64,000 nucleotides of DNA from Squalus acanthias (taxonomy: Eukaryota). How positions within the stretch are numbered: the first letter of the stretch is position 1; each line of letters begins with the position of its first letter. The position numbers and the translations under genes are program-made. The stretch is from positions 35,280,001 through 35,344,000 of the forward strand of contig CM059432.1 in NCBI GenBank assembly GCA_030390025.1, given 5' to 3'. Positions 1-64,000 of this stretch are shown in pieces. The notes beneath the pieces are model-generated. The model saw only the letters and a program-made list of their open reading frames with translations, was not told the origin of the DNA and made no database searches.

Positions 1-1520
1 AAGGGCATCAAGGGATATGGAGCTAAAGCATGTAAATGGAGTTGAGATACAGATCAGTCATGATCTAATTGAATGGCAGAAGAGGCTTGAGGGCTGAATA
101 GCCTACTCCTGTTCCTATTTCTGTACCCTTACCAGTGTCCCTCACTCACCCCTTATTGCAGTATTTTATACACATGAACTGATGGCTGGAGAGTGCCTGA
201 GGGGGTGATGTGCAATTCAGCCACTAATAGTGCCTTTCACGACCTCAGCACATCCCAAGCACTTTACAGCGAATGAAATACTTTTGAAGTGAAGTCACTG
301 TTGTAATGTAAGGAAACATGTCCCCAGCCTGCACTGAGCTAACAGATCTTAGCTGGGACAGCAATAAACACCATTAGAAATGGCATTGAACACCCCTGGG
401 TCAGAGGAAGGGGGTAGAGGGATCTGCCAGGGTTCCCTCATCCTCGTCTCTATCCAGTCACCCCTGCTGGAAGATGCGTGCGTGTAGGCGTCAGGTGAGA
501 ACAGAATCAGTCTTGGCTGTGGCCCACTCCCCCCAAGGTCGAATTGCCTGTCGACATCCACCGAATGGAAGTACACATGAAAAGTGGCCACTTTTGGAGG
601 TAGCAGACAGTCGCCAAGACAACCAAAAATGAGACAGAAGTGAAACAGGAAAATTGGAGAGAATAAAAATTACGGGACAATTTAATGGATTAACGGGTGG
701 AAGTTACTGTTTAGTAACGTTAATTGATGAAGGCTCAAGTAGATGTCAGTCTCAGGATAAGGGGTCGGCCATTTAGAACTGAGATGAGAAATATCTTCAC
801 TCAGAGGATTGTGAATCTTTGGAATTCTCTACCCCAGAGAGCTGTGGATGCTCAGTCATTGAAAATATTCAATACTGAAATCGATAGATTTTTGAGCACT
901 AAGGGATAAAAGGGATATGGCGGGAAAGTGGAACTAATGTAGAAGTTCAGCCATGATCTTATTGAATGGTCTATTACCCCATTTTTTTCCCAAACAGGTT
1001 AATACTTTAAATTAAAATAGCAGACAGAGGATTGTTATACAATGAGTTAAACGTTCTTCCGTATAATATCGGCAACTTTAAGCTCTACCCTTTTTTAAAA
1101 AATGTTCTCCGGGAATTTCCTGGAGGTAAAAGGGTCACCATGTCTGAGGCACAAACCCCATTTACGCACCCATCCCTGATTTCTACCAAAGTTATGGGGG
1201 CCGAACGTCCGAGGAAATTCCTGAAGGTTCCCTTCACCCCCGCCACCCATATGGAGTCTAACTTGTAAATCAAGTTACAGGTTTGCTGACATTTTCTCAC
1301 ACAAAGGGTAGTGAAAATCTGGAACTCTCCCGCAAAAGGCGGTAAATGTTGGGTCAATTGAAATTTTGAAGATTAAGATTGATAGATTTTTTGGGGGTAA
1401 GGGCATCAAGGGATATGGAGCAAAGGTGGGTAAATGGAGCTGAGGTTACAGATCAGCCATGATCTCATTGAATGGTGAAACAGACTTGAGGGGCTGAATG
1501 GCCTACTTCTGTTCCTATGA
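1..1520 (+). mobile_element. Several CR1 3' ends (1-120, ~745-970, ~1265-1520) and older SINE remnants
   Basis: ORF 724-909 RGRPFRTEMRNIFTQRIVNLWNSLP; repeated CR1 UTR gatcagccatgatct...gaatgg. Confidence 0.75.
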
Positions 1521-1696
1521 TAGGCAAATTCAGCTGGTACACTTGTGATTTTTCTCAATTCATGGTCAGGTCCTTCATGGATATAAAATGTCTCACTTCT
1601 GAGGGAGCAAAAAAAGGACTTGTCACAAGTCTGGTTCCATAACAAGCATACATTTGAATAACAAAGTGATAGAGTTTGTGGAAGAGTCTGTTAAAA

Positions 1697-2092
1697 GAAA
1701 GCATTTATATAGCACCTTATCACATCACTCAGAAATGTCTCAAAGCACTGCACATAAAATTAATAATTTTCAAGTGTTGTTATGTAAGCAAACACAGCAG
1801 CCGTTCTGCGCAGAGGCAAGATATGACAAACAATAGTGAATGGCCAGTTAATCTGTTTTGGTTGAGAGAGAAATACTAACCAAGAAGACGACCTGCTCTT
1901 CTTCAAACAATGCCATGAGATATTGAACGCCCATCTGAGAAAGTAGCCAGGGTCGGAGTTGTCTTATCTGAAGGACCGCACTCTAGTAATACAGCTCTCT
2001 CAGTACCGCACTGGAATGCCAGGCTAGATTATAAGCTCAAGTCCTGGAGTAGCACTTGAACCCATAACCTTCTGCTGTAAAAGCAAGAGTCA
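1697..2092 (-). mobile_element. Deu-domain SINE copy, degenerate
   Basis: gcatttatatagcacc...ggctagattataagctcaagtcctggagtagcacttgaacccataaccttctg. Confidence 0.65.
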
Positions 2093-2250
2093 AGTGAACC
2101 AAACTGACACATTGAGATAAAAGAAAGAACCATGATGTGGGGGGAGGAGGAGAGAATGATCCCACATTGCCAATGTATGATATTTAACCAATAATAATCC
2201 AAATAAATTAATTTTGATTCTCATGTTTTTACAGAATGGAAACTCTTTAC

Positions 2251-5200
2251 CTGCTGGTTTCTCATCCAAGTCCACTGCATCAGACAGCTTAATCTCTTCA
2301 TGGCTTTTATCTCCTCCTGGTGGGCTTTCAGATGTAGCAGCATGCTTTGAGAAGGTTTCTCGGTCCTGATGTCCTAAAGTCAGTTTACATGATGGGGAGG
2401 ATGCAATAGCAGAAAAGCAGTCGTTAGCCAGTTCAGGACAGGTTGCGGAGGGAGCTTTATCTAGGGAGGGAATATCTACAACGGAACGGATGGGCGTAGG
2501 AGCAAAACCGAATTCTGTCATTGAAAATGCAGAAGGAATGTTACTCAATGTAGCATGAGGACATGCAAGAGATCTATCTGGAGCACTGCGAGATACATCG
2601 AGCAATGTGTTGAATGCTGGGGTCTCTGCCAGTGAATGACCAATGGTGGAGAGATGCTCGGAATGATGTGAATTACCCAATCTTTTATCCTGAGTGTTGT
2701 CACCACTCACATCAAGCGAAGCACGGTGATAAGTGTCAACCTTTTCTTCTCCATCACTACCCACTAGGCAAGCAGGTTTTTGATCTTGAGGTGGTGTTTC
2801 CAATGATGCATTATTGTCTTTTTTGTTATAATACAATCGTTCGCTATTCTGTGTGACCACAAAAGCATCAGGTACAGTCTGGTTTACATCTGAACTGGAA
2901 TGAGAGTCTACTTCTAAATCAGGAACAGCTTGGGTACATGACCAACTCAATACTTCAGACTCATGGTGTTGACATGAATCCAACCTATGATTGGGTGGAC
3001 ATTTGCCTACCTTTCCTTCTTCTAAATCCGCAGGCACCTTCATCGACAACTCCCCATGTACCACCTCGCATTGTAAAGCAACCTCATCAGCCTTACAATC
3101 CTGAATGGTATGTTGTGCTACTTGACAGACAGAAGGAATGGATGAAGCTATGCAAACTGGCTCTGATGAAAGGACTGGGTGGTCACAGATCTCAACACCT
3201 TCTGACCTGGAACCACCTGATGTTAAGTTATCGGATTCATCACTGGAAAGGTCAAGTCCAGCTTCTGGTGTGAACTCTGAAATTTTAGACGGTGACAATG
3301 TCTCATAAATCTCTTCTACTTCTGAATCTGTTTTTTCAACTAAAATGTGGCTCCTTTCATCGCCTGGGCTTTCCGCTTCAAACTCTGACCCATCTTGCAT
3401 TACAAAGGTCACATTTTGTTGTGCCACATCAGTGATTTCTTGTTCGAATAACTCGAAAACATTGTCAGTCGAGCTTTTAGAACTCTTCAGACACTCATCG
3501 GTTAATCCTTGTGCAGTCTCGGACAATGCCGAGGTAGAAGGGCTCAATCCTCTTGCAGAAACAGAGATCTCCAAATTGCAATAAAAAGATTTTGATGCAG
3601 TTTCACAAACTTCCTGTTGATGATCATTCACTCTTGGAGTTGGGTTTGGGAGTTCAGGTTGATTATTGGTGTTTCTTTGTTCAAGTACTTGGCCAAAGCT
3701 GTGACCTGGTAATATCCCTGAGAGTTCTGTATGACAGGAGTCAATACCTGGTACACAGTCAAGGAGATTTAGTTGATCGGCATTACTGGCTTTTGGGATA
3801 TCTGGAATCTTGTCTTGTCCGCCTTCCACTTCTGATACTAGGCTGATGACCTTCAACTGACAAGCATCATCTCTCAGCTGGGTATCAGGGAGTTCCATTT
3901 TTCCACCATCATTTGTTGATGTTGTCTCTGCAACTTCTAATGTACTATCATCACCTCCTGGTGGAAGACTGAAGGAACCTACTTGACCAGCATTATCTCT
4001 TGGACTCTTATCCAAGTTCACTATTGTGCTTACATTGTTTCCTCGTGTTGAATCAGACATATTTAATTTCCCACCATCCGTAGCTTGTGAACCATCTGTA
4101 GCATTGTCTGTTGCTATACTACCTCCCAACATCGAGTCCACCATCTCAAGTTTATAAGCATCACCTTCAGATGAGCTGTTAGAGAATTCTACTTCACCAG
4201 TAGAATTATGTGGCATAATATGTGACACATTCAATATGTCGGCATCACTACTTTGTGACACATCTGTGAGCTTGTCTTCTTCATCTTCATCCTCATTATC
4301 AACAAGGTTGTCATTATCTTCTTCTGACATAACATCTATGATCTCCAAATTATAAGGAGCATCACTCGACAGGACATCAGGAACTTCTGTTTGATCCCTA
4401 CCATCTCCTGGTACTGTGTCCATGACCTCTGATTTACAAGCATCATCTCCTGGTAATATATTAGAGAGCTTGGTTTGGTCCACATCGGTTACTTCACTAG
4501 AATCATGTTGCAATAGGCTACCAAACTTCTCCATCTGGGAACCATGATCTCCTGAAATCTCTGATGTCCCAGTAGATTTTCTTAGGAGGGTATCTGAATA
4601 TTTATCAGCATCACTGATCTGTGAATCATCTAGCAGTTTATCTTCACATGTCACTGTACCATTAGCCTCTGATTTACAAGCATCATCTCCTGGTAGAATG
4701 TCACAGACCTTCACTTGACTAGCCTCCACTATTGGCAGAGTGTCCATATCTTCACACTTGCTAGTGTCATCTCCTAGTAGGATCTTACCGACCTTCACTT
4801 GATTAACCTCCTCTACTGGCAGAGCATCCATATCTTCAAACTTGTCAGCATCATCTCCTGGCAGGATGTTGTAATGTTCCACTTGTCGATCAACATCTAC
4901 AGCCATGTCTATCATCGCTGCTTTGTAATCATTATCTTCTGGTAAAATGACTCCAACCGCACTGCCACCCATTATTGTATTGAGAGCTTCTAACTTGCCA
5001 ATATTGCTTCCTGAGTAGCTGTTCAAGAGTTCTACCTGTTCACTAATATCCCTTGTCATGTCGGTGGCCTCCAATTTACAAGCATACCCATCTGATAAAG
5101 TATCAGATATTTCTACTCGACTGCCATCATCTCCTATCATTGTTTTAACAATCCCTAATTGGTTAGCATCATCTCCTGGTTGGCTGTTGGAGAGCTTCAA

Positions 5201-8200
5201 TTGACCATCATAATCCCCTTGCTGCTTGTCGAAGCCCACTAATGTAGGAACTGTACATCCGGTGATGATACCTGAAATGTCTAAATTTTCTGCATCATCA
5301 CCTTCTGAAGCATCTTCTGCCATTGTATTTATGGTCTTTAATTGAAAAGAATCATCTTCGGATACAACATTGGAGACTTCCACTTGTCCACCCACATATA
5401 CTGCTGCCAAGTCTATGACAGTGGATTTACAAGCATCATCTTCTGGTAAGATGGGAGAAACTTCTACTTGACTATCATCTCCTGTCACTTTGACTTCACT
5501 TTCTAATTTACCAGCTTCATCCCCTGGTTGGATATTGGTTAGTTCCAACTGTCCACCAAAATCTCCAACCACCATATCTAGGATCTCCGATTTAAAAGCA
5601 GGATCTTCTGGTAATACATTTGACACCTCCGATTTCCTACCGTCATCACTGAATATTGTGTCTACGGCCTTTGACTTAACAGAATAATCTTCTGATTTAC
5701 TGCTAGAGAGTTCTAATTGATAACTACCATCTTTTAGCATCTGGTTTAAGAATTTATCGACAGTATTTTCTGGTGAAAATTCTAAAAGACCCAATTGGTT
5801 GGTGTAGTTGTCTGGTAAGTCATTTAAGGGCTCTGCTTGATCATTACTCTCTTTCTGTATTGTATCTAAATCCTCTAACTTACCAGCATCATCTTCCTGC
5901 AGGATATCAGAGGATTCCACCTTCCCATCAGTATCTTCAATTAGTGTACCTGGAAGTTCAATCTGATTATCACCCTCTTCTGGTAGAGCTTCTGAGTGTG
6001 TTAAAGGATGAGTACCAGCTTCCAAACTGGAGCCCAAGACCTTTAATTGGCTAGCAGCATTTCCACTCTGAACGTCCGGAAGCTCCATAGGATCAAAGCA
6101 TTCTTGTGACAAGGAGACGGAGCACTGCACGTGATCATTTCTTGATAAAGAGTCTGAACTTAACTCAGAACCTGACAAGTTAGATTGATCAATGCCAACT
6201 TTTGGTTTAGCATCAATATGTTCTTGGCTGACAACGGGATAAGCTCTATTGTCTCTTGTTCCATCTTCATCCTGTTGACTTCCAAATTTTTGATCTGGTT
6301 TATCCAGCAATGGTTCTGAGTAGCTGGACTCAGACCTGCTGACCAGCTGCTGAGATGATCCTGAAGACCTTTCACTTATTGTATCTTCCAATGAGACCAT
6401 GTCCTGTTGAGCACTCACTTGTAGAGAAGGACTGGTTTCACCAATAGGATTATAAATCTCAAAGACATCTGTAGATTCAGGACCTTTAACTGAGGGCATG
6501 TGTTCAGGCAAATCTGGTTCACTGCTCAGGTCATAATCTTCTGTTTCCGATGATGATGAACTATCCAATGATCGTGGTATTGGTCTACTTGTACAAGCTT
6601 GCGACTCTTCACCTGCCAAACCCCCCTTCACTGAAGCATCTGCCGGAACTATGTTCATCATCTCCTTCTGCTCAATGTTGAGAGGCTCACTATGTTGCTC
6701 CTCCAGATTATTTTCTTCAGGGTTTCTTTTCGGTGCTCCAACTGTTTGTACAGTACTTGTTAAATCGGAAAGGTTATTGAGCCCGGGACTTGTTTCGGAA
6801 TGGCGTGTACCAGGCAAGGAGCAAGGTACTTCCTCATTTGGTGCAATGTTTTCATCCAAGCTCTCAGTGCTGGTTCCATAATGAGGCAGTGGCATGTCCC
6901 TGAAACCTAACGCAATGACATTTTTACATCCCATAGCTGGTCTACTTTCAGGTAATGTTTCCAGGAACTCTTTAGCTTTTTGTGCATAAGGAGAGACACC
7001 ATGCTCTTGGACAATATTTTCCTCAGAGGGAGCCAATTTGGAACAAGGAGGCCTTGATGTGAGAACTTCTCCATGAATATCTATAATTTGTGATCCACAG
7101 GGAGAGGATGGCCCAGCAGTGTTTACATTGGCTGAATCTGATTGGAAAGGACTGACGCAGGGAAATTTTTCAGTGTCTTCAAGTGTTGGATCAACACAAG
7201 TAGGCTGATTGTCAGCTTTCACACAGACTGACACCAAATCCTCTCTGATATTGTTACTGATGTTGGTGGAATCTGTAGCTTTCCCAGTGGCATATTGACC
7301 ACCATCACATGATTTTTGTGTAGTGAAGATAGAATTGTTGCTTTCGGAATTTGATTCACTTGAGCTGATATTTGGAGCGTCAGCATCACTGGCCAGATCA
7401 ACAGGCAAATTCAAGGGCATCTCAGAATTGGGCCTTTTGCTCTCGCCATCTTTGGACCATGCACTGACCATTCGATAGTGGTAATCATCAAATTTATTCA
7501 TACCTTCAGGTAAATCAGAAGCCAATTCAAAGTCAAGTTCATCTCTATTGTGGTCCTCGGTGAGATTGGTATTTTCCAACTGGGAAGTGAGACTTGTTGT
7601 ATTTGATTCTGTTGGTGAGAGCTCCTTTGTAACCCAAGGTGCGGTCATTGTCTCACCATAGCGATCTGATTGGATCTGTCCAAAGTTGGGGAGAGATTCC
7701 AGCTCTGGTAACTGTCTTTCACATGATGCCAGTTCATGAGTCATTTCTTCAAAGGCTGACAATCCAGATGACAGATCTTCACTGTCTGAATCAGTTGAAC
7801 ATGTCTCATTCTCTTCAACCTCCAACACCATCTCCGAAAGGCTCTTTGGGCTGGTTTTTGTAGACTCAACCAATGATGTTTGTTGAGACTCATCTGGGAC
7901 ACTGAGGAAAGGTAGTGAAATGCATTTATCTTCCGACAATTCATCAGTTTGTAAGCTATATGTTTGTAATGGAGAAGCTGTAATGCACGCTGAAGCTTGC
8001 TGTTGTGTGACTTCCGCAATTAATGATTCTGCTTCATCTTTACTGTCAACGGCTGTGCCCTCAGATTCTTTCCTCCAATTCTTTTGTGCTTCCATTCCAG
8101 CACTAGGTGGTTCTTCTTCATTGCCAACAGAGTTGGATTTCCCTGTCTGCAATGATGCCATGTTACACAATGTCATACTTGTAGCACAGTAGGCCACATG

Positions 8201-11200
8201 TGCTCCAGAGTCTGACGAGGAGGCTGACGAAGACATTTCCATCTCACTATCGCTCCCTGAATCTATGGCTTCACCCTTTGGTCCTTCGATGTGTACTTCA
8301 GTAACTCCTGAGAACAGGACATAGTGCTCCGCAGCGATTCTTTCATCCTCTCCATCAAGAGACGCAGAAGCAGAAGATTCTGAAGTGGTATCTTGAAATG
8401 CAAAGGATTCATCAACTCCTGCAGTGATAGAGGTCTCAGACAGTGAATAAAGGAATGACACAGAACTGTCTTCATCTTCATCTCCAACATCACAGTCACC
8501 ATCATCAGCATGATCATGGTCATTAACATCACCACTGTCGTCACCACCACCACCCTCAACATTTTCCTGTTCTGTTGCAGTTGGGGGCATCTCGGACAAT
8601 GAAGTAACTTCAATAGACTCTGCCTCAAAAATAATGCTGCCTCTGAAAGATAGCAATGATGCAGGCACCATTCTCTCATTATCAAGACCCATGCCAACAA
8701 CTTCGTATGGAGACTGGAGCAACAGCGCAGTCCCCATTTCAGGACTGCTTGCTGTGTCTGACACTTCAGATGAACAGGCAACTTGTATGGAGCTGTACAT
8801 CCCACTGGATGGTTGACCACTTGGAATGCAAACTGCAGAAGCTAGTGGCACAGATCGTTCACGCTCACCTTCAGCTACAAGGGAATCATCATAATCAGGA
8901 CTGATAAGAGCATTGGAAATTTCCTTGAATGATTCATCCAACAGCAGATCGAGTCGGCACGAGATTGAAGTTTCAAGTTTCATATCAGGTTCTGTCTTTA
9001 GTTCCATGCTCCTTTCTTCATTGAAAGCGTCAGCGTAATCTTCAGCTAACTCCTCAGAAGACGCAAGAGGAGCATAAGTAGTGCAATCGTCACAATATTT
9101 GCTATAAGCATATTGGTCCTTGACTGTCTCAGTGGTGAGCAAATAGTTATGTGTTGCGTAAATTGTGCTATCGCCCATGTCATTTGACCCATGATTGATA
9201 CGTATGTCTCCCTTTGATACATATTCGAACTCTGAAGTCAGGCTCCTATTTTTTGTTTCGTAACAAGTAATATTGTCAAGTGTTCCAATTGGCATTGTGC
9301 TTTCTTCCACCATCTGATCTCGAATGGGTTCAGCCTCATGCTGCCCACTACCTTCATCAACTTCTGTGCTTACTTTGGGCATACCTAACCCTATTGGATC
9401 ATCTTCATTACTAGGTACAATTACTATTTCTCGTGGGCCTCTTTCAGCATTTTCACAATTTGATTCACCACCATTGGACCATCTGTACTCCCTACTATAT
9501 TTTGACTCTGAATTGTCCTCCTCCTGAGGGATAGATATTGGATGGAAGGCGAGTGCCTCTTCAGGTTTTCCATCTGAAGTGATTGTACGGCACTTATCCT
9601 CTGTTGTAGCATTTTGTGTCATTGTTTGTGAGCTCTGTAATTCTTTACTAATGTCATAGTCTGTAACATATGTTTGTTGATTCATATAATTTCCCTCAAT
9701 GAATCCTGGTCCTACACTGGAAATGTCCTGATCTTTAAGATTTATATATTCCTGTCCATCTTCATCTTCATCATCATCATCCTCTTCACTGATTTCAAGA
9801 TTTTCATTGTCAAATGCTAAAGGAGCAAGGTCATCTTGCGTTTCTGTAAGGCATCTTTCAGTTGACTCTTCCATCGAGGTCCAAGTTTCCTCATCAATTA
9901 TGCCATAAGGGGCATCGGCAAGAGGCAGCACTTGCTCGGACTGCTCTTCATTGAGTTCCTCTGCAAAAGCGGACAATGATTCTACGTAACAAGCGGACAC
10001 TTCCATCGTTTCAACTTCCGCCAGTAAGTTTGGGGAGCACGATGGGGAAGTGTTTGGGCTGCCTGATGTCCAGCTGCCTCCTTCTGCAGTTCTGTAAGAT
10101 CCTGAGGGAGAGGTCGGCGAAGAACAGATGCTTTCGCTGCCCTCACTCTCCAGGGCTTCAATGGGCTCCTCATGTAAGCCAGTTTTCAAAAAAGTAAAAT
10201 ATTTCTGTGCACCGCATGCCGTCTTTACTGGAGTCGATGGAGCGGTGAAGAAAAGATCTGGATCGGTACCGCACACGTGATCCACAGCACTGGGATACAC
10301 GAGCAATTCTTTGGTGGGTTCCGAATAACACAAAGGCATATCAGTGTGTCCAATGTTTGTAACTTGATCCTGAGTTTGTGAAGATTCAGTCTTTGCGTTT
10401 TCAGCCCTTGATTTCACAGTCAGCAAGTGGAGAGGATCAATAACTACAGGCAGGTCGGCCCCTGTGGCTGAAATGGCCTGAAGTTCTAATGTTAATGAAG
10501 CCTCAATCCAGCTGCTCATGACATTGGGAGGGAGGCCGGCAGAGGAGAGTGTTTCTACAAGAGGGATTGGTTTTTCACTGTCCGCTTTAAGTGGATCTTG
10601 GCCCATTTCTTCACCGGCAATGTCCTTCTCAATGAAGGGCAACTGAACTGATGTGTCCGTTTCTGAGTCGGACAGATCCTGATCTCCCTCCCTCTCCAAA
10701 CCAGCCATTTCTGCCTCTCCGTCTACTTTGGTATCTATCAGTTGCGTGTCTCCATCTGGCTCTTCCCTAGATATTGTGTCGCTCTCTGAAATGCTGCTCA
10801 CCTCCGACTCTCCCAATGGCACGCCTGCGCTGGACTCCGAGCTGGCTCCTGTTGCATCTACGACAGAGTCGGCAGTGGCTGGTGGACCATCCGGTAAGTG
10901 TCGGTTTTTCTCGAGAGCTTCCATGTTGGATATCCCTGAGCCAACGTCTGCACTGACGAGATGTGCGCCGTCAGCAGTGCTTAGTGCAAACTTGTCCGCC
11001 CTTTCTCGATCCACGTCCTGTTTGTGCTTGGCTACTTGGCCTTCGTTTTCTGAAAGGCTTTCCTGGATGCAAGGCGCAGCCGAAGACGACTCGGGGTACG
11101 AGTTATCTGTGTCCGTGTCGCAACTTGCTCCTTCAGGCTGAGGTCGGGCTCCCTCATCAGCTGGACCTTTCTCGCCAAAGTTTTCGGCAGCTTCGCTGCC

Positions 11201-11382
11201 GCGATCCAATGCGGGGCCGGTGGTCGGTAGTTCGCTCTGCTCGATCCCCGTAGACCACGGCGAGCCGTCGGCAAGCTGCATCAGGTACGAGGAGTCAGCT
11301 GTTGGGGAGGCTTGGGGTGAAGTTGGGTCTTTAGGGGTGAGCATGCTGTGAGAAGAGCCACAGGAAACATCAGGGGAAATGT
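2251..11382 (-). CDS. nacad: NACAD giant exon 2 (9,132 nt, ~3044 aa; acidic, Ser/Asp/Glu-rich, probably disordered)
   Basis: Lies within the 3134-aa ORF 2090..11494. Polypyrimidine tract + ctgcag| acceptor (AG at 11384-11383); donor GCAG|GTAAAG (GT at 2250-2249). Motifs matching recalled human NACAD, in the same order: GARPQPEGAS, DPDLFFTAPSTP, SPSGSYRTAEGGSW, SPSCS, MVPASLLSFRGSIIFE.E.IEVT, SFLYSLSETSITAGVDESFAF. Confidence 0.88.
3690..5960 (-). repeat. Degenerate coding tandem repeat inside exon 2 (~14/28-aa units, e.g. ILPGDDACKSE..D)
   Basis: Recurrent (L/P)GDD(A/G).K.E peptides. The plus-strand motif gcatcatctcctgg recurs near 4440, 4680, 4848 and 5166. Confidence 0.7.
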
Positions 11383-12797
11383 CTGCAGATTTAACAAAAG
11401 GAAACAAAAAGAAAAAGCAGATGGATTGCAAATAGACAGAGCAGAAATGAAAAAAGATGGAAATAGGGAAAAAGGTGGAGAGCAAAATAGTCAAGAATTA
11501 GTATTCTCATTAGATTTCATTTCATTTCATAGAATCTTACATTACAGGAGTCCATTCATCCCATAGTATCTGTGCCAGCTCTTTAAACGAGCTATCCAAT
11601 TAGTCCCACTCCACCTGCTCTTTCCCCCTAGCCCTGCAAATTTTTCCTTTAAGTATATATCCAATTCCCGTTTTAAAGTTACCATTGAATCTGTTTCCAC
11701 TACTCTTTCAGGTAGTGCATTTTTAACCTTGGCTTTGAGACTCATCTCTCACATTTTGTAGGGAGCATGGTTGAATACCTTTAAAAAAAGAGAAAGAGAA
11801 CCAGTCATTTCCTGCTGTTTTTTCTGACCTTCAGATAATCTGCTCTCTCCCCAAGGAGGGGAGTCAAGCAGCAGCCAATGTGGAAAAACTTCCAACAACA
11901 ATGGTAATCAGCCTCTAAATTTGCTCAGGATGTGATTTAATTAAACTAATTCACAATAGGGATTAGCTCAACAATGGCCTTAAAGGGGCAAGCCAGGTTA
12001 GGAACTAAGCAGATAACCAGTGAGCAATGCCATGGGAGATCAGATAGTTTCCCATTAAAAGCACTTTAATGGTGTAGAATCATACAGCACAGAAGGAGGC
12101 CATTCGGCCCATCGTGCCCGTGCCGGCTTTTGACAGAGCTATCCAATTAGTTCCACGCCAGTCCTGCAAATTCTTGCTTTTCAACAACATATATTACATA
12201 GCGCCTTTAACATAATAAAACGTTCCAAGGCGTTTCACAGGAGTGTTATAAAAAAAAATGTTGACACCGAGCCATATAAGGAGATGTTAGGGAAGATGAT
12301 CAAATGCTTAGTCGAAGAGGTAGGTTTTAAGTAGTGTCTTAAAGGAGGAAGGAGAAGTGGAGAGGCAGAGAGATTTAGGGAGGGAATTCAAGAGCTTAGG
12401 ACCGAGGCAACTGAAGGCACAACCGCCAATGGTGGAGCATTTAAAATTGGGGATGTTCCAAAGGCCAGAATAGGCGGAGCGCAGTGGTTTAGGGCGATTT
12501 ATAAGGCTGGAGGAGATTACAGAGATAAGGAGGGAATTGAAAACAAGGATGAGAATTTCAAAATCGAGGCGTTGCTTGACTGGGAGCCAATGTTGGTCAG
12601 CAAGCACACGGGAGATGGAGTGAGCAGGACTTGGTGCGAGTTAGCACATGGGCAGCAGAGTTTTGGATGATCTCAAGGAGGCCGGCTAGGAGTGCATTGG
12701 AATAATCAAGTCTAGAAGTGATAAAGGCATGGATGAGAGTTTCAGCAGCAGAAAAGTTGAGGTAAGGGCGGAGATGGGCGATAGTACAAAGGTGGAA

Positions 12798-13260
12798 CGT
12801 TTAGGCACGCTACAGCCCTCTGGACTCAATATCGAGTTCAACAATTTTAGATCATAACCTCAGCTCCAATCACATTTATATTTTATTTTTTCCACCCTTT
12901 TATTTGCCCCCCCCCACCTTTTTTTTCCTCCTAGAAGCTGGCAGCTGTCCTTCATTCTGCCAGTGGATTTCACACTTCTTTCAGCCTTAATCTGTCACAT
13001 TAACACCACCTCTAGCCTTGCATATCTCTTAATGTCTCTTCATCTCCCCCTTTGTTCCTTTATCCCCTCCCCCTTTTCCCAGCTTTACCCTGGCCTTAAA
13101 TCTATTTGATTTCCGGCTCTTCCCAGTTCTGACGAAAGGTCATCGACCTGAAACGTTAACTCTTTCTCTCTCCACGGATGTTGTCTGGCCCGCTGAGTTT
13201 TTCCAGCGTTTTCTGTTGTTATTTCGGATTTCCAGCATCCGCAGTATTTTGCTATCGTAT
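12798..13260 (+). mobile_element. Penelope-like element 3' fragment with a 16-bp target duplication
   Basis: Starts with RLGTLQPSGLNIEFNNFRS* (typical PLE ORF C-terminus). tagtacaaaggtggaa is repeated at 12782-12797 and 13261-13276. Contains a hammerhead motif. Confidence 0.8.
13125..13161 (+). ncRNA. Minimal type-I hammerhead ribozyme motif (Penelope-associated)
   Basis: agtt-CTGACGA-a-aggtc-atc-gacct-GAAA-cgtt-aact: core CUGANGA/GAAA, stem II aggtc/gacct, stem I agtt/aact, palindromic minimal stem III (acgt). Confidence 0.65.
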
Positions 13261-16214
13261 TAGTACAAAGGTGGAAATGGGCAGTCTTAGTGATAGAACG
13301 GATATGAGGTAAGAAGCTCAATTCGCGATCAAATATGACACCAAGGTTGTGAACAGACTTGGCCAGCCTTAGACAGTTGCCGGGGAGAGAGATCGAATCA
13401 GTGGAAAGGGAAGGGAGTTCGTGGCATGAACCGAAGACAATGGCTTCGGTCTTCCCGATATTTAACTGGAGGAAATTTCTACTCATCCAGTGCGTGATGT
13501 CGGACAGTCTGATAGTATAGAGACGGTGGAGGGTTTGAGCGAGGTGGAGGTGAGGTACAGCTGGGTATCATCAGCGTACATGTGAAAACTCACGTTTTGT
13601 TGCCAGATGATGTCACTGAGAGGCAGCATGTAGATGAGAAATAGGAGGGGGCCAAGGATAGATCCTTGGGGGACACCAGAGGTGACAGTGCGGGATCGGG
13701 AGGAGAAGCCATTGCAGGTGATTCTATGGTTACGGCTGGAAAGATAGGAATGAAACCAGGCGAGTGCAGTCCCACCCAACTGGACAACGGTGGAGAGGCG
13801 TTGGAGCAGAATTTTGTGGTCAACCATGTCAAAGGCTGCAGACAGGTGCAGAAAGACGAGAAGGGATAGATTACCTTTGTCGCAGTCAATTAGGATGTCA
13901 TTTGTGACCTTGGTAAGAGCCGTTTCGGTACTGTGGCAGGGGTGGAAACCCGATTGGAGGGATTCAATCTAGGAATTCTGGGAAAGATGGGCATGGATTT
14001 TAGAGGTGACAACGCGTTCAAGAACTTTGGAGAGGAAAGGGAGGTTGGAGATGGGGCGATAGTTTGCAAGGACAGAGGGATCAAGGGTTGGTTTTTTGAG
14101 GAGGGGGTGATGACGGCAGATTTGAAGGAAAGGGGGACAGTACCGGAGGAGAGAGAACCGTTAACAAGATCCGCTAACAGGGGAGCCAGGAAGGAAAGTT
14201 GGGTTGTCAGCAATTTAGTCGGAAAAGGGTCGAGAAAGCAGGAGGTCATCATTGACAAGATGAGCTTTGAAAGGGCAAGAGGGGAAATAGGAGAGAAATT
14301 AAAGCAATATGCAAACTTAGGGTTATGGCAGAGGGAAATGGAGAGGAAGTAAAGTCCAGTGGGCATGGGGAAGGGAGGGAATTGAAAGCAGAAGCAGTTG
14401 AACGAATGTTGTCGATCTTTTTAACAAAGAAGTCCATGAGTTCCTCACATTTATTGTTGGAGGTGAGGGAGGAGGAGGCAGGGGAGGGTGGTTTGAGAAA
14501 ATGGTTAGTATAGGAGAAGAGAAGCCTGGTGTTATTTTTGCCATCCCGGATGATCTTAGAATAGTGGCCGGTTTTAGTGATGGAGAGCAGGACCTGGTAG
14601 TGCTTTATATGATCTAGCCAAATCTGGTGATGGATGATTAGACCAGTTGTCCGCCAAAGACGTTCAAGTCTGCGTCCCTTAGACTTAAGGGAGCGGAGAT
14701 GAGGGGTATACCAGGGGGAACGACTACGGTGAGAGAGTGTCATGATTTTAGTAGGGATAAGGGCATCAAAGGTGGTGGAGAGGGTGCAATTTAGTAAGTC
14801 AGTAGCTGCAGAGATGTCATGGAGAATAGTAGGCCTAGGCTGGGTAGTTGGGAATTAGAAAGTGCAGTGGTAAGGGACTTGAGGGAGAGTTTTTTCCAGG
14901 GGCGGCTATGAAAAGAAGTGGGTTTAGGAGGGGGAAGGGGAATATGGGTAGAGAGTGATATAATGGTCGGAGATTGCCTTATCAATTACGGTTACGGAGG
15001 GGTTAGCGAGGCCACATGAGATGATAAGATCGAGGGGGTGGCCGTGGATATGGGTGAGGGAGTTGACGTGAATGTAGAGATTAAGGGAGGAAAGAAGCGC
15101 GGTGAACTCAGAGGAGAGGGAGCAAGATGAGATTAAATCACCGAGGATGAGAAGTCGCTCGGTGAAGAGGCAGAGGGAGGAAAGCAGAGAAGAGAAAATT
15201 GGTGTGGTATTTGGGTGGGCGGTACAGAATAAGGATTTTAAAAGAGAGACGTGAGGGGTGAAACAAGGTGAGATGCTCAATATATATTTCAAGTATATAT
15301 CCTTTTGAAAGTTACCATTGAATCTGCTTCAGGCAGTGCAATCCAGGTCATAACAACTTGCTGCATTAAAGAAATTCTCCTCATCTCCTCCCTCTCCTGA
15401 TTTTGCCAATTATTTTAAATCTGTGTCCTCTGATTATCAGCCCTCTGCCACTGGAAAAAGTTTCTCCCTATCTACTCTATCAAAAACGTTCATGATTTTG
15501 AACACCTCTATTATACCTCCCTTAACTTTCTCTGCTATAAGGTGAACAATCCCAGCTTCTCTAGTCTCTCCACATAACTGAAGTCCCTCATCCCTGGTAT
15601 CATTCTGGTAAATCTCTTCTGCACCCTTTTCATTTCAAATGCAATGTACCCGACTGTAAATACTGTATTATATCATTGATCTCCTTCTGTGCTGTAAGAT
15701 TCTTTCAGCCCATTGTGCCAAAGAGCTATCCAAATAGTTCCACTAAAAATATTATTTTTAATTAAGAAACCCAGATGAATAATAGCTATGCCCACAGTGC
15801 AATACCACCAGCGTCTAGTGGCCAAGTGATACTAAGCTTGACTTTTAAAAGCCTGTAGTTTGTAGGTGGAAGAGAAGTCTGAAGGAGGTGAGGGGTTCCA
15901 CGGTTGATGAGCAGGAATGAGTTAGAGCAGGGGATGGTGAGACAAGTCTTGATTTCAACACATTGAGACCACAGAGAGAAACAAGAATGTATGATGCCAC
16001 TTTTGAGGCTCAGAAGGGACAAGAGAGGAAGGTTCAGAGCAGCACTGACCATAACTACAAACCCCTTGCCTCCTTCAGACTGCCCCTTCCTATGATCTGC
16101 TAGCCTTATCTTATATATATATATATTGGTTTTCAAGATATGGGCAACCAACATGGCTGTATATTGCCCATCCCTAGATATGCAAACAACTGAGTGCAAT
16201 GCTAGGTCATGTGG

Positions 16215-16810
16215 AAACATAGGAACAGGAGTTGGCCATTTAGCCATTCAAGCCTGTTCCGCCATTCAATGAAATCATGGCAGATCTGTATTTTAACTTC
16301 ATCTACCCGCCTTGGTTCCATATCCCTTAATACCCTTGCCTAACAAAAATCTATCAATTTCAGTTTTGAAATTTTGACCTAGCCTCAACAGCTTTTTATG
16401 GGAAGAGAATTCTAGATTTCCACGACCCTTTGTGTAAAGAAGTGCTTTCTGACATCACCCCTGAATGGCCTAGCTCTAATTTTAAGGTTATGCGCCCTTG
16501 CTCTGGACTCTCCCACCAGATGAAATAGTTTCTCTCTACCTACCCTATCAAATCCTTTAATCATCTTAAACACCTCAATTTGATCACCCCATAATCTTCT
16601 ATATTCAAGGGAATACAAGCCAACTCTATGCAACCTATCTTCATAATTTAACCCCTAGCCCCGGTATCATTCTGTTGCATCTGCGCTGCACCCCCTCTAA
16701 GGCCAATATATCCTTCCTGAGGTGTACAGCTGCAACATAACTTCCACCCCTTTATATTCCAGCTCTCTTGAGATAATAACATTCCATTAGCCTTTTAAAT
16801 TATTTTTTAT
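16215..16810 (-). mobile_element. CR1 3' fragment
   Basis: ORF 16412-16633 GLYSLEYRRL.GD.IEVFK...HFFTQRVV plus CR1 3' UTR. Confidence 0.85.
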
Positions 16811-16861
16811 ACACTCATAAGTATTCCAGACTAGGGTTAACAGTCTGGAGGACAATAGTAA

Positions 16862-17312
16862 AAAAAAAAGACTCGCATTTATATAGCTCCTTTCATGACC
16901 TCAGGATATCCCAAAGCGCTTTACACCCAATTAAGTACTTTTTGAAGCCACTGTTGTAATGTAGGAAACTCAACAGCCAATCTGCACACAGCAAGGTCCC
17001 ACAAAAAGCAATGAGATAATAACCAGATAATCGGTTTTAGATAATTGGTTGAGGGATAAATTTTGACAGGACTTTTGGTAGAACTCCCCAACTCTTATAG
17101 TTAGCAATAAAGCCATGGGATCTTTTACGTCCATCTGAGAGTGCAGACGGAGTCTCGGTTTAACGCCTCAACCAAAAGACGGCACCTCTGACAGTGCAGC
17201 ACTCCCTCAATACTGGAGTGTCAGCCTGGATTATATGTTCAGGTCTCTGGAGAGGAACTTGAATCCACAAGCTTCTGGCTCAGAGGCAAGAATGCTACCC
17301 ACTGAGCCAGTT
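16862..17312 (-). mobile_element. Deu-domain SINE copy
   Basis: Colinear with 33066-33532. Confidence 0.75.
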
Positions 17313-18034
17313 GGATTTTTAAAATAACAGTCTGCCAACTTTGATGGTTATTTTTCTGGTGCTAACCCATAGATTTATTGAATTTAATTTCACAATTTGC
17401 CATGGTGGAACCTCTGTGTTACTGGTTCCAATACCATAATCACAACACTAGTGTACCAGTCTTACAAAAAATCACTTTGCTGTTACCTAGTCACTATGTC
17501 AGGGATTACCTTGTCTTCACTTCAACAATTTTCAATCTTCGATCTATGGATCTCAAAGCCTCAACCGGCTTTCTCAATAAAAATACAGAGCAGTAAAATA
17601 GAAAGATTCATTTACTCTGAATTAATGAATGGAGTGCCACAGCCCTTTAGAGGGAGTGGTGAAAAAAATGGTTGAACGGAAAGAAATTCATAAGAAGGGA
17701 AATGTAACTTTTATTTCCAGACCTGCTAGAACATTCCCATCAAAGAATAACAAAATCAATACAAGAGAGACCTTGGAATGTAATGAGCTTATTCCCATCA
17801 GGGGACCATCTCGTGTTCAGTTAACAATATGCAAGTGCTGTACACATCAACTGGCTTCCCATGAAATGTCTGCTTTAAACAATCACTCAGCAGCTAGATT
17901 GTTACTCAGGCACTCCAGTTGCATTAGGAGGAAGCCCCTTAATTTAAGTCAGGGCTAGGATTTTAATGAGTCCAGCACTCTGCTTTGCTGGAAGGACGTA
18001 ACAGGCACAGAGTAGGACTCAGACCTCAGGCCTC

Positions 18035-19802
18035 TTGTTTTCTTTTTATTCGTTTATGGGATGTGGGCATTGCTGGCAAGGCCAGCATTTATTGCCCATC
18101 CCGAATTGCCCTTGAGAAGGTGGTGGTGAGCCACCTTCTTGAACCGCTGCAGTCCGTGTGGTGAAGGTACTCCCACAGTGCTGTTAGGTAGGGAGTTCCA
18201 GGATTTTGACCCAGCGACGATGAAGGATCGGCGATATATTTCCAAGTCAGAATGGTGTGTGACTTGGAGGGGAACTTGGAGGTGGTGATGTTCCCATGCG
18301 CCTGCTGCCCTTGTCCTTCTAGGTGGAAGAGGTCACGGGTTTGGGAGGTGCTGCCGAAGAAGCCTTGGCGAGTTGCTGCAGTGCATCTTGTAGATAGTAC
18401 ACACTGCAACCACAGTGCGCTGCTGGTGCAGGGAGTGAATTTTTAAGGTGGTGGATGGGGTGCCAATCAAGCGGGCTGCTTTGTCCAGAATGGTGTCGAG
18501 CTTCTTGAGTGTTGTTGGAGCTGCACTCATCCAGGCAAGTGGAGAGTATTCCATCACACTCCTTACTTGTGCCTTGTAGATGCTGGAAAGGCTTTGGGGA
18601 GTCAGGAGGTGAGACACTCGCCACAGAATACCTAGCCTCTGACCTGCTCTTGTTGCCACAGTATTTATGTGGCTGGTCCAGTTAAGTTTCTGGTCAATGG
18701 TGACCCTCAGGATGTTGATGGTGAGGGATTTGGTGATGGTAATGCCGTTGAATGTCAAGGGGCGGTGGTTAGACTCTCGCTTGTTGGAGATAGTCATTGC
18801 CTGGCACTTGTGTGGCGCGAATGTTACCTGCCACTTATCAGCCCAAGCCTGAACGTCGTCCAGGTCTTGTTGCATGCAGACATGGACTGCTTCATTATCT
18901 GAGGAGTTGTGAATGTCACTGAACACTGTGCAGTCATCAGCGAACATCCCCATTTCTGACCTTCTGTTGGAGGGAAGGTCATTGATGAAGCAGCTGAAGA
19001 TGGTTGGGCCTAGGACACTGCCCTGAGGAACTCCTGCAGCGATGTCCTGGGGCTGAGATGATTGATCTTCAACCACCACAACCATCTTCCTTTGTGCTAG
19101 GTAGCACTCCAGCCAGTGGAGAGTTTTCCCTCCGATTCCCATTGACTTCAGTTTTACTAGGGCTCCTTGATGCCACACTCGATCAAATGCTGCCTTGATG
19201 TCAAGGGCAGTCTCTCTCACCTCACCTCACCTCTGGAATTCAGCTCCTTTATCCATGTTTGGACCAAGGATGTAATGAGGTCGGGAGCCAAGTGGTCTTG
19301 GCAGAACCCAAACTGGGCATCAGTGAACAGATTATTGGTGAGTAAGTGCCGCTTGATAGCACTGTCGATGACACCTTCCATCACTTTGCTGATGATTGAG
19401 AGTAGACTGACGGGGCGGTAATTGGCCGGATTGGATTTGTCCTGTTTTTTGTGGACAGGACATACTTGGGCAGTTCTCCACATTGTCAGATAGATGCCAG
19501 TGTTGTAGCTGCACTGGAGCAGCTTGGCTAGAGGCGCTGGAGCACAAGTCTTCAGCAGGACAGCCGGGATGTTGTCGGGGCCCACAGCCTTTGCTATATC
19601 GAGTGCGCTCAGCCGTTCTTGATATCACGTGGAGTGAATCAAATTGGCTAAAGACTGGCTTCTGTGATGATGGGGTCCTCAGGAGAAGGCCGATATGGAT
19701 CATCCACTCGGCACTTCTGGCTGAAGATGGTTGCAAACGCTTCAGCCTTGTCTTTTGCACTCATGTGCTGGGCTCCACCATCATTGAGGATGGGGATATT
19801 CA
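18035..19802 (-). mobile_element. 5'-truncated copy of the same LINE family (RT and 3' end)
   Basis: ORFs 18333-19220 and 19217-19585 are nearly identical to those at 55062-55957 and 60979-62558; same 3' tail. Confidence 0.88.
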
Positions 19803-20121
19803 TTATCTTGTACCTGATAATGTGGGGAGCCGGTGCTCTTCACTCATCAATGCAACAGATGTCAGCCATTGCATTATGATCCAGTGTGTTGAGTCAGCTG
19901 TTAATTTTGGAAGTGAAGATGATACTTAATGTTGAGTCACTGAGGGCGACAAAGTCAAGCACCTTGGAGATGGTGCAGAGAAGATTTACCAGAATGATAC
20001 CAGGGACTTCAGTTATATAGAGAGACGAGAGAAGCTGGGATTATTCTCCTTCGAGCAGACAAGGTTAAGGGGAGTTTGAATAGAGGTATTCAAAATTATG
20101 AAGGGTTTTGATAGAATAAAT

Positions 20122-23100
20122 TCCGGTGAAGGTGAATTTAGAAAGTCAAAGAGAAAGGAGAAAGCAATAGTGCAGGGTAGCGATAGGGGTAATGATAACC
20201 AGAGTGTGACAGGAAGAGACAGAGTACAGACATAAGCATGCACCAGCAAATAGAGTCAGAGTAGGGAAAAATGGTAAAAAGATTAAATTAAAGGCTCTTT
20301 ATCTGAATGCACACAGCATTCGTAACCAGATAGATGAGTTGACGGCACAAATAGAAACATATGGGTATGATCTGATAGCCATTACAGAGACGTGATTGCA
20401 AGGTGACCAAGGCTGGGAACTGAATATTCAGGGATATTTGACATTTCGGAAGGATAGGCAGAAAGGAAAAGGAGGTGGGGTAGCTCTGTTAATAAAGGAT
20501 GAGATCAGTGCAGTGGTGAGAAATGATATTGTCTCAGATGATCAAGATGTAGAATCGTTTTGGGTGGAGATAAGAAATAGTAAGGGAAGGAAGTCACTGG
20601 TGGGAGTGGTCTACAGGCCCCCTAACAGTAGCTACACTGTAGGACAGAGTATAAATCAAGAAATAATAGGGGCTTGTACGAAAGGTACTGCGATAATCAT
20701 GAGCGATTTTAATCTTCATATAGATTGGTCAAATCAAATTGGCAAGGGTGGCTTTGAGGACAAGTTCATAGAATGTTTTCGGGATGGTTTCTTGGAACAA
20801 TACATTGTGAACCAACCAGGGAGCAGGCTATTTTAGATCTGGCAATGTGTAATGAGACAGGATTAATTAATGATCTCATGGTAAAGGATCCTCTAGGGAA
20901 GAGTGATCATAGCATGATAGAATTTCAAATTCAGTTTGGGTCTGAAACTAGTGTCCTAAAGTTAAATAAAGGCAATTACAAAGGTATGAAGACAGAGTTG
21001 GCTAAAGTGGACTGGGAAAATAGATTAAAGGGTAAGACGGTAGATAAGCAGTGGCAGACATTTAAGGAGATATTTCATAACTCTCAGCAAAGGTTTATTC
21101 CAGTGAGAAAGAAAGACTCTACGAGAAGGATGAACCATCCATGGCTAATTAAGGAAGTTAAGGATGGTATCAAATTGAAAGGAAAGGCATACAATGTTGC
21201 GAAGATTCGTGGTAGGCCAGAGGATTGGGAAATTTTTAGAAACTAGCAAAGGATGACTAAAAAAATAATAAAGAGGGAGAAGATAGATTATGAAAGTAAA
21301 CTAGCAAAAAATATAAAAACAGACAGTAAGAACTTCTACAGGTATATAAAAAGGAAGAGAGTAGCTAAAGTAAATGTTGGTCCCTTAAAGGATGAGATTG
21401 GGGAATTAATAATGGGAAACAGGGAAATGGCAGAGACTTTGAACAAATATTTTGTATCGGTCTTCACAGTAGAAGACACTAAAAGCATCCCAATAATAAT
21501 TGATGATCAGGGGGCTATAGGGAGGGAGGAACTTAAAACTATGACTATCACTAGAGAAAAAGTATTAGGCAAGCTAATGGGACTAAAGGCTGACAAGTCC
21601 CCTGGGCCTGATGGCCTGCATCCTAGGGTCTTAAAAGACGTGCCTGCAGAGATAGTGGATGCGTTAGTTGTAATCTACCAAAATTCCCTTGATTCTGGAG
21701 AGGTCCCAGCGGATTGGAAAACAGCAAATGTAAATCCCCTATTCAAGAAAGGAGGGAGACAGAAAGCAGGAAGCTATGGGCCAGTTAGCCTAACATCTGT
21801 CATTGGGAAAATGCTGGAATCCATTATTAAGGAAGTAATAGCAGGACATTTAGAAAATCATAATACAATCAAGCAGAGTCAACATGGTTTTATGAAAGGG
21901 AAATCGTGTTTGACAAATTTTCTAGAGTTCTTTGAGGCTGTAACGAGTAGGGTGGATAATGGGGAACCAGTAGATGTAGTGTATTTGAATTTCCAAAAGG
22001 CATTCGATAAGGTGCCACATAAAAGGTTACTGCACAAGATAAGAGCTCACGGGGTTGGGGGTAATATATTAGCATGGATAGAGAATTGGCTAACTAACAG
22101 AAAACAAAGTCGGGATAAATGGGTCATTTTCAGGTTGGCAAACTGTAACTAGTGGGGTGCCACAAGGATCGGTGCTGGGGCCTCAACTATTTACTATCTA
22201 TATTAATGACTTGGATGAAGGGACCAAGTATACGGTAGCCAAATTTGCTGATGATACAAAGATAGGTGGTAAAGCAAGTTATGAGGAGGACACAGAGTCT
22301 GCAAAGGGATATAGATAGGTTAAGTGAGCGGGCAAAAATTTGGCAGATGGAGTATAATGTGGGAAAATGTGAGGTTATCCACTTTGGTAGGAAGAATAAA
22401 AAAGCAAATTATTATTTAAATGGAGAGAGACTACAAAATGCTGCAGTACAGAGGGATCTGGGTGTCCTCGTACATGAAACACACAAAGTTAGCATGCAGG
22501 TACAGCAAGTAATTAGGAAGGCAAATGGAATGTTGGCCTTTATTGCAAGGGGGATGGAGTATAAAAGTAGGGAAGTCTTGCTACAACTGTACAGGGCGCT
22601 GGTGAGACCACACCTGGAGTACTACGTACAGTTGTGGTCTCCTTATTTAAGGAGGGATATACTTGCATTGGAGGCAGTTCAGAGAAGGTTCACTCGGTTA
22701 ATTCCCGAGATGAAGGGCTTGTCTTATGAAGAAAGGTTGAGCAGGTTGGGTCTATACTCATTGGAGTTTAGAAGAATGAGAGATGATCTTATTGAAACAT
22801 ATAAGAATCTGAGGGGGCTTGACAGGGTAGACGCAGGGAGGATGTTTTCCCTTTTGGGGGAATCTAGAACTAGGGGGCATAGTTTCAGAATAAGGGGTTG
22901 CCCATTTAAAAAGGAGATGAGAAGGAATTTCTTCTCTCAGAGGGTCGTGAATCTTTGGAATTCTCTACCCCAGAGAGCTGTGGAGGCGGAGTCATTGAAT
23001 ATATTCAAGGCGGAGATAGACAGATATTTGAGCTACAGGGGAGTCAAGGGTTACGGGGAGCGGGCGGGAAAGTGGACTTGAGGCCAAGATCAGATCAGCC

Positions 23101-23178
23101 ATGATCTTATTGAATGGCGGAGCAGGCTCGAGGGGCCAAATGACCTACTCCTGCTCCTATTTCTTATGTTCTTATATT
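20122..23178 (+). mobile_element. CR1 (HER1-like) LINE with near-complete but disrupted ORF2, inserted in an older CR1 fragment (~19960-20120 / 23180-23280)
   Basis: ORFs 20396-20836 (APE: GGGVALL, YRPP), 20773-21246 (SDH), 21253-22152 (RT) and 22266-23081. Tail ttcttatgttcttat. ataaat repeated at both flanks. Confidence 0.92.
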
Positions 23179-23574
23179 CTTATAAATAAGGATAAACTAT
23201 TGCCACTGGCAGTAACCAGAATACACAGATTTAAGATAATTAGCAAAAGAACCAGAGGGGAGATGAAGAGAAATGTTTTTACTGATACCAGCTTTTTATT
23301 TCCAAAATTAAAAAAATTGAATTGAAATTCTCAAACAGCCATGAATTGAACTCACATTCACTATAATTATCCAATCAGGCCTTTATTAGATTACTGGTCC
23401 AGTGACATAACCAACACACTACCATACCCACAAATACCAACCCTGCTCCTTTTAAAGTTGTCAATTCACCCAAATCGACTCTCCTCTCTGGCAGTCAGTT
23501 CCACATCCACCATCCAGTGGGGGGAGAAAAAAGTTTTTCTAATGCGCGAGGCTTGTGAATTTTCTACATATCCT

Positions 23575-24515
23575 GTAGACAGAGTGAATAGGAAAAAACT
23601 ATTTCCTCTGGTTTGGAAGTCAGTGACAAGGGGCCATCAATTTAAAATGGTCACTAAAAGAGAGAGGAGAGGGGTGAGAAGAAATGTCTTTGCAAAGAGG
23701 TTTGCTGGAGCTTGGAATGCTTGCCCAAAGAATGATACAGTACAGAAGGAGGTTATTTGGCCGATTGTGCCGGCTCTTTGGCAGAGCTATCTAATTAATC
23801 CCACTTCTGTGCTCTTTCCCCATAGCCCTCTAAATTTTTTCCCTTCAAGTGTTTGTTGAATTCATGACAATTCAAACCGTTCATGATTTTGAACATCTCT
23901 ATAAAATCTCCTCTTAACCTTCTCTGCTCTAAGGAGAACAACCCCAGCTTCTCCAGTCTCTCCACATAACTGAAGTCCCTCATCCTTGGTATCATTCTAG
24001 TAAATCATACTTTTCCAAATGGCAATTAATTTTGCCTCGGATTATTGTCTCTAAAAGTTTCCCCACCACCAACATGAGACTGACGTGGCCTGTAGTTGCT
24101 GAATTTATCCCTCTCCCCTTTTTTAAACAGGGGTGTAACATTTGCAATCCTCCAGTCCTCTGGCACCACCAACACATCCAAGGAGAATTGGAAGATTGTG
24201 GCCAGAGCCTCTGCAATTTCCACTCTTCCCTCAGTAACTTAGGATGCATCCCATCTGGACTGGGTGACATTTCTACTTTGAGGACTGACAACCTTTTAAG
24301 TATCTCCTCTTTATCTATTTTTATCATATCTAATATTGCTACTGCCTCCTCCTTTACTGTGACATTGGCAGCATCCTCTTCACGAGTGAAGACAGATGCA
24401 AACTACTCATTCAGTACCTCAACCATGCCCTCTGCTTCGACAAGAATATTTATTTTTTGGTCCCTCATCAGCCCCACCCTTCCTTTGACTATCCTTCTAC
24501 TATTTATGTGTTTAT
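23575..24515. mobile_element. Cluster of CR1 fragments on both strands
   Basis: ORFs 23795-23995, 23992-24327 and 24026-24223 (VPEDWRIANVTPLFKKG). Confidence 0.8.
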
Positions 24516-26384
24516 AAAAAGGGAGTGGTTGAGATCATTGCATCTTTTAAGGGAAAATCAGATAAATATATGAAGCAGAGGACTCCTGCAGTTAATTAGA
24601 AGCTATTTGCTGTTGCTGGGGATGTTTCTCAGTAAAGTGCACTTCTAAAAAAATGTGACACAAAGATTTGCATGTGTGACACCTGAGTCTGAAAGATACA
24701 TCTCAAAACTTCTTTATATATACCAGTAAATTACCTGCAGCCCTGCTGACAGGAAGTCAGACGATGCCCTATGTTATAAGAACAAGGGCATTATACCATG
24801 TAACACACAGTGGATTGTTCTGCTGCTAAAGTGCAGGTGTATGTCCCTTTAAGGATACAAAGTCTTGTTGTTGTTGTTAAGTAAACACTGGGTGAGTTCT
24901 TTCAAAGGTCAACTGTTATTCATAACTCCAACTATTTTTGTGGGAAGGTGAATTAAGAGCTTGCAGATGTTGTGGATCCAATATTTTCTGTTCCTGGAGA
25001 GAATGAAAGGGGAAGTTAGAAGAATCTTTTTTCAGACACAGGGTTGTTAGAAAGTGGAATGCTTTGCCACAAGGCGCTATTGAGGCAGAGGATAAGTATT
25101 TGAAAAGGAAGGATTTGTAGAAAGGGCAAGATAATGGGATTGGAGTTGAATAGCTCACACTGGCACAGGCAAGGTAGGTCGAAGGCCACCTTCTGTACTG
25201 TAATCTCTCGTTCTGTGCTTCAAAATAAGCATGACTTATGTGTAAGTTAGTACGGTATTTCATCAAAAAGATTTACTATCAAGATAACGAACATAGGAAT
25301 TGCTGAACAAAAAAGACCACGGTCCATCGAGTTCGCCTTCTGCCATCCTGGTAGTCACATTATACAATGATAATGGAGTTGTTGACTAACCATAGCAATC
25401 AATATCTTATCAATTAGTCTAGAACAGACCCAGACATGAGGCGTGGAAAATCCCAGTCGTGGGGAGCTTTCGAACCACAAGTCCAAAGTCACCTGTTCCT
25501 CCCAATTTACCACGTTATGTCTCAAATTGCTCATATACTGTATCCCAAAATATTACTTTCTGAAAGAAATCTATCTAATTTGCATTTGATTGAATCAATA
25601 CTATCTTCTTCCACCGTCTCCCGAGGGAGCAAGTTCCATAGATTGACCATTCGCTCACTGAAGTAGTTTTTCCGTAGATTACTTTTGAATTTACCCCCTG
25701 CAAACGCAGGCCATGTCCTCTGGTTCTACTGTTCCGGACAAGGTGAAATAACTTGTCATGGTCTACATTATAGGAAGCAAGCAGTGAAACTCCATGAAAG
25801 TATCGCCGGCATTCCCTGTCCTTCACTGTACACTTTGGTACACAACCCCATCCCCTACCTCCCCCTTACCATATTTTATGATTGATGCACACCCTCTACC
25901 CTTCCCCCTCCTGCAACAAGGACAGATGGCCAGTTAATCACAGGGAATGGGTGGGGGAGTCGGAGAATGCGATCTGTTTACACTCTCGGATAACACAGTG
26001 CTGCCAATTTTGTTCAGGCAATCTGGTTTTAGAAAGGGCCGCTGCAGTGGGTTGGCTGCAGCACGGGAAGGGTGGGGGAGGGGCTCCAGATGGCACAGCC
26101 ATAATAGACAGGCTACAGGGTATAAGCAGATGGTATCGCCCCTGCTGTCGGCCCCTGCAATTGTCTGGGTACCGATTTAAACAATGCAGCAATGTATTCA
26201 TCAGCTGACAAAGAGCCATTTAGAAACCTGAAAATGTCTCCAAGTATTGAATAAACTGTAAAATAACAATTTGTTGGGAAAAAAAACAAATGGGTAGTGA
26301 TAAACCAGAGAGAGGCTGTTTATCTTCACAATAACAAATCCTGCTGGGTTTTTCTAACTCACTTTTCCCAGCTAATCTTCTCCC

Positions 26385-27080
26385 TTTGCTCTCAGGATGT
26401 GGGCTACGCTGGCAAAGTTATGTTTATTGCCCATCCCTTGTTACAGTGGTGGACTTTTTTCAGCACAGAGGTTGTCTTACAACTGCGTGGTTTGCTCTGC
26501 CACTTCAGAGGGCAGCAAGGGTCAACCACATAGTGCAGAACTGGAGTCACGTGCAAACTTGGTAGGGATGGCAGTCCCCTTCGCTGAAGGACATTAGTGA
26601 CCTAGTTGCATTTTTACGACAATCTGGCAGCTTCATAGTTATTTTTCTGGTGCCAGCTCATAAATTACCAGATTTATTGAATTCGCAGCACAGAAACAGG
26701 CCTTTTGGCCCAACTGGTCTGTGCCAGTGTTTATACTCCATTCAAGATGACTCCCACTCTAATTACCTCTATCCCACCCTGCCCGCATATCCTTAAATTC
26801 CCTTCTCCCTCACGCATGCACCAAGCCTCCCCTTAAATGCATCAATGCTCTCTGCTCAACCACTCCATGTGGCAGCAAGTTCCACATTTTCACCACTCTG
26901 TGTAAAGACATTTCCTCCTAAATTCTTTATTTGATCCATTAGTGGCTATCTGATATTTATGCCCCCTTCTTCTGACTCACCCACAAGTGGAAACAGTTTC
27001 TCAATGTCCAATTCTGATTCTACCATGGTGGGATTTGAACTCAGAATCTGTAGGCTGCTAGTCCAGTTCCATAACCAGGC
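26385..27080 (-). mobile_element. 5'UTR+3'tail SINE copy split by a CR1 3' fragment (~26686-27005)
   Basis: Tail and body at 26390-26685; head (gggatttgaactc...gctagtccag...ataacca) at ~27010-27080; CR1 3' sequence between them. Confidence 0.65.
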
Positions 27081-27597
27081 TAATGAAAACCAATTCCACA
27101 AACAATCATAAGGATAAGAACCTGCGTCAGAGGAACACCAACTAAACCTTGGTTGTCAGAACTTTGGATTTCTGACGAACATGTCATTATCTACATTATG
27201 TTACACTAGGCTACTGTACCCATAATCCTCCATTGTTACACCCACTGACTTGCATTGGGGTACAATTCCACGGCTTCTACAAACCTGTAGTGCCTTGTGT
27301 AAGTGAGACTTGTGTGTGAGACTACAGAGGGAGTCTGCAACCATCACTACAGAGACTATTTGCAACCGTCACAGCCATAGCCTGATCTTGGTCTGATGTC
27401 AAAATATGCACACGCACACGCACACTTTGCTGCAGGGGCCTCTATATACTATCCAGGGGCATCATCCACCCTGGCTGATTTCTTTCCCCTTCCCAAGCCC
27501 AGCAATGTTGAGATCAATTATGGTATCAGCCTTGGCTCAGTGTTGGCACTCTCGCCTGAGTCAGAAGGATACGGGCACAAGCCCCACTCCAGAGACA

Positions 27598-30548
27598 TAC
27601 ATAGATACATAGATACATAGAAGATAGGAGCAGGAGTAGGCCATCCGGCCCTTCGAGCCTGCTCCGCCATTTAATGAGATCATGGCTGATCCTCCAATTC
27701 AGTATCCCGTCCCCGCCTTCTCTCCGTAACCCTTAACCCCTTTTGCCTGTAGAAATATATCTAATTCCCTCTTAAATATATTTAATGAGCTGGCGTACAC
27801 TGCCCTCTGTGGCAATGAGTTCCACAGGTTCACCACCCTCTGAGTGAAGAAATTCCCCCTCATTTCTGTTCTAAATGGTTTAGCCCTTATCCTTAAATTA
27901 TGTCCTCTAGTTCTGTTCTCACCCGCCAAGGGAAACATTCCTTCTGCATCTAGTCTGTCTAGACCTGTCAGAATTTTATACACTTCTATGAGGTCCCCTC
28001 TCAATCTTCTAAACTCCAGTGTGTACATCCCTAAACTACATAGTCTCTGCTCATAGGTCAATCCCGCCATTCCTGGTATCAGCCTGGTGAATCGCCGCTG
28101 CACCCCCTCCATGGCAAGAACATCTTTCCTCAGATGAGGCGACCAAAACTGTACACAGTACTCGAGGTGTGGTCTCACCAGTGCCCTGTACAGCTGCAGC
28201 AAGGTATCCCTGTTCCTGTATTCCAACCCTTTTGCTATGAAGGCCAGCATACCGTTTGCCTTCTTGACCGCCTGTTGCACCTGCATGCTCGCCTTCAGTG
28301 ACTGGTGTACAAGAACACCCAGGTCTCTCTGTACTTCCCCCTCTCCCAATTTATTGCCATTTAAATAATAATTTGCCCTCCCGTTCCTGCACCCAAGGTG
28401 GATAACTTCGCACTTGTCCACATTATAGTGCATCTGCCATTTATCCACCCAATCACCCAGTCTGTCCAAATCGCTCTGGAGCTTCCTGGTCTCCTCCTCT
28501 GAGCCCACCCCCCCCTCCTAGTTTAGTGTCGTCTGCAAATTTGGAAATGCTGCATCCGACTCCCTGATCCAGGTCATTAATGTAAATTGTGAACAGCTGG
28601 GGACCCAGGACAGATCCCTGCGGTACCCCACTTGTTACTGCCTGCCATTCAGAAAATGAGCCGTTTATTCCAACTCTCTGTTTTCTATCTGACAGCCAGT
28701 TCTCTATCCACGTCAATACTTTCCCCTTTATCCCATGAGCTTCAATTTTCCATGCTAATCTTTTATGTGGGACCTTGTCGAAGGCCTTTTGGAAGTCCAG
28801 GTACACCACATCTACTGGCTCTCCCCCATCTATTTTACCAGTTACTCCCTCAAAAAATTCCAATAGATTAGTCAAGCACGATTTACCCTTTGTAAATCCA
28901 TGTTGACTCTGTCCTATCCTGTCCCCATTTGCTAAGTGCTCCGCTATTTCATCCTTAATGATGGACTCCAGCATTTTGCCCACAACTGATGTAAGGCTGA
29001 CAGTCTGTAATTACCTGCTTTTTCCCTACCCCCCTTTTTGAATAGTGGGGTAACGTTAGCTACCCTCCAATCCATGGGCACTGTTCCCGAGTCTAATAAA
29101 TTCTGAAAAATCATACTTAGTGCATCCGCTATCTCTAGGGCCACCTCCTTCAGTACCCTAGGATGCATGTTATCAGGCCCTGGGGATTTGTCCGCCTTCA
29201 ATCCCTTTAGCTTCCTTAACACCATATCCTTAGAGATATTGAGTTGCGTCAGTTCCTCCTTTGCCAATGTCCCTATTTTTCCCGATATCCCAGGGAGGTT
29301 TTTTGTGTCTTCCTTCGTAAAGACTGACCCAAAGTATGCATTTAGTTGGTCTGCCATTTCCTTATTTCCCGTTATATATTCCCCCGTATCTGACTGCAAT
29401 GGACCAACTTTGGTTTTCACCAGTCTTTTCCTCTTGATATACTTATAAAAGCTTTTGGAGTTAGTTTTTATATTTTCCGCCAGCTTGCTTTCGTAAGCTA
29501 TTTTGCCCCTCTTGATTAAGCCCTTTGTCCTCCTTTGCTCTATCTTAAACTGTTCCCAATCTTCCGCTCTGGCGCTTTTTTTGGCTATTTTATACGCCTT
29601 CTCTTTGGATTTTATGCTGTCTCTAATTTCCCCTGTTATCCACGGTTGAGTCACCTTTTTAGATTTCCTTTTATGCCAGATTGGTATAAACAATTTTTGC
29701 AGTTTTGTCATTCTATCTTTAAATGCTTGCCATTGTTTATCTACCTCCAGTCCTCCCAGGAACGTTGTCCAATCAGACCTATTCAGTTCCCGTCTAATGG
29801 CATCATAATTCCCCTTGTTTAAATTCAGGACCTTAGTCTCTGAGTCAATTTCTTCGCTCTCCATTTCGAGTGAGAAATCGATCATGTTATGATCGCTCTG
29901 ACCCAAGGGTCCCCGTACAACAAGATTACTAATTAGTCCCTTCTCATTGCACAGTACCCAGTCCAATATAGCCTGTTCCCGAGTTGGTTCCTCGACATAT
30001 TGATCCAGATAACCATCCCTTAAACACTCAAGGAATTCCTCCTCCTCATTATTTTTACTGATTAGGCTAGTCCAATCTATATGTAAGTTAAAGTCACCTA
30101 TGATGACAGCTGTGCTCTTATTGCACGCTTCTCTAATTTCCCTCGTGATGCCCTCCCCAACCTCTATTTTACTATTTGGAGGCCTATATACCACTCCTAT
30201 TAATGTTTTTCGCCCCTCGCTATTTCTTAGCTCCACCCATATAGATTCTGTATTAACTGAGTTAATATCCTTCCTTTCAATTGCATTTATCCCCTCTTTT
30301 ACCAGCAATGCTACCCCTCCTCCCTTTCTTTTTTGTCGATCCTTCCTAAATACTGAATACCCCTGTATGTTAAGCTCCCAGCCCTGCTCACCCTGCAACC
30401 ATGTTTCCGTAATCCCAATTAGATCATAATTATTAACCTCTATTTCCACAGCTAATTCATCTACCTTGTTCCTGATGCTTCTCGCATTAAGGTATAAAAC
30501 CCTCAGGCTTTTTTTATGCTCACATTTTTTATGAATTAGTTTGGCCCT
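27598..30548 (-). mobile_element. Young CR1 LINE; ORF2 almost intact (two frameshifts); inserted in a Deu-SINE
   Basis: Overlapping ORFs 28944-30605, 28453-28983 and 27699-28508 cover APE to C-terminus ([33 protein letters not shown]). (atacatag)n octamer tail at 27598-27620. Confidence 0.93.
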
Positions 30549-30659
30549 TGACTTGAGCACATAAAGCAGGCAGACACTTAATGCAGTACTGAGGGAGTGC
30601 TGCACTGTCGGAGGTGCTGTCTTTTGACTCTCTTAACTGCCAATTAGGATGACTATGTC

Positions 30660-30915
30660 ATCAATCAAAATCAATTTAGCAAAAGCACCCCATTTTTAAA
30701 GGGGCACAAAAATAAACTAAAATTATAAGAAAAACAAAGGAAACTTATCAAATTATAATATTGTTTTCTGTATCCACTATGCACTCCAGACCCTCCGGTC
30801 ACAAAAGGCCTCAAGTGTACCGGCAGACATTGCGTGCTCCTTCTCCAGGGCCACCCAGGCACGGACATAACCATCGAAGAAAGGCAGGCAGTCGGAGCAT
30901 TCAACATGGCTGGTG
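30660..30915 (-). mobile_element. Tx1/L1-type LINE 3' end fragment
   Basis: Peptide DCLPFFDGYVRAWVALEKEHAMSAGTLEAFCDR resembles the recalled C-terminus of vertebrate Tx1 ORF2, followed by a T-rich 3' UTR. Confidence 0.55.
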
Positions 30916-31060
30916 CTCTGATGGGGAAAATAATTCCTTCTTCGGAATCCTTCAATCCCCCCCCAACCACCCACCATCCGATCTGTTTTCAGATTTGCAC
31001 ATCTTTCAACCCCTAAAAATCCAGTAGATTGTCTTTTTAAAATTCTTAAATCTAGATGAG

Positions 31061-31460
31061 GTGCCCAGGCCTATGGTGAGGGACACCATCTCAAGGTGAA
31101 GGGCCCAGGCCCATGGTGAGGGTCACCATCCCAGGGTGAAGGGCCCAGGCCCATGGTGAGGGACACCATCCCAGGGTGAAAGGCCCAGGCCCATGGTGAG
31201 GGACACCATCCCAGGGTGAAGGGCCCAGGCCCATGGTGAGGGACACCATCCCAGGGTGAAGGGCCCAGGCCCATGGTGAGGGACACCATCCCAGGGTGAA
31301 GGGCCCAGGCCCATGGTGAGGGACACCATCCCAGGGTGAAGGGCCCAGGCCCATGGTGAGGGACACCATCCCAGGGTGAAGAGCCCAGGCCCATGGTGAG
31401 GGACACCATCCCAGGGTGAAGGGCCCATGGTGAGAGACACCATCCCAGGGTGAAGGACCC
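31061..31460. repeat. 40-bp minisatellite, ~10 near-identical units, with degenerate units to ~31655
   Basis: Unit gggcccaggcccatggtgagggacaccatcccagggtgaa, starting at 31061, 31101 ... 31421. Confidence 0.95.
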
Positions 31461-32294
31461 AGACAGACTCTTAGGGAATCACCCAAAGCTGAAGGTATCG
31501 GATCCATGGTGAGGGACACCATTTAATGATGAAGGGCCCAAACTCACAACTAGCAACACCATCCCAGGGTGAAGGGCCTGGGCCCACGGTGAGGGACACC
31601 ACCCAAGAGTGAAGGGTGAAGACCAACTGAGAGGGACACCACCCAATGGTGAAAATAATAAGATAAAGGACGAAGTAAATCAGGATTACAGTGAGGAGCA
31701 GAGTTAAGAGAATCACCAGTTCAACTTTCCCCCGATGATACTAACCAGCTGCAGATACCGGTCTGTCTGCATCGGCACTTAGTCTACGGGAGGAGACAGC
31801 AGCGATCGATAAAAGCCAACAACTCATTTTCGTTATAAAACAAAGGATGAGCGGTGATCTGACACTGGTGTGTGAGCAGGAATCTGCCTAACAACCCACT
31901 CGAAGAATTGATTTTAAAACTGCCCGCAAGCTCATCGACAGCTCGAGTGTGTCTCGCAGCATTTGTTTGTGCCCCAATCTCATTAAAAAGCAGTTGGCCA
32001 CCTCTCAGGGATTTAATTAGCTCTCCGTGCTCTTGTCCAAAGAACATTCTGGAACATTCACTATAACAACGAGAACTCCCGGATCAAGCCACAACGGCTT
32101 TAGACCTTTTCGCTCGCCTGCATTTCCATGGGAACAAACGAAAGCCAGGAGCAGAAGGAAGAGCAGTGGAAGCTCCACTGGAACGAGATTGGAGATACTG
32201 CACGGCAGAGGTTTTTGGCGCAGTCATCGGTCTTCCAGTCAATGCAATATTCAGTCAGGGCACAGTTCAGGACAACAAAATGTAAAATAAGCAT

Positions 32295-32587
32295 TTCACA
32301 GAATCCCCACAGTGCCCATCGAGCCTGCACCGACACATATCCCACCCTATCCCCGTAACCACACGTATTTAATCCCCCTAACACTAAGGGTCAATTTTAT
32401 CATAGCCAAATCAACCTAACCCGCACATCTTTGGACTGTGGGAGGAAACCGCAGCACCCGGAGGAAACCCACGCAGACACGGGGAGAATGTGCAAACTCC
32501 ACACAGACAGTCACCCGAGGCCGGATTCGAACCCGGGTCCCTGGCGCTGTGTTGCAACAGTGCTAACCACTATGCCACCGTGTTGCC
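32295..32587 (-). mobile_element. HE1 / V-SINE (tRNA-derived)
   Basis: Reverse complement ggcaacacggtggcatagtggttagcactg...gggttcgaatccgg...ctgtgtggagtttgcacattctccccgtgtctgcgtgggtttcctccgggtgct (V-domain), with a CR1-like tail. Confidence 0.85.
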
Positions 32588-33065
32588 ATTTAGAATATTT
32601 CCACTCTTGATTCCTAACCAGTGATTTTTACCTGGTGTGTACTGTACATGTACAGGAGCTCATAGTTAGACACACATGAGCCGTACAGTACCAGACGGGA
32701 GTGAATCGTTCCTTTTACCCGCTGTGTACTGTAAATGTACAGGAGCTGACACTGAGACACACACTGGACAGGAGTCACTTTGCTTTCCTCCAGTGTGTAA
32801 TCAAAGCTTTGCATCTACAGAAGCCTCAGAGGTGAAGTAGAAACCTTTCTATTGATTAAGTGAAGAGCATTAAGCTTCCCTGCTGCACTCAGACATGAAA
32901 AGCTTTTAACCCAATTACTGACACTGCCTTCATGTGCTGATCTCACTGCTATTCCTGTCCACGATTACTGAAGGCACAGAAATCATCCTGAGGCAAAAGA
33001 CGGCTTCTCTCAATGGGAGGCAGATTTTTTCCATAGAATCATGGAGTCTTACAGCACAGAAGGAA

Positions 33066-33532
33066 AAGAAAGAAAGACTTGCATTTACATAACGCCTTTC
33101 ACCACCTCAGGACATCCCAAACGCTTTACAGCCAATGAAGTATTTTTGAAGCATAGTCACTGTTGTAATGTAGGAAACGCAGCAACCAGTTTGCGCACAG
33201 CAAGCTCCCACAAACAGCAATGTGGTAATGACCAGATAATCTGTTTTAGTGATGTTGATTGAGGGATAAATATTGGCCAGGACACTGGAGATAACTCCCC
33301 TGCTCTTCTTCGAAATAGTGCTATGTGTTCTTTTATGTCCACCTGAGAGAGCAGACGGAACTTCGGTTTAACGTCTCATCCAAAAGATGGCATCTCTGAC
33401 AGAGTAGCGCTCCCTCAGCATTGCACTGAAGTGTCAGCCTAGATTTTTGTGCTCAAGTCTCTGGAGTGGGACTTGAACCCACAACCTTCTGACTCAGTGG
33501 CAAGAGTGCTACCAACTGAGCCACAGCTGACA
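33066..33532 (-). mobile_element. Deu-domain tRNA SINE (SacSINE1/AmnSINE-like) with L2-type tail, full length
   Basis: Head tggctcagttggtagcac...gggttcaagtccc; body gatgagacgttaaaccga...ctcaggtggac; tail aaaggcgttatgtaaatgcaagtctttc. Confidence 0.75.
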
Positions 33533-33534
33533 CC

Positions 33535-34085
33535 ATTCAGCCCATCGAGCCTGTGCCGGTTCTTTGAAAGAGCTATCCACTTAGTCCCACTCCCTGCTCT
33601 TTCCCCATAGTGCAAATTTTTCCTTTTCAAGTATTTATCCAATTCGCTTTTGAAAGAGTATATTCAAGGCTGAGAGAGATAGATTTTTGGACTCTAGGGG
33701 AATCAAGGGATATGGAGATCGCGCAGTAAAATGGAGTTGAGGTGGATGATCAGCCATGATCTTATTGAATGGCGGAGCAGGCTCGAGGGGCCGTATGGCC
33801 TACTCCTGCTCCTACTTCTTATGTTCTTATTGAATCTGCTTCCACCACCCTTTCAGGCAGTGCGTTCCAGATCATAACAACTCGCTGTGTAAAAAAATTC
33901 TCATCTCCCCTCTGGTACTTTTGCCAAGCATCTTAAATCTGTGTCCTCTGGTTACCGACCCCCCTGCCAGTGGAAACAGTTTCTTCTTATTTACTCTATC
34001 AAAACCCTTCATAATTTTTAACACCTCTATTATATCTCCTCTGCTCTGAGGAGATCAATCCCAGCATCTCTAGTCTCTCCACAAG
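33535..34085. mobile_element. CR1 3' fragment (-) with an inserted CR1 3' end (+, ~33655-33830)
   Basis: CR1 UTR motifs gatcagccatgatcttattgaatggcggagcaggctcgaggggcc and tail ttcttatgttcttat. Confidence 0.75.
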
Positions 34086-34626
34086 AGCAATTTTTTTGGG
34101 AGGTCCTGGTAGATGGAACATCAAATATTATAAGTCAGATGCAGGTGTGTATTGGTGAGTTCTGAAATTGTTTATAGAGCCACATAAGTTAGGTGTGTTC
34201 TATTGCTCTAATCCTCTCCTGTGGTGTAATGGGATGACCTCTGGAAATGTCTTTGGTGCCGCTATGTCATGGCAGCAACATCCAAAGCAGCAGTTGGAAG
34301 TCTGCCTTGGAGGGAACTGGTTAGAGGGCAGCACTGCTGAGTGACTAGGAAGGCCCCAGGTCAATACCAGACCCATGTTGAGTTCATTGATCTCAAGCAG
34401 GGCAGCAGTAGGGGCTCAGCATTTGAGGCTATTTCCGTCGTGGTGCATCAGGCCAGTGACATGAAGCAGGTTATGTGGCCCCAGTCTGTATTCCTCATTT
34501 CCTGGAGCTCTCTTTACTCCTGACAGAAATTTCACTTCGCAAGTTTCAGCTGGCAGACTAGCTCATCCATTCGGAAGAAGCCTCGCTTCCCCCATCACTG
34601 CATTCAACTGTGATTTCAAAGTTTTA

Positions 34627-35322
34627 GGGGTAAAAATTGGGGGCGCTACCTTCGCCGGAGCGCTAATTTTAGTGCCCCGAAAAAGTTAGCGCCGCCGCGG
34701 CCGATTTTCCCAGGTAGCGCCCTGTGTCCCTCTTCAGGCGCTGCGAGCCAATATCGTGGCGCTGCGGCACGTCGCGCCGCGGTACTGCAGGCCTTCCTCC
34801 CCTTATTAAAGGGGAGGGGCCTGGCACAGCGCGTCCCGGCGCCCAGCTGGGCCACCAGGGATCGGGAGTGCCAGCAAACGAGCCCGGCACTCAAGAGTAG
34901 TGCCGGGCTCACGGCGAGCAGCCGGCACCCCGCGGGGGGGGCTTCACAGGGGCCGGGGACAGCAACGGGGGCAGGTGCTGGCAGGCAGGCCAGCAAAAAA
35001 AATGGCCGCCCGGCACCTCCCCTTTAACTAGCGCCGCCTCGGCCGCAGTTAGGCCCCCCCCCCCCTGACCCCGGCGGACATAACATCCAGCGGTAAGTCA
35101 GGGCACCACCCAATATTACAGCCAGGGCGCTGCGCACGGCGATGACGTCATCGCCGGCAGCTCAGCGCCGCGCGGCGCTAACGGCCAGCGCCGCTGCTAA
35201 CCTCCCGCTGAATTTTGCGGGAGGCGTTAGCGGCGCCGTGCCCAGGCGCTAGTTGATTTGCGCCCCGTTAGCATCCTCTTAGGGCGCTAACGGGAGGTGC
35301 AAATCAACCGAATTTAGCCCTC
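34627..35322. mobile_element. GC/CpG-rich PIF/Harbinger-type MITE
   Basis: Imperfect 12-bp TIRs ggggtaaaaatt / aatttagccctc, flanked by TTA...TTA (34624-34626, 35323-35325). Its right end matches the left end of the 50630 element in reverse orientation. Confidence 0.75.
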
Positions 35323-36143
35323 TTAGTTTCCAATATCTTTCTTGGTAGAGAATTGCTAAGTCATTTAACATATTAAATTCATTGCCCTTCGCTGCTCCAC
35401 ATTACTACCAAATATTCCCTGTGGTCTCCCTCGGATTATTTTAAGACTTTTTTTAATGCCGATTTCATAGTTAACTCCTCGTCAGCTTATTTATAAATAA
35501 ACTACAAAACAAGCGTATTCTGGCTATTTCTTTTATTCTTTCTGCTGTCAGCTAGCAACAAGCTCCCACGACATTGCCTCAAAGCCATCCTAAGTAAGCA
35601 TTTTGATCGCTGTTCTATTTGAGGTCCTACCTAATCATCCTATTCAACAGTCTAAATGGATTGTGTATCTCTGGGAGTTAATACTTTGTAAGCTGAACCT
35701 GACCTTATATCAATAACACAACATAACAAAGCAAAAAAACTAAAATTCATCTCAGGCCAAATAGGTAAAAATTCCAAAATGTTACACGTCCCAGAATTTT
35801 CAGTTGCTCTTCTCAAAGACCAGGCTGCCTGAATTAAAACCTCATCCACTGGGTTAGTGATGCCACGCTGGGGTTTAAAAGCCTTAAGATTGTAGGGGGA
35901 ATGGCAATCCAAGAAGGATAGACATATTTTTCACATGTATGTAATACCCTGCATCTCCAGTAGCAGCTAGGACCCTGGACCTGTCATGTCAAGGAAGACT
36001 AGCAGCTGTAGGACAAATAACGGAGGAGATAAGGTTAGATATTCTGGCGCTCTCCCTCCCGATGGGGTAGTGAGTAAATACACCGTCTGTTGTGACACTA
36101 AGCAGTGTGGACTGGAAGGCCCTGGGTTCTATTCCTGGTCTGG

Positions 36144-37091
36144 TCACCACCATGTCTCTCGACCCCTCCACTGTCTAAATTGCCAGACTGCTTGTCCGAC
36201 ATCCAGTACTGGATGAACAGAAATTTCCTTCAATTAAATATGGGAAGACCAAAGCCATTGTCTTTGGTCCCCGCCACAAATTCCATTCCCTAGCCACCGA
36301 CTCCATCCCTCTCCCTATCATCTGTCTGAGGCTGAACCAGACTGTTCGCAACATCGGTGTCATATTTGACCCTGAAATGAGCTTCCGACCACATATCCAC
36401 GCCATAACTAAGACCTCCTATTTCCACCTACGTAACATCGCCCGTCTCCGCCCTTGCCTCAGCTCATCTGCTGCTAAAACCCTCATCCATGCCTTTGTTA
36501 CCTCTAGACTTGACTATTCCAACACACGCCTGGCTGGACTCCCACATTCTACCCTCTGTAAACTTGAGGTCATCCAAAACTCGGCTGCCCATGTCCTAAC
36601 TCGCACCAAGTCCCGTTCACCAATCACCCCCGTGCTCGCTGACCTACATTGGCTCCTGGTTAAGCAACGCCTCGATTTTAAAATTCTCATCTTGTTTTCA
36701 AATCCCTCCATGGCCTTACCCCTCCCAATCTCCTCCAGCCCAACAATGCCCCCCCCCCCCCCCACACCCTGAGATACCTGCGCTTCTCTAATTCTGCCCT
36801 CTTGAGCATCCCTGATTTTAATCGCTCGACCATTGGTGGCCGTGCCTTCAGCTGCCTCGGCCCTAAGCTTTGGAATTCCCTGCCTAAACCTCTCCGCCTC
36901 ACTACCTCTTTTTCCTCCTTTAAGACGCTCCTTAAAACCTACCTCTTTGACTTTGACTAACTTTTGGTCACCTGCCATAATTTCTCCTCCTTATGTGGCT
37001 CGGTGTCAAATTTTGTTTTATAATACTCCTGTGAAGCACCTTGGGACGTTTTACTACGTTAAAGGCGCTATATAAATACAAGTTGTTGTTG
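36144..37091 (+). mobile_element. L2 LINE 3' portion
   Basis: ORF 36377-36772 (FHLRNIARLRP, IHAFVTSRLDY, QNSAA, LHWL); tail aaaggcgctatataaatacaagttgttgttg. Confidence 0.9.
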
Positions 37092-37287
37092 GGCTGAGTT
37101 AGCCGATATCAGCCAAGGCACTGGTTGGAGTATGACACTTGGCCTCAGCATCTCTTAGGCAGAGGAGGAAAAAAATCAGCCAGGATTCCTCCTCTTGCTT
37201 ACTATCCAGTCATCCCAACTGGAACTTACTGAATCATAGAATGTTCCAGCACAGAGACAGGGCATTCAGCTTCAGTGCTTTTATCCC

Positions 37288-37472
37288 ACTCTCCTGTTCA
37301 CTCCCCATACACTTTAATATCACACTCCGCCTAATCTCACTCTCCTGTTCACTCCCCATACACTTTAATATCACACTCCGCCTAATCTCACTCTCCTGTT
37401 CACTCCCCATACACTTTAATATCACACTCAGCCTAATCTCACTCTCCTGCTCACTCCCCATATACTTTAATT
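37288..37472. repeat. 51-bp tandem repeat, ~3.6 copies
   Basis: cactctcctgttcactccccatacactttaatatcacactccgcctaatct. Confidence 0.9.
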
Positions 37473-38481
37473 ACACTGTGGGACAGGGAGCCACTGGAGA
37501 TCCATTGAAGACAAGGGAGGCAAAGAGTTAGTAGGGATTGGAGTTTTGGATAAGTTGAAGTTTGTGTTGGGAGTTCAGACGACTGATAAAACAAGAGTTG
37601 AGGAGCAGAGGGACCTTGGTGTAGAGATACAAAGGTGGCAGTGTCAATGATAAAGTATTGAATTGGTGGAAGGCAAATAAGATGTTTTAGTCTTCTCCAT
37701 ATTCAATTGTAGGCACTTCTAGTTCACCCAAGATTTGATGTCTGACAGAACTGAGGTGGTCATGGAGCGGAGGGTGGTGGTGGAGAGGTAGAGCTGGGTG
37801 TCAATCTCACATGAAGAAATTGACCCTATGCCTAAGGTTGATGTTGCCATGGGTCAACAAGTAAAGGAGGAAAAAGAGAGTGCTAAGCATGGGATCTTGG
37901 ATACTCCAGTGGTGGTGAGAAGATAAATCATTTCAGGAGATATGCTGGCTACATTAGAGCAGATGGGAATAGAACCACACAGGGGTGGTCCTGGGAGGAA
38001 ATGAACCATAGAAAAGAGGCTGCTGAGGAGGAACGTATGAACAATGATGGACAGAAAAGACCCTCTAGTCCATCCAGCCTGTCCCACTCAAATGCGCTGT
38101 CTTGTGAATCACAATATATACAGTCCCCGCCCCACCCAAAAGCCATGTGATCTCCTGGAAGAAGCAAAAAACCCAGGACGAAGTATTGAATGAAGCAAAA
38201 AGTCAAGGAAAGCAAGAGGCACCATGGTCACAGAGAATGTCATTGGTAACTCTGGCCAGGGGAGCCTCAGTACTCTGGGCGGGGCTGAAATCAGACTGAA
38301 TGGATTCAACTAGAGAATTGTGGAAGAGATGATTACGGAGCTGGGTGGCCAATAACACATTCAGGAGCCTCAGTGAGGTAAAGTGGAAGACATAAAGAAT
38401 GGCCACTTCAGCGAGGTACCAGAGGCCAGTATCTGCCCATAGAATTGTGCTGCAGCAACAGTCAGTGCTTCCAAGAGAGGA

Positions 38482-38810
38482 GGGGCATGGTAGCCTCGTG
38501 GTTATGGTGCTGGACTAGCAACACAGATAGTTGTGAGTTCTAAATCCCACTACAGCAAGCTGTGAAAATAAATCTGGTAATTTGTGGGCAGGCGCCAGAA
38601 AATGACTGAAATCTGCCAGATTGTTGTAAAAATCTAACTGGTTCACTAATGTCCTTCAGGGAAGAGAACTTGCCACCCCTACCTGGCCTGGTCCTATGTG
38701 TGACTCCAGTTTCACACTACATGGCTGACTCTAAATGCCCTCAAGCAACCTAGGGTGGGCAATAAATATATCCTTGCCAATGTTGCCCACATTTCAAAAG
38801 CAAAAAAAGA
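38482..38810 (+). mobile_element. Another copy of the 5'UTR+3'tail SINE
   Basis: ggcatggtagcctcgtggttatgg...gagttctaaatccc...ctggttcactaatgtccttcagggaag...gcaacctagggtgggcaataaat...gcccacat. Confidence 0.75.
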
Positions 38811-39289
38811 GAAAATTCTCACATTACTTTTGACATGTGAGGCCCTGAAAGGGTCAGAGGCCTGGCAAGAGCCAGCGCCTTCTAGAAGCCATTGCAAAGC
38901 ACTGTCTGAATCGTGTTTGCCGTCATATAATGTATTATCCTGCAATGTATTACCACAGGATTTTAAATCAATCACGTTAAAAAGCTTTTTAGATCCAGTT
39001 ATCTGAAATGGAGATATCCTTACTGTTCTTAATTGGTGTATAAAGCAAGTTAGACATTTGGTCTCCTCTCTCTCTCCACCACTCACTCCTTCCCCCTCCC
39101 CTCACTTTCTGGTTGCTCCTTGTAATTAGCTGGTAAAGTGCGGTTGTACTGTACAAAGCAACATGGATAGAGTTGCAAAGGTTGGTGTTGTACTGCCACA
39201 CCATCCTCTCCAATTGTTTTTTTTGAGATTCTGTGGCTGTTTCTGGACCCAAGGCAAGTGCAGACTGTCAGTCTACCTTATTGGTTTTC

Positions 39290-41830
39290 TTTTAGGATGT
39301 AACAAAGGTACTTGATAAGGGTAAGGTAGTGGATGTGGTGTACTTGGGTTTCAGTAAGACCTTTAATACAGTTTCTCTGAAAAGGCCTATACTGAAAATA
39401 ACGAAAGCGGAAATCAGTGGAACTATTTACAATGGATATGTCATTGGTTGATTGATGGAACCCAGAGGGTGGTGGTACAGAGATTGTCATCAGGCTGGGA
39501 GATTGATTCAGTGGGTTCCCACACGGGTCTACTTTGGGACCTCATTTATTTAATATCTTCATAAATGACCTGGAGCTAGGAATCACAAGCACAGTTATTA
39601 AATTTGTAGATGATACAAAGCTAATGAAGGTGGCAGACATCAAAGCTGAACAGAAAAACTACAGGAAGATTTGAATATACTTGAGAATTGGGCAGACAGG
39701 TGGCAGATATAATTCAATGTACAGAAATGCAAAGTGCTTCACATGGGGACAAAAATTCCAGGAAGGCACTATTACTGAAATGGAAAGAAAATAATGCGCA
39801 TGGAAAATGAAAGAAATCTAAGGGTTCTGATAGCTTCAATTTATTGTCAATCGCAGCAATGCTCGGTGGCAGTGAATAAAGCAAATCAGAATTTGGGATG
39901 TATTAAAAGGGCAATATTGAGCTGAAAGTGAGGTAATCCTGCCACTTTATAAATCATTGGTGTGACTGCACTTAGAATACTGTGTATAGTTCTGGTCGCT
40001 TCAGTACAGGAAGGGTATTGTAGCTATTGAAAGGATACAGAGAGAGCAGCCAGAATGATTTAGAAAATGGAGGGATTGGATTATGAGGAACGATTATGCA
40101 AATTGGGCATATTCTCACTGGAAAAGAGAACCTTGGTAGGTGATATGATTGCTGTTTTTAGGATTCCAAAGGGCCTAGATAATGTAGACCATGACCAGCT
40201 GTTTCACCTTATCCAGAACAGTGGAACTAGAGGACACACTTGAAGGGGGTAAATTCAAAATTAATCTGTGGAAACAATGGCCTCAATATTAACCCCCATG
40301 ATGGCCTGGAGAGGGTCAGGGGGTGTTAATAATAACATAAGAATATATGAAATAGGAGCTGGAGGAGGCCATTTGGCCCTTCAAGCCTGCTCCGCCATTC
40401 AGCAAGATCATGGCTGATCTTCTACCTCAACTCCACCTTCCCGCACTATCCCCATATCCCTTAATTCCCTTCGTTCCCAAAAATTTATCGACCTCTGTCT
40501 TGAATATACTCAACGATGAGCATCCACAGCTCTCTGGGTTAGAGAATTCCAAAGATTCACAACCCTTTGAGTGAAGAAATTTCTCCTCATCTCAGTCCTA
40601 AATGGCCTACCTCTGTGACTGTGACCTTGTGTTCTAGATTCCCCAGCCAGGGGAAACATTTTCCCAGCATTAACCCTGTCAAGCCCCTTAAGAATTTTAT
40701 ATGTTTCAATTAGATCACCTCTCATTCTTCTAAACTCTAAGGAATATAGGCCTAGTCTACTCAATCTCTCCTCATAGGGCAATCCTCTCATCCCAGGAAC
40801 CAGTCTAATGAACCTTTGTTGCACTCTCTCTAAGGCAAGTATATCTTTCCTTAGGTAAGGAGACCAGAACTGTACACAGTACTCCAGGTGTGGCCTCACC
40901 AGTGCCCTGTATAATTGTAGTAAGACTTCTTTACTCTTATACTCTAATCCCTTTGTAACAAAAGCTGACATACCATTTGCTTTCCTAATTGCTTGTTGTA
41001 CCTGCATGTTATCTTTCTGTGATTCATGTACAAGGACACCCAGGTCCCTCTGAATGCAAACATTTCCTAATCTCTCACCATTCAACAAATATTTTGCTTT
41101 TTTGTTTTGAATATGGGGAAAGCATCCCCAATACACCGCGCACGTGCCGTCCTTTTTTTGCATCGACGGATATCGGGACATCCGAGTGTCCCGCCAAGGA
41201 GAGGCGGGGCACGTAATTAACATTTAAATCAGACTCCCACAATGCAATTGGGATCCCGATTTGAAATACACTGCTGCTGTGCTGGTTTCCCAGGGGTCGG
41301 GAAACCTGGCAGTGAAATGGAGGCGGGAACTGCCAGCTACACAAGGTAAGTGCCTTTTTCACCACTCCTTGTGGGCCAGGAGTTGCAGAAGTGCTCCCCT
41401 GGCCCCTCAAGGTAGACTTTAGCCTCTCCCAGCCTCAATCACCAATCTCCCCCAGCCCAGCCTTCCCAACATCTCTCTCTCCTCCCTCCTGATTGCTGGG
41501 CCTCTCCGACCTCCCGATTACCAAGGACAGTCCCCAAGAGTCCCCGGCTCTGGCCTCCTGCCACTGATGTTCCCTCCCAGCTGCAGCCAGACTATCTATT
41601 GGGCCAGCTGTCGGGCAGGAAACGGAGCTAAAAACTGTTAATGAGATCATACCGTTAAGTTCGGCAGGTCCTCTACGTGCCCAACCTTGCCGGGAGCTTC
41701 GGCCATCTTCGGCCTCCCCGCAAATATCAAGGCCAATATTTCAGTGAGCAAGTGGTAAATCTATGGAACAGGCTTCCTAGGAAGACAGTGGAAGCAGGTA
41801 GTATTGATTCATTCAATTGCAAATTAGATA
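39290..41830 (+). mobile_element. Old, highly diverged CR1 LINE (host of the MITE)
   Basis: Degenerate RT/C-terminal motifs (VDVVYL.F.K.F, GFPHGSTLGP, FVDDTKL, HLEYCV) with many stops. Confidence 0.75.
40279..41734. mobile_element. MITE with 3-bp TSD, containing a nested CR1 3' part (~40334-41110, -)
   Basis: TIRs ggcctcaatatt / aatatcaaggcc; TSD aat (40276-40278, 41735-41737). Removing it restores the host CR1 reading KINLWKQYFSEQVVNLWN. Confidence 0.75.
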
Positions 41831-42004
41831 GTAGATGATTAGTTTGTGACATGACATGTGGTAAGTGTAGTATGCTTGGGTGGAATAGGTGACTTTGGAC
41901 CTATGGTTCCCAAAGCTTTCCACCACTGGAAGGTTATCCATGCTTTTTGCCTGGTTAGTTGCAAACTAATTGATAGAGATTGATTGCTATGATTAATCAA
42001 CAAC

Positions 42005-43360
42005 TCATAGAATCATTGAATGGTTACAGCACAGGAGGCCATTATGGCCCGTCGAGCCCGTGCCGGCTCTCTGCAAGAGCAACTCAGCTAGTCCTCCGTC
42101 CCCCCCGCCCTTTCCTTGTAGCCCTGCAAATGTTTTTTCCTTCAGGTACTTATCCAATTCCCTTTTGAAAGCCACGATTGAGTCTGCCTCCACCACCCTC
42201 TCGGGCAGTGCATTCCAGATCATAACCACTCATTGCGTAAAAAAGTTTTTCCTCATGTCGCCTTTGGTTCTTCTGCCAATCACCTTTTAATCTGTGTCCT
42301 CTGGTTCTCGGCCCTTCCACCAATGGGAACAGTTTCTCTCTATCTACCCTGTCTAGACCCCTCATGATTTTGAACACCTCTATCAAATCTCCTCGCAATC
42401 TTCTCTGCTCTAAGGAGAACAACCCCAGCTTCTCTAGCCTATCCACGTAACTGAAGTCCCTCATCCCTGGAATCATTCTTGTAAATCTTTTCTGCACTCC
42501 ATCATCATTTTATCATGCGACTACCAGGAAGGTAGAAGGTGATCGGGTATCTGCCAAGACTCTGTTTCACTGCCTCTGCACCTGCTTAAAATCTGTTACA
42601 TCTCTAGCCTTTTCCAGTTCTGAAAAAGGGTTCCCAGACCTGAAACGTTAACTCTGTTTCTCTCTCCACAGATGCTGCCTGGCCTGCTGCGTGCTTCCAG
42701 CATTTTCTGTTATAACCAACAAACAATCCCAGTTTCTCCAATCTCTCCACATAACTGAAGTCTTTCATCCCTGGTATCATTCTGGTAAATCTCCCCTTAA
42801 CCTTCTCTGCTCTAAGGAGAACATAGGAACAGGAGGAGGCCATTAAGCCCCTCGAGCCTGTTCCGGCACTCAGTTAGATCATGGCTGATCAGTATCTTAA
42901 CTCCATCTACCTGCCTTGGTTCCGTAACCCTTAATACCCTTACCCAACAAGAATCCATCACTCTTAGTCTTGAAACTTTCAATTAATCCCCAGCCTCAAC
43001 AGCATTTTGGGGGAGAGAGTGTTCCAGATTTCCACTACCCTTTGTGTGAAAAAGTGCTTCCTGACATCACCCCTGAACAGCCTAGCTCTAATTTTAAGGT
43101 TATGCCCCCTTGTTCTGGACTCCCCCCACCAGGGGAAATAGTTTCTCTATCTACCCTGTCAACTCCTTTAATCATCTTGAACACCTCAATTAGTTCACCC
43201 CTTAGCCTTCTATATTCAAAGGAATACAAGCCTAGTCTATGCAACCTGTCATCATAATTTGACCCTTTTAGGCTCAATATCATTCTGGTGAATCTGCGCT
43301 GCACCCCCTCCAAGGCCAATATATCCTTCCTGAGGTGCGGTGCCCAGAAATGAACGCAGT
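42005..43360 (-). mobile_element. Stack of CR1 3' fragments (around the Penelope fragment)
   Basis: ORFs 42150-42497, 42005-42229 and 43035-43319 with CR1 C-terminal motifs. Confidence 0.8.
42540..42712 (+). mobile_element. Penelope-like terminal fragment with a degenerate hammerhead
   Basis: cagttctgaaaaagggttcccagacctgaaacgttaactctgtttctctctccacagatgctgcc, homologous to 13125-13215. Confidence 0.7.
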
Positions 43361-43799
43361 TACTTCAGATAGTGGTCCAAGCAGAGGAGCAATGCCAGGG
43401 GAGGGAATGAGGGGTTTGGGGGGCGGGGGATACTAACTCCTGGGTTGTGTCGGAGGGAGAGGGGGAGGCTAATAACTCCTGCCACATTCCCACGATTTTA
43501 TTTTATTATTCCAGCACATTAAAAATGTATTTTTTTACGACAAATATATATTTAGTTTTATAGGATCTCCTGCTTTTCTAAGTTTCGAATTGTCTGTTTT
43601 CTCTCGTTCCGATCTCCGACGTTTACCAGTGCCGTTAAAAACCTCTCTGACTGCTCGGAAGAGAGAGAGGAACAATCAATTAAACAGCACTGTCTCTGAA
43701 AAAAACAACTACTGGCATTGTGACATCATCATGGCATGATGCAACACATTCCTCAGAAGGCTTACTGTGCAACCAACCCCTGAGAAACAGAGTTATACT

Positions 43800-44600
43800 G
43801 CAGCCTGTATCTCTGTATCTGCTCTCTCTCTCTCACTGTCTCTTCTGTATCTTAGTATCTGCTCTTTCTCTTGCTTTCTATGTTGTATTTCTATATCTCT
43901 TTCTCTGTCTGTTCTGTATCTGCTCTTTCTCTGCTTTATCTCTGTATAAACTCTTTTTCTCATTTTCTCTGCTGTATCTCTGTAGCTGCTCTTTCTCACT
44001 CGTCTCTGCAGTATCTCTCGCTTGTGTCTGCTTCTCTCTGTCTCTGGCTCTCTCTGCCTCTTTTCTCTGTGCCCTTGGTGTGTCTTTCTCCTTTGTCAGT
44101 GACTCAGTGTTCTAACTCTCCTTTCCCTCTGCTCTTTCTCTGTCTCCATTTTCTCACTGTGCCTTCCCTTACGCATTCTCTCTCTGCTCTCTCTCACTGT
44201 CTCTGCTGTATCTCTGTATCTGCTCTTTCTCTCGTTGATTCTGATGTATCTCTGTATTTGCTCGTTCCCTTGTTGTCTCTATTTGCTCTCTTTCTCTTGC
44301 GGTCTGCTTCCTCTCTGATGTCTTTCTCCATCCTTTTTCTGTGTGCCTTCTGTTTTTTGTGTCTCTTTCTCTCTCCTCTGTTTATATCTCTCTTCTGTCT
44401 TCTGCTTGTGTCTGCTTCTCTGTCTCTCTGTGCCTCTTTCCTGTCTGTGTCCTTGGTGTGTCTTTCTCCTTTGTCGGTGGCTCAGTGTTCTCACTCTCCT
44501 TTCGCTCTGCTCTTTCTGTCTCCATTTTCTCACAGTGCCTTTCTTTTCTGTATATGCATTCTCTCTCTAACTACTTTCTCTTTTCCTCAGCTGTTTTTAT
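43800..44600. repeat. CT-rich low-complexity tract with an internal duplication
   Basis: (tctc/tctg)-rich; an ~85-bp block ccttggtgtgtctttctcctttgtc... occurs at ~44073 and ~44451. Confidence 0.85.
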
Positions 44601-45200
44601 GATTCCCTACCCTCTCAAGCTATCTCTGATTTTCTCTGCTTTCCCCATAGAACTCACTCCAGACACCGACTATCCTCTATGGATCTCACTCCAGACACTC
44701 ACTATCCTCTATATAACTAACTCAAAGCCTACTATCCTCTTTGTAACTTACTGCAGACACTATCTCCTATTTAACTCACTCCAGACACCCATGACCCCTC
44801 AGCTTTTCACCATATTTATTAATTACGGATGAAGGAATAGAGAGTTGTATAGCCGAGTGCGAATATGACACTAAGTTAGGAGGGACAGTAAGTAGTGCAG
44901 ATGGGTGCAGGAAGTTGCAAAGGGACATTGATAAATTAAGTGAGTGTACAAAACTGGCAGATGGAGTTCAGTGTGGCCAAATGTGAGGTCATCCACTTTG
45001 AACCCAAGAAAGATAAACCAGAGTTTTTTCTAAATGATGGGAAACTAGGAACTGTAGAGGAGCAAAGCGATTTGGAAGTTCAAGGACACAAATCAATTAA
45101 AGCTAGTGGACAGGTACAAAAAGCAATCAAAAAGGCTAATGGAATGTTGGCCTTTATCTCAAGGGAGCTGGAATATAATGGGGAGGAAGTGAGTTGTCCT

Positions 45201-45418
45201 CTGTGTAACTCACTCCAAACACGCACTATCCCCTGTGTAACTCACTCCAAACACGCACTATCCCCTGTGTAACTCACTCCAAACACCCACTATCCCCTGT
45301 GTAACTCACTCCAAACACCCACTATCCCCTGTGTAACTCACTCCAAACACCCACTATCCCCTGTGTAACTCACTCCAAACACCCACTATCCCCTGTGTAA
45401 CTCACTCCAAACACCCAC
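45201..45418. repeat. 32-bp minisatellite, ~7 copies; older degenerate units at ~44650-44795
   Basis: ctgtgtaactcactccaaacacccactatccc. Confidence 0.93.
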
Positions 45419-46489
45419 AGAGCACATTTAATCTATTAATTGAATCCCAATTTTCCCATTTTTATCTGCAGCCCCAACATTACTGAGAAAGGCGGCAATG
45501 CACAGACTTTCAAGCCAGAGAAATTAGCAGGTCTCCAGGTCTAGAGAAACCCCCAATCAGCGACCAAATGTCACCCTTTCAACATGCTGTGGTTTTGACA
45601 TGCGATCCTCTATGTAACTCATTTCCAGCTCCAGGTACCTATTAGTACAGACACTTGCTCCTCCCTGTATCCTCAGTGTTGAAATTAAAGCTCATCGCAC
45701 TGTCTCCCACTCTGACTTATTCTTTCCCAGCACCTCAAAACAGTAGAACTCGTTACCTCCCTCAATATTCCTTTTCCCCTACAATCTGCAGGGTTTTAAT
45801 TCCCAAGTATGGTGCCATCTAAACACGATTTCCTCTTTCAACCTAACCTTTCCTACTACTTTTCACAACCTTAGCGGTGTCCTGCACTCTGGGCCATGGC
45901 TCATCACCTTAGCTGCTCATAAAGTATTATGATGATATTCATGCTCACTGGCATGTTGTATATTTTTCTTATATTTCTATTTATATAGCAGCTCATCATG
46001 TTGTCCACGTGTCCCAGTGCTGTGACTGATATGCAGGGAAATACAGCAGCCATTTTGTGCCAGGAACACCCCACAGACACCATGGTGTTCAGTTTTGTCC
46101 TCCCCTCTTTGAGACATCTTTCTGTGCCGGAGGAGAGCTACAGAAATGTTCTTTGTTGCTCTGATGATAGGCTAATTAACCTGCTTTGGGTTTTTTGGTG
46201 ATGTTGGTTGAGTGATAAATGTTCGAATAGTGCCACAGGATCTTTTAAGTCCACCTGAACAGGTAGATGGTGATGTGGCTTAATGTTTTGTTTGAAAGCT
46301 GGCACCTCTGACAATGTAGCATTCCCTCAGTACTGCACTGGATTGTCAGCCTAAATTATACCCGGTGTGGACTTCAAGCCCTCTGACCAAGAAGCAAAGC
46401 TCCTACCCAACTGAGCCAAGCTGACACATTTCATTCAGTTATCTTTTAGATAAACTATGGCACACTTTGCTTTCCTGGCAACTAAAGAA

Positions 46490-46936
46490 ATATCTTGCAT
46501 TTATATAGCGTCTTTCATGACATCAAAACATCCAAATCGCTTTACAGCCAATGAAGTACTTTTTTTAAATGCAGCCACTGTTATAATGTAGGAAACATGG
46601 CAGCCAATTTGTGCACAGCAAGGTCCCACAAACAGCAATGAGATAAATGGCCAGATAATCCATTTTGGTGGTGTTGGTTGAGAGGTAAATGTTGGCTAGG
46701 ACACCGGGAGAACTCCCCTGCTCTTCTCCGAAAAGTGCGGCGGGATATTTTACGCCACCTGAGAGGTCAGACAGGGCCTCGCTTTCTGAAGGATGGGACC
46801 TCCAACAGTGCAGCACTCCCTCAGCACTGCACTGAAGTGTCGGCCTAGATTTTTGTGCTCAAGTCACGGGAGTGGAGCTTGAATCCACAACCGTCTGGCC
46901 CTGAGGCAAGTGTGCTACCACTGAGCCACGGCTGAA
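46490..46936 (-). mobile_element. Deu-domain SINE copy (a more degenerate copy is adjacent at ~45980-46426)
   Basis: Colinear with 33066-33532. Confidence 0.75.
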
Positions 46937-47654
46937 ATGACACACGAAAAGACACCTGCCAAATCTTACTCAGTTGGGAGCGGGGTTCAGTCATTTATGT
47001 TTTAATTTGATGTATCTCAATAACAGCCCTGTGTGTTTGAAAGGGTTTGTGATCAGCCTCTGTTTTATCATAAATTTCACCGGGAATCCTGTCAGCTGTG
47101 GCAAAACAGCATTTCATTTTACTTAAGGTCCGAGGACTGTAATCGGCCTTAGCTTCCATTAGGCTTCAGTACAATACACTGTGGTTTAAAATAAGGCATC
47201 CTTGAGTGTACTTGTTAAGCTTATCAGCTGTGTTATATAACCTGACACCAACTACCAGCCTTAATCTTTAAATCAGAACCCACAGATTGGTACAGTATAA
47301 TCATGGACGCAAGCAGAGATTTAATTTTAATTATAAAAATAGATATTACGTCTGAACGTGGTAAGGCACTGCATTCTGCAGTGATCTATCTGTTAATGGC
47401 GCTTTAAATGGTGCATTCAGAACTCAAAAGCAGGTTTCAGAGAATCATGACATTCTTCTGATTTGTCCCTCCCTCGATATAAAATGTCTGTCACACATAG
47501 TCCCCCATTACAAAAAATATTAGAATTTCTGCATCAAGAGGGGGGAGTACAACATTAAGATTGTTAAGCAGCAATCCTGTGAAAAAAAAAAATCCAATAT
47601 AAATTAAAATAGATGAAATCCTACCACCCCCCTCCCCCCACCCCCCGGACTCAC

Positions 47655-47724
47655 CTGGGCTTCTTTGCTTAGGTTGGAACTCCTGATGTAGACTCGCTGC
47701 ATCCTTCGCCGCATCCCCAGGCAT
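47655..47724 (-). CDS. nacad: NACAD first coding exon (MPGDAAKDAASLHQEFQPKQRSP + 1 nt)
   Basis: ATG at 47724 with A at -3. Canonical donor CAG|GTGAGT (intron starts at 47654). 70 nt = phase 1. The N-terminus MPGDAA resembles the human NACAD start MPGEAA (recalled). Splices in frame (G|AC = Asp) to the acceptor at 11382. Confidence 0.8.
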
Positions 47725-48400
47725 TGTCGAGCTGGATCTCAGGATTAATGCTGAGGATTCATTTAGGCGGAGCAGCCAGCTTGTGTTGTTTGGTATCCCT
47801 CCACCTCGTCCTCACCAATGCTGTCGAGTTGGGGGAGGGGGTGGAGGGGGGGGGGGGGGCGGGTGGTGAGAGAGCAAACGTGTGCTGGGTGCTGCGTGTG
47901 TTTGTGTGCGTGCTTGGAACTGAGAGTGCGCTGCACCAGCATCCCTTCTGACAGTGCACTGTACTGTACTTAGCTGTGTCATGCTGGATGATGTCAGCAG
48001 GATTCAGGAGAAAATCAGGGCGTGTACCAGGCACTGCAGAGCGAGAGAGAGAGATGGGGAGAGAGAGAGAGAGAGAGAGAGAGCTCAATACTGCAGAAAA
48101 TAAGGCCACTTTTCCAGCACCTGCCATATTGCATCACCCAGACCTCTTTTTTCCATTTAAAGATAAACCATATTTTGCTCTGCTTTCCACAAGCCTATTT
48201 CAGTCTTTGTTGGATGTTCATGCTTCACCCTTCATTAAATATTCATTTAGATTCAAGCAGTGTCTTTTTAATACATCAGCAGGGGTGTCACCAGCAATAA
48301 TCACCAAGGCACAAAGACCATCAATGAGGCAGCTGGGAAGGGGGGAGGAGAGACAGGGTGGTTGGGGGGGGGGGGGGGGATTTCTCTTTTAAAGTGAAAA
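47725..48400 (-). promoter_or_regulatory. Probable NACAD 5' UTR / proximal promoter, with a (GA)n microsatellite at ~48040-48085
   Basis: Unique, TE-free sequence directly upstream of the ATG, with G-runs and a GA repeat. The TSS cannot be determined from sequence. Confidence 0.45.
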
Positions 48401-49427
48401 AATATATAATTAATCCCTGCCTGGGTAATAACTGAAAGAGATGACTCAATTGGAAAGGAAACTGCAAACGTCAGAAATCGGAAATAAAATATTTTTAAAT
48501 GCTCAGCAGGTCTGCCAGCGACTGGAAAGAGGCGAGCTGTGTTAACATTTCAGGCAGGCATCCTTCGCCTGACGCACACTCGAAAAATTCATCCGCCTTT
48601 TCAGACTCTGTACATCCTTCGCACTTTTTTTTTTAATTAGAAAGCCGTCGGGCAGAATTTCTCAGATAGTGAGTGCAAGACATGTAGGACAATACAGGAA
48701 AGGCAGGGGCTGAGCTTGGGCCTGCTTGTGTCAGAGGGGTTGTACCTGTTCATGTGTGAACAGGGGGCAGTGGGTTATTTCTGTTCTATTCAAACCCTCA
48801 TTATAAAATGTTACCAACAACAACAACTTGCATTTATATAGCGCCTCTAACATAGTAAAACTTCCCAAGGAGCTTCACAGGAGCGTATCAATCAAAGCAG
48901 GGGAGGCCAATATTTATCCCTCAACCAATACCGCTAAAACAGATTCTCTGGTCATTTATCTCAGTACTGTTTGTGGGATCTTACTGTGCGTGAATTGGTG
49001 TTTACAACAGTGACTTCACTTCAAAATTACATCATTAGCTGTGAAGCACTTTAGGATATCGTATGGTCATGAAAGGTGCTATGTAAATGCAAGTTCATTC
49101 TTATTAATTCAGAAAAACAAAACAAAATGGATTCTGTTAGTTACTAGCTCCATTCCCTCCCACTCCAACATCCACCCTCGCTACTTACCTCATATCCAAA
49201 ATCTATGTTTCTTTTTCCTCCTTTTTCTCCCCTCCTCCCAGGGTTATGGCTGAATGGCACTGGCATCTGCCCAGTACATTGCCTATTTCTCACGAGGCAG
49301 ACTGCATGATGAGTGTCAGTGGGATATTTGACCATGGGGGGTGTCCAGCATCTGTGAGTGTGCATTTCTAATGGGGATCATTGGATAGGAACCCTGCCTG
49401 ATTTTTCTACCCCTGGGAACTTCCTTT

Positions 49428-49790
49428 TTTTAAAAATTAATTCTCAGAATGTGGATGTCGCTGAAAAGGCTGGTATTTATTGCCCATCCCTAGTTGCCCT
49501 TGAGAAGGTGATGATAGGCCTTCTTCTTGAACCGCTGAAGTCGATGTGGCGAAGGTGCTCCGATAATACTGTTAGGTTATGAGTTCCAGGATTTTGACCT
49601 AGCGACGATAAAGGAATGGCAATATATGTCCAAGTCAGGATGTGACTTGGAGGGGAACTTGGAGGTGATGGTGTTTCCATGCGCCTGTTGTCCTTCCCCT
49701 TTGAGGTAATGGAAGTCATGGGATTGAGAGGTGCTGCCGAAGAAACCTAGGTGAGTTGATACAGTGTATCCTATAGATTGTGCACACTAT
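49428..49790 (-). mobile_element. Older 3' fragment of the same LINE family
   Basis: Diverged match to 18050-18410 (tail tttattgcccatccctagttgcccttgagaaggtg). Confidence 0.75.
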
Positions 49791-49982
49791 AAGACTCAGT
49801 ACCATGCTAGCCACCAGGAAGTTTCCAACCAAATTATGTTTGTTAAATAGAACCATTGTTTTGAGGGTTTAAAATTCTTCTATTTTTCCCTTGTATAGGT
49901 CAGTACCTCCTGCAGCTGAGAGGTAGAGTGGCAGGTCCAAGGTTTCTGCCAATTACTCCCTTCAGCTGACCACTGGAGGATA

Positions 49983-50342
49983 TTTTTTTTCGTTCTCAGG
50001 ATGTGGGCGTTGTTGATAAGGCTGGCATTTATTGCCCATCCCTAGTTGCCCAGGTTTGATACAACTGAGTGGCTTGCTAGGCCACTTAGAAGGCAGTTAG
50101 GAGTCGACCATATGTGTGGGGCTGGAGTCACATATAGGCCAGACCAAGTAGGGACATCAGGTTTCCTTCTCTAAAGGACATCAGTGAACCAGTTGAGTTT
50201 TTACAACAATCCAATAGTTTCATGGTCACTTTTACTAATACCAGAAACTGAATTCAAATTTTCAAACTGCCATGGTGAGCTTTGACCTCACGTTCCCCGG
50301 ATTATTAGTCCAGTCGCATAATCACTGCACTACCATACCCTT
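49983..50342 (-). mobile_element. tRNA-headed SINE consisting of the 5' UTR + 3' tail of the single-ORF LINE
   Basis: Reverse complement reads gggtatggtagtgcagtg..ctggactaataatcc..., follows the LINE 5' UTR to ccactcagttgtatcaaac, then joins directly to the LINE 3' tail gggcaactagggatgggcaataaatg...gcccacatcc. Confidence 0.8.
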
Positions 50343-50629
50343 GTGGCAAAACAGCCCAAGAACAACTCACCATCGGATTCCCAAACACCCCATCACGAAG
50401 GTGACTTGCCTCCAATCAGAGCTTCCACTTCAGCGGCCTGGCTGAGGTTAGCATCGACCAGAAATCAAACCTGGGACCTTCCAGGTCCATATGACTCTGG
50501 ACCACACTCTGCTCCCTTTAGGTGCTACTTCCAATCCAATACAAACAGTCCTCAATCCCAAGACAGTTCTACCAAATGGTTGGGCATCATTGCTTCAAAA
50601 CCATTTCCTGATGTTGTTGTAGGGTCTTT

Positions 50630-50999
50630 GGGGGAAAAATTCAGTTGGTTGCACCTCCCGTTAGCGCCTTAAGAGGGCGCTAATGGGGCGCAAAGCAACT
50701 AGCGCCCGTGCGCGGCAATGTTTGCGCTGCTCGCGAAATTAACTAGACATTTTGCGGCGGCGCTAAACACTACCGCCACGATCTCCTGCGCTGGCAGATC
50801 GTGACGTCAGTCGAGTGTGCAACGCCCCGGTATCGCCCCGGAGCGGATATTGAGTGGCGCCCCCTGCCTTACCGCCTGCCGCTAGCAACGACAGGTTGAG
50901 GGGAGCGTTTTGCCGTCAGGAAGGGACTGGGGGAGCGCTATTTAAAGGCGACCGCTTCCTGCCTTTTATTGTTGGTGACATTTTTGAACCACGCATTCT

Positions 51000-51030
<31 letters not shown>

Positions 51031-51532
51031 CTGGAGAGATTCAACGCTGTGTGAAGGAGTTTTGGGTACTGAGCAGCACTTTGCAGGTTCATTTTGATTT
51101 GCCCTTCCTTGTATCGATTTAGAAGAGATTGTGGGGGCTGCACTCTGAGCTCTTTCCCTGGGTCTCTCCATTGTTCTTTCCAGCAGATTTGATGTGCAGG
51201 TCTCTCCAGGCCGAGATTCAAGGCTGCAATGAGCAGGATGTGGATGGAAAGCAAGATCAACCATCCCCTTTAAGAACTGGCCCGCGCCATTGTGTGTGTG
51301 TTCCATTGCTGACTGACATCACATGAGCTTCGCCAGCGGTCTGAGTTAGCGCCTCGCTCCTCGGCCTTTGCGCCGTAAGACAGGTGTGAAGTGCCTGATT
51401 TAGTGCTCCAATCACCTCCAGGGGCGATAAAAGTCAAGTTTGCAGTTGGTGGTGATAATTAGCGCCAGGCGCTAATCTTTGCGCCCGGCCGATAATTGCG
51501 CCCCAAATGGGGCGATACTGAATTTCTTCCCC
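50630..51532. mobile_element. Related Harbinger-type non-autonomous DNA transposon with internal (GA)n
   Basis: TIRs gggggaaaaattcag / ctgaatttcttcccc; 3-bp TTT on both sides; shares ttgcacctcccgttagcgcc with ~35283-35302 (reverse complement). Confidence 0.75.
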
Positions 51533-53738
51533 TTTGTCTTTTTCTTTCCTTTCATTTCCTCCTTTAGCTCTGATTCCCAAATGCATAGTAAATGGTGGTT
51601 CTTTGGGCTACTATCTCATCAGCTGGCCTTGGAGTTCTGCCAAGTCAGGCACCATTTCCTATGCCCTGCCCCGCGCTGTATGATGTACTAGAGAATGAGG
51701 AATTGGGGATTTTGTGGGGAAAGCAAAAGGACCGCAGCCTGGAGACAACATCTCCAAACCCCCAAGGAGAAAGTCACCCCATCCAACGTCAAAACTTCTG
51801 TCATTGTTAAATTGAGAAACCAAGGTGAAGGTTCAAGTGCAGGAAGAGAGTAGGAGAGAAGACATAGTAACTCAGGAACTGTGAAAAGGTGAAAATGGGT
51901 GAGGAAAGCGAGCAGTTCTAGTTTTTTAAGGCCTGGGAATGAATGAGCTGTGTGCAATTCAGTTCAGCACAGTGAGGCTGTAAAATATATTGATTTCATT
52001 TTTAGAAGAGTTTTCTTTCTTTAATTTTATATATTCTTGGAATATTTATGCTTATTAAGTTCAGCGAATGGAACATTCTTAATTTTTCTCACCCAATGTT
52101 AGCACAGAACATAAGAACATAAGAAATAGGAGCAGGAGTCGGCCATTTTGCCCTTCGAGCCTGCTCCGCCATTCAATACGATCATGGCTGATCTTCTACC
52201 TCATCTCCACTTTCCTGAACTATCCCCATATCCCTTGATTCCCTTAATATTCAAAAATCTATCGATCTCTATCTTGAATATACTCAACAACGAGCCTCCA
52301 CAGCCCTCTAGGGTAGAGAATTCCAAAGATTCACCACCCTCTGAGTGAAGAAATTTCTCCTCATCTTTGTCCTAAATGGCCGACCCCTTATTCTGAGACT
52401 GTGACCCCTGGTTCTAGACTCCCCAGCCAGGGGAAACACCCTCCTTGCATCTACCTTGTCAAGCGCTCTAAGAATTTTGTATGTTTCAATGAGATCACCT
52501 CTCATTCTTCTAAACTCTAGAATAGAGAATATAGGCCTAGTCTACTCAATCTGTCCTCATAGGACAATCCCCCCATCCCAGGAACCAGTCTGGTGAACCT
52601 TCGTTGCACTCCCTCTGTAGCAAGTATATCCTTCCTTAGGTAAGGAGACCAAAACTTTGCACAATACTCCAGGTGTGGTCTCACCAGGGCCCTATATAAT
52701 TGCAATAAGACGTCTTTACTCTTATACTCAAATCCTCTTGTAATAAAGGCCAACATACCATTTGCTTTCCTAATTGCTTGCTGTACCTGCATGTTAACTA
52801 TCAGTGATTTGTGTACAAGGACACCCAGGTCCCTCTGAACACCAACATTTCCTAATCTCTCACCATTTAAAAAATAATCTGCTTTTCTATTTTTCCTATC
52901 AAAGTGGATAACTTCACAAGGGAACGGAAGTGTAGTGGTAATGTCACTGGGCTAGTAATCCAGAGGCCTCGACTAAAGATCCAGAGATGTGAGTTCAAAT
53001 CCCACCACGGCAGCTGGGGAATTTAAATTAAGTTAATTAAATAAATCTGGAATAATTACTAGTATCAGTAATGGTAACCATGAAACTATCGGATTGTCAT
53101 AAAAACCCATCTGGTTCACTAATGTCCTTTAGGGAAGGAAATCTGCCGTCCTTACCAGGTCTGGCCTATCTGTGACTCCTGACCCACAGCAATGTGGTTG
53201 ACTCTTAACTGACCCTCTGAAATGGCCCAGCAAGCCACTCAGTTGTAACAAACTGCTACAAAAAACAATAAAAAGAATGAAACCGGACGGACCGCCCGGC
53301 ATCGACCTCCGCATGGCAACGGCACACCCAGCCCAGTCGACCCTGCAAAGTCCTCTTCACCAACACCTGGGGCCTTGTGCTAAAATTGGGAGAGCTGTTC
53401 CATAGACTAGTCAAGCAACAACCTGACATAGTCATACTCACAGAATCATACCTTTCAGCCAATGTCCCAAACTCCTCCATCACCATCCATGGGTATGTCC
53501 TGTCCCACCGGCAGGACAGACCCACCAGGGGTGGCGGCACAGTGGTATACAGTTGGGAAGGAGTGGCCCTATGAAGTCTCATGGCTTCAGGTTAAGCATG
53601 GGCAAGGAAACCTCCTGCTGATTACCACCTAGCGCCCTCCCTCAGCTGATGAATCACTATTCCTCCATGTTGAACACCACTTGGATGAAGCACTGAGAGC
53701 AGCAAGGGCAGAGAATGTACTCTGGGTGGGGGACTTCA

Positions 53739-54015
53739 TAAAATTATAGAAAGTTACAGCATAGAAGGAGGCCATTTCGGCCCATCGTGCCCGCGCCGGC
53801 CAACAAAGAGCTAACCAGCCTAATCCCACTTCCCAGCTCTTGGTCCATAGCCCTGCAGGCTACCACATCCAAGTACTTTTTAAATGTGGTTAGGGTTTCT
53901 GCCTCTACCACCCTTTCAGGCAGTGAGTTCCAGACCCCCACAACCCTCTGGGTGAAGAAATTTCTCCTCAAATCCCCTCTAAACGTTCTACCAATTACTT
54001 TAAATCTGTGCTTCA
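53739..54015 (-). mobile_element. Short CR1 3' fragment nested in the tRNA-headed LINE
   Basis: MRRNFFTQRVVGVWNSLPERVVEAE; host gacttca duplicated on both sides. Confidence 0.8.
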
Positions 54016-54713
54016 GACTTCAATGTCCATCACCAAGAGGGGCTCGGTAGCACCATTACTGACCGAGCTGGCTGAGTCCTGAAGGACGTAACTGCCAGTC
54101 TGGGCCTGTGACAGGTGGTGAAAGAACCAACATGAGGGAAAAACCTACTTGACCTCGTCCTCACCAATCTACCTGTTGCAGATGCATCTGTCCATGACAG
54201 TAATGGTAGCAGTGACCACCGCACAGTCATTGTAGAGACAAAGTCCCATCATCACACTGAGGACACCCTCCATCGTGTTGTGTGGCACTACCACCGTGCT
54301 AAATGGGATAGATTCAGAACAGATCTAGCAGCTCAAAACTGGGCATCCATGAGGCCTGTGGGCCATCAGCAGCAACAGAATTGTATTCCACCACAATCTG
54401 TAACCTCATGGCCCGGCATATCCCTCACTCTACCATTACCATCAAGCCAGGGGACCAACCCTGGTTCAATAAGGAGTGTAGAAGAGCATACCAGGAGCAG
54501 CACAAATGAGGTGCCAACCTGGGGAAGCTGCAAAACAGGACTACATGCATGCTAAAAAGGAGAAGCAGTATGCTATAGACAGAGCTAAGCGATCCCACAA
54601 TCAACAGATCAGATCAAAGCTCTGCAGTCCTACCACATCCAGTCGTGAATGGTGGTGAACCATTAAACAACTAACAGGGAGGAGGAGGCTCCATGACTAT
54701 CCCCATCCTCAAT

Positions 54714-54859
54714 AGAAACATAGAAAAATAGGAGCAGGAGTAGGCCATTCGGCCCTTCAAGCCTGCTCCGCCATTCAATATGATCATGGCTGATCCTCTA
54801 TCTCAATATCATATTCCCGCTCTCTCCCCATACCCCTTGATGCCTTTTGTGCCTATTGT
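54714..54859 (-). mobile_element. CR1 3' UTR fragment nested in the tRNA-headed LINE
   Basis: agaaacatagaaaaataggagcaggagtaggccattcggccc..., the CR1 tail seen throughout the window. Confidence 0.8.
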
Positions 54860-56122
54860 CAATGATGGTAGAGCCCAGCACGTGAGTGCAAAAGACAAGG
54901 TTGAAGCGTTTGCAACCATCTTCAGCCAGAAGTGCCGAGTGGATGATTCATATTGGCCTCCTCCTGAGGTCCCCACCATCACAGAAGCCAGTCTTCAGCC
55001 AATTTGATTCACTCCACATGATATCAAGAAATGGCTCAGCGCACTGGATACAGCAAAGGCTATGGGCACTGACAACATCCCGGCTATCGTGCTGAAGACT
55101 TGTGCTCCAGAACTAGCTGTGCCTCTAGTGAAGCTGTTCCAGTACAGCTACAACACTGGCATCTATCCGACAATGTGGAAAACTGCCCAGGTATGTCCTG
55201 CCCACAAAAAGCAGGACAAATCCAACCCGGCCAATTACCGCCCCATCAGTCTACTCTCAATCATCAGCAAAGTGATGGAAGGTGTCATCGACAGTGCTAT
55301 CAAGCGGCACTTACTCACCAATAACCTGCTCACTGATGCCCAGTTTGGGTTCCGCCAAGACCACTCGGCTCCCGACCTCATTACAGCCAGAGGTGAGGTG
55401 AGAGTGACTGCCCTTGACATCAAGGCAGCATTTGACCGAGTCTGGTATGAAGGAGCCCTAGTAAAACTGAAGTCAATGGGAATCGGGGGGGAAAACTCGA
55501 CTGGCTGGAGTCATACCTAGCACAAAGGAAGATGGTTGTGGTGATTGAAGATCAATCATCACAGCCCCAGGACATCACTGCAGGAGTTCCTCAGGGCAGT
55601 GTCCTAGGCCCAACAATCTTCAGCTGCTTCATCAATGACCTTCCCTCCAACATAAGGTCAAAAATGGGAATGTTTGCTGATGACTGCACAGTGTTCAGTG
55701 CCATTCACAACTCCTCAGATAATGAAGCAGTCCATGCCCGCATGCAGCAAAACCTGGATGACGTTCAGGCTTGGGCTGATAAGTGGCAGGTAACATTCAC
55801 GCCACAGAAGTGCCAGGCAATGACTATCTCCAACAAGCGAGAGTCTAACCCCACCATCAACATCCTGGGGGTCACCATTGACCAGAAACTTAACTGGACC
55901 AGCCACATAAGTACTGTGACGACAAGAGCAGGTCAGAGGCTAGGTATTACTTCCTGACTCCCCAAAGCCTTTCTAGCATCTACAAGGCACAAGTAAGGAG
56001 TGTGATGGAATACTCTCCACTTGCCTGGATGAGTGCAGCTCCAACAACACTCAAGAACCTCGACACCATCCAGGACAAAGCAGCCTGCTTGATTGGCACC
56101 CCATCTACCACCTTAAACATTC

Positions 56123-58095
56123 TCTTCTTCTCTTCGGCAGTCCCTGTGAACTGAGGATGACTTGCTTCCACATTAAAAATGAGTTCTCCGGTGACTGATG
56201 AGTCCAATGCGAGACCTACAGTCTCTGTCACAGGTGGGGCAGATGGTGGTTGAAGGGGCGGGTGGGTGGGGTGCTTGGGTTGACGTGCGCTCCTTGTGTT
56301 GCTTGCGCTTGGTTTCCACTTGCTCCCGGCGAAGAGACTCGAGGTGTTCGGCGCCTTCCCGGATGCTTCTCCTCTACTTTGTGCGGTCTTGGGCCAGGGA
56401 TTCCCATGTGTCATTGGGGATGTTGCACTTTTTCAAGGAGGCTTTGAGGGTGTCCTTGAAGCGTTTCCTTTGCCCACCTGGGGCTCTCTTGCCGTGCCGG
56501 AGCTCCGAGTAGAGCGCATGTTTTGGGAGTCTCGTATCGAGCATGCGGACGATGTGACCCGTCTATCGGAGCTGATCGAGCGTGGTCAAAGCTTCGATGC
56601 TGGGGATGTTGGCCTGAGCGAGAACACTGACGTTGATGCGCCTATCCTGCCAATGGGTTTACAGGATCTTGCGGAGACAGCGTTGGTGGTACCTCTCCAG
56701 TGCTTTGAGGTGCCTGCTGTACATGGTCCATGTCTCTGAGGCATACAGCAGGGCGGGTATCACTGCTGCTCTGTAGACCATGAGCTTAGTGCCGGGTTTG
56801 AGGTGCTGGTCTTCAAACACTCTCTTCCTCAGGCGACCGAAGGCTGCACTGGCACACTGAAGGCGGTGTTGGACTTCGTCATCGACGTCTGCCCTTGTTG
56901 ACAGTAGGCTCCCGAGGTATGGAAAGTGGTCCACGTTGTCCAAGGCCTTGTCGTGGATTTTGATTATTGGGGGGCTGTACTGTGTGGTGGGGGCAGGTTG
57001 GTAGAGGACCTTTGTCTTACGGATGTTTAGTGTAAGGCCCATGCTCTCGTACGCTTCGGTGAATGTGTTGACGATGGTTTGGAGTTCGACCTCCGAGTGA
57101 GCGCAGACACAAGCGTCGTCTGCATACTGTAAATCGACGACAGAGGATGGGACGACCTTGGATCTGGACTGGAGGTGACGGAGGTTGAACAGTTTCCCGT
57201 TAGTTCTGTAAATTAGTTCCACTCCAGCAGGGAGCTTACTGAGGGTGAGATGGCGCATTGCAGCAAGGAAGATCGAGAAGAGCGTTAGTGCAATGACACA
57301 GCTTTGCTTGACCCCGGTCCATACGTGAATTGGGTCTGTGGTGGAACCGTTGGTCAGGATCACGGCTTGCATGTCATCGTGAAGCAGGCGGAGGATAGTG
57401 ACAAACTTTTGAGGGCAGCTGATTTGAGGAGGACACTCCATAATCCCTCACGGTTGACAGTGTCGAAGGCCTTTGTGAGATCAAAGAAGACCATGTACAG
57501 CGGTTGGTGCTGTTCCCTGCATTTCTCTTGTAATTGACGCGCGGTGAAGATCATGTCCATTGTGCCCCTTAGTGGGTGGAATCCGCATTGTGACTCTGGG
57601 AGGAGCTCTTCGGCCACTGGGAGAAGGCAATTGAGGAGGATTCTTGCGATGACTTTCCCTGTGGCAGACAGCAGGGAAACTCCTCTGTAATTACCGCAGT
57701 CGGACTTGTCACCTTTCTTGAAGATGGTCAAAATTACGGCGCCACTGAGATCCCCTGGCATGCTCTCCTCCTTCCAGATAAGAGAAATTAGTTCATGAAT
57801 TCGCGCCAATAGTGCTTCTCCGCTATGCTTTAGTGCCTCGGCAGGGATTCCATCTGCTCCTGAGGCCTTGTTGTTCTTCAGTTGTCGGATGGCCTTTCCA
57901 ACCTCATGCTGGGCTGGGGTTGTGCTGAGATGGTGGCGGGTAGCATGCTGCGGGATGGAGTTGAAGACAGAGTCTCGGTTAAGGAGATCTTCGAAGTGCT
58001 CCTTCCAGCGGGCACTGACTGCCTCTCTGTCCTTGATGAGTACCTCTCCGTTCTTGGCCCGCAGTGGGGTAGGACCTTGGGTGCTTGGGCGATAG
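56123..58095 (-). mobile_element. RTE-clade (BovB-like) LINE, 5'-truncated, inserted in the tRNA-headed LINE
   Basis: ORFs 57360-57809 (KGDKSDCGNYRGVSLLS, LPESQCGF) and 56659-57441 (LQYADD). (GAA)-type 3' tail at 56123-56133. Host attc duplicated at 56119-56122 and 58096-58099. Confidence 0.88.
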
Positions 58096-60066
58096 ATTCA
58101 CTCCCTCCACCACCGGCGTACCGTGGCTGCAGTGTGTACCATCTACAAGATGCACTGCAGCAACTCACCAAGGTTTCTTCAGCAGCACCTCCCAAACCCG
58201 TGACCTCTTTCACCTAGAAGGACAAGGGCAGCAGGCGCATGGGAACACCACCACCTCCAAGTTCCCCTCCAAGTCACACACCATCCTGACTTAGAAGTAT
58301 ATCGCTGATCCTTTATCGGTGCTGGGTCAAAATCCTGGAACTCCCTACCTAACAGCACTGTGGGAGTACCTTCACCACACGGAGTGCAGCGGTTCAAGAA
58401 GGCGGCTCACCACCATCTTCTCGAGGGCAATTAGGGATGGGCAATAAATGCTGGCCTTGCCAGCGACGCCCACATTCCATAAACAAATTAAAAAATAGAT
58501 AATTCTCCACATTATATTCCATTTGCCATGTTCTTGCCCACTTACTTAGCCTGTCTATATCCCCTTGAAGCCTCCTTGCATCCTCCTCACAACTTACATT
58601 CCCACCCAGCTTTGTATCCTCAGCAAAGTTGGATATATTACATTTGGTCCCCTCATCCAAATCATCGATGTAGATTGTGAATAGCTGAGGCCCAAGCACT
58701 GATCCTTGCGGTACCCCACTAGTTACAGCCTGCCAACCCGAAAATGACCCATTTATTCTTGCTCTCTGTTTTCTGTCTGTTAACCAATTCTCAATCCATG
58801 CTAGTATATTACCCCAATCCCAGGAGCCCTAATTTAGTTTAATAACCTCTTGTTTGGCACCTTATCGAATGCCTTCTGAAAATCCAAATACACCACATTA
58901 TCTATTCTGCTAGTTACCACCTCAAAAAACTCTAATAGATTTGTCAAACACGATTTCCCTTTCATAAATCCGTGTTGACTCTGCCCAATCCTATTATTAT
59001 TTTCTAAGTGCCCTGATACCACGTCCTTAATAATAGATTCCAGCAAACTGGTCTGTAGTTCCCCGTTTTTTTCTCTCCCTCCTTTCTTAAATAGTGGGGT
59101 TACATTTGCTACCTTCCAATCCGCGGGAACCGTTCTAGAATCTATGGAATTTTGAATAATGACAACCAATGCATCCACTATCTCTATAGCCAACTCTTTC
59201 AAAACCCTAGGATGTAGGCCATCAGGTCCAGGGGATTTATCGGCTTTCAGTCCCATTAATTTCTCCAGTACTACTTTTTTACGAATACTAATTTCTTTCA
59301 GTTCCTCATTCTCACTCGACCCTTGGTTCTCCACTATTTCCGGGAAGATTTTTGCGTCTTCGTCCGTGAAGACAAACACAAAGTATTTGTTTAATTTTTC
59401 TGCCATTTCCTTATTCCCAATTATAATTTCTCCCGTCTCAGCCTGTAAGGGACCTACATTTACTTTGGCTTATATTTTCCTTTTTACATACCTATAGAAG
59501 CTTTTACAGTCTGTTTTTATGTCTCTCGCTAGTTTACTCTCATTCTATTTTCCCTTTCATCATCAATTTCTTGGTCCTCCTTTGCTGAATTCTAAAATCC
59601 TCCCAATCCTCAGGCTTACTACTGTTTTTGGCAACATTATAAGCTTCTTCCTTTGATCTAATACTATCTTTAACTTCTCTTGTTAGCCACGGTTGAACCA
59701 CTTTTCCTGTGGGGTTTTTGTGTCTTAAAGGAATGTATATTTGTTGTAAATTATGTATTAATTCTTTAAATGCTAGTCATTGCTCGTCCACTGTCATACC
59801 TTTTAATGTAGTTTCCCAATCTACCTTAGACAACTCGCCCCTCATACCTACGTAGTTTGCTTTGTTTAGATTTAAGACTCTAGTTTCGGATTTACCTAAG
59901 TCACTTTCAAACTCAATATAAAATTCTATCATATTATGGTTACTCTTTCCTAAAGGCCCCTTTACTACAAGGTTATTAATTAACTCTTTCTCGTTGCACA
60001 ATACTAGATCTAAAGTAGCCTGTTCCCTAGTTGGTTCCTCAACATACTGATCTAGAAAACTATTAG

Positions 60067-60162
60067 TTACAGCATGGGTTAGATAGAGAGTAAAGCTCCC
60101 TCTACACTGTCACATCAAACACTCCGAGGACAGGTACAGCACGGGTTAGATCCCTCTACACT
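60067..60162. repeat. Remnant of a ~67-bp tandem satellite unit (1.4 copies)
   Basis: tacagcatgggttagat...ctccctctacactg...tacagcacgggttagat. Confidence 0.5.
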
Positions 60163-60493
60163 GCTCCAACAATGTTAGGTATGGAGCCTTTTCCTTTCGA
60201 CGCCCATTGAATTAAGTTTTGCTCAGGCTCCTTGGTGTCATGCTGTGATTGATGACGAGGGCAGCAATTTTCACCTCTCCTCTGAGGTTCAGCTTGTGCC
60301 CATTTCTGGATTAAGGTTATGATCAGCTTTGCAGTCAAGTGGTTCTAGCAGAACTCAAAATGAGCGATGATGATCAGATTATTGGTGAGTAGGTGTTGCT
60401 TGACAGCACTACTGATGACTCCATCCATTATTTTACTTATGATTGGGAGGAGGCTGACCAGGTTAGATCTTCAGCTACTTCATCAATGACCTT

Positions 60494-60780
60494 CGGATGT
60501 GACGTTAAACTGAGGCCCTATCTGCCCTGTCAGGTGGATGCAAGAGCCCATGACCCCTATTGGAAGAACAGGGAAGTTCTCCCTCAACCAACATCACTAA
60601 AAACAGATTATCTGGTCGTTTATCTCATTAGCATTTGTGGGAGCTTACTATGCGCAAATTGACTGCTGCGTTTCCTACATTACAACAGCGACTACACTTC
60701 AAAAGTATTTCATATATAAAGCACTTTGGGATGTCCTGAGGTCATGAAAGGCGCTGTATAAATGCAAGTCTTTCTTTTTC
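60494..60780 (+). mobile_element. Deu-domain SINE 3' portion
   Basis: cggatgtgacgttaaactgagg...gaaaggcgctgtataaatgcaagtctttc. Confidence 0.7.
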
Positions 60781-60912
60781 TTCCCCCTGTCATAAAGTCA
60801 AGAGTGGAGCTGTTCACTGCCGATTCCAGAGTGTTCAGCTCCATTCACAATTTCCCTGATGGCGAAGGAGCCGTTGCAAGCTAATAACCATCTCGACAAA
60901 AAAGCCCAGTCA

Positions 60913-63900
60913 TTTCTTTTTTTAATTTGTTCATGGGATGTGGGCGTCGCTGGCAATGCCAGCATTTATTGCCCATCCCTAGTTGCCCTTGAGAAGGTGG
61001 TGGTGAGCCGCCTCCTTAAACCGCTGCAGTCTGTGTGGTGAAGGTACTCCCACAGTGCTGTTAGGTAGGGAGTTCCAGGATTTTGACCCAGCGATGATGA
61101 AGGATTGGCAATATACTTCTAAGTCAGAATGGTGTGTGACTTGGAGGGGAACTTGGAGGTGGTGGTGTTCCCATTCGCCTGCTGCCCTTGTCTTTCTAGG
61201 TGGAAGAGGTCGCGGGTTTGGGAGGTGCTGCCAAAGAAGCCTTGGCGAGTTGCTGCAGTGCATCCTGTAGATGGTACACACTGCAGCCACGGTACACCGG
61301 TGGTGGAGGGAGTGAATGTTTAAGGTGGTGGATGGGGTGCCAATCAAGCGGGCTGCTTTGTCCTGGATGGTGTCGAGCTTCTTGAGTGTTGTTGGAGCTG
61401 CACTCATCCAGGCAAGTGGAGAGTATTCCATCACACTCCTTACTTGTGCCTTGTAGATGGTGGAAAGGCTTTGGGGACTCAAGAGGTGAGACACTCGCCT
61501 CAGAATACCTAGCCTCTGACCTTTTCTTGATGCCACAGTATTTATGTGGCTGGTCCAGTTAAGTTTCTGGTTAATGGTGACCCCCAGGATGTTGATAGTG
61601 GGGGATTCGGCGATGGTAATGCCAATGAATGTCAAGGGGAGGTGGTTAGACTCTCGCTTGTTGGAGATAGTCATTGCCTGGCACTTCTGTGGCGTGAATG
61701 TTACGCGCCACTTATCAGCCCAAGCCTGAATGTCATCCAGGTCTTGTTGCATGTGGGCATGGACTTCTTCATTATCTGTGGAGTTGCGAATGGCGCTGAA
61801 CACTGTGCAGTTATCAGCGAACATCCCCATTTCTGACCTTATGTTGGAGGGAAGGTCATTGATTAAGCAGCTGAAGATGGTTGGGCCTAGGACACTGCCC
61901 TGAGGAACTCCTGCAGCGATGTCCTGGGGCTGTGATGATTGACCTTCAACCACCACAACCATCTTCCTTTGTGCTTGGTATGACTCCAGCCAATAGAGAG
62001 TTTTCCCCCCGATTCCCATTGACTTCAGTTTTACTAGGGCTCCTTGATGCCAGACTCGGTCAAATGCTGCCTTGATGTCACTCTCACCTCACCTCTGGAA
62101 TTCAGCTCCTTTGTCCATGTTTGGACCAAGGCTGTAATGAGGTCGGGAGCAGAGTGGTCTTGGCGGAACCCAAACTGGGCATCAGTGAGCAGGTTATTGG
62201 TGAGTAAGTGCCGCTTGATAGCACTGTCGATGACACCTTCCATCACTTTGCTGATGATTGAGAGTAGACTGATGGGGCAGTAATTGGCCGGGTTGGATTT
62301 GTCCTGCTTTTTGTGGACAGGACATACCTGGGCAGTTTTCCACATTGTCGGATAGATGCCAGTGTTGTAGCTGTACTGGAACAGCTTGGCTAGAGGCACG
62401 GCTAGTTCTGGAGCACAAGTCTTCAGCACGATAGCCGGGATGTTGTCGGGGCCCATAGCCTTTGCTGTATCCAGTGAATTCAATTGGCTGAAGAATGGCT
62501 TCTGTAATGGTGGGGACCTCGGGAGTAGGCCGATATGGATCAGCCTTGTCTTTTGCACTCACGTGCTGGGCTCCACCATCATTGAGGATGGGGATATTCT
62601 TGGAGCCTCCTCCTCCCGTTAGTTGTTTAACGGTCCACCACCATTCACGACTGAATGTGACAGGACTGCAGAGCTTTGATCTGATCCGTTGATTGTGGGA
62701 TCGCTTAGCCCTGTCTATAGCATGCTGCTTCCACTTTTTAGCATGCATGTAGTCCTGTGTTGCAGCTTCCCCAGGTTGGCACCTCATTTTTAGGTACGCC
62801 TGATGCTGCTCCTGTACACTCGTTGTTGAACCAGGGTTGGTAATGGTACAGTGAGGGATATGCCGGGCCATGAGGTTACAGATTGTGGTGGAATACAATT
62901 CTGCTGCTGGCCCACAGCGCCTCATGGATGCCCAGTTTTGAGCTGCTAGATCTGTTCTGAATCTATCCAATTTAGTACAGTGGTAGTGCCACACAACACG
63001 ATGGAGGGGGTCCTCAGTGTGAAGACGGGACTTCGTCTCCACAATGACTGTGCAGTGGTCACAGCTACCAATACTGTCATGGATAGATGCATCTGCGACA
63101 GGTAGATTGGTGAGGACGAGGTCAAGTAGGTTTTTCCCTCGTGTTGGTTTCTCTCACCACCTGTCACAGGCCCAGACTGGCAGCTATTGTCCTTCAGTAC
63201 TCAGCCACTCTTGGTGATGGACATTGAAGTCCCCACCCAGAGTACATTCTGTGCCCTTGCTACTCTCAGTGCTTCTTCCAAGTGGTGTTCAACATGGTGG
63301 AGTACTGATTCATCAGCTGAGGGAGGGCAGTAGGTGGTAATCAGCAGGTTGTTTCCTTGCCCATGCTTGACCTGAAGCCATGAGACTTCATGGGGTCTGG
63401 AGTCAATGTTGAGGACTCCCAGGGCCACTCCTTCCCGACTGTATACCACTGTGCCACCGGTGGGATAGGACATACCCAGGGATGGTGATGGAGGAGTTCG
63501 GGACATTGGCTGAAAGGTATGATTCTGTGAGTATGACTATGGCAGGCTGTTGCTTGACTAGTCTGTGGGACAGCTCTCCCAATTTTGGCACAAGTCCCCA
63601 GATGTTGGTGAGGAGGACTTTGCAGGGTTGACTGGGCTGGGTGTGCGTTGTCGTGTCCGTAGCCGGTGCCGAGGTTGATGCCGCGTGGTCCGTCCCGTTT
63701 CATTCTTATTATTTTGTAGCGGTTAGTTACAACTGAGTGACTTGCTGGGCCATTAAGTCACATATAGGCCAGACCAAGTAAGGATGGCAGATTTCTTTCC
63801 CTAAAGGACATTAGTGAACCAGATGGGTTTTTACGACAATCCGATAGTTTCATGGTTACCATTACTGATACTAGCTTTTTATTCCAGATTTACTTAATTA

Positions 63901-64000
63901 ACTGAATTTAAATTCCCCAGCTGCCGTGGTGGGATTTGAACTCACATCTACTGGATCATTAGTCCAGGCCTCTGGATTACTAGCCCAGTGACATTACCAC
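60913..64000 (-). mobile_element. Second copy of the tRNA-headed single-ORF LINE (head cut by the window edge)
   Basis: Same head (reverse complement of 63925-64000) and same ATG context (63703, MKRDGP vs MKPDGP). APE/RT ORF fragments 63201-63506, 62194-63042, 62034-62558 and 60979-62019, the last ending HHLLKGN*. Confidence 0.88.

Follow-up and report, generated by a model that had tools for sequence, protein, structure and literature searches.

A 359-nt SINE of Squalus acanthias, lying on the minus strand of the 64,000-nt stretch of DNA analyzed here (the window), is read by us, with moderate confidence, as a SIDE, an internally deleted short derivative, whose parent was a Zenon LINE with a tRNA-derived head of its own, the deletion having been repeated. 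An initial reading of the sequence alone had proposed that head, body and tail are all common to this SINE and the LINE and that the ORF alone is missing, and alignment bears this out. The 5′ regions of LINE copy 1 (52968-53253) and copy 2 match the SINE at 75% identity over 287 columns (E = 2e-50) and 74% over 212 columns (E = 3e-36), respectively, and its final 69 nt match four LINE 3′ ends at 79-88% over 59-73 nt (blastn). The body by itself is 83-86% identical to the LINE with gap columns left out, its score being reached by 0 of 500 shuffles, so that the likeness extends well beyond tRNA boxes and tail. The SINE stays LINE-like up to 50053, has one T at 50052 without counterpart, and restarts at the final Gly-Asn-stop codons, which is the junction originally described, the break falling after LINE position 53253.

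By its size, its lack of coding sequence and a tail shared with a LINE at 79-88%, the element is a SINE; homology of its 5′ and 3′ parts to one LINE whose middle is gone gives it the layout of a SIDE as well. Amplification as a unit is indicated by four tailed copies in the window and by joints that recur in three runs, the exact junction of the 359-nt element having been seen once. An anticodon-like stem folds in the tRNA-like head, which lacks an extra arm of ~21-25 nt present in the window's LINE heads. The stem-loop fold scores z = −2.7 in the LINE tail and z = −0.9 in the SINE tail. No significant target-site duplication was found at any of four elements tested.

Table 1. Zenon-type LINE copies, SINE copies and SINE parts in the window.
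Feature	Position	Strand	Remarks
SINE, whole element	50341 (head) to 49983 (A tail)	-	359 nt
SINE head, tRNA-like	50268..50341	-	B-box-like motif at 50289-50279
SINE body	50053..50267	-	collinear with LINE 5′ region as far as LINE position 53253
SINE tail	49983..50051	-	last codons of LINE ORF (Gly-Asn-stop), 3′ UTR stem-loop, A-rich end
Older-type SINE copy	38483..38810	+	head+body profile 38483-38744; junction ~45 nt earlier in body
Older-type SINE copy, split by CR1 3′ piece	26385..27092	-	profile 27085-27010 and 26688-26477
Older-type SINE copy in two halves (probable)	16117..17453	-	17453-17302 and 16243-16117
Old head remnant with long extra arm	23276..23430	-	head+body profile 23429-23276; SINE or LINE origin not distinguishable
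LINE copy 1, Zenon type, full length	52919..58495	+	head and 5′ region 52919-53276; APE-RT ORF to TAG 58432-58434
LINE copy 2	60913..64000	-	head cut off by window end; RVT_1 E = 2e-23
LINE copy 3, 5′-truncated	18039..19801	-	88% to copy 2
LINE copy 4, old 5′-truncated fragment	49421..49788	-	tail variants resemble those of the SINE; tail 88% to SINE over 59 nt (blastn)

The window LINE has the features of a Zenon parent, namely no ORF1, a single APE-RT ORF, an A tail and a length of about 3.3 kb. In a 32-row reverse transcriptase tree, which includes no named Zenon, it lies apart from the CR1, L2 and RTE elements of the window and among single-ORF relatives. A 17-nt body motif matches six rows of the consensus table of PMC13343379, all of them elasmobranch Zenon, and the copy 1-type 5′ end is, by eye, almost identical to SquAca_Zenon-1. 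Judging from these motif matches and from the by-eye identity of the 5′ ends, the window LINE appears to be the elasmobranch Zenon of Stuart et al. 2026; the portion of PMC13343379 available to us reports ORF1-less, A-tailed Zenon solely from elasmobranchs, coelacanth and hagfish. Copy 1 holds three later inserts (about 53739-54015, 54714-54851 and 56131-58095), all skipped by contigs of other organisms; the third is an RTE-type LINE fragment in minus orientation, the coding strand of which is likewise poor in T runs (two T4 in 1967 nt). An old rearranged fragment (60181-60494 and 60780-60877), about 69% like the Zenon reverse transcriptase region and split by a Deu-type SINE, lies beside the 3′ end of copy 2.

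The junction had also been placed ~25 nt before the LINE ATG: the site stands, and the quoted ATG (53277) is doubtful as the ORF start. The endonuclease motif starts about 110 nt past the shared 5′ region, and in both decayed LINE copies the first ATG past that region (53277, plus strand; 63703, minus strand) is out of frame with it, as is the same ATG, by eye, in the published ray consensus. Across this codon lies an ATG-free, Arg-rich frame that resembles the basic leaders found in relatives P0002-P0004. A non-AUG codon or a frameshift may open the ORF, unless the out-of-frame ATG reflects decay. LINE reverse transcriptase pieces also occur inside three annotated shark proteins (P0099, P0181 and P0217, named as FERM-domain, proteasome chaperone and JmjC isoforms), which bear names from Heterodontus and Heptranchias and are either exonised repeats or annotation errors.

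Head and body open all seven elasmobranch Zenon consensuses of PMC13343379 (first 400 nt, by eye), that is, seven of its 10 Zenon rows, from Squalus (three), Carcharodon, Rhincodon, Scyliorhinus and the ray Hypanus. By the same inspection they are found in none of the three hagfish and coelacanth consensuses, the coelacanth 5′ end being of low confidence. The head+body profile likewise matched none of 80 metagenome loci with related ORFs, many of which are distant or without a 5′ end; in L001, the nearest of them at 40% identity, the upstream region lacks a B-box pattern and the ORF contains 20 T4 runs. The body motif had no match in viral or prokaryote contigs, and the LINE protein profile none in viral contigs. 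Head and body thus appear to have been gained by the LINE, because they are absent from 3/3 hagfish and coelacanth consensuses and from 80/80 metagenome loci; on these comparisons the head seems fixed in shark and ray Zenon and is unlikely to be an inheritance from Zenon at large. According to Table S4 of PMC13343379, Zenon-masked DNA makes up 0.018% of Callorhinchus, 0.056% of Latimeria, 0.7% of Hypanus and Leucoraja, 4.4% of Squalus and 6.8% of Carcharodon; as the portion of the paper available to us does not name the masking library, these shares are no more than a hint that neither the headed LINE nor the SINE is abundant in chimaera. The extra arm of the LINE head (52965-52990) is a hairpin, both stem sides of which differ between the Squalus and galeomorph consensuses and which is absent from the ray consensus (all by eye); the stem differences may represent compensatory change. 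As the source of the arm we also weighed a duplication; the hairpin that galeomorph consensuses have at this site is a different one.

Head+body and tail profiles each located eight segments in the window, the latter comprising four LINE and four SINE tails; both profiles were built from these copies and are partly circular. The SINE copies previously noted at 38482-38810 and 26385-27080 were recovered in this way. Two further segments, at ~17310-17450 and ~23280-23430, had been described as head-only remnants, and both are present; the 17.3-kb one includes a stretch of the body and probably forms the leading half of a copy now in two pieces, whose rear half, at 16243-16117, has a body match (E = 0.03) and a tail profile match. 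The two halves are separated by a Deu-type SINE and a CR1 piece. All four tailed SINEs differ in their junctions, with exits from the 5′ region at about 53208, 53246 and 53253 and at or after 53247, and with different entry points into the tail. At the junction, the 38483..38810 copy shows a 3-nt microhomology (by eye), and the 26385..27092 copy has 38 nt without significant likeness to the LINE on either side (356 and 654 of 1000 shuffles). The extra arm is absent from four of the five SINE heads in the window. We considered whether the 23.3-kb head belongs with LINE copy 3 and gave the idea up (identity about 70% versus 93%).

Similar joints occur in other organisms. Four runs were mapped on LINE copy 1 at 80% likeness, three of contigs (X1, organism A; X13, organism E; X17, organism F) and one of raw reads (X22), and 15 of 9275 joints and 12 of 495 bridged joints were listed. 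Among the 15, eight skip private inserts, two are small deletions and one is a 43-nt step back in the head; the other four comprise two that connect the 5′ region's end with the ORF's end, and two that lead from within the ORF to near the 3′ end. Among the joints listed, 53246 to 58424 occurs in eight contigs of X1 and 11 of X13, and 53247 to 58396 in four, two and one contigs of X1, X13 and X17, respectively. The ORF-internal deletions, 55102 to 58400 and 55584 to 58332, were each listed in one contig, at depths of 1138 and 698 versus 9-107 for the listed single contigs. The bridged joints listed include 53244 to 58432 in X13 and 53259 to 58427 in X1, the latter with 39 ORF-end-like letters in between. 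All UTR-to-tail breakpoints fall within two narrow zones, 53208-53259 and about 58388-58432, and microhomology at read joints on copy 1 is 0-1 nt. In the X22 raw reads of another organism, 264 reads mapped and no joint was found. Depth in the bin that holds the body (53088-53275) versus the next bin was 2.1M versus 0.98M, 0.96M versus 0.20M and 31.5k versus 3.4k in the three contig runs, an excess of 2 to 9 times that is not a measure of copy number and that fits a surplus of short elements. Nine X1 contigs step back 43 nt over 52919-52961, so that some copies tandemly duplicate the first part of the head.

The three young LINE copies differ from one another by K2P 0.06-0.09 and from the body of the 359-nt SINE by 0.17-0.19; the older-type SINE bodies, at 0.33-0.41 from the LINE, are the most diverged carriers of the body. 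LINE fragment 49788-49421 lies 0.21-0.24 from copies 1-3 and has tail variants like those of the 359-nt SINE. The observation that the SINE is more diverged than the LINE copies is therefore correct for the three young copies and fails for this fragment, and the argument drawn from it, that a SINE-first origin stays open, is weak: divergence alone does not favour that order, because LINE relatives as old as the SINEs exist. At columns where two older SINEs agree, the 359-nt SINE sides with the LINE in 22 (about five of them in poorly aligned spots), sides with the older SINEs in 10 and is unique in 20. A by-eye comparison with the seven published LINE 5′ ends divides the 10 older-SINE columns into two whose state recurs in galeomorph or ray Zenon, one private to copy 1, four ambiguous ones and three at odds with every published end or with every one except one. 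The SINE body would, on account of these three columns, have branched before or beside the known Zenon consensuses. The 359-nt SINE would not be a recent cut from present-day Zenon and looks like an offshoot of an older Zenon subfamily or of a donor lineage, five copies being too few to root the tree. The two origins first put forward, a deletion derivative and a SINE that captured the ORF, are both real options and do not form an either-or: the probable course is a single gain of the LINE's head, from a SINE-like donor, followed by repeated shedding of SINEs.

According to the deletion model, the LINE would in an earlier step have acquired head and body from a SINE-like RNA by template switch, in early elasmobranchs, and the A-rich stretch at 53260-53276 may be the former A tail of the donor. 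During reverse transcription, the LINE enzyme would then jump from the ORF's end to where the 5′ region ends (template jumping). Because the product keeps both the internal promoter and the enzyme-bound tail, it would be a working SINE at once, transcribed from its head and copied in trans by the APE-RT protein of the LINE; copying of SINE RNA by the reverse transcriptase of a partner LINE through a shared tail is established (reviewed in PMC4824008 and PMC5786205). Such deletion would have taken place more than once, and the Zenon subfamily that gave rise to the 359-nt SINE would be older than that of the three young LINE copies.

We favour deletion because the window SINEs contain no segment clearly foreign to the LINE, because there are several breakpoints, ORF-internal ones included, because no SINE tail precedes the ORF, and because the butterfly Zenon described in PMC6740152 provides a precedent. 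The differing junctions of all four tailed copies and the recurrent joints in contigs of other organisms support it, and the heads on 7/7 elasmobranch consensuses, the 22 versus 10 columns siding with the LINE and the equally old LINE fragment that shares the tail variants of the SINE also argue for it. Against it, the differing junctions could be nested trimmings of a single old SINE. The confinement of breakpoints to two narrow zones, the three columns unlike published LINE 5′ ends and the 38 unmatched junction nucleotides of the 26.4-kb copy likewise seem to speak against it, and within the window no LINE ORF is attached to an older-type head, copy 4 being 5′-truncated. On this side, too, are the listing of 15 of 9275 joints at 80% likeness, the lack of a joint in 264 X22 reads and the microhomology of 0-1 nt. 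A lone deletion, suffered by one genomic LINE copy once it had been inserted and with no SINE family behind it, would agree with an exact junction not seen again among the four window copies or the listed joints and with the lack of a target-site duplication; this is nevertheless very improbable, as 64 kb hold four elements of this layout, numerous contigs from different organisms share the same junctions, and the body bin has 2 to 9 times the depth of its neighbour in three runs (again not copy number).

The order of events may also have been reversed, an ordinary tRNA SINE borrowing a Zenon tail and a template switch later setting its head and body before the Zenon ORF, so that the 359-nt copy would descend from the donor lineage. 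We regard this as possible, if doubtful. It accords with the lack of head and body in the 3/3 hagfish and coelacanth consensuses and the 80/80 metagenome loci, so that the LINE would have gained them, and indeed the LINE must have obtained its head from some SINE-like donor; the 359-nt copy is itself old and has some states in common with the older SINEs, the older-type SINEs are the most diverged body carriers, two of them being interrupted by other repeats, and bivalve Zenon elements, in the account of PMC11481361 available to us, are tail partners of ordinary SINEs. However, it requires the LINE to take up the whole non-tail part of a SINE, an end-to-end jump would leave a SINE tail before the ORF where none is found, and the ORF-internal deletions stay unexplained. 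Callorhinchus, with a Zenon-masked share of 0.018% versus 0.7-6.8% in four elasmobranchs (masking library not stated), offers no hint that an older SINE is abundant there. Compared by eye with a published alignment, the body bears a faint collinear resemblance to the Deu domain, which would make the body of SINE origin and the first step a capture if it were true, but it is not significant in 12 tests against a Deu-type consensus (34 to 987 of 1000 shuffles, no profile match) or in 20 pairwise tests with Deu-type copies from the window itself, the best of which gave 45 of 300 shuffles. Membership among MetaSINEs was rejected, the 66-bp Meta domain not following the head in a by-eye comparison with the published consensus. 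Alternatively, shared 5′ and 3′ ends might let template switching or gene conversion move modules both ways, with no single direction. The 359-nt copy does look mosaic, its short head and some body states being older-SINE-like and other blocks window-LINE-like, and module exchange is documented for SINEs (PMC5786205, PMC7245038); we consider it unlikely here, since plain subfamily succession yields the same pattern and five copies cannot show recombination.

A B-box-like motif, a likeness only, is present in 3/3 heads, an A-box pattern matched 0/3, and the Rfam tRNA match to the homologous LINE head is weak (18.4 bits versus a gathering threshold of 29). Of the predictions that ARAGORN made at a lowered threshold, 181 fell in the window and 24 in the metagenome loci; we discarded them as noise. 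The 359-nt SINE contains no T4 run, nor do the sense strands of the three young LINE copies (3088, 3203 and 1763 nt), compared with six and 11 in two CR1 copies and two in the RTE. With codons controlled, T3 runs in the young LINE copies number 5, 10 and 6 versus 15, 18 and 15 expected (p at most 0.009), these copies not being independent and some segments crossing frameshifts. Under the same control T4 scarcity is borderline (p 0.02-0.10), the sole T4 in the segments of copy 1 falling in an insert, and on stop-free segments it is not significant (p 0.13-0.36). None of eight control elements is low in T3 and one, L011, is low in T4 (p 0.03). From the head we infer Pol III transcription of the headed LINE, with which the scarcity of T runs would be compatible without proving it.

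The window is otherwise repeat-rich vertebrate DNA. A separate abundant SINE family with a tRNA-like head and, by eye, a Deu-like body occurs at 16857-17313, 33065-33525, 46479-46929 and 1696-2100 (all minus), at 60490-60781 (plus) and as fragments; one copy splits an older-type, Zenon-tailed SINE. This family has a probable L2 tail, is most likely of SacSINE1 type and shows no cross-match with the family of the 359-nt SINE. A stop-free frame of 3135 codons at 2090-11497 (minus), acidic and of low complexity, is probably one giant host exon, the end of which we take to be a NACA-like region. Tandem arrays lie at 31057-31653 (period about 80 nt) and 45197-45418 (period about 64 nt).

The closest known parallel comes from Lepidoptera, where CR1-Zenon repeatedly sheds Persaeus SIDEs with several origins and variable breakpoints, as described in the part of PMC6740152 available to us. 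There too, a parent single-ORF Zenon of ~3.3 kb gives rise to a derivative, of 260-390 nt, that keeps the 5′ end, the ORF end, the 3′ UTR and the A tail. Persaeus, however, is described there as having no tRNA homology or Pol III promoter, whereas the shark parent and derivative both start with a tRNA-like head, which is why the shark derivative is formally a SINE. The shark SINE works like Persaeus, yet with its small-RNA head it is not a Persaeus element. The bipartite SINEs of RTE and Vingi elements (Bov-tA, Mar-1, AfroSINE and SINE2-1_ACar), the only LINEs for which this mode of formation was found, resemble it in having a body from the LINE 5′ UTR and a tail from the LINE 3′ end, but there the tRNA head came later, as a second step after the deletion, and the LINE itself is headless (PMC5786205). 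The shark case is thus bracketed by bipartite SINEs, to which the head was added afterwards, and by headless Persaeus. Known tRNA-headed chondrichthyan SINEs such as SacSINE1 and the CmiSINEs differ in that, in the portion of PMC5499810 available, their bodies are Deu or CORE and their tails L2. One-off tRNA/LINE-1 chimeras are mostly antisense halves in what was available of PMC13174262, and the available part of PMC10468316 mentions SacSINE1 and HE1 alone. The elasmobranch Zenon of PMC13343379 is, like the window LINE, ORF1-less, A-tailed and ~3.3 kb long, but neither head nor derived SINE is described in the main text, which makes no mention of tRNA, promoter or polymerase and contains the word SINE once, in a reference. 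Our search of the accessible literature found no description of the 359-nt SINE or of a tRNA head on Zenon; the SINE may have an entry in Repbase, Dfam or SINEBase. With repeat libraries, these SINEs are probably being masked as fragments of LINEs.

In models of how SINEs arise, a LINE first undergoes deletion and a small-RNA head is then added (PMC5786205), which makes two steps, whereas a headed LINE needs one; since the parent LINE itself starts with a tRNA-like promoter, one deletion may suffice for a working SINE. Were Pol III to make the LINE, a coding retrotransposon would be using a polymerase believed to serve non-coding transcripts. Being abundant and present in sharks and rays, the family allows the direction of change and the source of a SINE body to be tested on public genomes. 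More speculatively, and as a picture that we put forward only tentatively, elasmobranch Zenon might be an autonomous coding LINE transcribed by Pol III from a captured SINE head and translated without a cap, perhaps without an in-frame AUG, which would have been kept throughout shark and ray history as a SINE factory working by one-step deletions, in a cycle from SINE to LINE and back.

What the first reader, a model, noticed from the sequence alone, without database searches (positions are those of the whole stretch)
52920..53460. LINE with a tRNA-derived Pol III promoter head and no ORF1: candidate autonomous 'SINE-LINE'
Seen in sequence: the element begins at its insertion junction in a CR1 (~52919) with a tRNA-like head. 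The head has an A-box-like tgtagtgg, a stem-loop ctggg-CTAGTAA-tccag (same 7-nt loop as the tRNA-Thr(AGT) anticodon loop, recalled) and a B box gagttcaaatcc. About 355 nt later an A-rich leader leads to an ATG (53277) that opens directly into the APE endonuclease and RT, leaving no room for ORF1. An independent copy in the opposite orientation (63590-64000) has the same head, leader and ATG, so this is a family structure and not a one-off template-switch chimera. Established: CR1/L2-group LINEs normally use Pol II internal promoters and encode ORF1, whereas tRNA heads define non-autonomous SINEs. Inference: a protein-coding retrotransposon transcribed by Pol III, which would need cap-independent translation. 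I recall scattered precedents for tRNA-headed LINEs in other clades (Ingi, some RTE), so novelty needs checking.
Basis: partly seen in the sequence, partly recalled or inferred. Interest (0 to 1): 0.88.

Follow-up and report, generated by a model that had tools for sequence, protein, structure and literature searches.

The report
Shark LINE carrying a SINE head
A family of enzyme-coding jumping genes in a shark-type genome has a complete tRNA-derived SINE head and body as its front end, which bears on how SINEs are born and on whether a protein-coding retrotransposon can run on an RNA polymerase III promoter.

Summary
The structure is real and family-wide. A ~3.3-kb LINE starts at window 52920 with a tRNA-derived head (A and B boxes) and about 230 nt of SINE body. 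It then runs into one APE+RT reading frame and ends in a hairpin plus A-run. Sampling the genome by the ORF start alone, 29 of 29 other copies have this leader in line upstream. Upstream flanks are unrelated. Leader and ORF have the same age within each copy. Partner SINEs are the same 5' module joined to the last ~70-125 nt of the LINE.

One detail of the finding is wrong. The ATG at 53277 is out of frame with the APE-RT frame, here and in the commonest state of the family (25 of 41). That frame has no in-frame ATG for 286 codons.

Lack of ORF1 is not unusual: with the A tail it fits elasmobranch Zenon (CR1 group).

Pol III use is not shown. In its favour:
- LINE and SINE share the same first base, 8 nt before the A box.
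- The family majority has no T4 on the sense strand.
- T runs and TTT codons are avoided, unlike other LINEs in the window.

Six literature searches found no SINE-headed LINE family. Repbase and Dfam were not available.

The parts
52920..53019 (+). tRNA-derived head of LINE copy 1. The A-box stretch is at 52928-52938; it has two changes here, and the family majority matches the recalled consensus TRGCNNAGTGG. The anticodon-arm-like hairpin is duplicated in tandem. The B-box stretch is at 52991-53002.
   Evidence: Among 41 head-bearing copies the A box is intact in 28 and the B box in 34.
53020..53253 (+). SINE body, reused as the LINE 5' UTR. The same sequence occurs in separate SINE copies in the window.
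53254..53280 (+). A-rich linker holding the ATG at 53277-53279. This ATG is out of frame with the APE-RT frame.
53281..53739 (+). Start of the APE-RT frame of copy 1 (endonuclease N-terminus), up to the first nested insertion.
54016..54713 (+). LINE copy 1, second piece (end of the APE region and the linker). Foreign insertions lie at 53740-54015 and 54714-54858.
54859..56125 (+). LINE copy 1, third piece (reverse transcriptase). It is followed by a foreign RT-bearing LINE fragment on the minus strand at 56126-58095.
58096..58497 (+). LINE copy 1, 3' end: last codons, 3' hairpin and A-run.
60913..64000 (-). LINE copy 2, from head to tail. Its first 15 nt are cut off by the window end. The 3' hairpin lies at about 60925-60980.
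   Evidence: Hairpin fold -25.7 kcal/mol, z = -3.18.
18039..19801 (-). LINE copy 3, 5'-truncated, with no SINE module next to it.
49421..49788 (-). Fragment of the LINE 3' end.
49960..50345 (-). Older partner SINE: head without the arm duplication, body, and about 70 nt of the LINE 3' tail with an A-run.
26381..26700 (-). Partner SINE copy (body and LINE-type tail), 5'-incomplete.
38500..38815 (+). Partner SINE copy (part of the head, body and LINE-type tail).
23271..23425 (-). Fragment of a SINE head of the same kind.

Best explanation
What it is. This is a family of ~3.3-kb non-LTR retrotransposons of the CR1 group, most like Zenon. Each has one APE+RT reading frame of about 970 codons, no ORF1, a 3' hairpin and an A tail. 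Its whole 5' UTR is a tRNA-derived SINE module of about 335 nt: a head with A and B boxes, plus the body.

Shown:
- The head-bearing unit is what was copied. The junction is constant, flanks are unrelated, and module and ORF have the same age in each copy.
- Truncation points run through the module.
- The partner SINEs are the same module joined to the LINE's last ~70-125 nt. Long and short elements therefore share both ends.

Inferred, about 45% likely:
- The module is the element's internal promoter. RNA starts at the SINE's own start site, 8 nt before the A box, by RNA polymerase III.
- The polymerase can run through because the sense strand of the family majority has no T4 terminator.
- The resulting uncapped RNA serves as the template for target-primed reverse transcription through the 3' hairpin.
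- The frame without an ATG is translated unconventionally. Candidates are the near-cognate ACG four codons into the frame, or cap-independent entry.

Inferred origin. A Zenon-type LINE took over the head and body of its own partner SINE by template switching or recombination. The older SINE forms lack features that all LINE heads have. Internal deletion of the fused LINE later gave new SINE forms.
For: Family structure:
- 39 of 39 non-self places scored with head+leader+ORF start hold all three in line.
- Sampling by the ORF start alone, 29 of 29 have the leader. 15 reach position 1-3, 6 start at position 14-60 and 8 are truncated inside the leader at 93-351. None has another 5' end.
- Upstream flanks are unrelated, apart from one duplicated pair. 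18 of 30 copies start with the same GGGA-type octamer.
- 16 of 20 fetched regions hold head and tail 3130-3433 nt apart.
- Pfam finds Exo_endo_phos_2, Exo_endo_phos and RVT_1, and nothing else.
- The majority rule of the 16 copies has 973 stop-free codons.

One unit:
- Divergence from the majority is 4.0% in the module and 3.9-4.9% in the ORF. The per-copy values correlate: Spearman 0.60, P = 6e-5, n = 39.

Shared ends with SINEs. Joints between the tail and module positions 295, 305 and 327 are also seen in public contigs, including a DNA-like run.

Pol III:
- The A and B boxes match the recalled consensus in the majority, and are intact in 28 and 34 of 41 copies.
- LINE and SINE copies begin at the same GGG.
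- 10 of 16 full-length copies have no T4+ on the sense strand, and the majority has none, against 13 A4+ runs.
- In 39 copies over 1.9 kb there are 12 T4+ runs, none shared by 3 or more copies, against 421 A4+ runs.
- T runs of 3 or more: 5 observed, 11.1 expected from synonymous-codon shuffles (P = 0.006). A, C and G runs are as expected. Seven other LINE ORFs of the window show 69 observed against 68.5 expected.
- Phe codons TTT:TTC are 3:15 in the family and 35:36 in those controls, Fisher P = 0.016.

Direction of capture:
- The older SINE at 49960-50345 lacks the 21-nt arm duplication and the AT-rich linker that every LINE head examined has.
- Old SINE copies are 76-86% alike, whereas LINE copies lie 3-4.5% from their majority.
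Against: - No RNA evidence. No run on record as RNA holds the stretch, and contigs cannot show RNA starts.
- T4 absence alone is weak. The expected count is 1.8 by codon shuffle (P = 0.12), 1.5 by a first-order chain (P = 0.20) and 0.5 by a second-order chain (P = 0.60).
- Five T3 runs remain in the frame.
- Known natural Pol III products are far shorter than 3.3 kb. PMC10886601 (passages) treats Pol III processivity as the limit on SINE length.
- Uncapped RNAs are poor messengers.
- An AATAAA in the 3' hairpin loop and the A tail also fit Pol II transcripts.
- The tRNA likeness is below Rfam's threshold, and the head does not fold better than shuffles: z = -0.22.
- None of the 16 full-length copies has an intact frame, so the family may be extinct here.
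- Variants in the head are only weakly linked to ORF variants: 0 of 72 site pairs at P < 0.001. Only module position 330 reaches P of 0.001-0.03.
- The direction of capture rests on five SINE copies, because no more genome sequence could be fetched.
Confidence: 0.45

Rival explanations
1. Same fused element, but transcribed by RNA polymerase II. The SINE-derived module acts as an ordinary internal Pol II promoter or 5' UTR. The A and B boxes are a relic, or serve only the short SINE derivatives.
For: - LINEs are held to be Pol II units (PMC10886601 and PMC5786205, passages).
- The element has an A tail and an AATAAA in its 3' hairpin loop.
- Its 3.3-kb length and coding capacity suit Pol II.
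- T4 absence alone is not significant.
- In contigs of runs guessed to be RNA, word depth over the ORF interior is 10-150 times lower than over the head. In the DNA-like run the ratio is about 1.5-2. This fits expressed SINEs rather than full-length LINE RNA, though it is a poor measure.
Against: - It needs Pol II to start at exactly the same base as the SINE.
- It does not explain the T-specific run avoidance or the TTT-codon avoidance that other LINEs of the window lack.
- It does not explain why a capped mRNA would carry a main frame without an ATG behind out-of-frame ATGs.
Confidence: 0.33
2. A 'long SINE'. Pol III makes the head-bearing RNA, but only as a template. The protein comes in trans from other RNAs of the family, such as capped read-through transcripts, through recognition of the 3' hairpin. 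No cap-independent translation is then needed.
For: - The same 3' hairpin is shared by LINE and SINEs, which shows that trans-mobilisation through this tail happens.
- The main frame has no ATG.
- All of the Pol III-compatible features listed above also apply.
Against: - The stop-free 973-codon majority shows that masters kept the frame intact while carrying the head. That is expected if their own RNA was translated.
- No separate head-less, capped master was found among 29 of 29 sampled copies.
Confidence: 0.1
3. The head is a processing signal, not a promoter. The element is co-transcribed with host genes, and a tRNA-processing enzyme (RNase P type) cuts at the first base of the tRNA-like head. 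This would parallel the HDV-like ribozymes at the 5' end of R2, RTE and L1Tc.
For: - 5' ribozymes that free LINE RNA from co-transcripts are known in six clades (PMC5786205, passage).
- It would explain a fixed 5' end and an uncapped RNA with a frame lacking an ATG.
Against: - The Rfam alignment covers model positions 7-64 only, so there is no acceptor stem.
- The head folds no better than shuffles, and not as a cloverleaf: z = -0.22.
- What is kept is the two promoter boxes.
Confidence: 0.05
4. Not one element. Either the LINE inserts site-specifically into pre-existing SINE copies, or each copy is a fresh template-switch chimera, or the copies are segmental duplicates.
For: - Both elements share the RT that could switch templates.
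- One pair of loci (L023 and L027) is indeed a duplicated segment.
- Single tRNA/L1 chimeras are known in mammals (PMC13174262, passages).
Against: - The junction is constant in all copies examined.
- Module and ORF have equal and correlated divergence, whereas free SINE copies are 14-24% apart.
- 8 of 29 copies are truncated inside the module, as expected for one RNA.
- The SINE's tail is not present between module and ORF.
- The 5'-truncated copy at 18039-19801 has no SINE half beside it.
- Flanks are unrelated.
Confidence: 0.02

Closest known systems
Elasmobranch Zenon (CR1-Zenon) LINEs, as described in PMC13343379 (2026; passages read)
   Same: Both have a single ORF with APE and RT, no ORF1, and a poly-A tail that is unique among CR1-group elements. 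Both occur in sharks and rays. Lepidopteran Zenon is 3.3-3.5 kb (PMC6740152), close to the 3.3 kb found here.
   Different: That paper's text mentions no tRNA and no promoter (0 occurrences of either word), so no SINE head is described. It states that no elasmobranch Zenon has been deposited in a repeat library. I could not place the RT on a tree for lack of reference sequences. The best named hit outside cartilaginous fish is a moth protein, 41% identical over 174 aa.
Persaeus SIDE and its parent Zenon in Lepidoptera (PMC6740152, passages)
   Same: A short element made of the 5' end and the 3' end of a Zenon LINE, amplified alongside it. The L038-type SINE here has the same make-up: module positions 1-327 plus the last ~105 nt.
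   Different: Persaeus and its Zenon show no tRNA homology and no Pol III promoter. Here the shared 5' part is a tRNA-derived SINE head.
tRNA-derived SINEs with conserved bodies in cartilaginous fish: HE1 (V-SINE, partner HER1) and SacSINE1 (Deu-SINE). Source: table in PMC3747384 and passages in PMC2746220 and PMC5499810.
   Same: All have a tRNA head, a body and a tail copied from a partner LINE, and all are old and widespread in sharks and rays.
   Different: In those descriptions only the 3' tail is shared with the LINE. Whether the SINE here is HE1, SacSINE1 or another family was not tested: no reference sequence was available, and Ogiwara 1999 and 2002 are not held.
Bipartite non-autonomous LINEs and the 'SINE body = LINE 5' part' hypothesis (Kojima 2018, PMC5786205; abstract, discussion and passages)
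   Same: The middle part of a SINE equals the 5' part of its LINE, and the tail equals the LINE's 3' end.
   Different: That survey found this only for RTE and Vingi. There the small-RNA head sits on the SINE alone, and the LINE is taken to be Pol II-driven. Here a CR1-group LINE carries the head as well.
ingi/RIME and L1Tc/NARTc with the shared Pr77 5' module (abstracts of PMC1874656 and PMC3383444 in the listing)
   Same: The autonomous element and its short partner share a 5' module that works as an internal promoter and defines the RNA 5' end. The transcripts are poorly translatable.
   Different: Pr77 is a Pol II-dependent promoter plus an HDV-like ribozyme, not a tRNA-derived Pol III head. 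The hosts are trypanosomes.
Retrotransposons with small-RNA-derived Pol III promoters: Cassandra, Helenus and Ajax ('TRIMp3'; PMC10886601, passages)
   Same: A tRNA- or 5S-derived promoter is built into a retrotransposon other than a classical SINE. It probably arose by SINE insertion.
   Different: These are non-coding LTR elements of 0.3-1.3 kb. Their small size is ascribed to Pol III processivity. The element here codes for its own enzymes and is 3.3 kb.
Single tRNA/LINE-1 chimeric insertions in mammals (PMC13174262, passages)
   Same: tRNA sequence is joined to the 5' side of a LINE in one insertion event.
   Different: These are mostly half tRNAs in antisense, 21 loci in all, and they are dead ends. 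Here the head is full, in sense, and inherited by a whole family.

Membership tests
APE-type non-LTR retrotransposon (LINE) | One frame encoding an apurinic-type endonuclease followed by a reverse transcriptase | tested here: met
   Exo_endo_phos_2 (E 1e-13 to 3e-14), Exo_endo_phos and RVT_1 (E 7e-39) in frame pieces of three copies. The majority of 16 copies has 973 stop-free codons.
Zenon (CR1 group) | No ORF1 | tested here: met
   Only 328 nt precede the frame, and they are SINE head and body. No other domain was found.
Zenon (CR1 group) | Poly-A tail, said to be unique among CR1-group elements (PMC13343379) | tested here: met
   All 16 full-length copies end in an A-run. In 4 of them a T-run of 6-11 precedes it. 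Loose ends of public contigs show 13 or more A.
Zenon (CR1 group) | RT groups with Zenon references on a tree | not testable with these tools
   No Repbase or Dfam references were available. Indirect evidence only: 34% identity to the CR1 RT it is inserted in, and 41% over 174 aa to a moth protein.
tRNA-derived SINE head (type-2 Pol III promoter) | A box and B box matching the consensus at a workable distance, at the 5' end of the unit | tested here: met
   The majority head matches the recalled consensus TRGCNNAGTGG at positions 9-19, and GTTCRANNCC lies about 57 nt further on. The A box is intact in 28 of 41 copies, the B box in 34 and both in 23.
tRNA-derived SINE head (type-2 Pol III promoter) | Recognisable homology to tRNA | tested here: inconclusive
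   Rfam tRNA scores 18.4 and 26.3 bits against a gathering score of 29. The D, anticodon and T arms align, with a 22-nt insert, but the acceptor stem does not. ARAGORN of 16 copies and nothing in the window.
Pol III transcription unit | No T4 or longer terminator inside the transcribed part | tested here: met
   The majority of 16 copies has none in 3.3 kb, and 10 of 16 copies have none. The T4 runs that do occur are private to single copies. The statistical weight is modest.
Pol III transcription unit | Transcripts made by Pol III | not testable with these tools
   No holder on record as RNA, and only contigs were available.
SINE/LINE partnership | The SINE 3' tail is copied from the LINE 3' end | tested here: met
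   About 70 nt of tail are shared at 78-88% identity in the window's SINE copies, and about 105 nt in L038.
SIDE / bipartite non-autonomous LINE | Made only of the 5' and 3' parts of the parent LINE, with no small-RNA head | tested here: not met
   The make-up is bipartite, but the 5' part contains a tRNA-derived head. By definition it therefore counts as a SINE.
V-SINE (HE1) or DeuSINE (SacSINE1) | Central domain matching the V or the Deu consensus | not tested

The most novel reading that the evidence does not exclude
An autonomous retrotransposon lineage that lives on a Pol III promoter. Transcription would start at the tRNA-derived head and run 3.3 kb through a sense strand kept free of T-runs. 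The reading frame has no ATG and would be translated without a cap. The abundant tRNA-headed SINEs of elasmobranchs, with their 'conserved body', would be internal-deletion offspring of this LINE. In this lineage the puzzling SINE body would then simply be a LINE 5' UTR.
Probability: 0.25. Interest if true: 0.92.

Novelty: new variant of a known kind. Interest (0 to 1): 0.75.

Why it matters
- **The rule it bears on.** Textbook and current reviews draw a firm line: LINEs are Pol II units that code for their enzymes, and SINEs are short, non-coding Pol III units that share only the LINE's tail. Here a coding LINE family carries the whole SINE head and body, and it propagated that way.
- **The tests it opens.** This gives a natural system to ask whether Pol III can drive an autonomous element, and how a frame without an ATG on such an RNA is translated.
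- **SINE origins.** It also gives a concrete intermediate for two old questions: how SINEs are born, and where their conserved bodies come from. The two possible routes are LINE to SINE by internal deletion, or SINE to LINE by promoter capture.
- **Annotation.** Heads of this LINE will be masked as SINE copies. Zenon consensus sequences for sharks and rays should be checked for the head.

Tried and rejected
- **RNA evidence.** No RNA holder is listed for the stretch. I laid four runs, but they are contigs, and their kind (RNA) is only a guess. They show no starts or ends, so I give them no weight on expression.
- **Target-site duplications.** A search found nothing convincing in 10 of 16 copies, and only short or repeat-borne matches in the rest. 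This is uninformative for CR1-group elements.
- **Linkage of head variants with ORF variants.** The result was weak: 0 of 72 pairs at P < 0.001. I therefore used the per-copy age comparison instead.
- **Frameshift.** I read the overlap between the ATG frame and the APE frame by eye for a -1 slippery heptamer in the alignment. I saw none. No tool was run for this.
- **Reinitiation after the 48-codon upstream frame.** I rejected this because its stop lies downstream of the first endonuclease motif (my reading).
- **RNase P-type processing.** The head does not fold as a cloverleaf and no acceptor stem aligns.
- **Site-specific insertion into SINEs, repeated chimeras and segmental duplication.** All rejected.
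- **A tree of SINE and LINE heads to settle the direction of capture.** Not possible.
- **Earlier notes of this scan.** Nothing on this element.
- **Papers not held.** Ogiwara 2002 could not be opened by DOI or by PMC id. Ogiwara 1999 (HER1/HE1) was seen only as a reference. If HER1's 5' end was described there, it may bear on novelty.
Full report
**1. What lies at the coordinates.**

- At 52920 (+) a sequence starts abruptly inside the RT region of a minus-strand CR1-like element. The CR1 reading frame is split between the motifs NVEN (near 58500) and CEVIHF (near 52919).
- The first 100 nt look like a decayed tRNA. Rfam's tRNA model aligns the D arm, the anticodon arm (loop ctagtaa) and the T arm, with a 22-nt insert between them.
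- The score is 18.4 bits here and 26.3 bits in a better-kept copy, against a gathering score of 29. The acceptor stem does not align.
- ARAGORN finds no tRNA in the window, and one in 1 of 16 full-length copies.
- The 22-nt insert is a tandem duplicate of the anticodon-arm hairpin.
- In the family majority, positions 9-19 fit the A-box consensus and a stretch about 57 nt further on fits the B-box consensus. Both consensus motifs are recalled, not taken from a tool.
- The window copy has two changes in the A box.
- On its own the head folds no better than shuffled sequence, z = -0.22. It is a promoter-like relic, not a tRNA-like structure.

**2. It is a family structure.**

- The window's genome is 3.7 Gb. 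Related protein pieces sit in gene models of sharks and rays.
- Searched with 52920-53460, all 39 non-self places that were scored (of 8624 candidates) hold head, leader and ORF start in line at 90-93% identity.
- Their upstream flanks are unrelated, except for one duplicated pair (L023 and L027). 18 of 30 begin with the same GGGA-type octamer.
- To avoid choosing copies by the head, I searched again with the ORF start alone (53290-53738). All 29 non-self loci carry the leader in line upstream.
- Of those 29, 15 reach position 1-3, 6 start at position 14-60 and 8 are cut inside the leader at 93-351. None has a different 5' end.

**3. Anatomy.**

- Of 20 regions fetched, 16 hold both head and 3' end, 3130-3433 nt apart.
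- No copy has an intact frame. The longest stop-free piece is 737 codons.
- Pieces from three copies give Exo_endo_phos_2, Exo_endo_phos and RVT_1, and no other family.
- A majority rule of the 16 copies, computed but not printed, is 3324 nt long with one stop-free frame of 973 codons (329-3247). The copies lie 2.9-4.5% from it.
- The 3' end forms a hairpin (-25.7 kcal/mol, z = -3.18), followed by a short AT-rich stretch and an A-run. In 4 of 16 copies a T-run of 6-11 precedes the A-run.
- Target-site duplications are mostly not detectable.
- There is no ORF1. Only 328 nt precede the frame, and these are SINE sequence.

**4. Head and ORF moved as one unit.**

- Divergence from the majority is 4.0% in the module (positions 1-335), and 3.9% and 4.9% in two ORF stretches.
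- The per-copy values correlate: Spearman 0.60, P = 6e-5, n = 39.
- Free SINE copies are far older. They are 76-86% identical to the window's SINE copy.
- The truncation points running through the module and the constant junction add to this.
- Together these reject insertion into old SINEs, repeated chimeras and duplication.
- Linkage between head variants and ORF variants is weak: 0 of 72 pairs at P < 0.001, with only position 330 reaching P of 0.001-0.03. This suggests exchange between lineages.

**5. The partner SINEs.**

- The window holds SINE copies at 49960-50345 (-), 26381-26700 (-), 38500-38815 (+), and a head fragment at 23271-23425 (-).
- They consist of the same head and body, 73-83% identical to the LINE's, joined directly to the last ~70 nt of the LINE.
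- In locus L038 a younger form joins module positions 1-327 (88% identity) to the last ~105 nt.
- Public contigs show several such joints, between module positions 295, 305 or 327 and the tail. For one joint, 18 contigs come from a DNA-like run.
- LINE and SINE copies begin at the same GGG.
- The older SINE lacks the arm duplication and an AT-rich linker that all LINE heads examined have.
- The heads of the older LINE subfamily resemble the L038-type SINE.
- I therefore favour capture of an evolved SINE module by the LINE, with later deletions giving new SINE forms.

**6. The ATG.**

- The ATG at 53277 is not in the APE frame. In the window copy the APE frame opens at 53281, behind a TGA that overlaps the ATG.
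- Among 55 sequences, 41 have an ATG and the first endonuclease motif. The offset is 2 in 25 copies, 1 in 8 and 0 in 8. Four of the eight in-frame cases use a different ATG, created by CpG decay of an ACG.
- Eleven copies, mostly of the older subfamily, read ATA at that place.
- The distances 65, 71, 77 and 83 differ by multiples of six, within a hexamer-repeat stretch.
- In the majority, the APE-RT frame opens behind a conserved TAA and has no ATG for 286 codons.
- Candidates for its start are an ACG four codons in, read-through from an 8-codon upstream frame in the same register, or internal entry. None of these was tested.
- This fits an unconventional messenger, but it is unexplained.

**7. 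Is Pol III plausible?**

In favour:
- Boxes are intact in the majority (A box 28 of 41 copies, B box 34 of 41).
- The unit starts 8 nt before the A box, at the SINE's own first base.
- The sense strand has no T4+ in the majority and in 10 of 16 copies, against 13 A4+ runs.
- In 39 copies over 1.9 kb there are 12 T4+ runs, none shared by three or more copies, against 421 A4+ runs.
- By synonymous-codon shuffling of the majority frame, T runs of 3 or more number 5 against 11.1 expected (P = 0.006). A, C and G runs are as expected.
- Seven ORFs of other LINEs in the window (6372 nt) show 69 against 68.5 for T runs of 3 or more, and 14 against 16.8 for T4+.
- TTT:TTC is 3:15 in the family against 35:36 in those controls, Fisher P = 0.016.

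Against:
- T4 absence alone is not significant: P = 0.12 by codon shuffle, 0.20 by a first-order chain and 0.60 by a second-order chain.
- The 16 copies share ancestry, so they count as one sample.
- The 3.3-kb length, the coding role and the A tail suit Pol II.
- There are no RNA data.

I put Pol III at about 45% and Pol II at about 33%.

**8. Comparison with what is known.**

- PMC13343379 (passages) describes elasmobranch Zenon elements. They have a single ORF, no ORF1 and a poly-A tail unique in the CR1 group, and none is deposited in a repeat library. Its text has no occurrence of 'tRNA' or 'promoter'.
- PMC6740152 describes Zenon of 3.3-3.5 kb in Lepidoptera and its internally deleted derivative Persaeus. 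It states explicitly that there is no tRNA homology and no Pol III promoter.
- PMC11481361 finds CR1-Zenon tails on V, Core, Meta and Deu SINEs of bivalves.
- PMC5786205 finds LINE 5' parts in SINE bodies only for RTE and Vingi. It takes LINEs to be Pol II units.
- PMC10886601 says the same. It describes Pol III promoters only in short non-coding LTR elements.
- PMC13174262 reports single tRNA/L1 chimeras.
- Six full-text searches gave no LINE family with a tRNA-derived or SINE head.
- The limits are real. Repbase and Dfam were not available, Ogiwara 1999 and 2002 are not held, and I opened no supplementary files.

**9. Verdict.**

- The element is best filed as a Zenon-like CR1-group LINE with a captured SINE front end. 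That is a new variant of known kinds.
- Pol III use is an open hypothesis with some support.

Noticed in passing
window 2093-11497 (-): A stop-free frame of 3135 codons, rich in Ser, Glu and Asp, with no Pfam family. It holds one 84-nt tandem repeat at 4679-4867. It looks like a giant coding exon of a host gene for a disordered protein.
   Followed up: partly
window 53300-53330 and the same place in loci L002-L060: A hexamer-repeat stretch just behind the ATG is an indel hot spot. Its length varies between copies by 6, 12 or 18 nt. It reads as Arg-X repeats in the APE frame and as Gly-X repeats in the ATG frame.
   Followed up: partly
window 52308-52919 and 58500-60109 (-): The host CR1-like element is split cleanly by the LINE insertion inside its RT, between the motifs NVEN and CEVIHF. 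Its RT is 34% identical to that of the inserted LINE.
   Followed up: partly
window 53740-54015, 54714-54858, 56126-58095: Three later insertions lie inside LINE copy 1. The largest is a fragment of another RT-bearing LINE on the minus strand (RVT_1, E 5e-10).
   Followed up: partly
L023 and L027 (G000 contig C1, about 260.23 and 260.52 Mb): Two LINE copies with identical upstream flanks, on opposite strands about 285 kb apart. This is a segmental duplication, not two independent insertions.
   Followed up: no
3' ends of L062, L063, L069, L076: A T-run of variable length (6-11) sits between the 3' hairpin and the A-run in 4 of 16 copies. The others have 0-3 T. It could be slippage, or a remnant of a terminator followed by added A's.
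   Followed up: no
L061:1000-4501, public runs X1, X3, X9 against X17: In contigs of three runs guessed to be RNA, summed word depth over the head and the tail is 10-150 times that over the start of the ORF. In a DNA-like run the ratio is about 1.5-2. It hints that the short SINE forms are expressed, but it is a poor measure.
   Followed up: no
window 49421-50345 (-): An old SINE copy lies about 170 nt upstream of a 368-nt fragment of the LINE 3' end, on the same strand. It may be chance or a composite insertion.
   Followed up: no

What the first reader, a model, noticed from the sequence alone, without database searches (positions are those of the whole stretch)
60913..64000. No Pol III terminator (TTTT) on the sense strand of the whole LINE
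Seen in sequence (manual scan): across 60913-64000 the plus strand has no AAAA, i.e. no sense-strand T4 in ~3.1 kb. The opposite run (plus-strand TTTT) occurs about 15 times. The same holds for the host portions of the + copy (52920-58497 excluding its three insertions) and for 18050-19800. Neighbouring CR1 (20122-23178), L2 (12181-15285) and RTE (56123-58095) copies all contain sense T4 runs. Established: vertebrate Pol III terminates at 4 or more T residues. Inference: a ~1000-codon ORF has been selected to avoid T4, which independently supports full-length transcription by Pol III. Caveats: LINE sense strands are often T-poor, and the three copies descend from one ancestor.
Basis: partly seen in the sequence, partly recalled or inferred. 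Interest (0 to 1): 0.82.

Follow-up and report, generated by a model that had tools for sequence, protein, structure and literature searches.

The report
T-run-free LINE with tRNA head
A dead copy of an old 3.1 kb jumping gene that starts with a tRNA-like promoter avoids runs of T on its coding strand, which hints that it was copied whole by RNA polymerase III, an enzyme thought to make only short RNAs.

Summary
The plus strand of 60913-64000 has no AAAA, so the sense (minus) strand has no T4. The same holds for 18050-19800 and for the LINE segments of the + copy. It was also true of the family ancestor: in 75 copies, no T4 site is shared by 20% or more.

Zero T4 alone is weak evidence. Dinucleotide and synonymous-codon shuffles expect only 1.4-1.9, giving P(0) = 0.13-0.21.

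A stronger form of the test is significant. In a natural 815-codon ORF:
- T|T across codon boundaries is 7 against 16.7-20.8 expected (P <= 0.001).
- T3+ runs are 4 against 9.5-10.7 expected.

A-runs are normal. This avoidance is absent from 51 head-less relatives (each has 3-56 T4), from other LINE fragments in the window, and from one host gene.

All 51 complete 5' ends examined begin with a tRNA-derived, SINE-type head. The only recurrent T>=4 lies at the extreme 3' end.

Best reading, about 0.55: Pol III transcribed the whole element from this head. Transcription itself was not tested.

The parts
63917..64000 (-). tRNA-derived head of the LINE. The window end cuts it; about 15 nt more, including most of the A box (TAGCGTAGTGG), lie beyond 64000.
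   Evidence: all 51 complete 5' ends examined start GGGAACGG + A box. The A box regex matches 42 of 51, the relaxed B box 35 of 51, both 28 of 51, with spacing of 51-54 nt. Rfam tRNA scores 26.0 and 25.4 bits, below the 29-bit cut-off, in 2 of 4 loci. ARAGORN calls tRNA-Ile(aat) in 2 of 50 loci.
63932..63943 (-). B box-like motif GAGTTCAAATCC
   Evidence: position; conservation across copies.
63720..63916 (-). SINE-type body between the head and the ORF. This copy lacks 43 nt that the other copies have.
   Evidence: A SINE copy in the window (49983-50313) matches LINE positions 45-291 and then the last 71 nt.
60982..63712 (-). Decayed APE + RT coding region, broken into several frames.
   Evidence: ORF pieces. 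(tblastn of P0001 residues 1-815 onto 63288-60982). (APE N-terminus just after the SINE body). (P0001: RVT_1 138 bits, Exo_endo_phos_2 43 bits).
61573..62079 (-). Reverse transcriptase domain, C-terminal two thirds of Pfam RVT_1.
   Evidence: window:60979-62088:- residues 4-172, RVT_1 E = 1.8e-23.
60917..61012 (-). 3' tail shared with the SINE, including AATAAA at 60965-60970.
   Evidence: One search shows joints 214->2929 of L001 (the SINE form) in contigs of 3 of the 4 runs laid.
60917..60925 (-). Terminal TT + A7. This is the family's variable (T)n(A)m end.
   Evidence: of 40 termini, the T run is 1-8 long, and T>=4 in 9 of 40. One search gives the position.
60898..60903 (-). First sense-strand T run (T6) downstream, in flanking DNA 13 nt past the A run (the T run begins 14 nt beyond it).
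18040..19801 (-). 5'-truncated copy of the same family (element positions about 1413-3095). It has no sense T4.
52935..58495 (+). Full-length copy of the same family, interrupted by insertions (53739-54068, about 54714-54858, and an RTE-like LINE at 56126-58095). Its LINE segments have no sense T4.

Best explanation
The region is a dead copy of an old, abundant, roughly 3.1-3.3 kb single-ORF (APE + RT) LINE. Its canonical 5' end is a tRNA-derived SINE head with A and B boxes plus a SINE body. Its last 70-100 nt are the tail of the same SINE. The family ancestor had no T>=4 on the sense strand. Beyond that, it avoided putting T next to T at synonymous sites, and only on the sense strand.

Most likely mechanism (inferred, not shown): RNA polymerase III starts at the tRNA-type internal promoter, so the transcript begins at the element's first base, as in SINEs. 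It must then read about 3 kb without meeting a terminator, so lineages that gained T runs were lost. Termination occurs at a T run at, or just after, the 3' end.

Shown here: the anatomy, the ancestral absence of T4, the strand-specific avoidance of T runs, and its absence from the controls. Inferred: that Pol III is the cause, and that the SINE is a deletion derivative of this LINE (or that the LINE captured the SINE's 5' part).
For: Anatomy.
- All 51 complete 5' ends examined begin GGGAACGG + A box, directly after unrelated flanks.
- 26 of the 29 best genome hits to the head, other than the query's own locus, run on into the LINE body for at least 700 nt.
- The head is tRNA-like.

T runs.
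- 0 of 19 T4 sites is shared by 20% or more of 75 copies. By contrast, 15 A4, 11 C4 and 9 G4 sites are shared by at least half.
- In the natural 815-codon ORF, T|T codon junctions are 7 vs 20.8 +/- 3.7 (0 of 2000 shuffles as low), or 16.7 +/- 3.3 with the CpG-aware null (P = 0.001).
- Junctions that would make T3+ are 1 vs 8.5 (7.0). T3+ runs are 4 vs 10.7 (9.5).
- T|T is the most depleted of the 16 junction dinucleotides (ratio 0.33; C|G is 0.41).
- A runs are normal (A4+ 11 vs 9.4).
- In the window copy itself, piece 859-1815 has T|T 2 vs 13.8.

Controls.
- 51 intact head-less relatives: T4 3-56 each; rhoTT mean 1.06, minimum 0.90, against 0.71-0.74 here. Their T|T ratio has mean 0.95 and minimum 0.55. 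Their T3+ ratio has mean 0.99 and minimum 0.77, against 0.37 here.
- Other LINE fragments of the window, pooled (2076 codons): T|T ratio 0.91, T3+ 1.00.
- Host RAG1 exon (644 codons): T|T ratio 1.07, T3+ 1.10.

3' end. The only recurrent T>=4 is at the very 3' terminus (9 of 40 termini), about 41 nt after an AATAAA.
Against: - T4 = 0 itself is not significant under dinucleotide or codon nulls (P 0.13-0.21).
- The T run-length distribution falls smoothly, with no step at 4.
- Isolated TT, which is not a terminator, is also depleted (6 vs 12.3), so the avoidance is not specific to T4.
- TTT vs TTC usage (3:15) does not differ significantly from other Y-ending codon pairs (Fisher P = 0.19).
- 5 of 51 relatives also show T|T junction z below -3, though milder (ratios 0.55-0.85). 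Other forces can therefore lower T|T.
- In the C-terminal RT piece of the window copy the depletion is not significant (7 vs 10.1).
- All copies share one ancestor, so this is a single evolutionary observation.
- The junction statistic was chosen after the T4 test failed.
- 31 of 40 termini have no T4 at the 3' end.
- Published opinion holds that Pol III processivity limits such elements to about 1.3 kb and that LINEs use Pol II (PMC10886601 and PMC5786205, passages read).
- A Pol III RNA would be uncapped. The 5' 330 nt hold several ATGs, and no ATG opens the APE frame in most copies.
- No transcription data were obtained.
Confidence: 0.55

Rival explanations
1. The LINE is made by Pol II or by read-through transcription, and the tRNA-like head serves as something else. 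It could be a 5' processing signal cut at +1 by RNase P, in the way HDV-like ribozymes trim other LINEs, or a platform that recruits Pol II. On this view the lack of T4 and the TT avoidance come from other selection on the RNA, for example against U-rich destabilising or polyadenylation-enhancing tracts.
For: The 5' end coincides with tRNA position +1/-1, which is where RNase P cuts (established knowledge, recalled). Kojima 2018 (PMC5786205, Discussion read) describes 5' self-cleaving ribozymes in six LINE clades and states that LINEs are Pol II transcribed. An AATAAA about 41 nt before the A tail fits ordinary polyadenylation. T4 = 0 is not significant on its own. Isolated TT is also depleted.
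Against: Nothing in this model predicts a sense-strand-specific avoidance of T-T with normal A, C and pyrimidine junctions (C|T 1.08, T|C 1.12, C|C 1.15). The avoidance is absent from 51 relatives, from other LINEs of the window and from a host gene. Two AATAAA and one ATTAAA sit at positions about 113-133 of the 5' region in several copies, which is awkward for a Pol II mRNA. The head has a duplicated anticodon arm, so recognition by RNase P is uncertain.
Confidence: 0.27
2. Chance and composition. The ORF simply happens to be T-poor (20% T; codon position 1 is 13.5% T; Phe is 2.2% of residues). The absence of T4 and the low TT are a by-product with no link to transcription. The head is a passenger acquired once by a 5' chimera.
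For: Expected T4 is only 1.4-1.9 under dinucleotide and codon nulls. All copies descend from one ancestor. The run-length decay is smooth. The secondary statistics were chosen post hoc.
Against: T|T junction and T3+ depletion hold while amino-acid sequence and codon usage are fixed (P from below 0.001 to 0.007). The ratios lie outside the range of all 51 relatives. A passenger head would not be kept at the exact 5' terminus of all 51 complete 5' ends unless transcription starts there.
Confidence: 0.13
3. Pol III transcribes only the short SINE and deletion derivatives. The full-length LINE RNA is made another way, and the T-run avoidance reflects reverse-transcription or priming constraints tied to the (T)n(A)m 3' end.
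For: A variable T run sits next to the A tail. SINE-like derivatives exist: L066 is head 3-333 + tail 2948-3095, and L042 is 1-382 + 1536-3094.
Against: Internal A runs, the more obvious mispriming sites, are not depleted. This model gives no mechanism that would start full-length RNA at the head's first base.
Confidence: 0.05

Closest known systems
tRNA-derived SINEs with a LINE-type tail, for example the SacSINE1/LmeSINE1 Deu-SINEs of cartilaginous fishes and coelacanth, which share their tail with an L2 LINE (PMC5499810, passages read)
   Same: tRNA-related head with A and B boxes, a middle body, and a 3' tail identical to a LINE tail. No internal T4. In the genome a short form made of the LINE's first ~291-333 nt plus its last 71-148 nt exists.
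   Different: Here 2.7 kb encoding APE + RT lies between body and tail, so the element is autonomous. Identity of the head and body with SacSINE1 or the Deu domain is only recalled resemblance. No reference sequence was available to test it.
L2/CR1-group LINEs (single APE + RT ORF)
   Same: Exo_endo_phos_2 + RVT_1 architecture. 5'-truncated copies. Short or absent target-site duplications. Nearest database proteins are about 40% identical and are labelled 'jockey' by sources. 35% identity to the window's L2 fragment, against 25-27% to CR1 and RTE.
   Different: The 5' end is a tRNA-type Pol III promoter rather than a Pol II 5' UTR. No ORF1. Sense-strand T-run avoidance is not seen in 51 relatives. 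Clade membership was not tested against reference RT sequences.
T+ SINEs (B2, Dip, Ves): AATAAA, Pol III terminator and A tail at the 3' end (PMC8466645, abstract seen)
   Same: AATAAA about 41 nt before the end, then a T run (T>=4 in 9 of 40 termini), then an A run.
   Different: Most copies (31 of 40) have T1-T3 only. The element is 3 kb and coding. Polyadenylation of its RNA is untested.
ingi/RIME and L1Tc/NARTc: an autonomous LINE and its deletion derivative share a 5' internal promoter, Pr77 (PMC1874656, abstract seen)
   Same: An autonomous element and a short non-autonomous form share both the 5' promoter-bearing end and the 3' end.
   Different: Pr77 depends on Pol II. Here the shared 5' end is tRNA-derived.
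TRIMp3 (Cassandra, Helenus, Ajax): LTR elements with small-RNA-derived Pol III promoters (PMC10886601, passages read)
   Same: A retroelement class normally driven by Pol II that carries a tRNA or 5S promoter.
   Different: Those are non-autonomous and at most about 1.3 kb. The paper argues that autonomous partners must use Pol II because of Pol III processivity.

Membership tests
Non-LTR retrotransposon (LINE), APE type | Reverse transcriptase domain | tested here: met
   RVT_1 at 138.1 bits (E = 4.1e-40) in P0001. RVT_1 at 83.8 bits in the window copy.
Non-LTR retrotransposon (LINE), APE type | N-terminal apurinic-type endonuclease | tested here: met
   Exo_endo_phos_2 at 43.2 bits (cut-off 27.4) in P0001, which is 5'-truncated. 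The APE N-terminal motif region is visible in full-length copies.
Non-LTR retrotransposon (LINE), APE type | Many dispersed copies with a common 3' end, variable 5' truncation, and an A-rich end | tested here: met
Non-LTR retrotransposon (LINE), APE type | Target-site duplications | tested here: inconclusive
   Plausible 7-10 nt duplications in only 2 of 12 copies.
L2 clade | RT phylogeny with reference L2 elements | not tested
   No reference sequences were available. The only data are 35% identity to the window's L2-like fragment, against 25-27% to CR1 and RTE fragments.
tRNA-derived SINE-type head (type 2 Pol III promoter) | A box TRGCNNAGTGG and B box GGTTCGANNCC at tRNA-like spacing, at the 5' terminus | tested here: met
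   A box in 42 of 51 heads, relaxed B box in 35 of 51, both in 28 of 51, spacing 51-54 nt. The 5' end lies 8 nt before the A box. The box consensus sequences are recalled.
tRNA-derived SINE-type head (type 2 Pol III promoter) | Recognisable tRNA ancestry | tested here: inconclusive
   Rfam tRNA at 26.0 and 25.4 bits, below the 29-bit cut-off, in 2 of 4 loci. ARAGORN calls a tRNA in 2 of 50 loci and none in the window.
Pol III transcription unit | No T>=4 between start and end on the non-template strand | tested here: met
   Ancestral state: 0 shared T4 sites in 75 copies. 10 of 22 long copies are still T4-free.
Pol III transcription unit | T-run terminator at the 3' end | tested here: inconclusive
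   T>=4 at the terminus in 9 of 40 copies and T1-T3 in the rest. The window copy has T2, followed by T6 13 nt into the flank.
Pol III transcription unit | Transcription by Pol III (inhibitor sensitivity, 5' triphosphate, occupancy) | not testable with these tools
   No raw RNA reads were available, and contigs cannot show starts or ends.
Deu-SINE / SacSINE1 | Deu-domain sequence in the body | not tested
   No reference sequence could be obtained: no supplements were held, and a search for the sequence in papers found none.

The most novel reading that the evidence does not exclude
This is an autonomous, protein-coding non-LTR retrotransposon that RNA polymerase III transcribes over its full length of about 3 kb from a tRNA-derived internal promoter. 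Its coding sequence has been shaped by selection against terminator-like T runs. Its partner SINE is simply this element with the ORF deleted. That would be a direct LINE-to-SINE link and a natural case of a long Pol III-made mRNA.
Probability: 0.5. Interest if true: 0.9.

Novelty: new variant of a known kind. Interest (0 to 1): 0.74.

Why it matters
LINEs are taken to be Pol II transcripts and SINEs to be Pol III transcripts. Recent papers argue that Pol III processivity confines Pol III-driven retroelements to about 1.3 kb or less, and that autonomous elements must use Pol II (PMC10886601, PMC5786205; passages read).

A 3 kb APE+RT element that carries the SINE's own head, body and tail, and whose codons avoid T runs, would challenge that division. 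It would offer a concrete route for SINE birth (deletion of the ORF) or for promoter capture by a LINE. It would also be a natural system for asking how an uncapped Pol III RNA is translated and used in cis by its reverse transcriptase.

The T-run signature gives a cheap sequence-only screen for other such elements.

If instead the head turns out to be a processing signal or a passenger, the finding reduces to an unusual 5' UTR capture plus an unexplained codon-context bias.

Tried and rejected
- ARAGORN and Rfam at gathering thresholds on the window found nothing. The head is cut by the window end, and the + copy is degenerate.
The first attempt to cut loci failed because the machine was busy.
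- Statistics that were not significant:
  - windows of 6 nt with at least 5 T: 0 vs 1.8, P = 0.23;
  - TTT:TTC bias against other Y pairs: Fisher P = 0.19;
  - T4 under all within-sequence nulls.
- Sister-family copies at 70-72% nt identity (L075-L077, window 49421-49788, window 60181-60458) are 5'-truncated and too decayed to show whether they had a head or avoided T runs (rhoTT 0.65-1.14).
- RNA evidence: no RNA holder listed. The four runs laid are short contigs of the repeat family. They show only the SINE-form joint, and no starts, ends or strand.
- Literature: six searches found no paper describing a LINE with a tRNA-derived head or a Pol III-transcribed LINE. A seventh found no usable source on translation of Pol III transcripts, so that point is recalled only.
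- No supplementary files were held for PMC5499810, so SacSINE1 and L2-2_CM sequences could not be compared.
- Earlier findings of the scan: three look-ups, nothing returned.
Full report
OBSERVATION

The plus strand of 60913-64000 has no run of four or more A. It has 16 runs of T4+, 7 of C4+ and 12 of G4+. The element lies on the minus strand, so its sense strand has no T4.
- The second copy (18050-19800) is also free of sense T4.
- In the + copy, the six plus-strand T4 runs all fall in inserted DNA. None falls in the five LINE-homologous segments.
- The CR1-, L2- and RTE-like fragments nearby carry sense T4 at about the mononucleotide expectation.

WHAT THE ELEMENT IS

The window sits in a 3.7 Gb eukaryotic assembly. 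One protein hit's source name suggests a cartilaginous fish; this is a hint only.

I extended the locus past the window end and compared it with other copies.
- The element is about 3.1-3.3 kb long.
- Its 3' end is at window 60917. Its 5' end is about 15 nt beyond the window end.
- It is a LINE. A natural, unmodified 815-codon open frame in a 5'-truncated copy (L006:261-2705:-, P0001) has Exo_endo_phos_2 and RVT_1 domains.
- The nearest database proteins are about 40% identical.
- The family is abundant and old. First-look searches gave thousands of candidates. Copies are 79-95% identical to this one. All but one long frame are broken.

Every complete 5' end examined (51 of 51) begins GGGAACGG followed by an A box, directly after unrelated flanking DNA.
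- The A box pattern survives in 42 of 51 heads.
- A relaxed B box survives in 35 of 51, and both in 28 of 51, spaced 51-54 nt apart.
- The head scores just under the Rfam tRNA cut-off (26.0 and 25.4 vs 29 bits, in 2 of 4 loci).
- ARAGORN calls it tRNA-Ile in 2 of 50 loci.
- It carries a duplicated anticodon-like arm.

After the head comes about 200 nt of SINE-type body, then the APE N-terminus. The last 70-100 nt, together with the first ~290 nt, make up a SINE that occurs in the window (49983-50313) and in the genome. In run contigs the same form appears as a joint that skips 2714 nt. So the LINE looks like the SINE with 2.7 kb of coding sequence inside it.

IS ZERO T4 MORE THAN CHANCE?

I mapped the runs of 75 copies onto one reference. 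Nineteen T4 sites occur somewhere, but none in 20% or more of the covering copies (the maxima are 5 of 67 and 5 of 36). By contrast, 15 A4, 11 C4 and 9 G4 sites are shared by at least half. Individual long copies have 0-3 T4, and 10 of 22 have none. The recurrent internal T4 sites are parallel C>T changes at ancestral T3 sites. So the ancestor was T4-free.

Expected counts of T4 under different nulls:

| Null | Expected T4 | P(0) |
|---|---|---|
| Mononucleotide composition | 4.4-4.5 | about 0.012 |
| Dinucleotide-preserving shuffles | 1.39-1.90 | 0.14-0.21 |
| Synonymous-codon shuffles, natural ORF | 1.7-1.8 | 0.13 |
| CpG-aware synonymous shuffles | 1.5 | 0.18 |

T run lengths fall smoothly (about 470: 78: 8: 0).

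A STRONGER TEST

T4 is too rare to have power, so I counted its precursors, holding the protein sequence and codon usage fixed. All counts are for the natural 815-codon ORF.

| Statistic | Observed | Expected (plain) | Expected (CpG-aware) | P (plain) | P (CpG-aware) |
|---|---|---|---|---|---|
| T|T codon junctions | 7 | 20.8 +/- 3.7 | 16.7 +/- 3.3 | 0 of 2000 shuffles as low | 0.001 |
| T|T junctions creating T3+ | 1 | 8.5 | 7.0 | 0 of 1000 shuffles as low | 0.0035 |
| T3+ runs | 4 | 10.7 | 9.5 | 0.001 | 0.0065 |

- T|T is the most depleted of all 16 junction dinucleotides (ratio 0.33, lower than C|G at 0.41).
- C|T, T|C and C|C are at or above expectation, so this is not avoidance of pyrimidine tracts.
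- A runs are normal, so the effect is strand-specific.
- In the window copy itself, one long frame piece shows T|T 2 vs 13.8. The other shows 7 vs 10.1, which is not significant.

CONTROLS

Of 80 metagenome contigs that encode relatives, 51 have an intact ORF of at least 600 codons. The other 29 were dropped for shorter frames or an N.
- None of the 51 has a tRNA or A/B boxes upstream. 42 of them have at least 134 nt of upstream sequence.
- All 51 have sense T4 (3-56 each).
- Their rhoTT has mean 1.06 and minimum 0.90, against 0.71-0.74 here.
- Their T|T junction ratio has mean 0.95, SD 0.14 and minimum 0.55.
- Their T3+ ratio has mean 0.99 and minimum 0.77, against 0.37 here.
- Five relatives do show junction z below -3, but with milder ratios.

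Other LINE fragments of the same window, pooled (2076 codons), give T|T 0.91, T3+ 1.00 and T4 0.85.

One host gene, a 644-codon RAG1 exon piece, gives T|T 1.07 and T3+ 1.10, with 5 T4.

The avoidance is therefore specific to this family. The host control is thin, and the other LINE fragments are decayed.

THE 3' END

Forty termini read GAAT(T)n(A)m, with n = 1-8. T>=4 occurs in 9 of 40, and this is the only place where T4+ recurs. An AATAAA lies about 41 nt upstream. This resembles the AATAAA - terminator - A tail layout described for T+ SINEs (PMC8466645, abstract only). Most copies, however, have fewer than four T. The window copy has TT then A7, and the first sense T run (T6) starts 14 nt into the flank.

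INTERPRETATION

A tRNA-type internal promoter at the exact 5' terminus explains how full-length copies keep their first base. It is the mechanism by which SINEs are made. A strand-specific purge of T-T, strongest where it would build T3+, is what selection against Pol III terminators would leave.
- States one mutation from a lethal T4 should themselves be thinned in surviving lineages (inference).
- Weaker T-rich terminators are known for human Pol III (recalled, not checked).

I therefore favour full-length Pol III transcription, at about 0.55.

Against this reading:
- The T4 count itself is not significant.
- Isolated TT is also depleted.
- The junction statistic was chosen after the fact.
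- There is only one evolutionary lineage.
- There is no transcription evidence.
- Translation of an uncapped RNA is a problem. The leader has several ATGs, and no ATG opens the APE frame in most copies.

The main rival (about 0.27) keeps Pol II or read-through transcription and gives the head another role, such as RNase P processing. That rival does not predict the T-T avoidance. Pure composition or chance is about 0.13.

KNOWN OR NEW?

Papers read in part state that LINEs are Pol II transcripts and that Pol III processivity limits such elements (PMC5786205 Discussion; PMC10886601 passages; PMC2666806 passages). PMC2666806 also uses internal 4-T terminators to argue against Pol III for SVA.

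Six literature searches found no description of a tRNA-headed LINE or a Pol III-transcribed LINE. The library lacks most subscription journals and Repbase Reports, so prior description cannot be excluded.

Resemblance of the head and body to SacSINE1/Deu-SINEs, and of the LINE to L2, is recalled or indirect and was not tested.

VERDICT

I class this as a new variant of a known kind, with interest 0.74.

Noticed in passing
window 49983-50313 (-); also 23279-23423, 26395-26683, 38619-38705: SINE copies made of the LINE's head and body (positions 45-291) joined to its last ~71 nt. They are 72-84% identical to the LINE's ends, so they are older or more diverged than the LINE copies.
   Followed up: partly
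L066 (G000:C5) and L042 (G000:C20): Internal-deletion derivatives of the LINE. L066 is head 3-333 + tail 2948-3095 (SINE-like). L042 is 1-382 + 1536-3094.
   Followed up: partly
element positions about 290-330 (window about 63680-63720) and the aligned copies: Most copies have no ATG in the APE frame near its start. An ATG (AAGAATGAAACC) opens a short frame that overlaps the APE frame in another phase. A 12-nt indel polymorphism lies just downstream. How the ORF is initiated is unclear.
   Followed up: partly
element positions about 113-133 in L003, L007 and L012 (head/body region): Up to two AATAAA and one ATTAAA hexamers lie within the first 135 nt of the sense strand. None occurs in the 2.7 kb ORF of the six copies checked, apart from ATTAAA at about 1380-1512 in four and at 624 in one.
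   Followed up: no
window 56126-58095 (-): An RTE-like LINE fragment (RVT_1 hits) is inserted into the + copy of the tRNA-headed LINE. Two further insertions lie at 53739-54068 and about 54714-54858.
   Followed up: partly
window 49421-49788 (-) and 60181-60458 (-); L075-L077: Fragments of an older sister LINE family: 70-79% nt identity and 43-74% aa identity to P0001. All copies fetched are 5'-truncated, so whether that family has a head is unknown.
   Followed up: partly
window 30977-31700: A tandem array with 20/40-nt periodicity (18 registered copies of a 171-nt reference unit).
   Followed up: no
L112, L115, L118, L081, L087 (metagenome contigs): Five of 51 head-less relatives also show T|T codon-junction z below -3 (ratios 0.55-0.85), while still carrying 7-37 T4. 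The cause is unknown.
   Followed up: no
runs X1-X9 against L001:1-4200: Small runs of 100-160 million letters, from three coded organisms, hold 29-38% of the 31-mers of this single diverged locus. Laid out, they are 80-120 nt repeat-family contigs of very high word depth, highest over the LINE's 3' part and the head. It is unresolved whether this reflects copy number or expression.
   Followed up: partly
L033 (G000:C13:1229500-1232100), just after the LINE's A tail: A run of N (a gap or withheld stretch) directly follows the element's 3' end.
   Followed up: no
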